46,351 bases of DNA, taken from NCBI GenBank assembly GCA_030615965.1, contig JAUWYE010000001.1, positions 1 through 46,351 of the forward strand. The letters run 5' to 3'. Made by a program: the position numbers and the translations under genes. The stretch comes from Dehalococcoidia bacterium. GTDB taxonomy: Bacteria; Chloroflexota; Dehalococcoidia; GIF9; AB-539-J10. Below are positions 1-46,351 of the stretch, in pieces. The notes beneath the pieces were generated by a model. It made no database searches. It was not told the origin of the DNA and saw only the letters and a list, made by a program, of their open reading frames with translations. Numbering within the stretch: position 1 is the first letter of the stretch; each line of letters opens with the position of its first letter.

Positions 1-262
1 ACTTGTTTTGCTCGAGGTTGAGTTGTGGTCAGATGCCACAGGTGTTAGGATGACGCGTTTGATGAACATAAAGACAATCAGCAAACTGATGAGTTTGCTT
101 GAGGCGCGATACGCAAGGGGATGATAGAGCTTCTCCACTTCTGGCGAGGTTTTTGACCCACGAGCCGGTTATGTGAGGGCCTATGATCGCACGAAACAAG
201 ATCGAAGGACATGAGATCGCTGCTCACGAGGTCACAAAACAGGCTAATGTGCAATGTCACCG

Positions 263-571
263 TCAGGTATACTCTGCACCTCCGCTTCGCCGCCTCGTTG
301 CCCATACTGCCACTGCAACCAGCGCCAACAAGCCTACTATGGCCATCTTCTCGGCCGGAGTAGTGTTGACGACTACGGTGCTCATGGCCACAGCGGGCAA
401 TAGCCCAGCCCTCGCTACTGGTTTCAGGCTGGAATACTCAGTTACAAACTCAGCAATTAGTTGCCTGCCGCTGTAACGGCAACAAAACCTTAAAGGCGAG
501 GCTCGCCCCGCGGAACCTGATAGGCTTAATTACTATTGCGTCCCGGAATTCCCGAATTTCCCGGGTGCAAT
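263..571 (-). pseudogene. decayed remnant of a C-terminal membrane-anchor module, the same module as the C-terminus of the 27103..28578 protein; no start codon, internal stops
   Basis: The minus frame reads ...IAEFVTEYSSLKPVARAGLLPAVAMSTVVVNTTPAEKMAIVGLLALVAVAVWATRRRSGGAEYT* (stop at 263-265). This is colinear with ...IAEFITEHPSLKPIVRVGLLPAVAMSAIAVNTAPAEKVAIVGLLVLISVVVAVWATRRRGRGPEYN* at the end of 27103..28578. Further upstream the frame is broken by adjacent TAG and TAA (530-535) and no start codon exists. The + ORF 183..476 is its antisense shadow. Confidence 0.5.
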
Positions 572-1429
572 CTAACTCTCAACTACGATAACCGTTGCCG
601 TGTCTTCGTCAGAGACAACCTTACTAGGATCAACGGAGCAATGAGCACTAGCCGAAAGCTCATTAATATTAGGCCCCAGCTCCACGGCGGTGGCCTTATA
701 TACAATAGCCATGTGCTCTCCCGGCGCTAGGGCTTCTATCTCCTCCAGGTTGAAGACAACCTCTATCTCCATTTCTCCTGGAATAATCTCATCAGGTTCT
801 CCAGGAAACGGCTCTCCATGGTACCAGATAGTGACCTCTTCCGGGTAGTACTCCAGGCCACTGGGCAGGAAGTCTATAATCTGTAGACCAGTGAGATTGC
901 AGCACTTTCCATCGTTTTCAATCTCCAGTCTGAAGTACACGAACTCCCCCAGCTGGGCTTGGGTTTCATCCACGTATTGCTGAGATACATCGTCCCAAAC
1001 CGTCTTCTCCGCGCCTACGCTCACCTTACACGGACACTTACACTCGCACTCCTGACTGTTGCTCCAGGGTGCCTGGCTCTTCCCGTACTTGCCGTTGAAT
1101 GTATTGACTGCGTCTACAGCCGTTACGTTAGCTTCCATCGGGTCTACGTTGCTGTCCTGATTGGTATCAGAAGCCGGGTCTCTTGAATCCTTATCAAAAC
1201 CCTGGGTATAGACACCGCCCCCGCGGTAAGTTGCCCATGATGGAGTGTTTATTGACGTCCCGACTACTGTCCTTCCCTGACCGGTTACCCCCGGGACGTT
1301 AAAGTTGCCAGCATAACACGATTCTATTATCACGCTAACGTGGCAGCATTTCCCCAGTGTTTCACAGTCCTCATCCGGGCAGGCGGGAATTTTAGCCAGA
1401 AGGTTAGCCAAATCTGTAGGCTTTAACAC
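572..1429 (-). CDS. 5'-truncated legumain-like (clan CD, C13-like) cysteine peptidase fragment fused to a DUF11-type repeat domain
   Basis: GTG start. LKPTDLANLL...VSVIIESCYAGNFNVPG...GTSINTPSWA resembles the legumain segment that follows the catalytic His and holds the catalytic Cys. The His-bearing N-terminal half is absent, and only 124 nt separate this start from the upstream gene. The C-terminal GEFVYFRLEIENDGKCCNLTGLQIIDFLPSGLEYY fits the DUF11 repeat pattern. Confidence 0.5.
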   Translation of the reverse strand: MLKPTDLANLLAKIPACPDEDCETLGKCCHVSVIIESCYAGNFNVPGVTGQGRTVVGTSINTPSWATYRGGGVYTQGFDKDSRDPASDTNQDSNVDPMEANVTAVDAVNTFNGKYGKSQAPWSNSQECECKCPCKVSVGAEKTVWDDVSQQYVDETQAQLGEFVYFRLEIENDGKCCNLTGLQIIDFLPSGLEYYPEEVTIWYHGEPFPGEPDEIIPGEMEIEVVFNLEEIEALAPGEHMAIVYKATAVELGPNINELSASAHCSVDPSKVVSDEDTATVIVVES

Positions 1430-1553
1430 CTCTTATACATGATGCCTGCTGTTATTTATGTCTTACCCCCAGAAGGCTTACACTGCATACTATGCTGTGT
1501 GATACGCCATTTTCTTTAGCTATGCGTTAGGTTTGGTGCTGCCAAGCTTGAGA

Positions 1554-3365
1554 CTAGCCTGTCCAATCTTGTCCTACAACAATCATGTCCAAGACATTGA
1601 TAATGCCATCTGGCTTGACGTCTGCCGCGACCCACCCTGGCGGGCCAGTCTCCCCCCAGTGTTGCCCTATTAAAATTATGTCTAGGACATTAACTTTGTC
1701 GTCGCCATTCACATTCCCTAACCTGCCCAGGATAACCTTCCTTTCTTGAGTGACGAACCAGGCTTCGTTGTCAAGGACAACCTTCCAAAAGGGATAATAG
1801 GGAGAGGATGATATTCTCGGTTCCCATGCTAATTCGGCGTTTATGTCTTCCAGATTATCGTTGCTTTTCTCCAATGCCAAATCTATTGCTTCCTGCTTTC
1901 CCACTAGCAAATATTCCACAGGCTCGTTGACCCACGATGCCTCCTTGAAACAACCCTGAGCAGCGTCCAGAACAAGGACTACGGAGGTGAGGTCTTGCCC
2001 CCCTACGTGCTTGGTAAAAGGTATCAGGTAGTAATCGCTGCTCCTCTCTGTGCCCTTTACCCTTACCGGACTGGAGGGCGCAGCCCCTTGCAAGGCTTCC
2101 CTGAAGCTTTCATCCTCCAATAGTGACAGATCAATAACATCTTGCCATGAAAAGTTGACATCCTCATTGGTGAACGCAGGTAGGGCCTCGCTTGCTCCAA
2201 GCATATAGGCAAGTTTCTTTCCCGAGTTGGTTATGCGAAAGTCGGCTATCTCAATTTCCGCTTCACTTGGGTTTTCCGGAGGCTCGCAAACTGCAACATA
2301 TTTACCATCCCAGGAATCACCTGTGCTAAGCGGTAAGAGGTAGGTGCTTTCAAGCTCGCTTGCTGTCTTATAAGAGTTCTCGCCTATTCCTTCTGCTGTT
2401 GGGTCATTTAGCCACAAGCCATAGACGGTAAACGAACTTGCTTCCGAGGGGTCAGCGCTGGCGCTGGCACCTCTCACCACCATCCAGTTCCCATAATTGC
2501 CATATACAGGGACGGCCGCTGGTGTATTTGGCGCAGCTACATCGGGCACTTCATAATCCATCCAGTAGCAAACGTCTCTTAACAAATCGTTAACGCTTGT
2601 TTTTGCTATGATGCCGAAGTTATATTGCTCTGGCTTGTAATTGTTCAAAGTTGCCTGTACACCCTGCGGGTCTATCTCCATGATGCCAGCATTTTCGGGA
2701 GCGTTGTTGGCATGACCGTAGTCGTATAGCTCATCCTGGCTTAATATAGCGTCTCCCCTTACGTAGTCTAGAATCATCTTGCAAGTTGCGGCTGCACTAT
2801 AATGGTCGTGCTCTTTGTGATAAAAGGGGACCGAAATATCTAGCCACCAGCCAATGGTAACACTCCCGTCAGTCACCTTTACAGATACAGGGTCGCCATT
2901 TATATCTCCCACTATGACATTTGATAAGTCGAGTGGCGAAGTGCCACCTGTTATTCCTGCTGTGAAGGTAATCGTGGCAAAAGTTCCCGGCGACGACACC
3001 GTTTCGCCTGGAGTAGTGATAGCCCCAGCTACACCAGTAATGGTTCCTGCCTCATTATCTATAGTCCCAGAAGCAAAATATGTGCTGGCGCCATCTTGAC
3101 TGAGCAGATTTCCCTCTTGCACACTATTCACTGTTACAAGCGAAGCATCGAAACTCAAGTCGAATTGCATGCCAGCTATAGCCACCTTGGGGTCCACCAC
3201 TATTTCCACGGTGAACTCTTCATTCTGCATGACCGATTGACCCTGAGGCGAGACGCTAACCATCGTTTCTTCGTTGGCTGACGTAGGAATAATGAAGCAT
3301 AACCCCAACAACATGACGAGAATTAATGATGATACTAACCAACGACATAGGTTCTCGTGTTTCAT
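1554..3365 (-). CDS. secreted cohesin / C39-like peptidase-like / dockerin protein
   Basis: Signal peptide MKHENLCRWLVSSLILVMLLGLCFIIPTSA. Cohesin-like module FTVEIVVDPKVAIAGMQFDLSFDASLVTVNSVQEGNLL...LDLSNVIVGDINGDPV. The central VPFYHKEHDHYSAAATCKMILDYV resembles papain-fold C39-like domains. The C-terminal dockerin pair is GNVNGDDKVNVLDIILIGQHWG / DVKPDGIINVLDMIVVGQDW. Confidence 0.75.
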   Translation of the reverse strand: MKHENLCRWLVSSLILVMLLGLCFIIPTSANEETMVSVSPQGQSVMQNEEFTVEIVVDPKVAIAGMQFDLSFDASLVTVNSVQEGNLLSQDGASTYFASGTIDNEAGTITGVAGAITTPGETVSSPGTFATITFTAGITGGTSPLDLSNVIVGDINGDPVSVKVTDGSVTIGWWLDISVPFYHKEHDHYSAAATCKMILDYVRGDAILSQDELYDYGHANNAPENAGIMEIDPQGVQATLNNYKPEQYNFGIIAKTSVNDLLRDVCYWMDYEVPDVAAPNTPAAVPVYGNYGNWMVVRGASASADPSEASSFTVYGLWLNDPTAEGIGENSYKTASELESTYLLPLSTGDSWDGKYVAVCEPPENPSEAEIEIADFRITNSGKKLAYMLGASEALPAFTNEDVNFSWQDVIDLSLLEDESFREALQGAAPSSPVRVKGTERSSDYYLIPFTKHVGGQDLTSVVLVLDAAQGCFKEASWVNEPVEYLLVGKQEAIDLALEKSNDNLEDINAELAWEPRISSSPYYPFWKVVLDNEAWFVTQERKVILGRLGNVNGDDKVNVLDIILIGQHWGETGPPGWVAADVKPDGIINVLDMIVVGQDWTG

Positions 3366-3370
3366 ATTAG

Positions 3371-3485
3371 CCTCCTATCCAGTCCAGTGCTGGCCTATTA
3401 TAATCATATCTAGAACGTTAATTACGCCGTCTTTTTTGACATCCTCTGGAATCCATCTCGGAGAGCCAGTCTCTCCCCAATGTTG
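3371..3485. repeat. direct repeat copy 1 (dockerin 3' end, stop codon and downstream RBS)
   Basis: 3371-3445 is identical base for base to 7177-7251 (75 bp). Similarity continues with a few mismatches to about 3485/7291. Confidence 0.9.
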
Positions 3486-6400
3486 TCCCACCCTGATCAT
3501 ATCGAGAACATTAACATAATTATCCCAGTTTACGTCGCAGTCAGGAGGGATTGAACAGTTTGTTTTTACTTGCCAGTACGGATTGTACGTCCGTTCAGCA
3601 AAAATATACCAGGAAACGGCACCGATGTGTAACCTATTATAGTAAACCCAAGGTCCCCAATCATACTCAAACCCTGTTGTAACTCCATCGTGACAGGCTG
3701 CTACTATTCCCTTCTTGTTATTATTATTAGCCGACGTCTGAACTCTACGAAGTTCGCCCAAAAATTCATCTGACTTATCAGAGTCACCCGTAATTTGATA
3801 GGCTACACACATTTGTGCTGTCCCTTCCCACCAAATACCATCTTTGTTATTGCTTGCGTCAACATGGTCAAAACTAAAGTCAAAACCCTTCCAATAGTCA
3901 CCCGCTTCCTTACATGTTGGACAGGGATCTACCTTACAAAAGTTTTCAACCCAAGCAATACCAGCACCGTACTTATCCTCTTTACCTAAACCCATCAGCC
4001 CCCAAGTGTTCACATCAACAGGCAGAATGTCTTTGTTTATTGTCACTCCGTCTTCTAAGGTCCCTGTCCAAAAATGTCGTTCAGGTGCATCCCACATGGC
4101 CTCTACAAATCCTTTTGCGTGAATTGCTCTATCTAGCCAAACATCTTCTTTGGTTATATGGTAGAGCTTCATGAACGCTACATAAACATCGATATTATGC
4201 TCAGTAGATTTCCACAAGAGCTTAGCCTGTCCTTCAGGGTTATTAGCAGTCTCTTCCCATCCTTCATAACCACCTGTATATCCACCAGCTCCCCTGTCGT
4301 CTCTGCATTCCCTCTCGATCCATTCTCCCATCTTTATTGCTGCTTCAAGATATTTTTCCCCACCCTTTTTCTCGTAATAGGAGAGAAGGGCGATCATTGC
4401 CCAACCTAAGTTACCTGTATGCGTACCGACCTGGAACTTATCCTCATACCATTGGTTACTGTTAGGATCCCACCATCCAGGCATCCTCACTGTGTTCTCT
4501 TTTCCATGGGGCTTCCAACCTGGGAATAAGATGAGATCACCTGCTTGATATGCATTTCTCAGGCGGCCATCGTCGAAGTAGCGATCATGGTTTTGTGCAT
4601 AGACAAAAGCATCGGCTATAAGCTTTGCCCGATGCCAATCTTCATCTGAACCTCTGGAAATAAAAGTCAGAAGAGCCAATGCATTATCATATACAAAAGC
4701 TACGTTTTTCATTATTCGATCGAAATCCAGGCTTGAAGGGATGGTCTCATAGCTTGGAAGGAATCGAGGCTCTTCCAGCCGACTTTTATCATATTGAATA
4801 TTATCAAGATAGAAGATAATATCCTCGTTATTATTCTGAGAGGCGCTGCTAACCCAGCCAAAACCACCTATAACGTAGCTTAGATCCTTATTCTTAAGAT
4901 CAATTATGTACTCAGTCCAGATAGTAGAAAGTGTAGTATAGCCTAAGGAAACCTTTGGCGAAGAATCAGGATAAGGCTCTGTAGGCTCTCCAGTCAAAGG
5001 GTTTCTCCCTGCGCCCAATGCAAAGAATTCTACCCTCTCCCCTCCTTTCTTGCCTCTAGCCCAGAAAGTTAATTTAGTCGCCTCAGTTAAATCACATCCT
5101 GCTTCTGGGTGCTCTCCCCAATTAGACTCAGGTTGAGTCTCCTCTCCCTCTAAAACACCGTTCAAGAAATACCAACCTCCCCAGTTAGCACCCTTAGCAT
5201 AAAAACAGTTCTCTATGCAAGTAGCACCAGAATAAGGGTTATTGGTAGAACCTGGATCAATGTCCACCGCATCTTCGTCTCCTTCGCTTGCCATCCTCCC
5301 CAAGCAGACAAAATGATTTCCAGCAGCCGAAAGATCGGTATAGACATCAAAAGAGTTGTGGTATTTATCCATGACTTCATACAGGTGTTCATATGCTTTT
5401 TCTTCATTAATACCATATAAAGCAGCAAGGGTAGATTCTGCAAGCTTATTCTGCGGGGTAAAATCAGTGTTACAGCAACCGCCAGCATCGGAAACGGTTA
5501 ACCAATTCCACCAAAACATCCCTTTAAACCACTTCTTTTCTCCAAAGACATTGATGGCAGCCTCATAACATCTAGCCTGTAAACTACAGTTGCGAGGTTC
5601 AATTCTATCTGAATCCCATGGGCTTTGAGCAGCGTAGTCGATACTTCTATATCCGATCTCGGTAAAAATCACTGGTTTATTAATACTAAGTTGCCAAGCC
5701 TCAATTTCATGGACCCATTTAGTCCACCCATCCATTATCTCTTCAAGCAAGGGATCCCGTGCCTCACTTAAAGGAAAATAGGCATTGATACTAGCGAGAT
5801 CGACTTTATCCCAAAAAGATACATAAGCATACCCATCCCAATTTGCTGCGTAGGTTAATTGACCTTCATAAGTATCCTTGATGCTATCGATGATTGTATT
5901 CCAGTATTGCCTATATGTTTCACTATGCAAACTTTCAAACTCTGTACCTATACAAAAAAACTCAACATCGTTCTCTTGAGCAATCTGGGCATAGTGGATG
6001 ATGAAATTATTATAACTTTCAAACCAAGCATCCTTATCTGAAGGATCAATCTCACCTCGCCAAGTACCATCCTGAACATCAATATGGGGTTTAAGCATTA
6101 CGCTCATTCCTCGTTTATGAATCTCATCAATTGCCTCTATAATTTCAGCTTCTGTATGTGTATTCTTAGGATCAGGAGAAATATCGCTTGAATTCTTATT
6201 TTCCATGTACTGAGTATCTATCAATGCTACATAGTTGGCATTTATTTTCTTAAGCCTGTCTAATGAATTTTCTACGTTTTCAAAGTCATACTGAAAGGTA
6301 TATCCATTTTTTGACCAAGTAACATCATCTAACCACATTTCCCCAGAGAAAGTTCCACCCCAGTTATCATTTGTGCCTATTTTCACTCCGATCATTACTA

Positions 6401-7127
6401 CATTGGTTGGATCAAAGCCGGGGTCCATCCATCCTCCTGGAGGAGCAGCTGTGCTTGGCGTCACCGTCACCTCTTTCCACTTGTTTATATCTTCCCAATA
6501 GATGTCGTGCCAGCCCCCGTAAAAACTTCTCCACTCTCTATCTTTCACAAATAACTGAAGTCCGTTCGGTGCCCAAGAATATCCTTGGATTCCTTCAGGG
6601 CACCATATTCGAGCCGAAATTGTTACGCCACTAAAATCCACAGGTGCAATTATGCAATGAGGTGATTCCGACAAGGGAGGACGATATCGCAAATCAACAA
6701 AGGTTTCTCCATTTCTCTTATGATTTTCAGGATCCTGACCAATGAGCTCAACGGTCAACTCTAACGAAGCTTTACCCTCACAAGGCTTGTTCGCCGTTAT
6801 GGAAACCTCTGTGACTGCTTGGGAATCCCAATAGGTCTGTGGCTCCCAGCTTGTAGAAAAAGGGTAGTCTCCCTTTGTCCAAGAGACATAGGTAATGCCC
6901 TCGTAATCTAAACTATATGTTTTTTTCTCCCACTTAAAATCTTGAGTGTAGTTAGTCTCCCCAAACTCTGGGCAACCTCGCCCAAGCATATGATGATTGT
7001 AAGCAACGCCTTCAACTGTGTTTGTGAAATTGGACAAGGTAGAAGTTGTCCTTAGCTGATCACCATTAAGAAGTTTAGATCCTGATACAACCCCACATCC
7101 GCTACTCACAACCATCACCAAAATCAA
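3375..7127 (-). CDS. dockerin-bearing lipoprotein: clan GH-A-like TIM-barrel glycoside hydrolase plus (alpha/alpha)6-like domain
   Basis: Lipobox VVSSGC. Glycosidase-like glutamates lie in FFCIGTEFESL and VIFTEIGYRS. A six-hairpin-like region follows (GNLGWAMIALLSYYEKKGGEKYLEAAIKMGEWI). The C-terminal dockerin is CDVNWDNYVNVLDMIRVGQHWG / DVKKDGVINVLDMIIIGQHWTG. The track start is TTG at 7127, but the signal-peptide n-region continues upstream (see findings). Confidence 0.75.
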   Translation of the reverse strand: MILVMVVSSGCGVVSGSKLLNGDQLRTTSTLSNFTNTVEGVAYNHHMLGRGCPEFGETNYTQDFKWEKKTYSLDYEGITYVSWTKGDYPFSTSWEPQTYWDSQAVTEVSITANKPCEGKASLELTVELIGQDPENHKRNGETFVDLRYRPPLSESPHCIIAPVDFSGVTISARIWCPEGIQGYSWAPNGLQLFVKDREWRSFYGGWHDIYWEDINKWKEVTVTPSTAAPPGGWMDPGFDPTNVVMIGVKIGTNDNWGGTFSGEMWLDDVTWSKNGYTFQYDFENVENSLDRLKKINANYVALIDTQYMENKNSSDISPDPKNTHTEAEIIEAIDEIHKRGMSVMLKPHIDVQDGTWRGEIDPSDKDAWFESYNNFIIHYAQIAQENDVEFFCIGTEFESLHSETYRQYWNTIIDSIKDTYEGQLTYAANWDGYAYVSFWDKVDLASINAYFPLSEARDPLLEEIMDGWTKWVHEIEAWQLSINKPVIFTEIGYRSIDYAAQSPWDSDRIEPRNCSLQARCYEAAINVFGEKKWFKGMFWWNWLTVSDAGGCCNTDFTPQNKLAESTLAALYGINEEKAYEHLYEVMDKYHNSFDVYTDLSAAGNHFVCLGRMASEGDEDAVDIDPGSTNNPYSGATCIENCFYAKGANWGGWYFLNGVLEGEETQPESNWGEHPEAGCDLTEATKLTFWARGKKGGERVEFFALGAGRNPLTGEPTEPYPDSSPKVSLGYTTLSTIWTEYIIDLKNKDLSYVIGGFGWVSSASQNNNEDIIFYLDNIQYDKSRLEEPRFLPSYETIPSSLDFDRIMKNVAFVYDNALALLTFISRGSDEDWHRAKLIADAFVYAQNHDRYFDDGRLRNAYQAGDLILFPGWKPHGKENTVRMPGWWDPNSNQWYEDKFQVGTHTGNLGWAMIALLSYYEKKGGEKYLEAAIKMGEWIERECRDDRGAGGYTGGYEGWEETANNPEGQAKLLWKSTEHNIDVYVAFMKLYHITKEDVWLDRAIHAKGFVEAMWDAPERHFWTGTLEDGVTINKDILPVDVNTWGLMGLGKEDKYGAGIAWVENFCKVDPCPTCKEAGDYWKGFDFSFDHVDASNNKDGIWWEGTAQMCVAYQITGDSDKSDEFLGELRRVQTSANNNNKKGIVAACHDGVTTGFEYDWGPWVYYNRLHIGAVSWYIFAERTYNPYWQVKTNCSIPPDCDVNWDNYVNVLDMIRVGQHWGETGSPRWIPEDVKKDGVINVLDMIIIGQHWTG

Positions 7128-7176
7128 AAACCCTATGAGAAACTTCCAGACCTTCGTTTTTCCCTTAATGGCATAA

Positions 7177-7291
7177 CCTCCTATCCAGTCCAGTGCTGGC
7201 CTATTATAATCATATCTAGAACGTTAATTACGCCGTCTTTTTTGACATCCTGTAGAATCCATCCTGGAGAGCCAGTCTCTCCCCAATGCTG
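7177..7291. repeat. direct repeat copy 2 (dockerin 3' end, stop codon and downstream RBS)
   Basis: Partner of 3371-3485, with a 75-bp perfect core at 7177-7251. Confidence 0.9.
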
Positions 7292-9499
7292 ACCTATCAA
7301 GATCATATCCAGAACATTGACATGGTCATCATTGTTCACATCACCAGTCCTGCTCGTGGTGACATTTCCATCGTTTACCGCGATAGGCATGGGATCTCCA
7401 TTTATATCACCTACTATGACATTTGATAAATCCAGTGTTGATGTTCCCTGTATATCCTTCGCTGTAAAGTTGATCACAGCAAACGTCCCTGGCGACGATA
7501 CTGTCTCTCCCGAAGCTGTGATAGTGCCAGCAACCCCTGTGATAGTACCAGCGCCATTATCTATTGTTCCGGGACTGAAATACGTGCTTGCTCCATTTTG
7601 GTTAAGCAGGTTTCCCTCCTCTACACTGACTGCTGTTATGAGGGAGGAATCAAAACTCAGGTCAAACTGCACCCCTGCTATGGCGACCTTTGGGTCTACA
7701 GTCACATTGACTGAGAAAGAGTCTCCGCATGTTACTTCTTGACTCGGAGGGGAGACCATTACTACGGTTACCTCTGCTGGTATCTCCTCAAAGTAGGCGG
7801 TAACGCTCTTATTGGAATTCATGGTCACTGTGGTTGGGTTTATGGCGTTATTGTCAGTGCCGCTCCAGTGGTCAAACTGCCATCCTGAGGCCGGGTTGGC
7901 AGTAAGGGTCACCACGGTCCCGGCATCAAATGTGCCACCACTGGGGTCAACACTGCCACTGCCTGATGGGCTGACACTTGTGGTCAGGGTATACTGGATC
8001 TTGATTACCTCTACTTTTTTCGGGCCAAAGACTCCAGGTGAGCCTCCAGTACGTGAATTCCTTTCATCGTTCCAAGCTTCTGGTGCTCCTGAATTGTCGA
8101 CCACATGAATTCCATACCAGTAAGTATCGGCAGAAGGATGACTGCTATCATTGAAATAACCAGAGGCGCTTTGGCCCGAAGCAGGTTTCGTATCTTGGGG
8201 ATTGGATGGCCAGTCGGGTTGGCCATCACCATTAACATCAACTGCGCGCCATAGCTCGACTCTATCCAAACCAACATCATCTGAAACAGAGTAGTAGATT
8301 CTGACAGCATCTCCTAAATTAATTGAAGTTTGTGAAACACTAAGGGATGTAACCTTTGGATAAAAGTGCCTTCTTGCTTCGGTGAGATATTGCTCATAGT
8401 TTCCATTCTTCCAAGCGCTCCATGGATTCCAGTTATTGCCATTATTAGAAATTTCCCTGGCAGCATTTGCATTGTAGTCTGGCTCAAATAGCTTGCACCT
8501 GTCATAATTTCCTCTAGGTGGAGTATGCCAATATGTGTTTATTTGCCATAATCCAATGGACATGTGTCCCGGCGCTGGGTTGTCTATGTCTCCACAAGCA
8601 GAGGGGTTTGCTCCGCTCTCCCCTGGTCGTGTACTCTCCGCTCTGGCTACAGCATAAGCTGTGACTCTTTTACTTTCCCCAGTCTGAGTACCACCTAAGC
8701 AGTCAGGGTAGGGGAAATGGCTTCTTACTAAAGCTGCGAGTTCATTACCTGACAAAGCACCTCTGTCCCAGCATGAATATGGACATGGCGTCACTTTCTC
8801 AAGGTAATCTTCAGCCGACCAGCCAACCCTGCCACCGCCATAGTCGACCTTCCAGAACCAATAGCATCCAGATACATCTTTCACAGCCCCGTACTTCGGC
8901 CCAGCCAAGATTTTGCCTTCGGTGCCCTGAGATACGGCTCCCAGCTCATTCAACTCAGGCGGCTCAGACCTGTATTTCACCCCTACGCTTGGGGTGACCC
9001 GAATGGTGTCCCCGATACTGAACTTCGTCGAGGGGGTGATGTACTTGTCCTTAAGTCCCTCTTGAACTGAGTAGCCTTGGATGCCATCACAATAGCGCAC
9101 CTCTACCCAGCACCAGCCATTGGCAGGGATTGGATTTGCGTCGAGGATCACACCGACAGCACCATTGGACTCGCACTTATATGAGGTGTAGCCTGTGCCG
9201 GGTCCAGATCTGACGTTTAGGCAGGGATCTGGAGAGGCATCAACCACTACTGTATCCCCCTTGCTGAATTTTGCTGTACAAGAGCTTGTAGAACCCACAA
9301 CTCCAAGCGGTGCACTTTGATCTGCAAAGGATACGTGCATCTCGCTCGTCACAGGTAGCTGATGTACGGAGTCATCTAACGATGGCGAGGCCAAGCCAAT
9401 GCCGCCAAGCATCGCCCCAATCATCACAAACAGAAGTGCAATCCCGAAGATTTTGCCTACCAATTTGCCTTTTTTCATTGACGCACTTCCCTTGTCCAC
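7181..9499 (-). CDS. secreted SH3b x2 / lysozyme-like (SLT) / beta-sandwich / cohesin / dockerin protein
   Basis: N-terminal hydrophobic segment KIFGIALLFVMIGAMLGG. Two SH3b-like segments (KFSKGDTVVVDASPDPCLNVRSGPGTGY; KFSIGDTIRVTPSVGVKYRSEP). Transglycosylase-like ARAESTRPG...HMSIGLWQINTYWH. Repeat YTLTTSVSPSGSGSVDPSGGTFDAGTVVTLTANPASGWQFDHWSG. The cohesin module is about 75 percent identical (hand count, 83 of 111) to that of 1554..3365. C-terminal dockerin present. The ATG of MKKGKLV at 9478 is a likelier start than GTG at 9499. Confidence 0.75.
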   Translation of the reverse strand: MDKGSASMKKGKLVGKIFGIALLFVMIGAMLGGIGLASPSLDDSVHQLPVTSEMHVSFADQSAPLGVVGSTSSCTAKFSKGDTVVVDASPDPCLNVRSGPGTGYTSYKCESNGAVGVILDANPIPANGWCWVEVRYCDGIQGYSVQEGLKDKYITPSTKFSIGDTIRVTPSVGVKYRSEPPELNELGAVSQGTEGKILAGPKYGAVKDVSGCYWFWKVDYGGGRVGWSAEDYLEKVTPCPYSCWDRGALSGNELAALVRSHFPYPDCLGGTQTGESKRVTAYAVARAESTRPGESGANPSACGDIDNPAPGHMSIGLWQINTYWHTPPRGNYDRCKLFEPDYNANAAREISNNGNNWNPWSAWKNGNYEQYLTEARRHFYPKVTSLSVSQTSINLGDAVRIYYSVSDDVGLDRVELWRAVDVNGDGQPDWPSNPQDTKPASGQSASGYFNDSSHPSADTYWYGIHVVDNSGAPEAWNDERNSRTGGSPGVFGPKKVEVIKIQYTLTTSVSPSGSGSVDPSGGTFDAGTVVTLTANPASGWQFDHWSGTDNNAINPTTVTMNSNKSVTAYFEEIPAEVTVVMVSPPSQEVTCGDSFSVNVTVDPKVAIAGVQFDLSFDSSLITAVSVEEGNLLNQNGASTYFSPGTIDNGAGTITGVAGTITASGETVSSPGTFAVINFTAKDIQGTSTLDLSNVIVGDINGDPMPIAVNDGNVTTSRTGDVNNDDHVNVLDMILIGQHWGETGSPGWILQDVKKDGVINVLDMIIIGQHWTG

Positions 9500-10060
9500 T
9501 CTTTTATGTTTACCCTCGCGCTTCGATAAACTGCGGGCAGGCTCTTATCTTTCCTCTTCAAAGGAAAAACAATTGCCTCGACTATGCTTGGCAATGACCT
9601 TGGCTTTCGAAGAAAAGGAGAGATTTTGCTGTGGTAGGAAGAAAGAGCCCAGCTCACCTGTCTACATGTGCTGAACCGAACATGGTAGGAAGTATGACAA
9701 TTCCCTGACGCGCCCACTTGACCACCAACCCTATGTTGGTCTTAAAATAATATTTCTTAAAGAGACTATTTTTGTAAAGGCTATTATGCCGTTATCTTAA
9801 GGAATTGTCAATAGTTTTTGTGCGGTGTCCAAAGCATACTATAGAGTTAAGGAGCAACAAAACGTCAGAATGTGCAATGATATACAACTTGGACAATTGT
9901 TAATTGGTTCGATGCAGGGAATTACGATCTCAAAGAGCAGGCAAGAAGGGATTGTAATAGAGCCCCCAGGAAGCAGGCCAGCTACCTCTGAAATATCTAT
10001 TAATTCTGAAGGCTTGACTGTCCCACTTTTGCTGACTACATACACACTTTGGCAGTGATT

Positions 10061-12004
10061 TTAATCGGCGACTCTACTCCACTTGAAGACACCGCTAGTG
10101 GTTCCGGCATAGACTACTTGAGGGTTAGTAGGATCAATAACCAAAGATCGGACTTTGAAATCTGTAAGGCCTTCATTCATAGGCCTCCATGTATCACCCC
10201 GATCGATACTATTAAAGATACCGTCTTTCTCCGTTCCTACATATATGGTTTGAGAGTTAGATGGGTCAATAGCTATAGAGTGGACATTAACATCGGTGAT
10301 TCCCTCACTACTTTCTGTCCAGTTTTTACCTCCGTCAGTGCTCTTGAAAAGGCCATCATCGGTTCCCACATAGATTGTCTGGGGGTCAGCAGGATCAATG
10401 GCCAAAGCTTTCCTAATATTGATGGTGGGAAGTCCTTCACTAATGGGTTCCCAGTTGAATCCTCCGTCAGTACTTTTGAAAACTCCTCCCCAGGTACCAA
10501 CATAGATGGTATTTGGGTTGGTAAAATCGACAGCTAAAACATTAGCCCAAGGGCTGGTGAGCCCTTCATTCATGGATCTCCAACGTTTGCCCCCTTGAGT
10601 GCTCTTAAAGACTCCGCCCCCCATCGTTGCTACGTAGATAACCTGTGGATCACAAGGGTCTATGGCCATATGATTAATATAAAGATTAGTGAGTCCGTCG
10701 TTAAACGCCTCCCAGGTTTTACCTCCATCAGTGGTTTTGAAGACGCCTCCTCCATCAGTTCCTACGTAAAGAATATTCGGATTAGTAGAATCAATAACCA
10801 CACATTGTAAGTAAGCTATGTCTATCCCGATGTTAAACGCCTCCCAGGTTTTACCTCCACCAGTGGTTTTATATATCCCACCTCCGAAAGTTCCAGCATA
10901 GATAGTCTGCGGATTGACAGGATCTACAGCTAATCCTAGAGGCGAAATAGAAGCATATAAGAGAAGGCCTTTATTTCTTGGTTCCCAGTTGGATCCTCCG
11001 TCAGTACTTTTGAAAACTCCTTCCCAGGTACCAACATAAATAGTTTGTGGATTAGTGGGGTCTATAGCTACAGTCTTAGTGTAAGTAGTAGTGAGACCTT
11101 TGTTAGAAGAATACCAAGTAACACCCTTATCAGTGCTTTTGAAAACTTTATCCCAACTTGCCACGTAAACAATCCCAGTGATTAGATCAATAGTTATACC
11201 TCGGATATAAGGGCTGGTAACTCCTTCGCTTGCATTCCAAGCGACTCCTCCATTCGTGCTCTTGAAAAGCCCTCTACCATCAGTCCCAGCATAGATAGTC
11301 TGAGTATCTACTGGATCAATGCAAAGAGAAATGATACCGAAACCCTCGGGAAGGCCAAAGGTACTTGGTTCCCAAGTGCTTCCCCCATCAGTACTCTTAA
11401 AGACACCGCCACCTCCCTCACCCCAGAGAGCGCCAGCATAAAGAGTTTGAGGATTAGTAGGGTCAACGGCCAAAGCCCAGATGTCCAACATGGCGATCCC
11501 CTCATTGCTTGCTTGCCAAGTGTCTCCTCCGTTCGTGCTTTTAAATACCCCAAATTGTGATCCAGCATAGATAGTCTGCGGATTGATAGGATCTATTACT
11601 ACAGACCAGATATGCTCAGACTCGAGGCCTTCGTTGATGGATTCCCACGTCTCACCTCCATTTGTCGTTTTGAACATTCCTTCACCAATGGTTCCAGCAT
11701 AAAGAGTCTGAGGGTTTAAAGAATCTATCGCCATACATAATATAATGGGCGTAGTTAAGCCGGTGTTAATAGACTTCCAAGTGTTACCTCCATCAATACT
11801 TTTATAAACTCCTCCGCCGTCAATTCCAAAGAAGATAGTCTCAGGCTCGATTGGATCGATGATCAAAGTCGCAGGATTAGAACCGTATGGTCCATTGAGT
11901 TTGACCCATTGCCACGGAATAGGTTCTGGTATACATCCAGCAATAGGCAATCCAACTCCAACAATCAGAGCGATAGCTATCAAAACATATGATATTCGTT
12001 TCAA
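10061..12004 (-). CDS. BNR/Asp-box beta-propeller repeat lipoprotein (Ycf48/sortilin/xyloglucanase-like)
   Basis: Lipoprotein signal LPIAGC. At least 13 tandem repeats of about 44 aa with Asp-box-like cores (VFKSTDGGKTW, LFKSTNGGVAW, IYKTTGGGKTW, FKTTNGGETW), flanked by TIYAGT/IYVGT strands. Confidence 0.8.
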   Translation of the reverse strand: MKRISYVLIAIALIVGVGLPIAGCIPEPIPWQWVKLNGPYGSNPATLIIDPIEPETIFFGIDGGGVYKSIDGGNTWKSINTGLTTPIILCMAIDSLNPQTLYAGTIGEGMFKTTNGGETWESINEGLESEHIWSVVIDPINPQTIYAGSQFGVFKSTNGGDTWQASNEGIAMLDIWALAVDPTNPQTLYAGALWGEGGGGVFKSTDGGSTWEPSTFGLPEGFGIISLCIDPVDTQTIYAGTDGRGLFKSTNGGVAWNASEGVTSPYIRGITIDLITGIVYVASWDKVFKSTDKGVTWYSSNKGLTTTYTKTVAIDPTNPQTIYVGTWEGVFKSTDGGSNWEPRNKGLLLYASISPLGLAVDPVNPQTIYAGTFGGGIYKTTGGGKTWEAFNIGIDIAYLQCVVIDSTNPNILYVGTDGGGVFKTTDGGKTWEAFNDGLTNLYINHMAIDPCDPQVIYVATMGGGVFKSTQGGKRWRSMNEGLTSPWANVLAVDFTNPNTIYVGTWGGVFKSTDGGFNWEPISEGLPTINIRKALAIDPADPQTIYVGTDDGLFKSTDGGKNWTESSEGITDVNVHSIAIDPSNSQTIYVGTEKDGIFNSIDRGDTWRPMNEGLTDFKVRSLVIDPTNPQVVYAGTTSGVFKWSRVAD

Positions 12005-12580
12005 TTAGGAACCTTCTTTTGCAAATTCAGCTTTCTTAAGTTTACCACAATTCTTTAAACTGTCCATGCCAAGCACAAAAGTCAGAATTGTTCAACTGGA
12101 TGCTGCTCTTGAGTAGCAACCGAATCGCTTATTGCTTGTCGCTCGTCTCTTAGTCCTCGACCCTATTCTCTCTATCCGTCATACTCTGTCGCATGTCGTA
12201 TGTCGCTTATCGAATATATTCTATGCCCCATCTTTCATACTCCCTGCTCCCTGCTCTCCGCCCCCTACTCCTGCTCTTCGCTCTATGCTCTACGATCTCT
12301 GCTCCCTGTTCGCCGCTCCCCGCTCTTCACTGCATAGTGCATGCTCTTTGATGCAAAAGAGCGACAGAGCGAAGAGCGGGGGGGGGCAGGATCAGATCAA
12401 CTGAGGGAGGTATTTCGCAGGCAACAGAACCATGGTCTGTGCACTCGCTTGTCCCGGTCAATACAGAACGAGGAACTAAACAAATGGTTATGTGCAACCA
12501 ATTCTGGATTGTGATGCAATTCTATTGGTAATGCCAACTGTGAACACTAAAACTGGATACCGGCTTACTTACCCAGTTTC

Positions 12581-12739
12581 TGGAACCACGTATTGGAACA
12601 TGGAACTGGAAGTGCGAAGTCACAGATTACAACTTATCAGCTACGAGTTTTAAGTTCCAAGTTCCAAGTGTAAGTTAGAAGCTACAACGAAGCTACAACT
12701 CAGAAGTTAGCAGTTCAAACCTGGAACTGGAACGGGAAC
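12581..12739. repeat. cluster of TGGAAC / GTTCCA hexamers with short tandem duplications
   Basis: TGGAAC at 12581, 12594, 12601, 12722 and 12728. Variants TGGAAG at 12607 and GGGAAC at 12734. Inverted GTTCCA at 12654 and 12661. An 11-bp tandem GAAGCTACAAC x2 at 12678-12699. The region is gene-free. Confidence 0.6.
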
Positions 12740-13094
12740 AAGGGAGCAAATCTTGAAGGCATAATCTGGCTGACTATTAGGTCACAAAACGATGGAATGT
12801 TCACGGTGACATACATGATTCTACCTAGCCTAGGTACTAGGCACTTACGTTGGTGAGGTATGATCCAATGTTATATAATCACAGCTAGAATTAGGGTAGT
12901 AGTCACACGATAGATAGGTGAATCATCCATGGGCAAGAGACGGTGCAGTTCATTTTGGCTAACGGTCACATGAATCTATTGCGGGAAGTCCGACCTCCAG
13001 TAGGCTTGCCTTCCGCTTAGAGCATGGTATGATCAAGAAATATCTGTCATACATCGTATCATCCCTAAGTTAGCCATTACACAGGACCGGCCGA

Positions 13095-13898
13095 TTAAAC
13101 TCTGTTTGCTAAACTCTGAATAGTACTAATCAAAGAGTCGAAATCATGGATCTTGCGGACGAAATGATATGTCTTTTTTGTATAACCCACCTTATGTCCG
13201 CCTTCATAGTCTCCTGCTCTATGCATACGTTCATATACAGTTTTGCCGAGGGCAGTTTCTAGTTTGTCCCATAAAATGCACTTTAGGCACGGGAAATCTA
13301 TCCAGTGTACTATTAGATTCTCAGCACTAGGGTAGATTTTTTTTGCTACTTGGATTTCATTTGCGCATTTCTCCACGTCAACAGTTAAAGAACCGTCATA
13401 ACACTCTGTATTGGGTGAGACAAATTGCCTAGCCTTAATGAATGGAGCATTGTGATATTTTATCTCAAGCAAAACTGTGACATCCTTCTTCCTGTTCTTA
13501 ATCCCTATATCAGGTAATCGCATATCCACTGTGGCAGCATCAAAAGCATCAATGTGCAGGCTCTTTAAGAATTCTCTAAATGGTTCCTCAAAACGTACTC
13601 CGGTAATAGTATCCTGACTTTTGCTAAGATCTGACCGTTGCTCCAAGAAGAATGGCATGCACTTCTCACATATTGCAGCTAAGCCTGGGATTTTCACCTG
13701 CATTTCCTCACAGGTAGTTACTTTTGATTTACCATGGTTTTCAGTGTACATTTTCTGATAGCATAGCAGATTCACCTCGTTAGGCGGTTTCAGAAATGTC
13801 TCATAGACAACTCCATCAAGTTGTGTCCTTAAACTGTTAGCCATATCCTTTGAGTGTTTAAGTAGTTTCTCATAGTAATCATGTGACTTGTCGCTCAT
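13095..13898 (-). CDS. putative PD-(D/E)xK nuclease, third gene of the R-M-like operon
   Basis: It sits 23 nt downstream of the methyltransferase. Core RLPDIGIKNRKKDVTVLLEIKY (D ... E-x-K). Cys cluster CEEMQVKIPGLAAICEKC. I did not recognise a family. Confidence 0.5.
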   Translation of the reverse strand: MSDKSHDYYEKLLKHSKDMANSLRTQLDGVVYETFLKPPNEVNLLCYQKMYTENHGKSKVTTCEEMQVKIPGLAAICEKCMPFFLEQRSDLSKSQDTITGVRFEEPFREFLKSLHIDAFDAATVDMRLPDIGIKNRKKDVTVLLEIKYHNAPFIKARQFVSPNTECYDGSLTVDVEKCANEIQVAKKIYPSAENLIVHWIDFPCLKCILWDKLETALGKTVYERMHRAGDYEGGHKVGYTKKTYHFVRKIHDFDSLISTIQSLANRV

Positions 13899-13921
13899 TA
13901 CCGCTCCTCCATTGTTCTCGT

Positions 13922-16303
13922 CTAACCTAGTCGTTTCAGAGAGAAAATCGGCTCTCTTGCGAGTATACCATAGATAGGGGTGAGATCCTTTGTTTCCCCA
14001 GTGACTATTTTGACCGTTTCTTGGTCAACCTCGTAACGCCAGCCTTGCTTTTGCACCGCTTGTTGGAATTGGATAGGAAGCGGAGGTAACTCTTGCTGAC
14101 CAAACTGGGCAAAAACGTGCAAAAGGCCCCGCGTCTGTGTCGCTGTCAGCTTTGTGACATCCAGCAAGGGTAACAAGCGTAGTGTCTCACTTTTAAGCCC
14201 GACCCAAGGTCCTTCAGTGTCTTCCCGGAACGCGAGCCAAGACAGCACCCCAGGAGTCGTGTTTAACCAGAGAACTTGGATATTTTCATGTTCCTTGGAC
14301 ACTAGGGCCTTACCGTCGCTACTGAGAACCGGTTTAAGTGTCACAGGCCACCACTCGGAAGCTAGAGCTAGTTCAGAAAGCTCCACAGCCATTAGCCGCA
14401 TCGTGTTCAGCCGTAACCTTTCCGCCACCATTAAACAGCCTCTTCTAGCCCAGAGAGTGGTCGCCTGTTGCCCCTTTCCGGGGTTTACTTCCATCCAAGC
14501 ATTCGGAGCCGTAGCTAGGGTTTTCATAATAGCAGAGTCATGTCCCCACAAAGCGGGGTAGGAAGTCTTGTGCTGGACTTTTCGGAATTCCTTCATCCTG
14601 TGGGGCCTATCGCTACCAATCTTGTCAGCAATTTCCTCTAGGCTTATGGTAGAAAAGGAAAGCAAGCTCGTTTCCCCGGGCACACGGAATTGCCCTGTGG
14701 TAACAAAGAAATGAGTAATACGGTTAAGTGCAGTCTGGGCGAACGGGGCTAGCTGTCCCCAGGTGTCTACGGAATCAGCCAAGGTGGAAGGCGAAACGGC
14801 ATATGCCTCACCCAGCTTTTCTTCTCCAATCATCAAGTCTTGGTGGCTGGCATTAGCGTTTTCCAACACATCGTAGGCACTGGTATGCGTTGCCAAAGTC
14901 TTGCTGAGCTCGACAAATTTTCCTGAGACCACAATTGACTCCATCTCGTTCCTGGGTTTTCGCCAGAGATTCGCCACGATTGTTCTCACTCGAGGCTCGT
15001 CCGCATCTTCAGCTCGTTTTCTAGCAACCAGCAGGATTTCACTCAGGCTCGTATTCTCACTGAAATTCCAGTCATTGGGAGCCTGGTGACTGGTAATTAT
15101 CAATTCAATGTTATACTTATCAAGCAGGAGTTCCCTCGCCTTTCTCCAGGCTAGTCCCGATAGAAGAGTGCGAGGTATCACCAGGGCAAGTCGTCCTCCG
15201 TTGTGAAGACATCTGTCCGCCACAGCTATGAAAACCGCACCTAGCCCTGCTTGCCCAATACCCGAGAGTTTTCTTTTGTTAAGTAGTTTGGAAAGATGGC
15301 TTTGAAGCTGACGTCGCTGAGCCTTCGGCAAAGCACCAAAGAGCAGATTGCCGCCCATGCTCCGAGTAAAGGGCGGATTCATAATAACAAGGTCAAGGTC
15401 TTCTACAGTTAACGGTGAGAGTTCAGCGACAGATATACCTTTCTTTTCCGGTGCAGCGACTATCTCACCCGTCAAAGCTATGGCCGGTGTTAGTTGTTTG
15501 GATTCGAGGAGATCAACGCTTCCTAGTCGCGGCTTCGTGCCTTCGGCGGTTAGCGGAAGCGCATAAATTTTTGTCGTGCCGAATATAGACGAGGGATTGT
15601 GAAGAGCAAGGGTAACAGCAGAGAGGTGAGCAGCAAAACCCAGGACGTCTAGGCCGAGAAAGACTTTTTCAAGCAGCACCTTGTGCAGTTCCTTGGGATG
15701 AGCCTCTAAGTCATGCTCAGCTGAGGTTGTTACATGCTTATCTAGGATTGCGCTGTAAGCAGCGGATAGCAGTGTGCCGGATCCACAGGCTAAATCTCCC
15801 GCCCCGAAGTTAGCAATGCTATCAACATTTGCCCATTCAAAGCGCCAGTGGTCGTTAGGAGCGTCCAGTGAAAAACGAGCCAAAAGATAAGCCGCCGGAA
15901 CGCTAGTGTAGTACGTCGCTTGGTATTTGGCGATGTCACTCATGAGTAACCGATGATATATACGTCCCATAAGGTCGTGACGGAGAAGCGCTCTAGAAGA
16001 GGCAATTTTCTGAGCTTCTATAGCCAGGACCTTGAGAGCATCCTCAACGCCAGGTGAAGCGGGTATCGCGTTTATGAGATCTAACGCCATCTTAAAAATA
16101 GGTACGTAGTTCTTTCTGAGAATCTTCTCCCAGGCATTGGCAAAGCTGATTTTGAAGGGCAGTTGCGAAAGTGATGAGGCAAGTGTAGGAATATCACGGT
16201 CACTCCTGGCTAACACCTCCTGGAATAGCATAGCATCCACGAGGGTAAGTTCCCCCATCTTAATTATGGATACTAATTCACTCGCCTTTTTCTGGTTCTT
16301 CAT
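13922..16303 (-). CDS. N6-adenine DNA methyltransferase (gamma class) with a large C-terminal TRD-like region (MmeI/PglX-like body)
   Basis: Motif order: ...KYQATYYTSVPAAYLLA..., motif I FGAGDLACGSGTLLSAAY, motif IV VIMNPPFTRS. About 480 aa follow NPPF. There is no N-terminal nuclease domain. Confidence 0.85.
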   Translation of the reverse strand: MKNQKKASELVSIIKMGELTLVDAMLFQEVLARSDRDIPTLASSLSQLPFKISFANAWEKILRKNYVPIFKMALDLINAIPASPGVEDALKVLAIEAQKIASSRALLRHDLMGRIYHRLLMSDIAKYQATYYTSVPAAYLLARFSLDAPNDHWRFEWANVDSIANFGAGDLACGSGTLLSAAYSAILDKHVTTSAEHDLEAHPKELHKVLLEKVFLGLDVLGFAAHLSAVTLALHNPSSIFGTTKIYALPLTAEGTKPRLGSVDLLESKQLTPAIALTGEIVAAPEKKGISVAELSPLTVEDLDLVIMNPPFTRSMGGNLLFGALPKAQRRQLQSHLSKLLNKRKLSGIGQAGLGAVFIAVADRCLHNGGRLALVIPRTLLSGLAWRKARELLLDKYNIELIITSHQAPNDWNFSENTSLSEILLVARKRAEDADEPRVRTIVANLWRKPRNEMESIVVSGKFVELSKTLATHTSAYDVLENANASHQDLMIGEEKLGEAYAVSPSTLADSVDTWGQLAPFAQTALNRITHFFVTTGQFRVPGETSLLSFSTISLEEIADKIGSDRPHRMKEFRKVQHKTSYPALWGHDSAIMKTLATAPNAWMEVNPGKGQQATTLWARRGCLMVAERLRLNTMRLMAVELSELALASEWWPVTLKPVLSSDGKALVSKEHENIQVLWLNTTPGVLSWLAFREDTEGPWVGLKSETLRLLPLLDVTKLTATQTRGLLHVFAQFGQQELPPLPIQFQQAVQKQGWRYEVDQETVKIVTGETKDLTPIYGILAREPIFSLKRLG

Positions 16304-16955
16304 TAGGAGCCTCAGGTATTTCCATTATGGTTGATATCTTGGCTGCTAAAACCTCAAGAGGGCTAGATGTCATCAATTTCTCGACAGCCGTCTGTAGGGC
16401 AGATGCAAAGGATTCCACAGCCTTCCCAAGGATATCCTCAGATACGACCGAGGTATAACTAGCTCTAACCAAGTCGGCAAGCTGATTAATATCTACCTCA
16501 TGCCAGCCCATCTTCTTGAGCCCTGGAGGCATCGGAGACTGCACATAATCTAAACTAAGCTGTTCAAATTCAGCCTGAGCTACATAACTAACCAGTGCCT
16601 GGAACTTTGATTTTAGCAGCATTGACTCCACTTCCTTCATAGTCACAGTGAGGGTAGCAGGTTGCATCTTAGAGTATATGACGCCGATGCAGATCTCGCA
16701 TAGACCATCCTCAATCCTCTCTATACACTGCTTTTCCAGAATGGAATCAACCCCCGATGACACAAATTTACCTTCAATAATCACTTTCACCCCGTTTACC
16801 GTGAGGAGCACATCCGGCTTTTTCCCAACACCTTTCGCCTGTCTGTGAACAACGACTTCACCAAGAGCTTGTAACTCCCTGCGCCTTAGCAAGTGCGCCA
16901 AGACAACATTCAACGTGGTCTCAGTGATATCTACCGGCAGAAAATCCTTAATCAT
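16278..16955 (-). CDS. putative PD-(D/E)xK nuclease, first gene of the R-M-like operon
   Basis: It overlaps the methyltransferase start by 26 nt (16278-16303). Core KKPDVLLTVNGVKVIIEGKF, preceded by the acidic helix DITETTLNVVLAHLL. Confidence 0.5.
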   Translation of the reverse strand: MIKDFLPVDITETTLNVVLAHLLRRRELQALGEVVVHRQAKGVGKKPDVLLTVNGVKVIIEGKFVSSGVDSILEKQCIERIEDGLCEICIGVIYSKMQPATLTVTMKEVESMLLKSKFQALVSYVAQAEFEQLSLDYVQSPMPPGLKKMGWHEVDINQLADLVRASYTSVVSEDILGKAVESFASALQTAVEKLMTSSPLEVLAAKISTIMEIPEAPNEEPEKGE

Positions 16956-16975
16956 TCAGCCTATCCTTAGCAGTA

Positions 16976-17004
16976 ATTCTACACGGTATTAGTCTAATCA
17001 TCAA
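16976..17004 (-). promoter_or_regulatory. sigma70-like promoter for the R-M-like operon
   Basis: The minus strand reads TTGATG (16999-17004), 17-nt spacer, TAGAAT (16976-16981), about 20 nt upstream of the 16955 start. Confidence 0.35.
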
Positions 17005-17053
17005 TAAACGCACCACGGCTACAAAATCCTGATTTTTGTGTGAAAGAGCGCTA

Positions 17054-17082
17054 TTGACTGCGACCGCCAATTGACTTACTAT
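17054..17082 (+). promoter_or_regulatory. sigma70-like promoter for 17101..17364
   Basis: TTGACT (17054-17059), 17-nt spacer, TACTAT (17077-17082). Confidence 0.4.
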
Positions 17083-17100
17083 GGATATCATTAAGCGCTG

Positions 17101-17364
17101 ATGAAACCAACATTTTTGATTTGTTGTATTCTTGCTCTTGTTTTGGCCGGCTTATCGTGTGCCCCAGAGGCTACATTGGAAATTTCCGTAACTGAAGTAG
17201 ATAACGGAGTAATGATTCAGAATGTGGGTAATATTGATTGCCTTGTTTTTGTCAGTTCACTTGAGGGTGAGCAGCAATTTGAATTAACTGTCGGTGAAAG
17301 TGTAACAGTTACCAATATATCACAGCCTGTTGAGGTTTCAGCAGTTAGCTTGCGAGACGAATAG
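17101..17364 (+). CDS. small lipoprotein, unknown function
   Basis: Signal with lipobox MKPTFLICCILALVLAGLSC. The 87-aa beta-rich mature part has no recognisable family. Confidence 0.6.
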   Translation: MKPTFLICCILALVLAGLSCAPEATLEISVTEVDNGVMIQNVGNIDCLVFVSSLEGEQQFELTVGESVTVTNISQPVEVSAVSLRDE

Positions 17365-17499
17365 TTGCCTATAATACAATCCCCACAAGAGCCAACTCCC
17401 TTCTCAAAAGTTTTGATACAACTTGCATTATAGCCATATACTCACTGCACAAGATAGCACGGAGTTCAACAGACATCCGGCGTTATAGTCGAATCGCTT

Positions 17500-17529
17500 T
17501 TCAGTACCATCGGGTTTCTTTGCTATAAT
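17500..17529 (+). promoter_or_regulatory. candidate promoter of an orphan small RNA
   Basis: TTCAGT (17500-17505), 18-nt spacer, TATAAT (17524-17529). Confidence 0.35.
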
Positions 17530-17535
17530 GATAGA

Positions 17536-17747
17536 TGCTTGGAATTTGCCAGCAGTTTCAGGCAATTTAGCTCGCCGCCCGGGCCTGGCGAACAGGTGTC
17601 GCTGAGGCGACGGGATTTCGGCCCTGCTATATAGGGTTGCCTTCCATGCCAAAGCCTGGAAACGAAAGGTCGGCGGTATTCAAGGCAAGGCGAGGCAAGG
17701 CATGGGCTGGCACAAAGGCTCCGTTTTCACGACGGAGCTTTTGTTTT
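17536..17747 (+). ncRNA. candidate ~210-nt structured sRNA, class unknown
   Basis: It is bounded by a TATAAT promoter and an intrinsic terminator and has no credible ORF. Internal helices: GTCGC-TGAG-GCGAC (17598-17611), GGGCC...GGCCC (17581-17585 / 17621-17625), CCATGCC...GGCATGG (17644-17650 / 17699-17705). Confidence 0.3.
17718..17747 (+). terminator. intrinsic terminator
   Basis: 7-bp stem GCTCCGT / ACGGAGC (17718-17724 / 17732-17738), 7-nt loop, then TTTTGTTTT (17739-17747). Confidence 0.55.
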
Positions 17748-18065
17748 GGGCATAGCCGTTCAGAGAATATGGGCCTATTTCCTACAATAGGCGAAATGAG
17801 GCTCTCCTCCGATGTCAAGTTCATTGGGAGACAAAACCTACCACCTGAACTTTGAAGCTGGTATGATAGAATTGTATAAAATCGGATTGACACCAAAGGG
17901 CGGTTTGTGTGATTAACCGAAGTGCTGTTGCACATTCCTCGGTATTGTTAACTTCAGAAGCGTGTTTTTGTTTTAACGACGCACGTGCGATTCTATTCGT
18001 GAGCTGCCTTATAATGTCGATTAATCATCCTGTCTAGGTGCTGTTCGTCAGCAACATCTCAAGAG

Positions 18066-19328
18066 CTATCTGTGTTTAAGCATTTCGTCCAATTTCGTTT
18101 TGAAATCAGCATCTCTACGGAAATCGCTATAAATGGCTGATAACTGAAAATCTTCGCGGTGCATTTCACCATTCTTAATCGCATTGTTAGCGTGTTCATA
18201 AAACGCTTCCTTGTCATCTTCTAATGCTGCGATGACTGCTAATCTTCCATTGTTACGCATTGCGTTCTTTTTTAGTTTCTTTATTTCTTTGTTTAACTGC
18301 TCCTGCAATCCCAATATCTTTAACAATCGACAGAACAGACTGTCCAGATCATATCTTGTTTCCTCACTACCTGTTTCTATATTCTGCGAATACAAACATA
18401 GCCTTGTAGCAGATACAACCGCTCGTTGCAGAAGTTCTCTGTTAATGCAATCGACTAATACTGAGTCAGCATCTAATGAATCTTCCTTGAACCATTTACG
18501 CCAGCAATTCTGTGCAAGAACCATTCCACCGGCAAGAATTTCCCAATAAACCTGAAGAAAGTAATCCCAATCTACATCTAACCGTTCACCTAGCTTTACT
18601 TCCTCGACACCTGGTAATCCTCCAATGCTCCTAAGATAACGAGTATTCACTATTCCGTTATTATGTGCGAAGATATTCCTTCTCTGATATGCCTCGTTAA
18701 TCAAATCCCAACTTACGATCGTTCTTGCTGTGTTAACTTTCAATTCATTCTCAAAGAATAGGATTTGCTTAGCGAAGTTCTTGAAAAGCACCGTTTCGAC
18801 CTTTTGATCTGTTAGCATATGTATTGCTTCCTGTATACTGGTGCATTTTCTTAACTCTTCAAGAGACAATACCATGTCATCACTCAGAGCTTCAGGATAA
18901 CTCTCATAATAACAATGAAGAATGTCTGATAGCAGAAAATCAAAGGTAGCAATCATCAACATAAAGGAACTCTTCAAAAGCAAACCCCTATGTAGTTCAT
19001 CATCTAGAGCTACATTCACCCCGGCATAATCATAGTCTTTTACGACACCAATGATTCCGTCTACCGTGGATGATAATCTTTTTTCCTCTACGCTCACTTG
19101 TTCTGGGGGCTTCACATCTCTTTTGCCCGAAGTGGGCATATTAACCAATATAGACTGTATTCCCTCTTTGATTCGTTCTCCTGTCTTCTTAGCTGTCTCA
19201 TCACGTGCATCAGCTACTGGACCTATATTGGTCACGAAATACTTAATGCCATCCATAGTAATCCTGAAGTTCATCGATATTCTTCTGATGGCACTGAACT
19301 CTTTTTCTCTTGTTTCCTTACTAGCCAC
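18066..19328 (-). CDS. HEPN-domain protein (predicted RNase; RiboL-PSP/Abi-like HEPN)
   Basis: GTG start with a GAGGGA RBS. R-x4-H motif RNIFAH (R217..H222) inside ...WDLINEAYQRRNIFAHNNGIVNTRYL, preceded by long hydrophobic helices (LLLKSSFMLMIATFDFLLSDILHCYY). This is typical HEPN topology. The N- and C-terminal regions are unassigned. Confidence 0.55.
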   Translation of the reverse strand: MASKETREKEFSAIRRISMNFRITMDGIKYFVTNIGPVADARDETAKKTGERIKEGIQSILVNMPTSGKRDVKPPEQVSVEEKRLSSTVDGIIGVVKDYDYAGVNVALDDELHRGLLLKSSFMLMIATFDFLLSDILHCYYESYPEALSDDMVLSLEELRKCTSIQEAIHMLTDQKVETVLFKNFAKQILFFENELKVNTARTIVSWDLINEAYQRRNIFAHNNGIVNTRYLRSIGGLPGVEEVKLGERLDVDWDYFLQVYWEILAGGMVLAQNCWRKWFKEDSLDADSVLVDCINRELLQRAVVSATRLCLYSQNIETGSEETRYDLDSLFCRLLKILGLQEQLNKEIKKLKKNAMRNNGRLAVIAALEDDKEAFYEHANNAIKNGEMHREDFQLSAIYSDFRRDADFKTKLDEMLKHR

Positions 19329-19680
19329 CTTATTCCCTCATTATATGCATTCCATTGAATAACCGCTCTGTGACACTGTTTTATTGCATTTTACCACTAA
19401 CAATACTACGCTGACACATGTATGGAGTCTACGGCCAAACATGCAGAGCATGTTATGGCTACTTGGACTACACAGTTTAGCGCTTTGTTCAGTTGGCGAG
19501 CCTCGCCGCCTTCTTCCTTGCTACCAAAGAACCATCGGCGTAAAATGGAAAACAGTGGGGAAAAGTTCGAATCCTGTTATGGAAGGCATCCCTCAGTTAG
19601 GCGCAGGTGCCACCATTTAGTAAAATGTTATTGGTGGTTTGTTAGTCATCAAAGCTGCCAGCCAATAGGAGAATAGCGTT

Positions 19681-22600
19681 ATGAAAGCAGAATTTTCTAA
19701 AGGCGACAGGGTCATAATAAAAGCGTTTGGGAATAGAGTTGGCATAATTGACGGTGAACCTAGGGAAACAAAGGGCAAATGGTTTTATCCTGTTTCTATC
19801 GACCCCAGCCAGCCAAGCCCTTATTATCCGCAAGATTCTCTCGAGAGATTTGTTGCGCCGAAATCAGTAGAACAACTGTTAAGAGATAAAGAATTTTCTG
19901 ATATTGAGGACTTCATTCAGGGATTGATTTACAAGAAACTTGAAAAACCTCTGTCTGATAATCTTTATACCTTTTATGCTTCCCGAACTGAATTTCTAGT
20001 TCACCAGTTTAAGCCTGTCCTCAAATTTCTCAATTCCTCTAAGCAGAGACTTCTATTGGCAGATGAAGTGGGATTAGGGAAGACAATAGAGGCTGGGATT
20101 ATTATTACAGAAACATCCGCACGATTAGACGAATTGCCTAGAGTTCTGATTGTATGCCCTTCTATGTTAACCCAGAAATGGGAAGGGGAGATGCGGAAAA
20201 GGTTTAGCTTAGACTTCAATATTTTGAAAAGAGACGATTTTATGAAATTCCTACAGCGATATAGGGAATACGGAGAGGCGGAAAAACTGAAAGGCATTAT
20301 TCCTTTACAAACTATCAGGTCAAATAGAATGATAGAAAGCCTAAGAGATATAGCACCGCGCTTCGACATCGTTATCGTTGATGAAGCACATTATATGAGA
20401 AATCCTGAAACTTTAAGTAGCGAACTAGGAGAGGTCTTGTCAGAACTGTCTGACGCAATGCTTTTTCTTACTGCAACACCTCTACAATTAGGAACCCCGG
20501 ATCTCTTTAATCTTCTTAGTTTGTTAGTCCCCGAGGAATTCTCTGATTTTGCTTTGTTTTACAACTTGATCGAGCCAAATGAATATATCAATAATGCGTT
20601 GCGAAGATTATATGACCCGAGCGCTGCCTTTAAGCTACTAAAAAGGGTCGAAGATTCGTCCCAGAAAGAGCGTTTTCTGAAAAACCCCTTTTATCGCGAA
20701 GCAATCGAACTACTTAGTGGTAATACCAAGCTAACCCGAGAGCAAGCACTTCGACTACAGAAGCTACTGATAGAATTGAATTGCTTGTCCTATGTTTTTA
20801 CCAGAACAAAAAAGAGGGATGTTGATACTGAATTTCCTATAAGGGAAGCAAGGGTAATTCGCGTTGAATTTACGCCAGACGAGATGGATTTCTACAATGC
20901 TGTCACTGACTTTGTAGCCGAACGTTTTACAGCACGATATGGCTCCTCGCAAGGAATTTCTTTCGCAGTCATAATGCCTCAAAGACAGGTCGCAAGCTGT
21001 ATTCAGGGTATGAGGGAGAGACTTGATGACATAATCAAGAAAAGGGTGGTTAAAGCTCCCTCCGGAGATAACGGGGATATAATCGATTCTTCAGTGGATA
21101 TTGACTCACCTTGGAGGTTAGAGGATGGAGAAGTTTCAGCTCTTCAAAAGCTCAAGGGATGTGCCGGCAGAGTAGGTGAGATTGACACGAAATTTGATAA
21201 ATTTCTAGAGGCGTTGCGCAAACTCGAAAAGGAGAACCGGGGGCCAAAGATAGAATCAAAGATAATAGTGTTTGCATTCTTCAAAAAGACGTTGGAATAC
21301 TTGAGAAAGCGTTTGGAAGCTACGGAGTACCGAGGTAAAGTAGCTTTGATCCACGGCGATATTCCTATCAAAGACAGACTAAAGATTATTAAAAGGTTCC
21401 GTCAACCAAACGAAATAAAAATTTTACTATCTTCTGAAGTAGGCGGTGAAGGTTTAGATTTTGAATTTTGCAATGCAATCTTCAACTATGATTTACCTTG
21501 GAACCCTATGAGAGTAGAACAACGGATTGGTAGGCTTGACCGTTACGGGCAACGCCATGAGAAAATCCTTATTTATAATTTCTCCATGGTTGGAACAATA
21601 GATGATGAAATTCTAAATCGTTTGTACGCTAGAATAAATGTATTTGAAAGGTTCATTGGAGACTTAGACGCTATTTTAGGAGACCAGATAGCAGAGTTGA
21701 CAAAGGACATATTTAATACAAAGCTGACTCGTGAGCAGAAGATTCAAAAGATTGAAAAAGTTGCTGAGAACATAGAAAGGAGGCAGAAGGAGTTAGAAGA
21801 GTTTGAGATAGAATGTCAAAAATTTATCGGTCAAGATGAGTATTTCAATCGAGAGGTTACAAGAATTTTAGAAACAAAGCGTTTCATAACTTCGGACGAG
21901 GTTTTGTTTCTCCTCAGGACTTTCGTCAAGAGAAATTATCCAAAGACTACGCTACTTCCTCCGAAGAGCGGTAGAGCTAATGTCTATGTTCTCAAACCGG
22001 GCGAGGATTTTCGCAGATTCGTTAGATTGCACTCTTCCTCAGCTGAGAACATAAGAGAACTAGAAAGAAAACTATCTTCTGATGGGGGAGTCTTAGTGAC
22101 TCTTAATGATCAGGAAGCCTGTAGAGATGAATCCCTAGAATTCATTACCATCCATCACCCAATAACGAAGGCGATAAAACGATATTATGACGAAAATAAA
22201 CAAAAGATCTATAATACTGCACGATTCCGCTTAAGAGGAAACAGTGACTATCAAGGGAAATTCCTCTTTTTCATATATTTGCTAGAAAAAACTGCATTAA
22301 GGAAAGACTTTATCTTGATACCGACTCTCGTTAATTTAGAGAATAGTAAAGTCCACATAGTAGATGAACTTTGTGATTGGTTCTTGGGTGAGATTGTAAA
22401 GGCAGAGCCCATTGATAAAAATCTTGCGGCTTACGATGATAACCACTTCGAAGCAGCCTCCAAAGAAGCAAGGGAATATCTGGAAATCATCAGGGAGGAA
22501 GAAGAACAAAAGCTGAGACGAACCAATGACACACTGGTAAATAACCAAATTGAAAGTGTTAAGCAGGCGGCGGCAATTAAAATAAGGAAAGCGAAGGAAA

Positions 22601-22785
22601 CCATCGCAAAGCTCCTAAACCAAGGCAAATCTGAGGATGAACCTATTGTAAGACTTCACAAAGGAAGGATTCGAAACTTTGAAATTTCCATGGAAGAGAG
22701 AATAAAGAGCCTAGAACAGAAGCGGGCCGTTTCGGTAGGCTTTAATCTTATTGCTGGAGGCGTAGTGGAAATTGAGAGAGCGTAA
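19681..22785 (+). CDS. SNF2/Swi2-family ATPase with RapA-like architecture
   Basis: N-terminal Tudor/SH3-like FSKGDRVIIKAFGNRVGIIDGEPRETKGKWFYPVSI. Motif I LLADEVGLGKTIEAG, motif II IVIVDEAHYMRN, motif III LFLTATPLQ, motif V LLSSEVGGEGLDF, motif VI NPMRVEQRIGRLDRYGQ. The C-terminal region of about 330 aa is unassigned. Confidence 0.9.
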   Translation: MKAEFSKGDRVIIKAFGNRVGIIDGEPRETKGKWFYPVSIDPSQPSPYYPQDSLERFVAPKSVEQLLRDKEFSDIEDFIQGLIYKKLEKPLSDNLYTFYASRTEFLVHQFKPVLKFLNSSKQRLLLADEVGLGKTIEAGIIITETSARLDELPRVLIVCPSMLTQKWEGEMRKRFSLDFNILKRDDFMKFLQRYREYGEAEKLKGIIPLQTIRSNRMIESLRDIAPRFDIVIVDEAHYMRNPETLSSELGEVLSELSDAMLFLTATPLQLGTPDLFNLLSLLVPEEFSDFALFYNLIEPNEYINNALRRLYDPSAAFKLLKRVEDSSQKERFLKNPFYREAIELLSGNTKLTREQALRLQKLLIELNCLSYVFTRTKKRDVDTEFPIREARVIRVEFTPDEMDFYNAVTDFVAERFTARYGSSQGISFAVIMPQRQVASCIQGMRERLDDIIKKRVVKAPSGDNGDIIDSSVDIDSPWRLEDGEVSALQKLKGCAGRVGEIDTKFDKFLEALRKLEKENRGPKIESKIIVFAFFKKTLEYLRKRLEATEYRGKVALIHGDIPIKDRLKIIKRFRQPNEIKILLSSEVGGEGLDFEFCNAIFNYDLPWNPMRVEQRIGRLDRYGQRHEKILIYNFSMVGTIDDEILNRLYARINVFERFIGDLDAILGDQIAELTKDIFNTKLTREQKIQKIEKVAENIERRQKELEEFEIECQKFIGQDEYFNREVTRILETKRFITSDEVLFLLRTFVKRNYPKTTLLPPKSGRANVYVLKPGEDFRRFVRLHSSSAENIRELERKLSSDGGVLVTLNDQEACRDESLEFITIHHPITKAIKRYYDENKQKIYNTARFRLRGNSDYQGKFLFFIYLLEKTALRKDFILIPTLVNLENSKVHIVDELCDWFLGEIVKAEPIDKNLAAYDDNHFEAASKEAREYLEIIREEEEQKLRRTNDTLVNNQIESVKQAAAIKIRKAKETIAKLLNQGKSEDEPIVRLHKGRIRNFEISMEERIKSLEQKRAVSVGFNLIAGGVVEIERA

Positions 22786-23557
22786 ATTGAGTATGAGTGA
22801 GAAACCTCTCAAGCAAAACACTTTCTCCCTTGTGCTTGCCCTTCTGCATGTCTAACACATTGTTTGCAGTCTGTTAGCTCACCTAAATGCTCCACCGCTC
22901 GCAAAACCTGGGAAATGATAGCCACGGACTTTTTGTGCGTGTCACCCCTCTTTTAGGCCGCACATCGGCAAAAGTCCCGATTTTCCCCTGTTCAAGGAGG
23001 AACTCTTTTTCAAGGGTTAATGGATACGAAATACCCGAACTCAGCTAAATGAAGTTCAATGAAGGTACAACAAGTGACCCACTTCTGGATGGGGATTGAA
23101 CAATTGGGCGTATTGTTAAACCTTGGCGCATTGACAGCCGCTTGTCGCCTATTCAAGTGTTTTGCTAGCTATGGAAAATGTGCTAATATAGGTTAGGGAA
23201 CGATAGCCATGGCAATAAGGGGATGCCCGATTCATTTCCAAGGTCGCTGTAGGCACTGCCCCCTTCCATTCGATGCACGGGTAGAGAAATGCAAGTGGTA
23301 TAGAGAGCTCAGAAAGAGGTTCACAGCTCTTAAGCCACAGGGCTGGCGATCTGAGTTCTTTCACCTTCCATCCTAAAGTCAACACGGCCTGTCTGATTGG
23401 CCACTACCCTTGCACTTTTTAGTGAAGTGTTCAGCGTTGATGGGGAGTTTGGAATGATATTCTGTTGTGGGGCTCGTAGATTGCCCTCACTGCGACGCGC
23501 ATGCTATATTTGTCACACAAAGTGATGAGCAAAACAAGAGCCAGGGCTAGTCGTGCC

Positions 23558-23629
23558 AAATTCTACATTGACGAATGCGTTCCTGATTGGGTAATGGTTC
23601 ACTTATGGGGGCGAGGGCCGTTATCGTAG
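23558..23629 (+). pseudogene. remnant resembling the N-terminus of a DUF5615-type (PIN-like) toxin gene
   Basis: The frame reads (ARASRA)KFYIDECVPDWVMVHLWGRGPLS*. It has no start codon and stops after about 24 codons. The K-F-x-x-D-E-x-x-P opening is recalled from DUF5615 proteins. Confidence 0.25.
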
Positions 23630-23721
23630 ATGTTACAGTTCCACCCAAAATAACGGATTAGGCGAACCCAGAGTTCGTTTATTTGGCTGTTATACGACAG
23701 TAAACGATAAGGGAGTGTACT

Positions 23722-24144
23722 ATGACCGATACAGATCCTGGGCAGGCATTTATAGCTGAGCTAGACAGTGAGATTCGACGGGAGTGGCATTGGGAGAACT
23801 TTAACAGAGGATTTTATGTAGCCACCAATTGGATGATATGGTTTGCACGTTTTCTACTTCTCGCCCTAGCCGCTTACCAAATTAACATAGGCAAGGATGC
23901 TTTATCTCAGTCTTGGATTATTTTCAGTATAGCAGCTCTGGCCATGCTAAATGTTGCCTTGCCGCTATTATCTTTGACACTAAAGTTTCAACAACGCCAA
24001 GAAGTACACGATCGCAATGCCCGAGAATATAGTATAATTAAGACAGAATTATTGGCTGGTACCATTTCACTTAATACAGCCATAGAACGGTTTAAAGAAA
24101 TTTGCAGACAGCCGACAGAGGCTACAATTCGTCGAACTCCATAA
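23722..24144 (+). CDS. small 2TM membrane protein, SLATT-like topology
   Basis: RBS AAGGGAG. Two TM helices (FYVATNWMIWFARFLLLALAAYQI; SWIIFSIAALAMLNVALPLLSLTL), then a charged helical tail KFQQRQEVHDRNAREYSIIKTELL. Confidence 0.5.
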   Translation: MTDTDPGQAFIAELDSEIRREWHWENFNRGFYVATNWMIWFARFLLLALAAYQINIGKDALSQSWIIFSIAALAMLNVALPLLSLTLKFQQRQEVHDRNAREYSIIKTELLAGTISLNTAIERFKEICRQPTEATIRRTP

Positions 24145-24247
24145 TTGAAAGAGTATTTCCATGCTTAGTTTTCAAACAGTGATATGAGGATAAATACTCA
24201 GTTTGCCGTCGTATAACATGGTATATCTGGTTTGCTATCGCTCACCT

Positions 24248-24271
24248 AAATTTTTCCTAATGGAAAAATTT
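24248..24271. promoter_or_regulatory. perfect 10-4-10 palindrome (candidate operator) upstream of 24330
   Basis: AAATTTTTCC-TAAT-GGAAAAATTT at 24248-24271, followed by TATACT at 24275-24280. It lies about 60 nt before the ATG. Confidence 0.4.
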
Positions 24272-24329
24272 CAGATATACTAGGAACGTTAAATGAAATG
24301 CCAGAGCCCACTTTCAGAGGTGATATGTA

Positions 24330-25826
24330 ATGCAAGGGCGCACTTGGAAAAATATTGAAATTGACACAGCGGAGGAAATCAAAACACACCTTTTAGAAAA
24401 CGGCGGGGTTGAAGAAGAAGTTAAAAGCCAGCATGAAGGATGGCAGGTTAAATTTTCTGATTGTACATTCACTTATTACAAAAAAGGTACGATCTATAGC
24501 ACACCTTCAAATTCCAACGATCTCGCTGTGCTCGAAGCATGGAAGCAGATAGATTCGGTTGTGGGTTCTGCTTATGCCCTTCCTACAAAGGATTTTCTCA
24601 TAGGGTTAGATGAAACGGGAAAAGGTGAGGTTATTGGGCATACTGTTCTTACTGGTGTGATTTTCCCTAAGGAAATTTTTGATAAAGTAGATTTGCTAAT
24701 AGGCCCTGCAGATACAAAGAAGAGGCATGAGTTTGAATATTGGGATAAAATATTCAGAAAACTAGATCAATTCAGAAGCTTAGGGTTTGATTTTATCACC
24801 GAAAAAATTCCACCTTGGCATGTGGATAAATACAACCTCAATAAAATCATGGATGTGGTTTACCAAAAGATTTTATCTATCTTTCTCAGAAGAGCTCAAA
24901 TTGAAGATTGCAGAATTGTTTTGGATGATTATGGAATAGGCCGTACATTAAAACGGTTTCTGAATTTTTTGGAAATGCAGGGGGCGGAAGTAGTAGTAAC
25001 CACAAATTCAGAGGATAAATATCTTGAGGCAAAAACAGCGTCTTTAACCTCTAAGAGGACAAGAGAGGCCGTTATGAAGGCAATAAACGACAAGCCCGAA
25101 TTTCAAATAGACAGTTTATCCATAGGTTCTGGTAATGCTGGAGACAAGCAAACTTCGGAATGGCTCAAAAAGTGGTATGCATCAGGCGAACAATGGCCGT
25201 GGTTTGTTAAGAAGTCTTTCAAGACTATTTGGGAGATAGAAGGAAAGACTGGTAAGCCCAAAAAGGTGATTCCTCCTATTAAAGAAGAATTGCTATCGAA
25301 AGATTTCATTGAGGAATTCAATAGAGGAAATCTATCTGTAAAGTCCCTTTTTCTTGTATGTTCACATTGTGGAGCAATAAACAAGGCAATATCTTATGCT
25401 ATATCTAAAGCGAAATGCCCTTCGTGTAATAAATTTATTGATGATGTGGGTATCACTCTCAAATACTATTGCAGTTACTCTGTGCCAGATAGCAACATAA
25501 TTATGAGAGGGTTATTATCCAAAGACCTTGAAAACAAGAGGTTTTTCGAGGGTTTTACTATAGTCATTCCTCCTGTTGTTAGAAGAGAATGCGACAACTC
25601 TGGTGGGAAAAAAGAATTTGAGAGACTGGCAAAATTTGCATCGATGGGGAGAATAAAATTGGAGGAACCAGGCAAAGTTGAAGATATACCAGAGGGTTTA
25701 TCAAGTCTCGAACGGGATGAAAGAATTATGGAGTACGTTTTAGAGTATAACGCTGTATTTATCACGGCTGACAATCAAATGAAAGCTCAGGCGGTGTCGA
25801 AAGATGTATTTACAATATTTGCCTAA
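24330..25826 (+). CDS. RNase HIII-like domain / Zn ribbon / PIN domain fusion protein
   Basis: N-terminal GWQVKFSDCTFTYYKKGTIYSTPSN resembles the RNase HIII N-terminal (TBP-like) domain. RNase HII/HIII catalytic pattern: IGLDETGKGEVIGHTVLTGVI (DE), PADTKK, VLDDYG, NSEDKYLEAKTAS. Zn ribbon CSHCGAINK...CPSCNKF. C-terminal PIN pattern: VPDSNIIMRG ... IVIPPVVRRECDN ... ERDERIMEYVLEYNAVFITADNQMKAQA. Confidence 0.65.
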   Translation: MQGRTWKNIEIDTAEEIKTHLLENGGVEEEVKSQHEGWQVKFSDCTFTYYKKGTIYSTPSNSNDLAVLEAWKQIDSVVGSAYALPTKDFLIGLDETGKGEVIGHTVLTGVIFPKEIFDKVDLLIGPADTKKRHEFEYWDKIFRKLDQFRSLGFDFITEKIPPWHVDKYNLNKIMDVVYQKILSIFLRRAQIEDCRIVLDDYGIGRTLKRFLNFLEMQGAEVVVTTNSEDKYLEAKTASLTSKRTREAVMKAINDKPEFQIDSLSIGSGNAGDKQTSEWLKKWYASGEQWPWFVKKSFKTIWEIEGKTGKPKKVIPPIKEELLSKDFIEEFNRGNLSVKSLFLVCSHCGAINKAISYAISKAKCPSCNKFIDDVGITLKYYCSYSVPDSNIIMRGLLSKDLENKRFFEGFTIVIPPVVRRECDNSGGKKEFERLAKFASMGRIKLEEPGKVEDIPEGLSSLERDERIMEYVLEYNAVFITADNQMKAQAVSKDVFTIFA

Positions 25827-25958
25827 AAACTTAGCGGGCTCTGGCACTCTGCGTCTCTTCGGGGCTTGCCTCGCAACTTCGTTTGTGTCGGGAACATTAA
25901 ACAAAAGTCCACAGTGTTACGTTTGTTCACATCTACCCCTGCTTAGGTCAACAGCTCG

Positions 25959-25987
25959 TTGACAACACTACTTCAGGCTGATACATT
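25959..25987 (+). promoter_or_regulatory. sigma70-like promoter for the HNH gene
   Basis: TTGACA (25959-25964), 17-nt spacer, TACATT (25982-25987). The -35 is embedded in the inverted repeat GTCAAC-agctc-GTTGAC. The track's TTG start at 25959 is this -35 element. Confidence 0.45.
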
Positions 25988-26003
25988 TGTAGGTGGAGTA
26001 GCT

Positions 26004-26789
26004 ATGATTTCCATTCCTAATCGATGCATATGGTGTCTGGGTGAACCGCCTACCGCCGAATTTGATACTAGCCATGTTTTGCCTGAGTGCGTGGGCAACG
26101 CAAATCAACAAGTCCTACCAGCGGGCATTGTCTGCAAACAGTGCAACAATTATTTTGGGAGTAAAGTGGAGCCTGCCTTGCTTCGGGACCCACTTTTTCA
26201 TGTTATAGCTGTCCTTCTCCGGCTTAAAGACCCGCGGGACATGAATGAATTCCGTGACTATGTCTTTGACACTGAACATCCGCCGTTAGGAAGCGTTGAA
26301 AGAAAGCTTCATTGCGACATAGACATTTCACCTAAAAACCTGGCTCTGAACGTTAAATATGGAATTCAGGGGCGGATGATCAAATCCTACAAACCTAGGG
26401 AGTTAGCTTTTCTCTCACGCGCGGTCCACAAGATAGCTTTCGAAAGTCTAGCATGGACAATATTTGTAAAAAGCTCTCCGACAGACATGGATATTTTTGA
26501 CGCCCGCTTTGAGCCAACTCGAAAGTGGTCTCGCTATGGCAAACCAGTCAATCCTATTAGGCCGGTGGTTCGCCTTCAAACATTCGATGTAAAGCCTGTA
26601 TGGGAATATCGTATCTGGAGATTTGGTGAATCCCTAGGTGTTGAGTTGAACCTGTTCGGGGACTGGTATGGAGTGAGTCTCACATCGTCATCAGAAAAAG
26701 CAGGTGATGACCTCAAAAAGTGGGTGGGTTCTCAGAAACCTAACTATCTCTTCTGGTTTGTCGGGGACAAGCTCTCAACTCTGATATGA
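26004..26789 (+). CDS. HNH-family endonuclease-like protein (HNH_5-like N-terminus plus unknown C-terminal domain)
   Basis: ATG at 26004, preceded by GGTGGAG. CIWCLGEPPTAEFDTSHVLPECVGN...IVCKQCNNYFG gives CxxC...H...CxxCN, the zinc-bound HNH pattern. Confidence 0.6.
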   Translation: MISIPNRCIWCLGEPPTAEFDTSHVLPECVGNANQQVLPAGIVCKQCNNYFGSKVEPALLRDPLFHVIAVLLRLKDPRDMNEFRDYVFDTEHPPLGSVERKLHCDIDISPKNLALNVKYGIQGRMIKSYKPRELAFLSRAVHKIAFESLAWTIFVKSSPTDMDIFDARFEPTRKWSRYGKPVNPIRPVVRLQTFDVKPVWEYRIWRFGESLGVELNLFGDWYGVSLTSSSEKAGDDLKKWVGSQKPNYLFWFVGDKLSTLI

Positions 26790-27102
26790 GTGGGTTCTAG
26801 TCCATCTATTGCTTGATTAGTTGAAAGTCAGGGGATCTGCCGAAGCATCACATTTAGAAGGCGAGTCTTGTGCAGTGAGGGCAACAATAGCCTGTTTTGT
26901 TACCTCATTACATAAACTGGGAATGTTGTATTGTGACCATGCCACATTAAACACGCACCCTAAACGGCAAAAGTTGTGTGTTATTGCGTCCCCATAATCC
27001 AGATTGCGGTGATATACTATAAGCTAGGGATTTTGGAAAAACTAAACTGCTATAGAGTCTAAGTAATATGTCAGGAGGTGGTCTACGAACAAGTCAAAAC
27101 AT

Positions 27103-28578
27103 TTGATAGCTTTGGGTGTTATCCTTAGCTTGGTGCTGTCGTCTCTGACCCCCCTTATCCTAATAAATACCGCCCAGGCTCAGCTTGCCGATAGCCCGTG
27201 GCCTATGTTTGGCCAGAACCTGCAGCACACCGGCAGAAGTCCTTACACCGGTCCCGAAATACCGGAACTGAAGTGGAGCTTTCTTACAGGTTCACATGTC
27301 GGCTCCCCCGCCATAGGGTCTGATGGGACAATCTATGTTGGCTCTAGTGACCATAGGCTCTATGCCATAAACCCCGATGGCAGTGAGAAGTGGAGCCTTC
27401 TTACAGGTAGGGTCATCGGCTCCCCCGCCATAGATGTCGATGGCACCATCTATTTTGGCTCAGGGGATGGTAGGCTCTATGCCATAACCCCCGATGGCAC
27501 TGAGAAGTGGAACTTTCTTACAGGTGGGTATTACTTTTCCTCCCCTGCTATAGGGACTGATGGCACCGTCTATTTTGGCTCTTACGATGATAAGTTCTAT
27601 GCCCTAAATCCCGATGGCACCCTGAAGTGGAGCTTCAACACAACTGACGTAGTCTCATCCCCTGCCATAGGGACTAATGGCACCATCTATTTTAGTTCAG
27701 GGGATTTTAGCTCAGGGGATAGTAGGCTCTATGCCATAACGCCCGATGGCACTGAGAAGTGGAACTTTCTTGCAGGTGGGTACGCCCGCTCCCCCACCAT
27801 AGGGGACGATGGCACCATCTATGTTGGTGGCTCCGGTAATCTCTTTGCTATAAACCCCGACGGCAGTGAGAAGTGGGCCTTTCTTACAGGTGGAGGTGTC
27901 GCCGCCATAGGGGCTGATGGCACCATTTACGTTGGCTCTTCCGATAATAGGCTCTATGCCATAAACCCCGACGGCACCGAGAAGTGGAACTTTCTTACAG
28001 GAGGGGGCGTCGGCTCCCTCGCCATAGGGGCCGATGGCACCATCTATTTTGGCTCAGGGGATAGTAGGCTCTATGCCATAAACCCCGACGGCATCGAGAA
28101 GTGGAGCTTCATCACCGGAGGGGATTTCATCTCATCCCTTGCTATAGGGGCTGATGGCACCATTTATTTTGGCTTTGAGGACCCATATGAGCTCTATGCC
28201 ATTGGCAGGGAAGCGTCAGTGCTACCACCCTCGTCGTTATGCTTTATCGCCACCGCAGCCTATGGCACACCAATGGCCGGGGAAATACAGATTCTGCGTG
28301 AATTCAGGGATGGATACCTGTCGGTGAACCCGTTGGGGCAAGCTCTGGTAGACTTCTATTACAAGGTCAGCCCGCCAATAGCCGAGTTCATAACTGAGCA
28401 TCCCAGCCTCAAGCCAATAGTGCGGGTTGGGCTATTGCCCGCTGTGGCTATGAGCGCCATAGCCGTCAACACTGCACCAGCTGAGAAGGTGGCTATAGTA
28501 GGCTTGTTGGTGCTGATTTCAGTAGTAGTGGCTGTATGGGCGACGAGGCGGCGAGGCAGAGGTCCAGAGTACAACTAA
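27103..28578 (+). CDS. secreted PQQ-like/BamB-like beta-propeller repeat protein with a C-terminal CFIATAAYG anchor module
   Basis: Signal LVLSSLTPLILINTAQA. About 10 repeats of DGTIYVGSSDNRLYAINPDGTEKWNFLTGG.VGSSPAIG. The C-terminus is CFIATAAYGTPMAGEIQILREFRDGYL... plus a TM helix and an RRRGRG tail. TTG start. Confidence 0.8.
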   Translation: MIALGVILSLVLSSLTPLILINTAQAQLADSPWPMFGQNLQHTGRSPYTGPEIPELKWSFLTGSHVGSPAIGSDGTIYVGSSDHRLYAINPDGSEKWSLLTGRVIGSPAIDVDGTIYFGSGDGRLYAITPDGTEKWNFLTGGYYFSSPAIGTDGTVYFGSYDDKFYALNPDGTLKWSFNTTDVVSSPAIGTNGTIYFSSGDFSSGDSRLYAITPDGTEKWNFLAGGYARSPTIGDDGTIYVGGSGNLFAINPDGSEKWAFLTGGGVAAIGADGTIYVGSSDNRLYAINPDGTEKWNFLTGGGVGSLAIGADGTIYFGSGDSRLYAINPDGIEKWSFITGGDFISSLAIGADGTIYFGFEDPYELYAIGREASVLPPSSLCFIATAAYGTPMAGEIQILREFRDGYLSVNPLGQALVDFYYKVSPPIAEFITEHPSLKPIVRVGLLPAVAMSAIAVNTAPAEKVAIVGLLVLISVVVAVWATRRRGRGPEYN

Positions 28579-28623
28579 GGTTAAAATTACACAATAACTT
28601 GGAATGTGTGATTGGATAAAATA

Positions 28624-28675
28624 GAAGGACTGGATGTCCCAACACCGAGAAAGTCCAGCCCTTCTGAGTTTTGTT
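28624..28675 (+). terminator. possible terminator between convergent genes
   Basis: GAAGGACTGGA (28624-28634) pairs with TCCAGCCCTTC (28654-28664) with one mismatch and a 19-nt loop, followed by TGAGTTTTGTT. Confidence 0.3.
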
Positions 28676-28694
28676 AGCCTGTGTAGTAACAGCC

Positions 28695-28832
28695 CTACTT
28701 GCCGATTCTGAATACCTTCGTGCCACAGGTTGGGCAGATGCCCTGAGTTGCAGGTCTGCCGTTCTTCATTGTGATTCTTCTGGGATCTTTAATCTCCTTC
28801 TTGGCACGGCACTTCATACAGTATGCTTGCAT
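28695..28832 (-). CDS. 45-aa zinc-ribbon protein (DUF5679-like), absent from the ORF track
   Basis: RBS GGAGGG 5 nt upstream. MQAYCMKCRAKKEIKDPRRITMKNGRPATQGICPTCGTKVFRIGK*. The CxxC...CxxC pattern and the KNGRPA..G.CP.CGTK..RIGK core are recalled from DUF5679 proteins. Confidence 0.65.
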   Translation of the reverse strand: MQAYCMKCRAKKEIKDPRRITMKNGRPATQGICPTCGTKVFRIGK

Positions 28833-28946
28833 TTGACCCTCCTCTCTTTTGGTGTAGATAGTAGGCTATTCACTCCCACGGTGTCAATAGCCATTACAGC
28901 TAAGATACTGAAGCCGAACATTTGACCTGGAATGTTACTTTAGAGG

Positions 28947-28980
28947 TAAAAAATAGGGTCGAGGTTAAGTCCTCGACCCT
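28947..28980 (-). terminator. intrinsic terminator after 28998..29498
   Basis: Perfect 10-bp stem AGGGTCGAGG / CCTCGACCCT (28955-28964 / 28971-28980) with a 6-nt loop, followed on the minus strand by ATTTTTT. Confidence 0.7.
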
Positions 28981-28997
28981 GTTCGATTTGAGGGATA

Positions 28998-29498
28998 TTA
29001 CAAATGGAATAATGCTGGCTGCTCCGCCTTTTTCTTGGATACCTCTTCTTCTCGCTTCTCTCGCCTCTCATCCCTGTCCCTCTCCTGCCTTGCGCGGGTC
29101 CGCCGCTGATAAATCCAGTCCTTCAGCCGGCGCAGCTCTCCCATCTGATAGTCACTGATTGACTCCACTCGGATATCTTCAGGCAGGATGCCGCCTTCTT
29201 TAGAGCGATGGCGACTATAGACCTGGTTGGTGATGTAAAGGTAAATCTGCGCCCAGTCGCTATCTATAGGATTGGTCAGGCTGGCAGTATAGAGGTAGGC
29301 ACAGGCTTCGGCATTCGTGCCTGTCATCTCCTCCCCCCTGTGTGCCCTTATATTCATGACAAGCCTCTCCAAGGTAATGGCAGTCTTGAGCCAGTCGGGA
29401 AGATCAGCGCCCCATCCCCCAGGAAAAGCAATAATGGGGTCTGTTAAGCATCCCACTATTTCCGAGACGCCCTTCTCAATTTGGACTTCAGTTGTCAA
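28998..29498 (-). CDS. hypothetical element protein with an acidic/basic C-terminal tail
   Basis: TTG start 4 nt after GGAGGTG. 166 aa, no family recognised. Confidence 0.55.
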   Translation of the reverse strand: MTTEVQIEKGVSEIVGCLTDPIIAFPGGWGADLPDWLKTAITLERLVMNIRAHRGEEMTGTNAEACAYLYTASLTNPIDSDWAQIYLYITNQVYSRHRSKEGGILPEDIRVESISDYQMGELRRLKDWIYQRRTRARQERDRDERREKREEEVSKKKAEQPALFHL

Positions 29499-29554
29499 TC
29501 ATCACCTCCTTTCTAGGCTATATTAGCCCTATGCTTTTGGCCCCAGCTACTCTA

Positions 29555-29800
29555 TTAGTATTTGAGGATACCAAAGACCTTTTTAATAGCCTTTTCTATC
29601 TGGGGTCGGATTTCCTCGCCAGGCGGATTCCGCCAACCAACGACTGTGCCATCGATATCGTCCATGGCGACGGCTCCCCACACCTCACAGGCGTCATGAA
29701 CGGTATACCAGCTACCTGAAGTGGCTGTAGGTATGTGGGTTACGGTGAAGCGGACTTCCCCCATCTGTATTGTCTCTTGGCGAACTGTGATCTCTGCCAT
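29555..29800 (-). CDS. hypothetical element protein (81 aa)
   Basis: The ATG at 29800 lies 6 nt after AGGAGGTG. The track start (GTG at 29809) lies inside the RBS. Confidence 0.55.
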   Translation of the reverse strand: MAEITVRQETIQMGEVRFTVTHIPTATSGSWYTVHDACEVWGAVAMDDIDGTVVGWRNPPGEEIRPQIEKAIKKVFGILKY

Positions 29801-29862
29801 TGATTTCACCTCCTTTCTTTCAGATTTTTGGCTGTAGTAGCCCTATACATTCGAGCCTCGAC

Positions 29863-29967
29863 CTAGCTCTCAGTCTTGTCTTGACACTCAAGGCAAAGTC
29901 CCTGCTCTTGCTCCTCGCTAGAAGTTAGGTCGTTTCCACACTCTCTACAACTTGGGTAACTTGACAT
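29863..29967 (-). CDS. 34-aa zinc-ribbon peptide, absent from the ORF track
   Basis: GGAGG 6 nt upstream of the ATG. MSSYPSCRECGNDLTSSEEQEQGLCLECQDKTES* (CxxC...CxxC). It overlaps the 3' end of 29945..30133 by 23 nt. Confidence 0.4.
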   Translation of the reverse strand: MSSYPSCRECGNDLTSSEEQEQGLCLECQDKTES

Positions 29968-30133
29968 CTTTAGCCTCCAGTTGCTTTCTAGCCTCACTCA
30001 TAATCCGCTCATAGTAGGTTGGGTTTTCCTTTTTCAGTTGCTCCATTACGTACTGGCCCTTACCACCGCCGAGCAGGGCACGGCAGGCGTAGTCGATATT
30101 GATTTGGTCTAGCGTCTCTTGTAACGTTTCCAT
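29945..30133 (-). CDS. hypothetical element protein (62 aa)
   Basis: Its start overlaps the ligase stop (TAATG), which suggests translational coupling. Confidence 0.5.
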   Translation of the reverse strand: METLQETLDQINIDYACRALLGGGKGQYVMEQLKKENPTYYERIMSEARKQLEAKDVKLPKL

Positions 30134-31068
30134 TATGACACCATCTTTCTGAATGTCGGGAAGCGGAGCTTTGCGCTCGGCTCAAACGGCATATACAGAT
30201 ACCTAACCTCACACTTTAGCTCTGGTCGTGCCCAGAACTTCACCGGCCTATCGGTGTCAGGTTTAGCCTCAAACGGACACCCTCCCTTGTAGAGAGTCAA
30301 AGCGGCCAGCGTCGCACTAAGTTGGCTGTGGGTAAACCCGCTACCCACATTACCCACATAGGTCAGCTTGCCATCTACCATCTCCCCTAGTATCAGGCTA
30401 CCAAATGTGTCGCTCCTCTCATTCTCTCCCTCAGTTACCCCGCAGATATAGTAGGGTGCCTCCTTGAAGTTTTTAACCTTCAGCCAGGTAGGCCAACGCT
30501 TCCCTTCAAGGTATGTCGCATACTTATCCTTTGCCATTATCCCTTCCAGGCCCTTCTGTTTTTGCTCTTCAAATAGGCTCTCTCCAGAATCCGCCCACTC
30601 CAAAGGCTTTGCGTAGGGGCCTGGTGCAAGGATGTCGTTCAGGATTGCCTTGCGTGTTATAAGGGGCTGTTGCTTGACGCTTTCACCATCAAGGTAGAGG
30701 ATGTCAAAGACGTAGTAGTAAATGGGATACTGGGTGCGGGCAATCCTTATACGGAATGGGCTGTCCAGATGTATCCTATGCTGAATAGTGTTGAAGTCCA
30801 CGCCGGCAATCTCACCATCAAGGACACAGGGTTTCCCGCTCTGCCGATATAGTTCGGCTAGTTCGGGAAACCTGTGAGTGATGCTTTTACCAGTTCTGCT
30901 CTGTAACTCTGTTTTGCCGGCAAGGACGGCGACACACCTTACGCCGTCTATCTTCTTCTCATAGAGCCAGTCCTTGCGGTCAAGGTCTTTTGCGGACCCC
31001 AGTTCCGCTAACATTGGCTGTATTTTCGTCCTTTGTACTTCGGTGAAAAACTTAGGTTGGTCGTCCAC
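30133..31068 (-). CDS. ATP-dependent DNA ligase (LigD ligase-domain-like core)
   Basis: Motif I YEKKIDGVR (KxDG), motif III VLDGEIAG, motif IV LEGIMAKD, motif V TWLKVKN. GTG start 5 nt after GGAGGTG. Confidence 0.85.
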   Translation of the reverse strand: MDDQPKFFTEVQRTKIQPMLAELGSAKDLDRKDWLYEKKIDGVRCVAVLAGKTELQSRTGKSITHRFPELAELYRQSGKPCVLDGEIAGVDFNTIQHRIHLDSPFRIRIARTQYPIYYYVFDILYLDGESVKQQPLITRKAILNDILAPGPYAKPLEWADSGESLFEEQKQKGLEGIMAKDKYATYLEGKRWPTWLKVKNFKEAPYYICGVTEGENERSDTFGSLILGEMVDGKLTYVGNVGSGFTHSQLSATLAALTLYKGGCPFEAKPDTDRPVKFWARPELKCEVRYLYMPFEPSAKLRFPTFRKMVS

Positions 31069-31117
31069 TGGTTCACCTCCTTTCTGGACAATACTTGTCC
31101 TAATTTTCGCTGGGATT

Positions 31118-31882
31118 TTACTTTACCCCAACCAGCTTGAGACTCTCGATTAGTGCTTCGGCAACATCGGCTACGGGTGCTTTCTCCGGGACCGCGGTGA
31201 TGACCTTACCCGCCAATTTAGCCTCAATTAGCTGCTCGACGGCCTCTCGGTAGTCGTTGTGATACTTGGGATGCTCAAACTCCGCTGTCATCGCCTTAAC
31301 CAGAGCCAGTGCCATCTCCATCTCCCTGTCCGATATCAGTGCCATCTGCCTGGGCTTCAGGTCCTCATACGGTCTCAGTTCATCGGCGTAGTGCAGGGTT
31401 TGGAGTAGCATTATCCCGTCATAAGGTCTGATTGCGGACAGATGTTCCCTATCACGGTAGGTTAGCTTGGCAATGGCAACCAGATTAACCGATTCCATAG
31501 CCTTTAGGAGTAGAGTAAAGGCTTTTACCCCGGCATCTTCGCATGATAGGAAGTAGCAATCGGCATAAGCCCTTTTGTCTATCCCGGTGCTGTCCACAAA
31601 CTCCACCACCTCGATCTGCTTTAGGCTCTTTAGCGGTAAGCTCTGGAAGTCTGTTTCCTCGAGGATAATGTGCTGAGTCTCGCTTAACTCGTAGCCTCGC
31701 TTAATCTCGGCAGTTTCCAGCTTGCATTCACACACAGGACACCACTTCGGCATCTGTATTCTGCTTCCGCAAGCGGTGTGATACTGGTGAAAAGGCACTC
31801 GCCTATCATCTGTAGCGGTGTAGAGCTTGGCTGAGATTGACACCATCCCGAAGTTGATACTACCTTTCCAGATTGACCTCAT
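31118..31882 (-). CDS. ku: Ku DNA end-binding protein
   Basis: MRSIWKGSINFGMVSISAKLYTATDD is the canonical bacterial Ku N-terminus. 254 aa. Confidence 0.9.
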   Translation of the reverse strand: MRSIWKGSINFGMVSISAKLYTATDDRRVPFHQYHTACGSRIQMPKWCPVCECKLETAEIKRGYELSETQHIILEETDFQSLPLKSLKQIEVVEFVDSTGIDKRAYADCYFLSCEDAGVKAFTLLLKAMESVNLVAIAKLTYRDREHLSAIRPYDGIMLLQTLHYADELRPYEDLKPRQMALISDREMEMALALVKAMTAEFEHPKYHNDYREAVEQLIEAKLAGKVITAVPEKAPVADVAEALIESLKLVGVK

Positions 31883-31947
31883 AGTTCACCTCCTTTCTTT
31901 TAGATTTCAAAAATGCGGGCTTCGACCTAGCCCCGGTCATTTTCTGT

Positions 31948-32271
31948 TCAAAGCAGGCTTCCTGTTTTGCCCCATCGGCCCGCCGCCACTTCTGCTTCTA
32001 CAGAGCCTTCGGGCAGGGTATCACGGACCCCATGGATTTTGTCCAGAACCCTGCTACCGTGCCTCTGAAGGTCTACGCCGACTATGTTATGTATCTCAGC
32101 ATCTAGCGTACTGATACGCTGCAGCATATAGTCGGGCAGATTAGGAATGTTCGCAGCTTCAGTGACAATGTTGTGAGCCTGCCATAGCGGTTCAAAGATG
32201 TTCTCTATTTCCGCTTCTGCTTTGTCCATAGCCTCGCTTACCGACAGAGCACTCCATTTGATGTTGCCCAT
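31948..32271 (-). CDS. hypothetical element protein (107 aa)
   Basis: ATG preceded by GGAAAGGAGGTG. No family recognised. Confidence 0.55.
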   Translation of the reverse strand: MGNIKWSALSVSEAMDKAEAEIENIFEPLWQAHNIVTEAANIPNLPDYMLQRISTLDAEIHNIVGVDLQRHGSRVLDKIHGVRDTLPEGSVEAEVAAGRWGKTGSLL

Positions 32272-32346
32272 TTTCCACCTCCTTTCCGGGCAAAGTTAGC
32301 CCTATAATAATGACGATTGATGTGTATTCGCTTTTCACCTTATCGA

Positions 32347-32562
32347 CTAGGTGAAACCCCCAGACTGAAGCATAGCCACCTTACGATTAACGTGGTAGCC
32401 AGCTTCAATCATAGCTAGTTTGTCCATTACCTTTGAATAGGGTTTGTGGCGATGGCTATTTATCACCGTATAGCACTCCCCGCAGACCTCAATACCTTGA
32501 GGTGTGTAAACTCGTAGGTGTATCAAGGCTGGGGCATCGTGATGGCAAAAATCGCACTCCAT
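32347..32562 (-). CDS. small Cys-rich (zinc-finger-like) protein, 71 aa
   Basis: The ATG at 32562 lies 4 nt after GAGGAGG. MECDFCHH...VCGECYTV gives CxxC...CxxC. The track's TTG start at 32589 falls inside a terminator T-tract. Confidence 0.5.
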   Translation of the reverse strand: MECDFCHHDAPALIHLRVYTPQGIEVCGECYTVINSHRHKPYSKVMDKLAMIEAGYHVNRKVAMLQSGGFT

Positions 32563-32587
32563 ATTGCCTCCTCTATTCACCACGCAC

Positions 32588-32626
32588 AAAAAAAGGGCGT
32601 TCTCCCACGCTTTTGGGAAAACACCC
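32588..32626 (-). terminator. intrinsic terminator 2 of a tandem pair
   Basis: On the minus strand, GGGTGTTTTCCCA (32614-32626) pairs with TGGGAGAACGCCC (32595-32607): 13 bp with two G-U pairs and a 6-nt loop, then TTTTTTT (32588-32594). Confidence 0.5.
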
Positions 32627-32640
32627 TTACAAAAAAATGC

Positions 32641-32664
32641 ACAAAAAGGCGACTACCGTCGCCT
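32641..32664 (-). terminator. intrinsic terminator 1 of a tandem pair, just after the clamp gene
   Basis: 7-bp stem AGGCGAC / GTCGCCT (32647-32653 / 32658-32664) with a 4-nt loop, then TTTTTGT on the minus strand. Confidence 0.65.
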
Positions 32665-32694
32665 CTCTGTGCGTGGTTGTGTTCGGTCAAACGT

Positions 32695-33882
32695 TCAGGC
32701 TTTAGCTAGAGCTTTATCTCTAGTCTTGGTAGGCTTCTCGGCTTTGGCTGTGGCTGTGGCTTCGGCTTTGGCTTGCTTGTCGGCTTCCTGTTGCTCTTTA
32801 GCCCTGACGCTAGCCATAGGCATTAGCACAACCGAATAGCCATTGGTGCTAAAAGTCATAGGCGAATAGGCATTGGTCAAGGTCAAGTCCACCATACTGT
32901 TGCAAGCCCTCAAGACATCGGCAAGGTATTTGCCATCTACCCTAATCTCGCCCTGTCCTTCTGTGTCGGCTGGTATAATGCTAGAGCCAAACTCATCGGG
33001 ACTTGCCACTAGCACTCTACCCTCACCAATCGTCAGGTCAATGGCGAAAGACTTGGGATTTTCGGCAATCGCCTTGAGTGAAGCAAGAGCCTTAACAGCT
33101 TCCACGCTGTCAAGGTGTGCCATAACGGTATGCTCTGTCGGGATAAGTGGCTCATACGCAGGGAAAGTGCCTTCACTACCCAATAACTTGTATCGGATAG
33201 CTTCGGTTTCAATGATGAGTGCCACTCCGTCAAGAGCCTCACCGCTAGGGGTAAACCCTATGTTGACACGCCTTGCTCTTTTCAAGGCAGTAGCGATGCC
33301 TTTCAGGTCGTCTTGGTGGACTAAAACCGCATTGTCAACGCCTTCGTCATAGTCAAGCCTAACAATCGCAAGCCTTATGCCATCAGAAGCCACCAAAACA
33401 AGTTTCCCCTCGCTAGCCTTGACGAGAACGTTTTGGAGAACAGGTCTGTTTTCGTCATCGCCAGTAAAGGGAAGGACTCTGTTGATAGCTTCTGCTAACT
33501 CTAGGCTAGAGATGTTAGGATTAACAACGTTGCTCGGACTTACTCGGACATCAGCGAAAGACATCGGTGTTTTTTCGCCAATCCAAGCACCATCAGCAAG
33601 GAAGCTGGTATTAGCACCGCAAACTACCTTCAGCCGTTTTTCAGCAACCTGCTCACCGCTAGCGTTGCCGTTGGTAGAAGCAGGAACGATTTTGATAACG
33701 TTGCTTCCACCCAAAGCCTTAACGTAGTTTAGCAAGCCCTTACGCCCTATCGTAAAGTCCATTATTGTCAGCCTGTCGGCTAGACATCGGGATAGGGTAT
33801 TTGCCAGCATAGCCTTGTGTGCCACAAAGCCTTCACCTGAACGTTTGCCCACGATATTAAGTTGTTGAGAAATTTTGAACAC
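32695..33882 (-). CDS. DnaN-like beta sliding clamp with a Lys/Ala-rich C-terminal tail
   Basis: ELAEAINRVLPFTGDDENRPVLQNVLVKASEGKLVLVASDGIRLAIVRL aligns with the DnaN domain II pattern (...ATDGHRLA). YKLLGSEGTFPAYEPLIP matches the DG.FPdY..viP motif. GKYLADVLRA is also present. The tail is KEQQEADKQAKAEATATAKAEKPTKTRDKALAKA. Confidence 0.75.
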   Translation of the reverse strand: MFKISQQLNIVGKRSGEGFVAHKAMLANTLSRCLADRLTIMDFTIGRKGLLNYVKALGGSNVIKIVPASTNGNASGEQVAEKRLKVVCGANTSFLADGAWIGEKTPMSFADVRVSPSNVVNPNISSLELAEAINRVLPFTGDDENRPVLQNVLVKASEGKLVLVASDGIRLAIVRLDYDEGVDNAVLVHQDDLKGIATALKRARRVNIGFTPSGEALDGVALIIETEAIRYKLLGSEGTFPAYEPLIPTEHTVMAHLDSVEAVKALASLKAIAENPKSFAIDLTIGEGRVLVASPDEFGSSIIPADTEGQGEIRVDGKYLADVLRACNSMVDLTLTNAYSPMTFSTNGYSVVLMPMASVRAKEQQEADKQAKAEATATAKAEKPTKTRDKALAKA

Positions 33883-34016
33883 CCCCTTCGGCTATCTAAC
33901 AGGCGGGCAAGGTCTGTTAGCTTCGCCCTAAGTAGTAAGCCCAACGTAGCTGTCCACGCTAGCCTACGCTGTGCTTCCACTAATATAGAGTGCCGAAAAT
34001 CCCAAAACGTCAGCCC

Positions 34017-34787
34017 CTAGAGTAAGTTTTTTTGCTCACGTTTGCGTAGCTTTGACAAGTATTGACATTCTGCGTGAGATAGCTTCTCTCCGTTAGTTCG
34101 CTTCATAGCTATTGCTTTGAGCCTTATCGGTGAGCCTATGAGCCACATCTTCGCTTCTAGCCACGCTTCTAGGTCAAGTGCGTTATCGTCAGCAATCAGG
34201 TTGCCGAGTTCTGTTATGTTGCCTTCGCTATCACTTACAGGCTGGTTTAGGCTCTCTAGCTGTATTGCTCTATGGCAATCGCAGTATGCCCAATCGCTGT
34301 GTCCCCAATTCCACTTACATTTAGCTTTCTGTTCTTTGCTACAATGCCTACAATCTAGCCCATTATAGTAAGCATAGAGACGATACCAATAGTTGTCCTT
34401 GATGTGTTCGGCTGTCCTTACCATAGCAGGTTCGGTAAAGTCCTGTCCGTTGGCTAGCTTACGCTTCACTATGTTAGCAAGCCCTTCTATGATGTCGTGG
34501 AGTAAGTCCTGCTGGTCTTGGACTTTGGCTTTGATAGCAAAGGACTTGGCTATCTGGTAGAGCTTGGAGTAGTCAACGGAAGCCCAGACAAAGCCTGTAT
34601 CTGTGGCAATCCAGCCTGTTAGTGTCGGCAGATGGTCATAGCCTTCGCCTAATTCGTGCCTGTCGGCTTGTTTTCTGTGCCTTCGGTGAGGCTCAGGTCT
34701 AAAACTATGTTTCACCTTAATAGCACGTTCATAGCCCTTCTTTCTGCTTTCAATATCTGCTTTGGCTTGTTCCTGTAATGCGTTCAC
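34017..34787 (-). CDS. hypothetical regulator-like protein (weak sigma-factor-like ends, Cys/His cluster)
   Basis: DQQDLLHDIIEGLANIV (region-2-like) and RLKAIAMKRTNGEKLSHAECQYLSKLRK (HTH-like) flank CRHCSKEQKAKCKWNWGHSDWAYCDCH. The assignment is tentative. Confidence 0.4.
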   Translation of the reverse strand: MNALQEQAKADIESRKKGYERAIKVKHSFRPEPHRRHRKQADRHELGEGYDHLPTLTGWIATDTGFVWASVDYSKLYQIAKSFAIKAKVQDQQDLLHDIIEGLANIVKRKLANGQDFTEPAMVRTAEHIKDNYWYRLYAYYNGLDCRHCSKEQKAKCKWNWGHSDWAYCDCHRAIQLESLNQPVSDSEGNITELGNLIADDNALDLEAWLEAKMWLIGSPIRLKAIAMKRTNGEKLSHAECQYLSKLRKREQKNLL

Positions 34788-35020
34788 CGTTCACCCCCTT
34801 TGCCTAGTGTCCAGCAAACGTTCAGGTCAACTCGGCTCGGTAGCTATAATTTCCACTACTATTATTCAATTGTTAAAGTGCTCACACTACATATCTAGTG
34901 TTCATATTAAAGCTAACATACCACATAAAGAATGTCAATAGGTTTTTATAGCTAAATGAATTTGGGTGAGAAAAAATTTTTATATTTGAATTGAATGATA
35001 GATATAGTTGATTTTAATGT

Positions 35021-35058
35021 ATCTATCTATCTATGTATGTATGTGTGTGGGTGTGTGT
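35021..35058. repeat. degenerating microsatellite (ATCT)3-(ATGT)3-(GT)n
   Basis: The sequence reads atctatctatctatgtatgtatgtgtgtgggtgtgtgt. Confidence 0.85.
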
Positions 35059-35117
35059 CAATTCTGTGTCATTGCGAGCGAAGCGAGGCAATCCCCTCTC
35101 CCGTAAAGGGAGAGGAT

Positions 35118-35978
35118 TCAATTAACCCAAAGTTTGACGAAAGGATGCACCGGCAAAATGGCTTTGTCCAGGGCGTAAGGGTCTTGAGACATTGCTTCGG
35201 GATGCCTATATACTCCTGCTGTGACAACGCCAAAATACCTGCTACCTATGGTTTTTTTGCTCCACCCGAGATAATCAGCAGCCCAAGTCAAAGGCATACC
35301 GTTTTGGGCTAAAGCAATTTCCATCATTGTCAGAAGTGTCCTCCTGATACTGTGCCACCCGTAACCCTTTTCCACATCCAGACTCGATTTATCTGCGACC
35401 CTCCGGAATACAGCAGACAAAGACCTCGGCTTGCGCTCTCTTGGCCGGTAATTATTTATTACCGGCATTATTTCCCCGGGGATTAAGGCTGTCCTTTTGG
35501 GGCCACGCTTGACTGTTCTGATGAAGATTGCGCCATCCTTTATATCTCTATTCCTTACCCTGGCCAGTTCTTCACGCCTGATGCCATAGGTTGTTGATAG
35601 TGCTAAGTAAAAGCGTTCCTCGTCTGAGTAATTCTCCCGGTCTTGAATCAGTATCTTGAGCTCATCCAGAGTAAATACCGGGGCGAAGACTTCTTCAGGG
35701 GCTTCAGGACGGTCCTCTCTCTTAAAGGGCCAAGGCCAATGGTTGGCCTCAAAAAGCTTCCTTAAGACATAAAAATAATAGCCCTGGTTTCCAGCACCCG
35801 AACCTCCTTCTTTTTTCTCTAAGAAGAATTTTCTGAGGTCCATTTCAGAAGGAGGGAGTTTATTACCTTGCCAGGCGAGGAAGTGCTTAGCAGCGTAAAT
35901 GTAGTTCGAAACAGTAGTGGGGGATCTCTCCCGGGGTGAGGTTAAAGCCAACTTTAAGTTTTCTAGTTCCGGTTGCAT
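35118..35978 (-). CDS. tyrosine recombinase / integrase
   Basis: N-terminal SAM-like TVSNYIYAAKHFLAW. Catalytic pattern ELARVRNRDI (R), WHSIRRT (HxxR), ...GVVTAGVYRHPE (Y). Confidence 0.85.
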   Translation of the reverse strand: MQPELENLKLALTSPRERSPTTVSNYIYAAKHFLAWQGNKLPPSEMDLRKFFLEKKEGGSGAGNQGYYFYVLRKLFEANHWPWPFKREDRPEAPEEVFAPVFTLDELKILIQDRENYSDEERFYLALSTTYGIRREELARVRNRDIKDGAIFIRTVKRGPKRTALIPGEIMPVINNYRPRERKPRSLSAVFRRVADKSSLDVEKGYGWHSIRRTLLTMMEIALAQNGMPLTWAADYLGWSKKTIGSRYFGVVTAGVYRHPEAMSQDPYALDKAILPVHPFVKLWVN

Positions 35979-35979
35979 T

Positions 35980-36270
35980 TCATTTCTGAAGCTTAGCTAA
36001 ATAACCTCGCCATGATTGAACATTCTCCCTATGAAGCTCCCTGTCGTTTCTTAAGTCCTTAAGAACCTCCTCGTAGGGATAGTCGAACATATTCGCGCTT
36101 ATTCTGGCCATCTGCTCCAGCTCGTCGTCGGAAGCCATGACCAAGAGGAGCTGGCGCTGCGCCTTCAATCTTTTGGCCTTCTTGGTTCTCCCATCCAGCA
36201 CAAGAAGCTCACGTATCCCGATTAGAACCTGGCGCCATTGTTTAATCGTAGCACTATCACTAACTTGCAT
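35980..36270 (-). CDS. hypothetical 96-aa protein coupled to the integrase (possible directionality or regulatory factor)
   Basis: Its stop is 1 nt from the integrase ATG. It is driven by a near-consensus promoter with a very short leader. Confidence 0.5.
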   Translation of the reverse strand: MQVSDSATIKQWRQVLIGIRELLVLDGRTKKAKRLKAQRQLLLVMASDDELEQMARISANMFDYPYEEVLKDLRNDRELHRENVQSWRGYLAKLQK

Positions 36271-36287
36271 TTTATATGAACACTATA

Positions 36288-36316
36288 ATCATACAGTCTA
36301 AATTTGCGATTGTCAA
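36288..36316 (-). promoter_or_regulatory. near-consensus sigma70 promoter for 36270
   Basis: The minus strand reads TTGACA (36311-36316), 17 nt, TATGAT (36288-36293). The ATG lies 17 nt downstream. Confidence 0.5.
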
Positions 36317-36332
36317 CCCCCCCTGGTATAAT
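36304..36332 (+). promoter_or_regulatory. extended -10 promoter for the SAP-domain gene, back-to-back with the minus-strand promoter
   Basis: TTGCGA (36304-36309), 17 nt, TGgTATAAT (36324-36332). The ATG at 36342 is only 9 nt downstream, so the mRNA is nearly leaderless. Confidence 0.5.
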
Positions 36333-36341
36333 AGTTTAAGA

Positions 36342-36725
36342 ATGGCTATGACTAGAGCTAAAGATATAGTTACCAGAGAGGAATTGATCGAGATAATAAA
36401 GGCGACTGAAGATGCTGGCCGTGATGCTTCGGAGCTCAAGGCTGCCTTGGCGAGTATGCCTCAGCCTGCTCAATCCCGAAAGGCTGGGTTCCGCCCTGGG
36501 GAAGAAGAGGAACTGACAACCGCCGAGTATCTTAATAAAAAGGTGGGAGACCTTTTCCAGAATAGTGTTACGGATGATGTGCTGGCTCAGCTTATCAAGG
36601 CAGATTATCAATACAGCCTGACTGAGCCCCGGGTAATGTGCAAGGAGGCGGGGTTGAGTACCAGTGGTGATAAAAAGGTGCTTGCTGCCAAGTTGCTGGC
36701 TAATGGTAACTTAAGAACAAAGTAG
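36342..36725 (+). CDS. SAP-domain DNA-binding protein (127 aa)
   Basis: The C-terminal VMCKEAGLSTSGDKKVLAAKLLANG fits the SAP motif. The start is moved from 36276 to the ATG at 36342 because the promoter lies between them. Confidence 0.55.
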   Translation: MAMTRAKDIVTREELIEIIKATEDAGRDASELKAALASMPQPAQSRKAGFRPGEEEELTTAEYLNKKVGDLFQNSVTDDVLAQLIKADYQYSLTEPRVMCKEAGLSTSGDKKVLAAKLLANGNLRTK

Positions 36726-36731
36726 GTCAAA

Positions 36732-36899
36732 ATGGAACAGGGACAACAGGTCGACCTTAATCAGCAGAGAGAATGGGCTGGTGAGCCAGGGACGCTGGCT
36801 ATCCCGGAGGAATACATCAGAGGTCTACGTTATGAGATTATTGTTTTTGCCAGGAAGGGGCTTTGCCTCATAAATGCCACTTGCCTCAAAAGTGCTTGA
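36732..36899 (+). CDS. possible 55-aa ORF, below the track cutoff
   Basis: ATG 7 nt after the SAP gene stop. MEQGQQVDLNQQREWAGEPGTLAIPEEYIRGLRYEIIVFARKGLCLINATCLKSA*. Weak RBS and no homology recognised. Confidence 0.2.
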   Translation: MEQGQQVDLNQQREWAGEPGTLAIPEEYIRGLRYEIIVFARKGLCLINATCLKSA

Positions 36900-36922
36900 A
36901 AATATGGGGTTTTGAGGCAAAG
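36861..36922. repeat. three TTGCCTCA boxes (two direct, one inverted) forming an 11-bp stem
   Basis: CTTTGCCTCA at 36861-36870. TTGCCTCAAAA at 36881-36891 pairs with TTTTGAGGCAA at 36910-36920. TGAGGCAAAG at 36913-36922. Confidence 0.6.
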
Positions 36923-37622
36923 CTCCCGAGAAGGTAGGGTAACTGAGGGGGGAGGAGAGGTGACAGAAAGCGAGGAGTAACTGTCACAAATTTACTAGCC
37001 CCTAGTAATCTTGTAATCACTTGGTAACTGGACTGGACACTGGACGAGGCTCGCCAAGCCCACTGGGTTGTGCTGGCCTGTAGTTCACCATATGGTTTAC
37101 CACTGCCGTGCCGTCCCGTGCTGGCACAGCAAATGAGAAAAAGCGGCACGGGCACGGACATCAAGAGAACCATAGAAATACCCAGTCTGCTACCGCTACC
37201 GCCACCGCCACCAGCGCCGCCGTCGCCACCCCTTTTAAGAGAAAAGCGGAACGCAAGGAACACTAGAGAGCCGTGGAGAGCCGTGGTGCTGAGTCGAGAC
37301 AACGAATAGTTGAGCGCCCTTATCCAGTCCAGGGACACTTCAACAACAAATCCTGAAGTGGACAGGTGGACGGGACAACGGGGCAAAGTGACAGGTGTCG
37401 CTGTGGTTGCCATGCTTGGAGGGCGTTTGATGCTGGCGTACATGGTTTCCGTTTCCATCGATTGCCGCAATCTTGAGGTGTGGGTTGCTCCGGGCAGAAA
37501 GGAAGGACTGGCAAAACTGCCAGTTTGCTTTTGACAGATCCACAGCATCTCTGAGTTTTTGAGCTGTCCATGTACAACGAATTGCAGAAACGATTCTTTT
37601 TTGACTGAAACGCTATCATGCA

Positions 37623-38370
37623 TTAGCCCAGTTCGGGATGTGCCGCTCTTACTGGATCCTCCCAAGCCAGCTCCTCAACTTTCCCCTTACCCGTCAATCG
37701 GTAAAAGCGTTTTTCCTCTAGGAAGTCATAAATGGCTGGCTCCGTCCGGTCTACACGCTCAACTAGGCCTAGGAGTTTGAACCAGTGGAAGTATGCAAAT
37801 CCTTAACTGAATACTGTAAATAGACTGAAGTAGTTGTTGGAGATTGATGCCCCAATATCTTTTGCAGTCGCTCTATGCTCATACCTTTTTTAATGCAGTG
37901 GATGGCAAAGGAGTGGCGCAGATGGTGAGGATGCAAATTTCTATGTGGGAGACGGCAGGATCACCTATCTCCTTTATCCCGGCTCTCCTACCGAGCTTCC
38001 AGAATATCTGGTCTACCCTCTGTCTAGTGATAGGGAAGAGAAGAGCGCCTCTATAAGGAAATTGTTTTCGCCATTCCAGATATTCTTTCACCATGTCCAG
38101 CGTTCCCTGGTCAATTGGGACTACTCTCCTCCTTTCAACAGGCTTGCCACTTTTCTTACGCATCTTTTGAACCTTAATTGTGATAGCTCGGCTGTGGAAG
38201 TCGATGTCAGATATTTTTATGCCAATTAGCTCCGAGACTCTTATCCCAGTGCGCCACGGGATTCTCACCAAAAGCATATCCCTAGGGTTGCTAGAGGCCT
38301 CAATGAGTTTCTCTACCTGCTCAGGCTCAAGGTATCCTTTCAAGTCGCGAATGGGAGTTACCTGTGTCAT
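37623..38370 (-). pseudogene. small tyrosine recombinase disrupted by two frameshifts
   Basis: Frame A (38370 to about 37945): ...RIPWRTGIRVSELIGIKISDIDF...ALLFPITRQRVDQIFWKLGRRAGIKE. Frame B continues with the canonical HPHHLRHSFAIHCIKKGMSIERLQKILGHQSPTTTSVYLQYSVKD and stops at 37769-37771. Frame C (to 37623) reads FHWFKLLGLVERVDRTEPAIYDFLEEKRFYRLTGKGKVEEL, which looks like a winged helix. Confidence 0.65.
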
Positions 38371-38391
38371 TTTCGCGTCCTTAACTGCTGG

Positions 38392-38736
38392 TTAATGGTT
38401 TTCTATCCTCGATTTGTTTTTCGTGTCAGATTTTGCAGTTGCCGCTGTAGTTTTTGACGGAAAAAGGCGTTTCTGCGGCATATCCTTCATTCTTTTGGTT
38501 AGTCTAGCCCGCGCTTCATCCGATAACCTTACCGGTGCCCTCGGTGGTCTGATTCTTTTCTTTTCTATTTCGTATTCCTTACCACCAAAGCCGTTGTCCA
38601 TAACCGGCTTCAAGCCTAGCTTACCCTCCAAGTGTTTCTGCCATGTCTTCTCATAAGTGAAGATATGGGCAATGTCCTCGGCCTTGCTGAAGCTTATGAT
38701 GGTTTCCTGCTCATAGGCAGATAGTGCTCTGGACAT
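38392..38736 (-). CDS. hypothetical 114-aa protein upstream of the broken integrase
   Basis: ATG preceded by GGAAAGGAGGTC. The C-terminal half is basic. No family recognised. Confidence 0.55.
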   Translation of the reverse strand: MSRALSAYEQETIISFSKAEDIAHIFTYEKTWQKHLEGKLGLKPVMDNGFGGKEYEIEKKRIRPPRAPVRLSDEARARLTKRMKDMPQKRLFPSKTTAATAKSDTKNKSRIENH

Positions 38737-38788
38737 ATTGACCTCCTTTCCTATTGTTGCTTAGCTCCTACACTGATAGGAATACAGA

Positions 38789-40252
38789 ATGGGATGTTAT
38801 AGTTATAATTGTGTCGCAACAATGACCATCGTTGGACTACCAGACAAGGCAGTCCAGGAGGCAAGAGAAAGAGTAAGGTCAGCCATAAGAAACTCCTACT
38901 ACAAGTTCCCTAACAGGCGTATTACTGTCAACCTGGCTCCAGCAGACTTAAAAAAGGAAGGCCCTGCTTACGACTTACCCATAGCCATAGGCATACTGAT
39001 TAGCTCAGACCAGCTAAACGCTGACCTTTCCCATAGTATCTTTTTAGGGGAACTCTCTTTGGATGGCAAGCTACGCCATACCCATGGGGTATTGCCTATG
39101 GTAGCTTTAGCCCGTGATAAAGGCTTATCTACCATATTCGTGCCTTTGGATGATGCTAAAGAGGCTTCCCTTATAGATAATATACATATATTCCCTACGG
39201 AATCGTTAGCGCAACTGGTTGTTCACCTTCAAGGCGAAGTAGACATCCCGGAGTACCATAGCGAGCTAAATTGGGAACAGGAATTTCGCCCTAGTTACGC
39301 CTTCGACCTCATTTATATCAAGGGTCAGGAGCATGCCAAGAGAGCTCTGGAGATAGCGGCGGCAGGAAGACACAATATCCTCATGGGTGGCCCGCCGGGA
39401 AGCGGCAAGACTATGTTGGCTCGTTCTTTGCCCTCGATACTTCCCCTGTTGACCATGGAGGAAGCTATCGAGGTAACCAAGATTTACAGCGTTAGTGGAT
39501 TGTTGCCGCAAGACACTCCCATCATTGTAGAGCGTCCTTTTCGTTCCCCTCACTATACTATTTCCCATGCTGGCTTGGTGGGAGGGGGGCAATGGCCAAG
39601 GCCCGGGGAGATAAGCCTGGGGCACCACGGGGTGCTTTTTCTGGATGAATTCCCTGAGTTTGGGCATGTTACTCTGGAATCGCTGCGCCAACCCATAGAA
39701 GATAGAACAATTACCGTCAGCCGTGCTCGTGGCAGTGTTACCTTCCCTGCTAGCTTTATGCTGGTTGCAGCTATGAACCCCTGCCCCTGTGGGTATTATG
39801 GCGACCCGTTTAAGGAATGTAAGTGCTCGTCAGGAGAAATCTCTCGCTATCATAAAAGGATAAGCGGACCATTACTGGACCGTATTGATATCTTTGTTGA
39901 TGTTCCCCATATTGATTATGAAAAACTCACTGAAGATAAGCCCGGGGAAAGCTCGGATAAAGTCAGGGCCAGGGTCAAGGCGGCGCATGAAATACAGCTT
40001 GGGCGTTTCCAGGGGACGAAGCTGAGGTGCAATGCCGATATGACACCCAAGGAGGTGAAGGAATTCTGCACGGTGGAACCAGCAGCCCAGAGCCTGCTTC
40101 GCGCCGCCATGAAGCAGCTTCATCTCACCGGCCGTGCCTTCCATCGCATCCTCAAGCTTTCCCGCACCATCGCCGACTTAGAGCACAGCGACATCATCAA
40201 AACACATCATATGGCTGAAGCTCTACAGTACCGGCACAAGGAAATAATCTAA
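38789..40252 (+). CDS. comM: ComM/YifB Mg-chelatase-like AAA+ protein, with the 5' end replaced or truncated
   Basis: TIVGLPDKAVQEARERVRSAIRNS...ITVNLAPADLKKEGPAYDLPIAIGIL, Walker A GPPGSGKTMLA, ...GVLFLDEFPEF.... The first 12 codons (MGCYSYNCVATM) are unrelated to ComM. An in-frame TAG lies 9 nt upstream of the ATG. Roughly 20-30 N-terminal residues of a full-length ComM are missing. Confidence 0.85.
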   Translation: MGCYSYNCVATMTIVGLPDKAVQEARERVRSAIRNSYYKFPNRRITVNLAPADLKKEGPAYDLPIAIGILISSDQLNADLSHSIFLGELSLDGKLRHTHGVLPMVALARDKGLSTIFVPLDDAKEASLIDNIHIFPTESLAQLVVHLQGEVDIPEYHSELNWEQEFRPSYAFDLIYIKGQEHAKRALEIAAAGRHNILMGGPPGSGKTMLARSLPSILPLLTMEEAIEVTKIYSVSGLLPQDTPIIVERPFRSPHYTISHAGLVGGGQWPRPGEISLGHHGVLFLDEFPEFGHVTLESLRQPIEDRTITVSRARGSVTFPASFMLVAAMNPCPCGYYGDPFKECKCSSGEISRYHKRISGPLLDRIDIFVDVPHIDYEKLTEDKPGESSDKVRARVKAAHEIQLGRFQGTKLRCNADMTPKEVKEFCTVEPAAQSLLRAAMKQLHLTGRAFHRILKLSRTIADLEHSDIIKTHHMAEALQYRHKEII

Positions 40253-40365
40253 ACCTAACAATAAGAGAACAGGCTAGTACTCTGTTTGAGAGACCGAGCT
40301 GCCTAGCAAAAAGCTGGGCATTTCCCCCTTTTAAGCCATCAGTGGAATTGTGGATAACTAACCTC

Positions 40366-40408
40366 TTGACAAAACAAAATATTTGATGTAATATTCCCAT
40401 TATGGGAA
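40366..40408 (+). promoter_or_regulatory. higB promoter with an overlapping palindromic operator
   Basis: TTGACA (40366-40371), 17 nt, TAATAT (40389-40394). The perfect palindrome TTCCCA-tta-TGGGAA (40394-40408) lies at the expected transcription start. Confidence 0.5.
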
Positions 40409-40444
40409 CAATTATTAAGATAACCTATTACCCTATAACCAGAA

Positions 40445-40732
40445 ATGAAATTATTAGGCAAAAAAATATTAGACGATTTCAAACAAAAACATGCTGATGC
40501 CCAGTCGCAGATTGAGTCATGGATAGCAGAAATCGAGGAGGCCGAATGGAATACCCCGCATGACCTCAAGAGCAGGTATCCGAAAGCTAGTCTCATAGGG
40601 GATCAGCAGGTAGTTTTCGATATTTGCGGAAACAAGTATAGACTGCTAGCACTAGTCAGCTATAAAAATGGGATGGTACTGGTAAAGAAGGTCGGAACAC
40701 ATAAGGAATACGATAATTGGAATATAAATTAA
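40445..40732 (+). CDS. higB: HigB-family type II toxin (RelE/ParE superfamily)
   Basis: MKLLGKKILDDFKQKHADAQSQIESWIAEIEEAEWNTPHDLKSRYPKASLIGDQQVVFDICGNKYRLLALVSYKNGMVLVKKVGTHKEYDNW matches the HigB_toxin pattern (...W.......W.....k......s.......vFni.GNkyRli..i.y....v.i...GTH.EYD). Confidence 0.85.
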   Translation: MKLLGKKILDDFKQKHADAQSQIESWIAEIEEAEWNTPHDLKSRYPKASLIGDQQVVFDICGNKYRLLALVSYKNGMVLVKKVGTHKEYDNWNIN

Positions 40733-40740
40733 TTAACAAT

Positions 40741-41955
40741 ATGAGCAAAATTAAAGTCATAAAAACTGAACAAGACTATAGAGAAGCTCTCAAATTGCTC
40801 GAGGAGCTAATAAGCCATGACCCAGATCCCGAATCAGAAGCAGGTGAACAACTCAGTCTTCTTGGCACTCTCATTCAAGATTACGAGGAGAGAATACTCC
40901 CGGAAACACTCCCTGACCCGATTGAGGCGATCAAATTTAGAATGGAACAAGTTGGCCTTAAACCCGCTGATCTAATTCCTTACATCGGAAGCAGAAGCAG
41001 AGTATCAGAGATTCTCTCAGGCAAACGCCAACTTACTCTCGAAATGGTAAGAGCTCTTGAGTCAGGACTTGGTATCCCTGCCAAGGTCTTAATCCAAGAA
41101 TACAATCAAGACTTGGAGGCACAATATCAACACTGGGACACGAGTCTCGTTAGAAGTATGGAGACACGAGGATATTTTGGGGATATGTCATTGGAGAAAT
41201 ACGACAAAGTAGAACTATTAAAGAGTTTCTTTTCAATACTAGGAACTAAGGCACAACCTGCTGCGCTACTACGTAAAGCTAATTATCGCTCCCCTCGTAC
41301 GGATAAAAATGCGTTATCTGCCTGGATGATTCGGGTACTTCAGAAGGCAGAAAGGATAAAAGTACCCACTAAATACAAACATGGGGTGATTGCCCTCGCT
41401 TTTATGCAAGACTTTGTAAAGTTAAGCGTACAAGAAAATGGTCCGGTACTCGTCAAAGAGCACTTAAAAAAATATGGGGTCAAACTGGTTATTGAACCTC
41501 ATCTTCCCAAAACTAAGCTCGATGGGGCTGCAATATTAACAGAGAAAGACAATCCTGTGATTGGTTTAACTCTCAGATATGACCGCCTGGATAATTTCTG
41601 GTTCACGTTAATACATGAGTTAGCCCATATTGTTCTACATTACAATCAGGACATTGAACTTTTTTATGATGAATTTGATGATGTGAAAGGTTTTAATATT
41701 GGCGCCAAAGAGGAAGAAGCTGATCGTTTGACTAGTGAGGCTCTAGTCCCTTCGGACAAATGGGAAATCAGCCCAGCTAAACTCGTTCCTTCATCCATAG
41801 CTGCAAATAGCTTGGCAAAGGAGCTAGGTGTGCATGTTGCCATCGTTGCTGGGAAAATAAGACACGAAGGTGGCAAATGGACATACCTAAATAGCATCAT
41901 CGGTCAAGCAAAAGTTCATAAATATTTCCCTGACGAAAAATGGAATAAAAAATGA
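40741..41955 (+). CDS. higA: HigA-like HTH antitoxin fused to an ImmA/IrrE (M78) metallopeptidase domain
   Basis: ATG at 40741, 8 nt after the higB stop. The N-terminus MSKIKVIKTEQDYREALKLLEELIS...EAIKFRMEQVGLKPADLIPYIGSRSRVSEILSGKRQLTLEMVRAL is typical HigA with an XRE HTH. The C-terminal half carries the zinc motif FTLIHELAHIVLH (HExxH) and EEEADRLTSEALVP, typical of ImmA/IrrE. Confidence 0.8.
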   Translation: MSKIKVIKTEQDYREALKLLEELISHDPDPESEAGEQLSLLGTLIQDYEERILPETLPDPIEAIKFRMEQVGLKPADLIPYIGSRSRVSEILSGKRQLTLEMVRALESGLGIPAKVLIQEYNQDLEAQYQHWDTSLVRSMETRGYFGDMSLEKYDKVELLKSFFSILGTKAQPAALLRKANYRSPRTDKNALSAWMIRVLQKAERIKVPTKYKHGVIALAFMQDFVKLSVQENGPVLVKEHLKKYGVKLVIEPHLPKTKLDGAAILTEKDNPVIGLTLRYDRLDNFWFTLIHELAHIVLHYNQDIELFYDEFDDVKGFNIGAKEEEADRLTSEALVPSDKWEISPAKLVPSSIAANSLAKELGVHVAIVAGKIRHEGGKWTYLNSIIGQAKVHKYFPDEKWNKK

Positions 41956-43109
41956 TTACGTTCAACCCGAAGCACTATGTACCGATACTAAAATGGAAAC
42001 GTGCCGAGCAAAGGGCACTTGAGGCGTTGGATGAAAAAAAGAAGGACGCCATAACGCCCCTGATTGAGTTAGTAATGCCAATGGTGCCGCTTTACAAGAA
42101 AAAGGAGGGGAAGGACGAGAAAAAAATCAAAAAAACTCAAGATGAATTATTCACAGAAATAGTATTTAAATTCAAGGAAAAAAGAATAAAGCAAATCCCT
42201 GAAGAGATTTTGCGCTCGTGGGGTGCTAGACCAGTATTTCTTGATTTCAGCTTACTATACGAAGCCCAACTTACAACTCAACTAAAAGTAAATAGCTTAA
42301 ATAAAATTATACCTGTGGGAATTGATATGGGTCTTAAGATAATACCCGTCCTTAATTTGAATGATGACCCAAAAATAAAGGAAGCGATTTGCTCGCTCTT
42401 AGGAAAGAATAACCAAGGGATCTGTCTAAGGATAGCGCCTTCTGATCTTTCGAATATGAAAGTGCTGAATAAGAAAGTCAGAGATTTCCTTCGAGATTTT
42501 AGTTTACCTAGAAAAAGCATTGACCTTCTCATTGATATTAAAGAAATAAAGGAGAGAGGTGGTCAATACTTACAATTTATAAATGCAAGCCACGAGATAG
42601 AGAATCTATTGGAATGGAGAAATTTTATTTTTGCAAGCGGGGCATTCCCAGAAGACCTATCCGAATGCAAGCGCGACGAAGCCACATTGCTTCCTCGCTT
42701 TGATTGGCAAAATTGGTTACATTGTTCCAACGCAAAGAAGCTTAAAAGGAACCCCACCTTTGCCGATTATACTATTCGTAATCCTATTTTTTACGAGTTG
42801 CTCCAGTATTACAATCCTACTACTAGTATTAAATATTCACTTGAAAATGATTGGTTAGTTATGAAAGGAAGGGTGCGAGAGCTTGAGCTTTATCTGGCAA
42901 ATGCAAAACTTTTAGTCGCAGATACTGATTACTTTTATGGAGAAAACTTTAGCTGGGGGGATAAAAACATTGCACAAAAAGCCAAATATTATCACCAATA
43001 CGTTAAAAATCGCTCAGCTAAAGGGACTGGGCGTACCGAAGATTGGATCGCATGGGGCATGAATCACCACTTGACATCGGTGGTAGATCAGATCGCCAAT
43101 CTTCTCTAG
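41952..43109 (+). CDS. Beta-family protein (Pfam Beta_protein / sce7725-like), function unknown
   Basis: Its start overlaps the higA::immA stop (ATGA at 41952-41955). The N-terminus HYVPILKWKRAEQRALEALDEKKKDAITPLIELV and later ICLRIAPSDL, DLLIDIKEI and NPTFADYTIRNP follow the Beta_protein family pattern as I recall it. Confidence 0.65.
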   Translation: MITFNPKHYVPILKWKRAEQRALEALDEKKKDAITPLIELVMPMVPLYKKKEGKDEKKIKKTQDELFTEIVFKFKEKRIKQIPEEILRSWGARPVFLDFSLLYEAQLTTQLKVNSLNKIIPVGIDMGLKIIPVLNLNDDPKIKEAICSLLGKNNQGICLRIAPSDLSNMKVLNKKVRDFLRDFSLPRKSIDLLIDIKEIKERGGQYLQFINASHEIENLLEWRNFIFASGAFPEDLSECKRDEATLLPRFDWQNWLHCSNAKKLKRNPTFADYTIRNPIFYELLQYYNPTTSIKYSLENDWLVMKGRVRELELYLANAKLLVADTDYFYGENFSWGDKNIAQKAKYYHQYVKNRSAKGTGRTEDWIAWGMNHHLTSVVDQIANLL

Positions 43110-43689
43110 AGACAAGTAAGGTATATCTTACTTTTTCCTTGAGAGTATCTACGTTTAATGTGTTTGCTAACCTCTCGTATATTGATTCCCGCGGTTTAGA
43201 ACGCACTCCGGTCGCCTTATTTTTTTCTTCTAAAATTTGTAACGCTTCCTCTCTCCACAGTAATCGTGCGATGGAAATTCCAACCTGCTTTTGGTTGTCT
43301 TCAGCTTTACGAATAGTATGGAAAATTACTTTATTATTTCTATTAACTTTTGCAACCATGATACCCCACCAATCAGGAATAAGATTTATTGCATCGTATA
43401 AATGACGCTTTCCTACAACTAAAGTTAGTCTATCAAAGACGTCATTGAATTCGTTCATTTGTTCTGGTAATCGTTCCAGCGTATCGCGATCGCTTTTTAT
43501 TTCATAACCATGCATAATTCCATTTATTACTACAATATCAATTCTAGCCGTACCATGCCGGACACCCAGTTCCTCAATGATTCGCAGTTCATCATCTCGT
43601 GCGTGGCGCCTTTCTAAATCCTTCTTTAGAGCGGATCTTATGATTAAATCGTTTGTAGAAACTATGTTGTTAAAAACGTTTTTCTTCAT
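43018..43689 (-). CDS. sce7726-family-like protein with a PD-(D/E)xK-type core
   Basis: IRSALKKDLERRHARDDELRIIEELGVRHGTARIDIVVINGIMHGYEIKSDRDTLERLPEQMNEFNDVFDRLTLVV contains D...E-x-K (IDIVV...YEIKSD). The order of elements matches my memory of sce7726 proteins. A TATAAT -10 lies upstream at about 43722-43727. The 3' end overlaps the convergent Beta gene by 92 nt. Confidence 0.6.
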   Translation of the reverse strand: MKKNVFNNIVSTNDLIIRSALKKDLERRHARDDELRIIEELGVRHGTARIDIVVINGIMHGYEIKSDRDTLERLPEQMNEFNDVFDRLTLVVGKRHLYDAINLIPDWWGIMVAKVNRNNKVIFHTIRKAEDNQKQVGISIARLLWREEALQILEEKNKATGVRSKPRESIYERLANTLNVDTLKEKVRYTLLVSREDWRSDLPPMSSGDSCPMRSNLRYAQSL

Positions 43690-44366
43690 AAGATAAACAC
43701 TTAGATTATCAGCATTTTATTTGATTATACTACACTGGATTAGAATAGCATATAAGCCCCCTTAGAAACTGGTAGGGAGCAGTAAAATCATTTACTCTGT
43801 AAGGTTATAATCGGGTTTTTGAGTTTACATCAAACTGTTTAATTACTAATACTCCCTCTTTAAGAATGTCGATGTATCCCAAGTCCTAAAGAGTTATAAG
43901 AGGCTTTGCACTGGGATCATTGTAGTCTTTAATGTGATGTTTTTCCGATTTCGCCTGGCGGAGAAAATCAAACTTTCACATCCAGCTCGAACTTGAGATT
44001 CTTGTTTGAAATCTCTCCCGTCAAAACGGGGAGAGACTGAAACAAATTGATACTCCCTGAACCATTTACTACCGGAATATGCGCTATTATCTTTGCCTCC
44101 CCCCTTCTTCTAATCGATGATTGCGTCATCGACCAAATATCCCAGAAGCTTCTCTAAACCCTGAGGCGTGAAAGAATCCTTTCCTTCACGTGTATACTTT
44201 CAGCAAGCTCTTGATCAGTTGTTACCTGGTATTAAAGTCATTATAATGCTCTCAGGCAGATAGGTAAAAGAATTATCAGGTTAACATTCTTAGAAATGTG
44301 GATGTCTATTCTTGGCAGCAAAGTGCTATGATATAATTAAGCTATCTATTCCCGCAGTGACAAGTT

Positions 44367-45989
44367 TTGAGCCGAGGTAACGCAGTGCAGGCACAGACGA
44401 CCAGCTCTAAAGGGCTACCCTCTGTATCGCTAGTCATACCAGCTTATAATGAGGAAAAATATCTGCCTTTGTGTTTAGAGTCAATAAAAAAGCAGGACTA
44501 CGCCGCAGAGCATGAGGTCATCGTGGTTGATAATGCCAGCACGGACAATACGGCCAAGATAGCTCTCGATTGGGGAGCAAAGGTTGTCTATGAGAGTAAG
44601 CGAAGTCCTGCGTGCGCTCGGCAAAAGGGCGCCGAAGCAGCAACAGGCGAGATTATCGCCTTCATCGATGCCGATACTCAAGCACCAACTTGCTGGCTTT
44701 CAACCATCGTGTCACGCTTCGTTCGGGAGCCAGAGACGGTGGTGATAAGTGGACCCTATGCCTACTTCGATGCTGGCAGAATTGCCAAGATTGCCTCTTA
44801 CAGTGGTAATTTCATCAACATTAGCATAGACCAGCTTTTTCGTAAAGCTTTTAATAAGGGTGGTGCTCTATGGGGGTGTAACTTCGCCGTGCGACGCTCA
44901 GCGTTACTGGAAGTAGGTGGATTTGATACCAGCATCAAGTTTTATGGCGAGGAGTACGAACTTTCCTTGAGACTGAAGAGAGTTGGTATGGGAGGCATTA
45001 TCCCCCGGCTCTTTGTCCTTACCTCGGCTCGTCGCTTGAAGGGGCTGGGCGTGGTGACTCAATACTGGAACTGGATTGTGAATTACTTCTCGGTCCTTTT
45101 CTGGTATAAACCAATTTCCGAAAAGCTGGAAGACTGGCCGGCCAAAGCGTGGCAAACAGTGGTTGCCAGTTTTTCCTCGCAGAGAGTGAGAGCATCCTTG
45201 TGGTATGTTGCCCTTCTCTTTGGCTTACTTTGGTTGCATATCAGCCCCGTGATTGAGGCAGTGGGAAGGCTCATTTACGTTTTTGATATTGGTGTTTTGG
45301 GTACACTGTTTGCCTACCACGGGATCAACCCTCGCTCCCGGTTCTATGGCAAGGTATGGTCTAATGGCAACCGGAACCATTCTCGGATTGCGCTGACTTT
45401 TGATGACGGCCCAAACGAGCCATACACCTCTCATGTTCTCAGCATATTGGAGCAATATAAAATAAAAGCGACCTTCTTTGTCATTGGGCAAAACGCTCGG
45501 CGCCATCCTGAGATCTGCCGGCGGATAGTGACAGCAGGAAATGTGATTGGGAATCACTCCTACCATCATCACAAGTCACTATGCCTGAGATGGGGCAAGG
45601 CGGTTGCTCGTGACATTGAGCTGGCTCATCAGACAATCTATGAGTGTACCGGATTTGAGCCAAAGCTTTTTCGTCCTCCCTACGGCTTCCGTACCCCCTG
45701 GCTGATGCGAACTGTTCGCCACCTCGGGTACACGGTAGTTACCTGGGACAACATGACCAGTGACTGGAAGGCAAATAAGTCTGGCGAGGAGATTGTACGG
45801 ACTATTGTTCAGCGGGTAAAGCCAGGGAGCGTAATTGTCCTGCATGATGGTCGCGATAGCAGACCAAGCTATGACCGTAGCCAGATGCTCCAGGCTCTTC
45901 CCTTCGTTATTGAGACCTTAAAGGATAGGGGTTTTGATTTTGTCACCATACCTGAGCTCCTTGAGTCGGAAGGAGAGTCTTCAGTCTAG
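44367..45989 (+). CDS. bifunctional family-2 glycosyltransferase / NodB-type polysaccharide deacetylase membrane protein
   Basis: GT2: SVSLVIPAYNEEKYLPLCLESIKKQDY...VIVVDNASTDNT...FIDADT. TM segments sit mid-protein. NodB: ALTFDDGPNEPYTSHVL...GNHSYHHH. The alternative GTG start at 44385 has a better RBS (GAGGT, 6 nt) than TTG at 44367. Confidence 0.85.
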   Translation: MSRGNAVQAQTTSSKGLPSVSLVIPAYNEEKYLPLCLESIKKQDYAAEHEVIVVDNASTDNTAKIALDWGAKVVYESKRSPACARQKGAEAATGEIIAFIDADTQAPTCWLSTIVSRFVREPETVVISGPYAYFDAGRIAKIASYSGNFINISIDQLFRKAFNKGGALWGCNFAVRRSALLEVGGFDTSIKFYGEEYELSLRLKRVGMGGIIPRLFVLTSARRLKGLGVVTQYWNWIVNYFSVLFWYKPISEKLEDWPAKAWQTVVASFSSQRVRASLWYVALLFGLLWLHISPVIEAVGRLIYVFDIGVLGTLFAYHGINPRSRFYGKVWSNGNRNHSRIALTFDDGPNEPYTSHVLSILEQYKIKATFFVIGQNARRHPEICRRIVTAGNVIGNHSYHHHKSLCLRWGKAVARDIELAHQTIYECTGFEPKLFRPPYGFRTPWLMRTVRHLGYTVVTWDNMTSDWKANKSGEEIVRTIVQRVKPGSVIVLHDGRDSRPSYDRSQMLQALPFVIETLKDRGFDFVTIPELLESEGESSV

Positions 45990-46017
45990 CAAGCCCGGTC
46001 TCGGCATACGAACGAAC

Positions 46018-46351
46018 TCACGGATGTTTTGGGCCGTACCTGGTCAAAAGTGCCGCCCTGGAAAACCAGACTTCTTTTAGCTCCCAAGGCTTTTCTCTGA
46101 GTCCAGACACTTCGTCTCCCCGCAAATGATAGACTTGCATTAACCCGGCCATATAGAAGCGGGCCCCTTTCTTCCGCAAGCTATCGGACAGTTCATCAAC
46201 TTGGAATCCCAGTCGTCTGGCGGCTACATGCAGGAGGGTGCTGCCGTGGAGCGCTGTAATATTGCCAAACATCCCGCTGGCTATTTGCTGAGCTAGAAAG
46301 TGGAGGTCCTGTGCGAAGCAACCAAGGAATTCCCGGGGCGATTGTGAGGCT
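46018..46351 (-). CDS. 3' part of a gene that runs off the right edge; function unassigned
   Basis: The minus frame stays open from 46351 down to the stop at 46018 (...ASQSPREFLGCFAQDLHFLAQQIASGMFGNITALHG...). The track's Met at 46272 is therefore probably internal. Confidence 0.5.
   Translation of the reverse strand, partial: ASQSPREFLGCFAQDLHFLAQQIASGMFGNITALHGSTLLHVAARRLGFQVDELSDSLRKKGARFYMAGLMQVYHLRGDEVSGLREKPWELKEVWFSRAALLTRYGPKHP

Follow-up and report, generated by a model that had tools for sequence, protein, structure and literature searches.

Several described systems resemble the locus analysed here. In E. coli ECOR42, Vassallo et al. 2022 (PMC9519451) selected and validated the anti-phage system PD-lambda-2; the system was recovered by phage-resistance selection and gives abortive-infection defence against lambda-vir. 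Both the original paper (PMC9519451) and PADLOC define it with three genes, which lie in one operon and encode HigB_toxin (PF09907), HTH plus Peptidase_M78 (PF06114), and Beta_protein (PF14350) proteins. In E. coli, the second protein (B) is toxic alone and is rescued by the HigB-like first protein (A); the third (C) is required for defence but dispensable for neutralisation (PMC9519451). Another example is gop-beta-cII of the phage satellite P4 (Ghisotti 1990; Rousset et al. 2022, PMC9122126), a toxin-antitoxin-like system validated against phages, which protects against lambda and P1. Its toxic element is gop, which beta counteracts (PMC9122126), and the system is triggered by a phage accessory gene (bioRxiv 10.1101/2023.04.06.535777).

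The window (the whole stretch of 46,351 nucleotides that was analysed) comes from a Dehalococcoidia bacterium, a non-enterobacterial host. It includes four genes, named A to D here, with the following features:

40349 to 40357, plus strand: 9-mer TGTGGATAA shortly before the -35 hexamer; in reverse complement it reads TTATCCACA, the DnaA-box consensus.
40366 to 40394, plus strand: sigma-70-type promoter of the A-B-C operon, TTGACA (40366-40371), 17 nt, TAATAT (40389-40394).
40394 to 40408, plus strand: palindrome TTCCCAT-T-ATGGGAA, perfect 7+1+7, abutting the -10 hexamer; the sole such site in the window.
40445 to 40732, plus strand: gene A, 95 aa, HigB-type RelE-fold protein (PD-Lambda-2_A).
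40741 to 41955, plus strand: gene B, 404 aa, HigA-like HTH fused to an M78 (ImmA/IrrE) metallopeptidase (PD-Lambda-2_B).
41952 to 43109, plus strand: gene C, 385 aa, P4-beta-family protein (PD-Lambda-2_C), predicted divergent TIM barrel.
43018 to 43689, minus strand: gene D, 223 aa, P4-cII / sce7726 family protein, convergent to C.
43018 to 43109, either strand: shared 3' ends of the convergent genes C and D, 92 nt long in the window and 50 nt ancestrally (43060-43109).
43724 to 43729, minus strand: putative -10 hexamer TATAAT of a D promoter, 34 nt upstream of the D ATG, read from the sequence.

Genes A, B, and C match the PADLOC models PD-Lambda-2_A (E 1.4e-39), PD-Lambda-2_B (E 1.5e-142), and PD-Lambda-2_C (E 4.3e-39), respectively, all three strongly and over their full length. 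They have the same Pfam set as the published system (PF09907, PF06114, and PF14350) in the identical gene order. Given these three matches, the shared Pfam trio, and the same gene order and spacing, genes A to D are almost certainly a copy of PD-lambda-2 with a fourth, opposite-strand gene related to P4 cII. A first-pass annotation of this DNA had called the locus a candidate novel system, a label that falls with the PADLOC matches, since PD-lambda-2 is already validated in E. coli ECOR42 (PMC9519451). The annotation was right to suspect, in general terms, an abortive-infection or anti-mobile-element system, PD-lambda-2 being an abortive-infection system (PMC9519451). By analogy with E. coli, an abortive-infection role is also somewhat favoured in this host. 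The four open reading frames, the promoter, and the palindrome are all found at the positions it gave, and its four family calls (HigB_toxin, HTH_3 with Peptidase_M78, Beta_protein, and sce7726_fam) were each confirmed by HMM. The operon structure it claimed is borne out as well: A, B, and C are on the same strand, A and B are separated by an 8-nt gap, the C ATG overlaps the B stop as ATGA, and C and D overlap convergently by 92 nt. The B start is the ATG used by homologues; a 412-aa version starting at TTG (40717) is unsupported by the alignment.

The best 80 homologous loci were surveyed, of which 76 were informative for D and 78 for the palindrome, and 77 upstream regions could be aligned. 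Genes A, B, and C on one strand and D on the other, with overlapping 3' ends, are found in 76/76 informative loci from about 15 phyla. This differs from the published three-gene system, and the four-gene form with a convergent cII-like gene appears to be the usual natural form of PD-lambda-2. Identity of B among the surveyed loci is 51-77%, so they are not near-identical copies of one recent transfer. The overlap between C and D is most often 50 nt (43 of 77 loci, window included) and ranges from 26 to 101 nt. In the window the ancestral D stop codon (TTA on the plus strand, 43060-43062) reads TGA, which adds 14 codons; the overlap is 92 nt because this stop was lost. No conserved hairpin was found in the overlap.

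Could D be an unrelated neighbour that lies downstream of the operon by chance? Both PADLOC and the original paper (PMC9519451) define three genes, and D is on the opposite strand behind its own promoter-like element. An extended -10 element (TGnTAAAAT) lies about 35-50 nt upstream of the D start in homologous loci, and D is, we infer, transcribed from its own promoter. The validated E. coli clone carried only about 390 bp of flank (PMC9519451) and could not hold the whole D gene. As it still defends, either lambda defence there does without D, or ECOR42 lacks the gene. A chance association is nevertheless effectively refuted by the comparative data, namely co-occurrence with 3' overlap in all 76 informative loci of many phyla at 51-77% B identity, and the same pairing in P4 and in 72/75 prophage loci.

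Gene D matches NCBIfam sce7726_fam (E 1.4e-50; 172 bits, cut-off 70) and PADLOC 'cll' (E 4.3e-25). It is 27% identical to P4 cII (E 8e-13), which itself matches the sce7726_fam model (E 2.5e-44) and is named 'sce7726 family protein' in RefSeq; the newer Pfam name of the family is PF26915 Phage_P4_cII. Residues E40, D51, E63, and K65 of D (an E/D/ExK motif) are invariant across the family. The nuclease-like core 'ID...YEIK' pointed out earlier is thus real as to its residues, but the PD-(D/E)xK fold was not demonstrated: the model of D has a pLDDT of 49 with the secondary-structure order alpha-beta-beta-beta-alpha-alpha-beta-beta, the best Foldseek match has an E of 0.009, and no PD-(D/E)xK match was found in Pfam. 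D is probably a PD-(D/E)xK-type nuclease, a putative one.

Gene C matches Pfam Beta_protein (E 2e-58) and PADLOC 'beta' (E 1.3e-8), and shows weak pairwise BLAST similarity to P4 beta (E 8e-4). The description 'sce7725-like' for C is not sustained, NCBIfam sce7725 giving no match even at E <= 10. The AF2 model (pLDDT 91.7, pTM 0.92) finds almost only TIM-barrel proteins in Foldseek, weakly (TM 0.3-0.4), and C looks like a divergent, enzyme-like TIM barrel. Residues D98, R160, D195, D272, and H373 are invariant, P4 beta included.

As in P4, a Beta-family gene is followed by a convergent cII/sce7726 gene, and a toxic module precedes the pair. The two loci differ in that the window has no gop homologue, with HigB and HTH-M78 upstream instead, and no P4 satellite genes. 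In P4, beta and cII are separated by 27 nt containing an annotated terminator instead of overlapping, and P4 cII is longer by about 70 C-terminal residues. The Beta/sce7726 pair, once taken to have no experimentally assigned function, equals beta/cII of a validated defence system (PMC9122126).

Among prophage cII loci, 77/80 have a convergent Beta gene, and in 72/75 the pair overlaps (mode 41 nt). Plasmid Beta matches stand under joint beta and sce7726 annotations in 17 of 21 cases. Beta and cII form a core pair that occurs either by itself or preceded by a variable first module (gop, HigB, GNAT, or DUF6932). One may therefore ask whether this pair is the defence core, as sensor and nuclease effector, with the upstream genes as interchangeable toxin or regulator modules. 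The pair occurs without an upstream module in 73/80 prophage loci (from a limited query set) and on Bacillus, Rhodococcus, and E. coli phage-plasmid replicons, its upstream partners vary (gop; hypothetical protein with ImmA; GNAT with ImmA; DUF6932 with HTH-M78), both proteins have invariant catalytic-looking residues, and defence in E. coli depends on C (PMC9519451). However, toxicity in E. coli maps to B and neutralisation to A, and the three-gene clone, too short for a complete D, still defended (PMC9519451); in P4, toxicity comes from gop and is countered by beta (PMC9122126). We regard this reading as possible but not favoured. It is partly compatible with a PD-lambda-2 mechanism and differs on which part senses and kills.

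The A-B-C promoter matches 10/12 consensus positions, and a TTGAC(A/T) -35 with an A/T-rich -10 recurs at this position in nearly every one of the 77 upstream regions that were aligned. The palindrome, judged by the window only, is weak evidence, as sites with at most one mismatch occur in 13/100 shuffles. Comparison across loci is decisive, however: 74/78 homologous loci have TTCCCA-N3-TGGGAA with at most two mismatches, its position relative to the start of A being -42 to -54. This conservation at the same position, which agrees with the consensus-like promoter and palindrome described earlier, indicates that it is probably the operator for the HTH domain of B. Upstream of D the palindrome is in none of the homologous loci examined.

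Gene A matches Pfam HigB_toxin (E 3.8e-28) and, over its full length, PADLOC PD-Lambda-2_A. E. coli K-12 HigB-HigA (YgjN/YgjM; 5IFG, 5YCL) has the same toxin-first order. A aligns with HigB over its full length (E 2e-7) including the C-terminal THKEYD motif common to both, and B residues 7-117 align to HigA (5IFG_B, E 4e-14), again with a candidate palindromic operator at the promoter. The HigA part of B differs in being fused to a region of about 280 residues with the M78 peptidase domain. B matches Pfam HTH_3 and Peptidase_M78, and its PADLOC match spans residues 1-399 of the 402-position model. HELAH is intact at residues 292-296, with H292, E293, and H296 invariant. ImmA, IrrE, and CapP-type M78 peptidases cut HTH repressors. 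B shares with ImmA-ImmR (ICEBs1), IrrE-DdrO (Deinococcus), and CapP-CapH (CBASS) the M78 HExxH, its association with an XRE-type HTH, and a palindromic operator, and matches the PADLOC capP model weakly (E 3.4e-8); B differs in having HTH and peptidase in one polypeptide and a HigB-type partner.

The first-pass annotation proposed a HigB toxin held by a self-destroying, protease-gated HigA::ImmA antitoxin, which upon stress would switch a Beta/sce7726 nuclease pair not yet characterised. The HigB fold and motif, the HigA-type N-terminus with its intact HExxH, the cutting of HTH repressors by M78 peptidases together with the weak capP match, and the conserved operator, which supports B as a repressor, all speak for it. 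It is at odds with the sole experiment, in which the roles are reversed: in E. coli PD-lambda-2 toxicity lies with B, and the HigB-like A rescues (PMC9519451). The promoter-like element of D lacks the palindrome, so control of D by the switch is not obvious. Beta is predicted to resemble a TIM-barrel enzyme rather than a nuclease partner, and the pair it would switch is already characterised (PMC9122126). We consider this proposal unlikely.

A PD-lambda-2 mechanism may be sketched for the locus, each step of it tentative. The HigA-type HTH of B would bind TTCCCA-N3-TGGGAA by the -10 hexamer and autorepress A-B-C, and A and B would keep each other inactive in a HigBA-like complex. A phage cue, via the enzyme-like Beta protein, might disturb this complex, perhaps by way of B's HExxH peptidase. 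Growth arrest by the RNase fold of A and/or the B peptidase would then sacrifice the infected cell. D, from its own constitutive-looking promoter, would be a second effector or a modulator as a probable PD-(D/E)xK-type nuclease, and colliding or antisense transcription over the shared 3' ends might tie its expression to that of the operon.

GC of the block is 39.0% against 46.2% in the rest of the window, with individual 60-nt lines down to 18%; the block is thus AT-rich as described earlier, but not 32% GC overall. DNA conserved between loci stops at about 40344 on the left and about 43694-43757 on the right. From the lower GC, the limits of conserved DNA, and the B identity of 65-77% across phyla, it is concluded that the cassette was horizontally transferred, and 40344-43760 is very likely a compact, horizontally spread anti-phage cassette. 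The 'comM hot spot' setting once emphasised is incidental, a comM homologue being within 6 kb in 0/80 homologous loci.

Such transfer would also suit a toxin-antitoxin cassette that stabilises a mobile element and, in this organism, plays no part against phages. More distant A-B pairs occur on plasmids without C or D, amid other toxin-antitoxin modules; A-B can therefore act alone, and these pairs are possibly a plain addiction module. The toxicity and rescue in E. coli are also TA-like (PMC9519451). But the E. coli homologue came from phage-resistance selection and needs C for resistance (PMC9519451), Beta/cII sits in the P4 defence hot spot and adjoins prophage repressors, and the cassette in the window is chromosomal, with no mobility genes found beside it. 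An addiction role alone is quite improbable here.

On the left, the stretch conserved between loci is marked off by the 9-mer TGTGGATAA. An exact copy is present at the same position, about -90 to -98 relative to the start of A, in 16/78 homologous loci, against a background of 0.003 per 160 nt.

The cassette consists of four genes in the window, and their open reading frames lie where the first-pass annotation had placed them.

40445-40732, forward strand: gene A, HigB-like, an ORF of 95 aa
40741-41955, forward strand: gene B, HTH-M78 peptidase, 404 aa counted from the ATG used by all homologues
41952-43109, forward strand: gene C, Beta protein, 385 aa; its ATG overlaps the stop of B as ATGA
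43018-43689, reverse strand: gene D, cII/sce7726 protein, 223 aa; convergent to C with a 92-nt overlap

A matches Pfam HigB_toxin (PF09907; E 3.8e-28) and the PADLOC model PD-Lambda-2_A (E 1.4e-39, residues 1-93 of a 94-position model). B contains HTH_3 and Peptidase_M78 (PF06114), and its match to PD-Lambda-2_B (E 1.5e-142) is full-length, with residues 1-399 of 402 covered. C matches Beta_protein (PF14350; E 2e-58) and PD-Lambda-2_C (E 4.3e-39). The three genes are on the same strand in the order of PD-lambda-2, with a gap of 8 nt between A and B and the ATGA overlap between B and C, and a single promoter-like site is found upstream of this operon. PD-lambda-2 comes from E. coli ECOR42 and was picked up in a functional selection for resistance to phage (Vassallo et al. 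2022, PMC9519451); its proteins are exactly PF09907, PF06114, and PF14350 (PMC9519451). All three components and their order thus match A-B-C of the window. The locus was initially put forward as a candidate novel system. Every part of it, however, falls in catalogued and experimentally supported defence systems, and judged from protein families and gene order it is a member of PD-lambda-2, not a new system. In E. coli, PD-lambda-2 is of the abortive-infection type; toxicity comes from B alone, the HigB-like A neutralises B, and C is required (PMC9519451). By analogy with this homologue, the cassette would have an abortive-infection role with B as the toxic protein, A as its antidote, and C as a required component. 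On the mechanism of PD-lambda-2, PF14350, or PF26915 (the Pfam family of D), the literature search gave the original papers only.

This arrangement was also compared with two more general systems. As in type II HigBA, HigB precedes a HigA-type HTH protein and a conserved palindrome is found at the promoter; A and B are homologous to the E. coli pair. The whole of A can be aligned to E. coli HigB (5IFG, 5YCL), with the THKEYD motif shared, and the N-terminus of B matches E. coli HigA (E 4e-14). In switches of the ImmA/IrrE type, the M78 peptidase responds to a signal and cleaves a separate HTH repressor, whereas in B the HTH and the M78 HExxH motif are fused in one protein. HELAH is intact at residues 292-296 of B, and many other residues are invariant.

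When 5,426 complete E. coli genomes were searched by blastn with the cassette, the original E. coli PD-lambda-2 locus was not recovered; the sole match covers 92 nt of an ImmA gene that belongs to a P4-like satellite. Among plasmids and phages, all tblastn matches of B were either A-B pairs that are more distant or fragments with HigA only. The plasmid pairs (HigB and HigA::M78, ~40% identity) occur without Beta or cII. Some phages have only the N-terminal HigA-like part of B, corresponding to residues 1-121 (76-77% identity) or 5-154 (43%), and lack the peptidase half (viral contigs L097 and L098, and Stx1a-converting phages such as LC744179.1). In the Stx phages the fragment is located in the immunity region. 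These fragments may act as decoys against the defence, or they may just be repressors of the phage.

Gene D belongs to the cII family. It matches NCBIfam sce7726_fam (NF033832) with E 1.4e-50 and 171.8 bits against a cut-off of 70, as well as the PADLOC 'cll' model (E 4.3e-25), and in newer Pfam its family is PF26915 (Phage_P4_cII). D shares 27% identity with P4 cII (E 8e-13), which itself scores 2.5e-44 on sce7726_fam and is named 'sce7726 family protein' in RefSeq. The HMM searches therefore bear out the family calls made at first (HigB_toxin, HTH_3/Peptidase_M78, Beta_protein, and sce7726_fam) with one exception. C had also been linked to sce7725, and this membership is rejected, since NCBIfam searched at E <= 10 gives no match for C, and none for P4 beta or for a beta protein from E. 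coli.

To compare the cassette among genomes, B homologues were aligned and the best 80 of 224 confirmed loci, from contigs of one genome per species, were taken; the four window proteins were then searched against six-frame ORFs of these loci. Among these best 80, A, B, and C on one strand with D convergent are found in all 76 loci that have enough downstream DNA. The remaining four are truncated contigs. The 3' ends of C and D overlap in every case, most often by 50 nt including both stops (43/77; range 26-101 nt). The 92-nt overlap of the window is, from this comparison, derived: where D ancestrally had its stop (TTA on the forward strand, 43060-43062), the window reads TGA, so that 14 codons have been added. 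That the fourth gene is invariant and its 3' overlap conserved seems to be new relative to the literature searched. Note that PADLOC and similar tools define PD-lambda-2 by three genes and so miss this fourth gene, which is always present in this widespread clade. The E. coli clone that was tested included only ~390 bp beyond C (PMC9519451). Defence against lambda in that clone therefore did not need a full cII gene.

The DNA upstream of A is conserved as well. A promoter and a palindrome were found where the first-pass annotation had them, and a putative -10 element of D is present in the window sequence.

40366-40394, forward strand: predicted A-B-C promoter (TTGACA, 17 nt, TAATAT), by sequence match
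40394-40408: perfect palindrome TTCCCAT-T-ATGGGAA
43724-43729, reverse strand: putative -10 element of D (TATAAT)

When 110 nt upstream of A were aligned in 77 loci, TTGAC(A/T) as -35 and an A/T-rich -10 were followed directly by TTCCCA-N3-TGGGAA(C). With two mismatches or fewer allowed, TTCCCA-N3-TGGGAA is found in 74 of 78 loci (none in 33, one in 30, and two in 11), at -42 to -54 from the start codon of A. Judged on the window alone the palindrome is not significant; it becomes a strong operator candidate because it is kept across phyla. The HigA-type HTH of B would be the obvious candidate for the protein that binds it. This conserved operator candidate, too, seems not to have been described in the literature searched. 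Upstream of D the operator palindrome is absent, both in the window and in the homologous loci. Homologues of D have a different promoter-like element, an extended -10 (TGnTAAAAT) ~35-50 nt upstream of the ATG. RNAalifold, run on the C/D overlap of 29 loci, predicted no base pairing, i.e., no conserved hairpin or bidirectional terminator. Since no conserved hairpin separates them, the transcription units of C and D probably run into each other, and convergent transcription would be a plausible route for mutual control. The operator candidate and the convergent overlap are concrete starting points for studies of regulation.

An exact TGTGGATAA is found at 40349-40357, immediately upstream of the -35, and at the same position in 16 of 78 loci including the window (background 0.003 per 160 nt). 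It is the reverse complement of the DnaA-box consensus TTATCCACA, and it might tie expression of the cassette to DnaA or to replication status. It was also considered as a flanking direct repeat or target-site duplication; this was dropped, as it occurs in 16/78 loci on the A side and in 2/71 on the D side.

DNA similarity to other loci is confined to ~40344-43694 (to 43757 in one case), and these sharp limits define a mobile unit. The GC content of the block is 39.0%, compared with 46.2% in the rest of the window, and not about 32%, the value first hand-counted on one line of sequence.

The Beta/cII pair is also found apart from A and B. Among 21 plasmid matches to Beta, 17 are annotated as 'beta family protein' with 'sce7726 family protein' (in E. 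coli, Bacillus, Rhizobiaceae, Rhodococcus, and Acinetobacter), and one more, from Marinibacterium, has an unannotated cII ORF. When prophage or viral loci were collected with the cII profile, 77 of 80 had a convergent Beta gene; 72 of 75 such pairs overlap, with a mode of 41 nt. What precedes Beta differs from one replicon to another.

Genes in front of Beta in other loci
P4: gop
E. coli P4-like satellite at tRNA-Leu (L087, 3841-7036): 227-aa hypothetical protein and stand-alone ImmA/IrrE peptidase
Other E. coli islands (L090 and L091, 2184-5296): GNAT and ImmA/IrrE
Agrobacterium, Marinibacterium: DUF6932 and HTH-M78
Most prophages: nothing recognisable

The two E. coli sister systems (227-aa protein with ImmA/IrrE, and GNAT with ImmA/IrrE, each followed by beta and sce7726) are outside the cited definitions of PD-lambda-2 and gop-beta-cII. 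In several prophages, Beta/cII is directly downstream of, and co-directional with, a CI-like HTH and Peptidase_S24 repressor (viral contigs L122 4335-5036, L126 5743-6447, and L129 6614-7306). The slot just after a CI-like repressor is a classic site for exclusion genes expressed in lysogens. The CI-like repressor followed by Beta is a further arrangement with an HTH and a self-cleaving peptidase in front of Beta.

A named system with this core is gop-beta-cII of the phage satellite P4. [quoted passage not shown] Beta is shared: C matches the PADLOC 'beta' model (E 1.3e-8) and has invariant residues in common with P4 beta, although direct BLAST between the two is weak (E 8e-4). The layout is shared as well, with gop (+), beta (+), and cII (-) in the P4 genome, where cII is convergent to beta as D is to C. 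The gop toxin, on the other hand, has no counterpart here; none of the four proteins matches the PADLOC gop model and the cassette has no further ORF. Nor does the window have P4 genes, while gop-beta-cII occupies the P4-satellite hot spot by cos or psu-delta-sid.

These comparisons suggest that PD-lambda-2 is the HigB/HTH-M78 version of a Beta/cII core with swappable front modules. No paper stating a link between PD-lambda-2 and gop-beta-cII through this core was found in the limited literature searched. A broader and only tentative reading is that the two systems are branches of one larger family. Its core would be a convergent, 3'-overlapping pair of Beta, a TIM-barrel enzyme, and cII, a PD-(D/E)xK-like nuclease, and the front modules would be exchangeable. 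Native PD-lambda-2 would then have four components, with cII contributing to function as a second effector, a specificity factor, or a brake and with its expression set by convergent transcription, and the fourth gene would have escaped notice because the E. coli clone ends shortly after C. A core common to PD-lambda-2 and P4 gop-beta-cII points to one mechanism behind several catalogued systems.

The predicted structure of C bears on the first part of this core. Its model (pLDDT 91.7, pTM 0.92) has alternating strand and helix elements, and its Foldseek matches in the PDB, all weak (E >= 1.7e-4, TM 0.3-0.4), are nearly all TIM barrels. They include designed barrels, pterin-binding methyltransferases, UV-damage endonuclease, and aldolases. 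Only one structural relative is close, a protein of a Gordonia phage that is itself uncharacterised, and C has no sequence relatives in the PDB. D98, R160, D195, D272, and H373 are invariant, even in comparison with P4 beta and the members from E. coli, Agrobacterium, Rhodococcus, and Bacillus. In the model, the first four of these are within or at the ends of strands 94-98, 157-161, 190-198, and 269-272. Together these residues resemble the active site of an enzyme more than they do an antitoxin with a passive role. Beta has so far been treated as an "antitoxin"; the TIM-barrel model and the invariant active-site-like residues indicate that it may be an enzyme. Such an enzyme-like fold of Beta, as modelled, seems to be new compared with the literature searched.

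In D, the residues E40, D51, E63, and K65 are invariant among 11 sequences, P4 cII among them, whose identity to the window protein is 23-74%. In the AF2 model of D (pLDDT 49) they are on three consecutive strands, 37-45, 48-55, and 58-64. Acidic and lysine residues on consecutive strands are the arrangement of PD-(D/E)xK nucleases. The poor quality of this model is due to its shallow alignment, whose members are all at least 64% identical. The best Foldseek matches with this pLDDT-49 model, tRNA-splicing endonuclease and CinB, are non-significant (E >= 0.009). When 21 members of the family were scanned with Pfam at E <= 5, nothing but noise came up, with no PD-(D/E)xK family among the matches, and a PDB profile search gave only spurious TFIID matches and no sequence relative. 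For the nuclease-like core first proposed for D, the invariant E/D/ExK residues thus speak in favour, but the fold is not confirmed by Foldseek, Pfam, or PDB searches.

The scheme judged most likely combines these features. B would autorepress the operon through the palindrome, and A and B would form a mutually inhibiting complex like that of HigBA. A phage signal, acting via Beta and perhaps the M78 peptidase, would release toxicity. cII would serve as a nuclease-type second effector or as a modulator, coupled to the other genes by convergent transcription.

The cassette is widely distributed. The 80 loci span Patescibacteria lineages, Aminicenantes, Schekmanbacteria, Planctomycetota, Dehalococcoidia, Omnitrophota, Gammaproteobacteria, Bacteroidota, Nitrospiraceae, Acidobacteriota, Atribacterota, Actinomycetota, Ignavibacteriota, and others. 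In these best 80 of the 224 loci, B is 51-77% identical to the window protein. A close B homologue from the protein search is labelled Thaumarchaeota. For a defence module that brings its own sigma-70-type promoter, such spread among phyla is striking. The conserved DNA ends sharply at both edges of the cassette, and no mobility gene or flanking repeat was identified at the loci, whose flanks were annotated unsystematically. In the window the cassette is found between comM (38789-40252) and a glycosyltransferase/polysaccharide-deacetylase gene (44367-45989). The idea that comM marks an integration hot spot is rejected and its proximity taken as incidental, as comM is within 6 kb in 0/80 homologous loci.

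Further genes were noted elsewhere in the window.

19681-22785, forward strand: DrmD-type SNF2 helicase of 1034 aa, full-length match to PADLOC DrmD (DISARM), E 1e-144
13922-16303, reverse strand: Eco57I-type adenine-methyltransferase-like ORF (793 aa), near DrmD
24330-25826, forward strand: RNase HII-like ORF (498 aa), near DrmD
25959-26789, forward strand: HNH_5 protein, near DrmD

The DrmD region is in a stretch of lower GC (~18-26 kb) and may be a partial DISARM-like or restriction island; the helicase is 17 kb from the cassette. Genes for Ku and an ATP-dependent DNA ligase are adjacent at 30133-31882 on the reverse strand, a bacterial non-homologous end-joining pair. On the same strand, 1554-9499 encodes large secreted-type proteins with cohesin, dockerin, GH113, and lysozyme-like (SLT_3) domains, which suggests that the host has a cellulosome-like or cell-surface polysaccharide apparatus.
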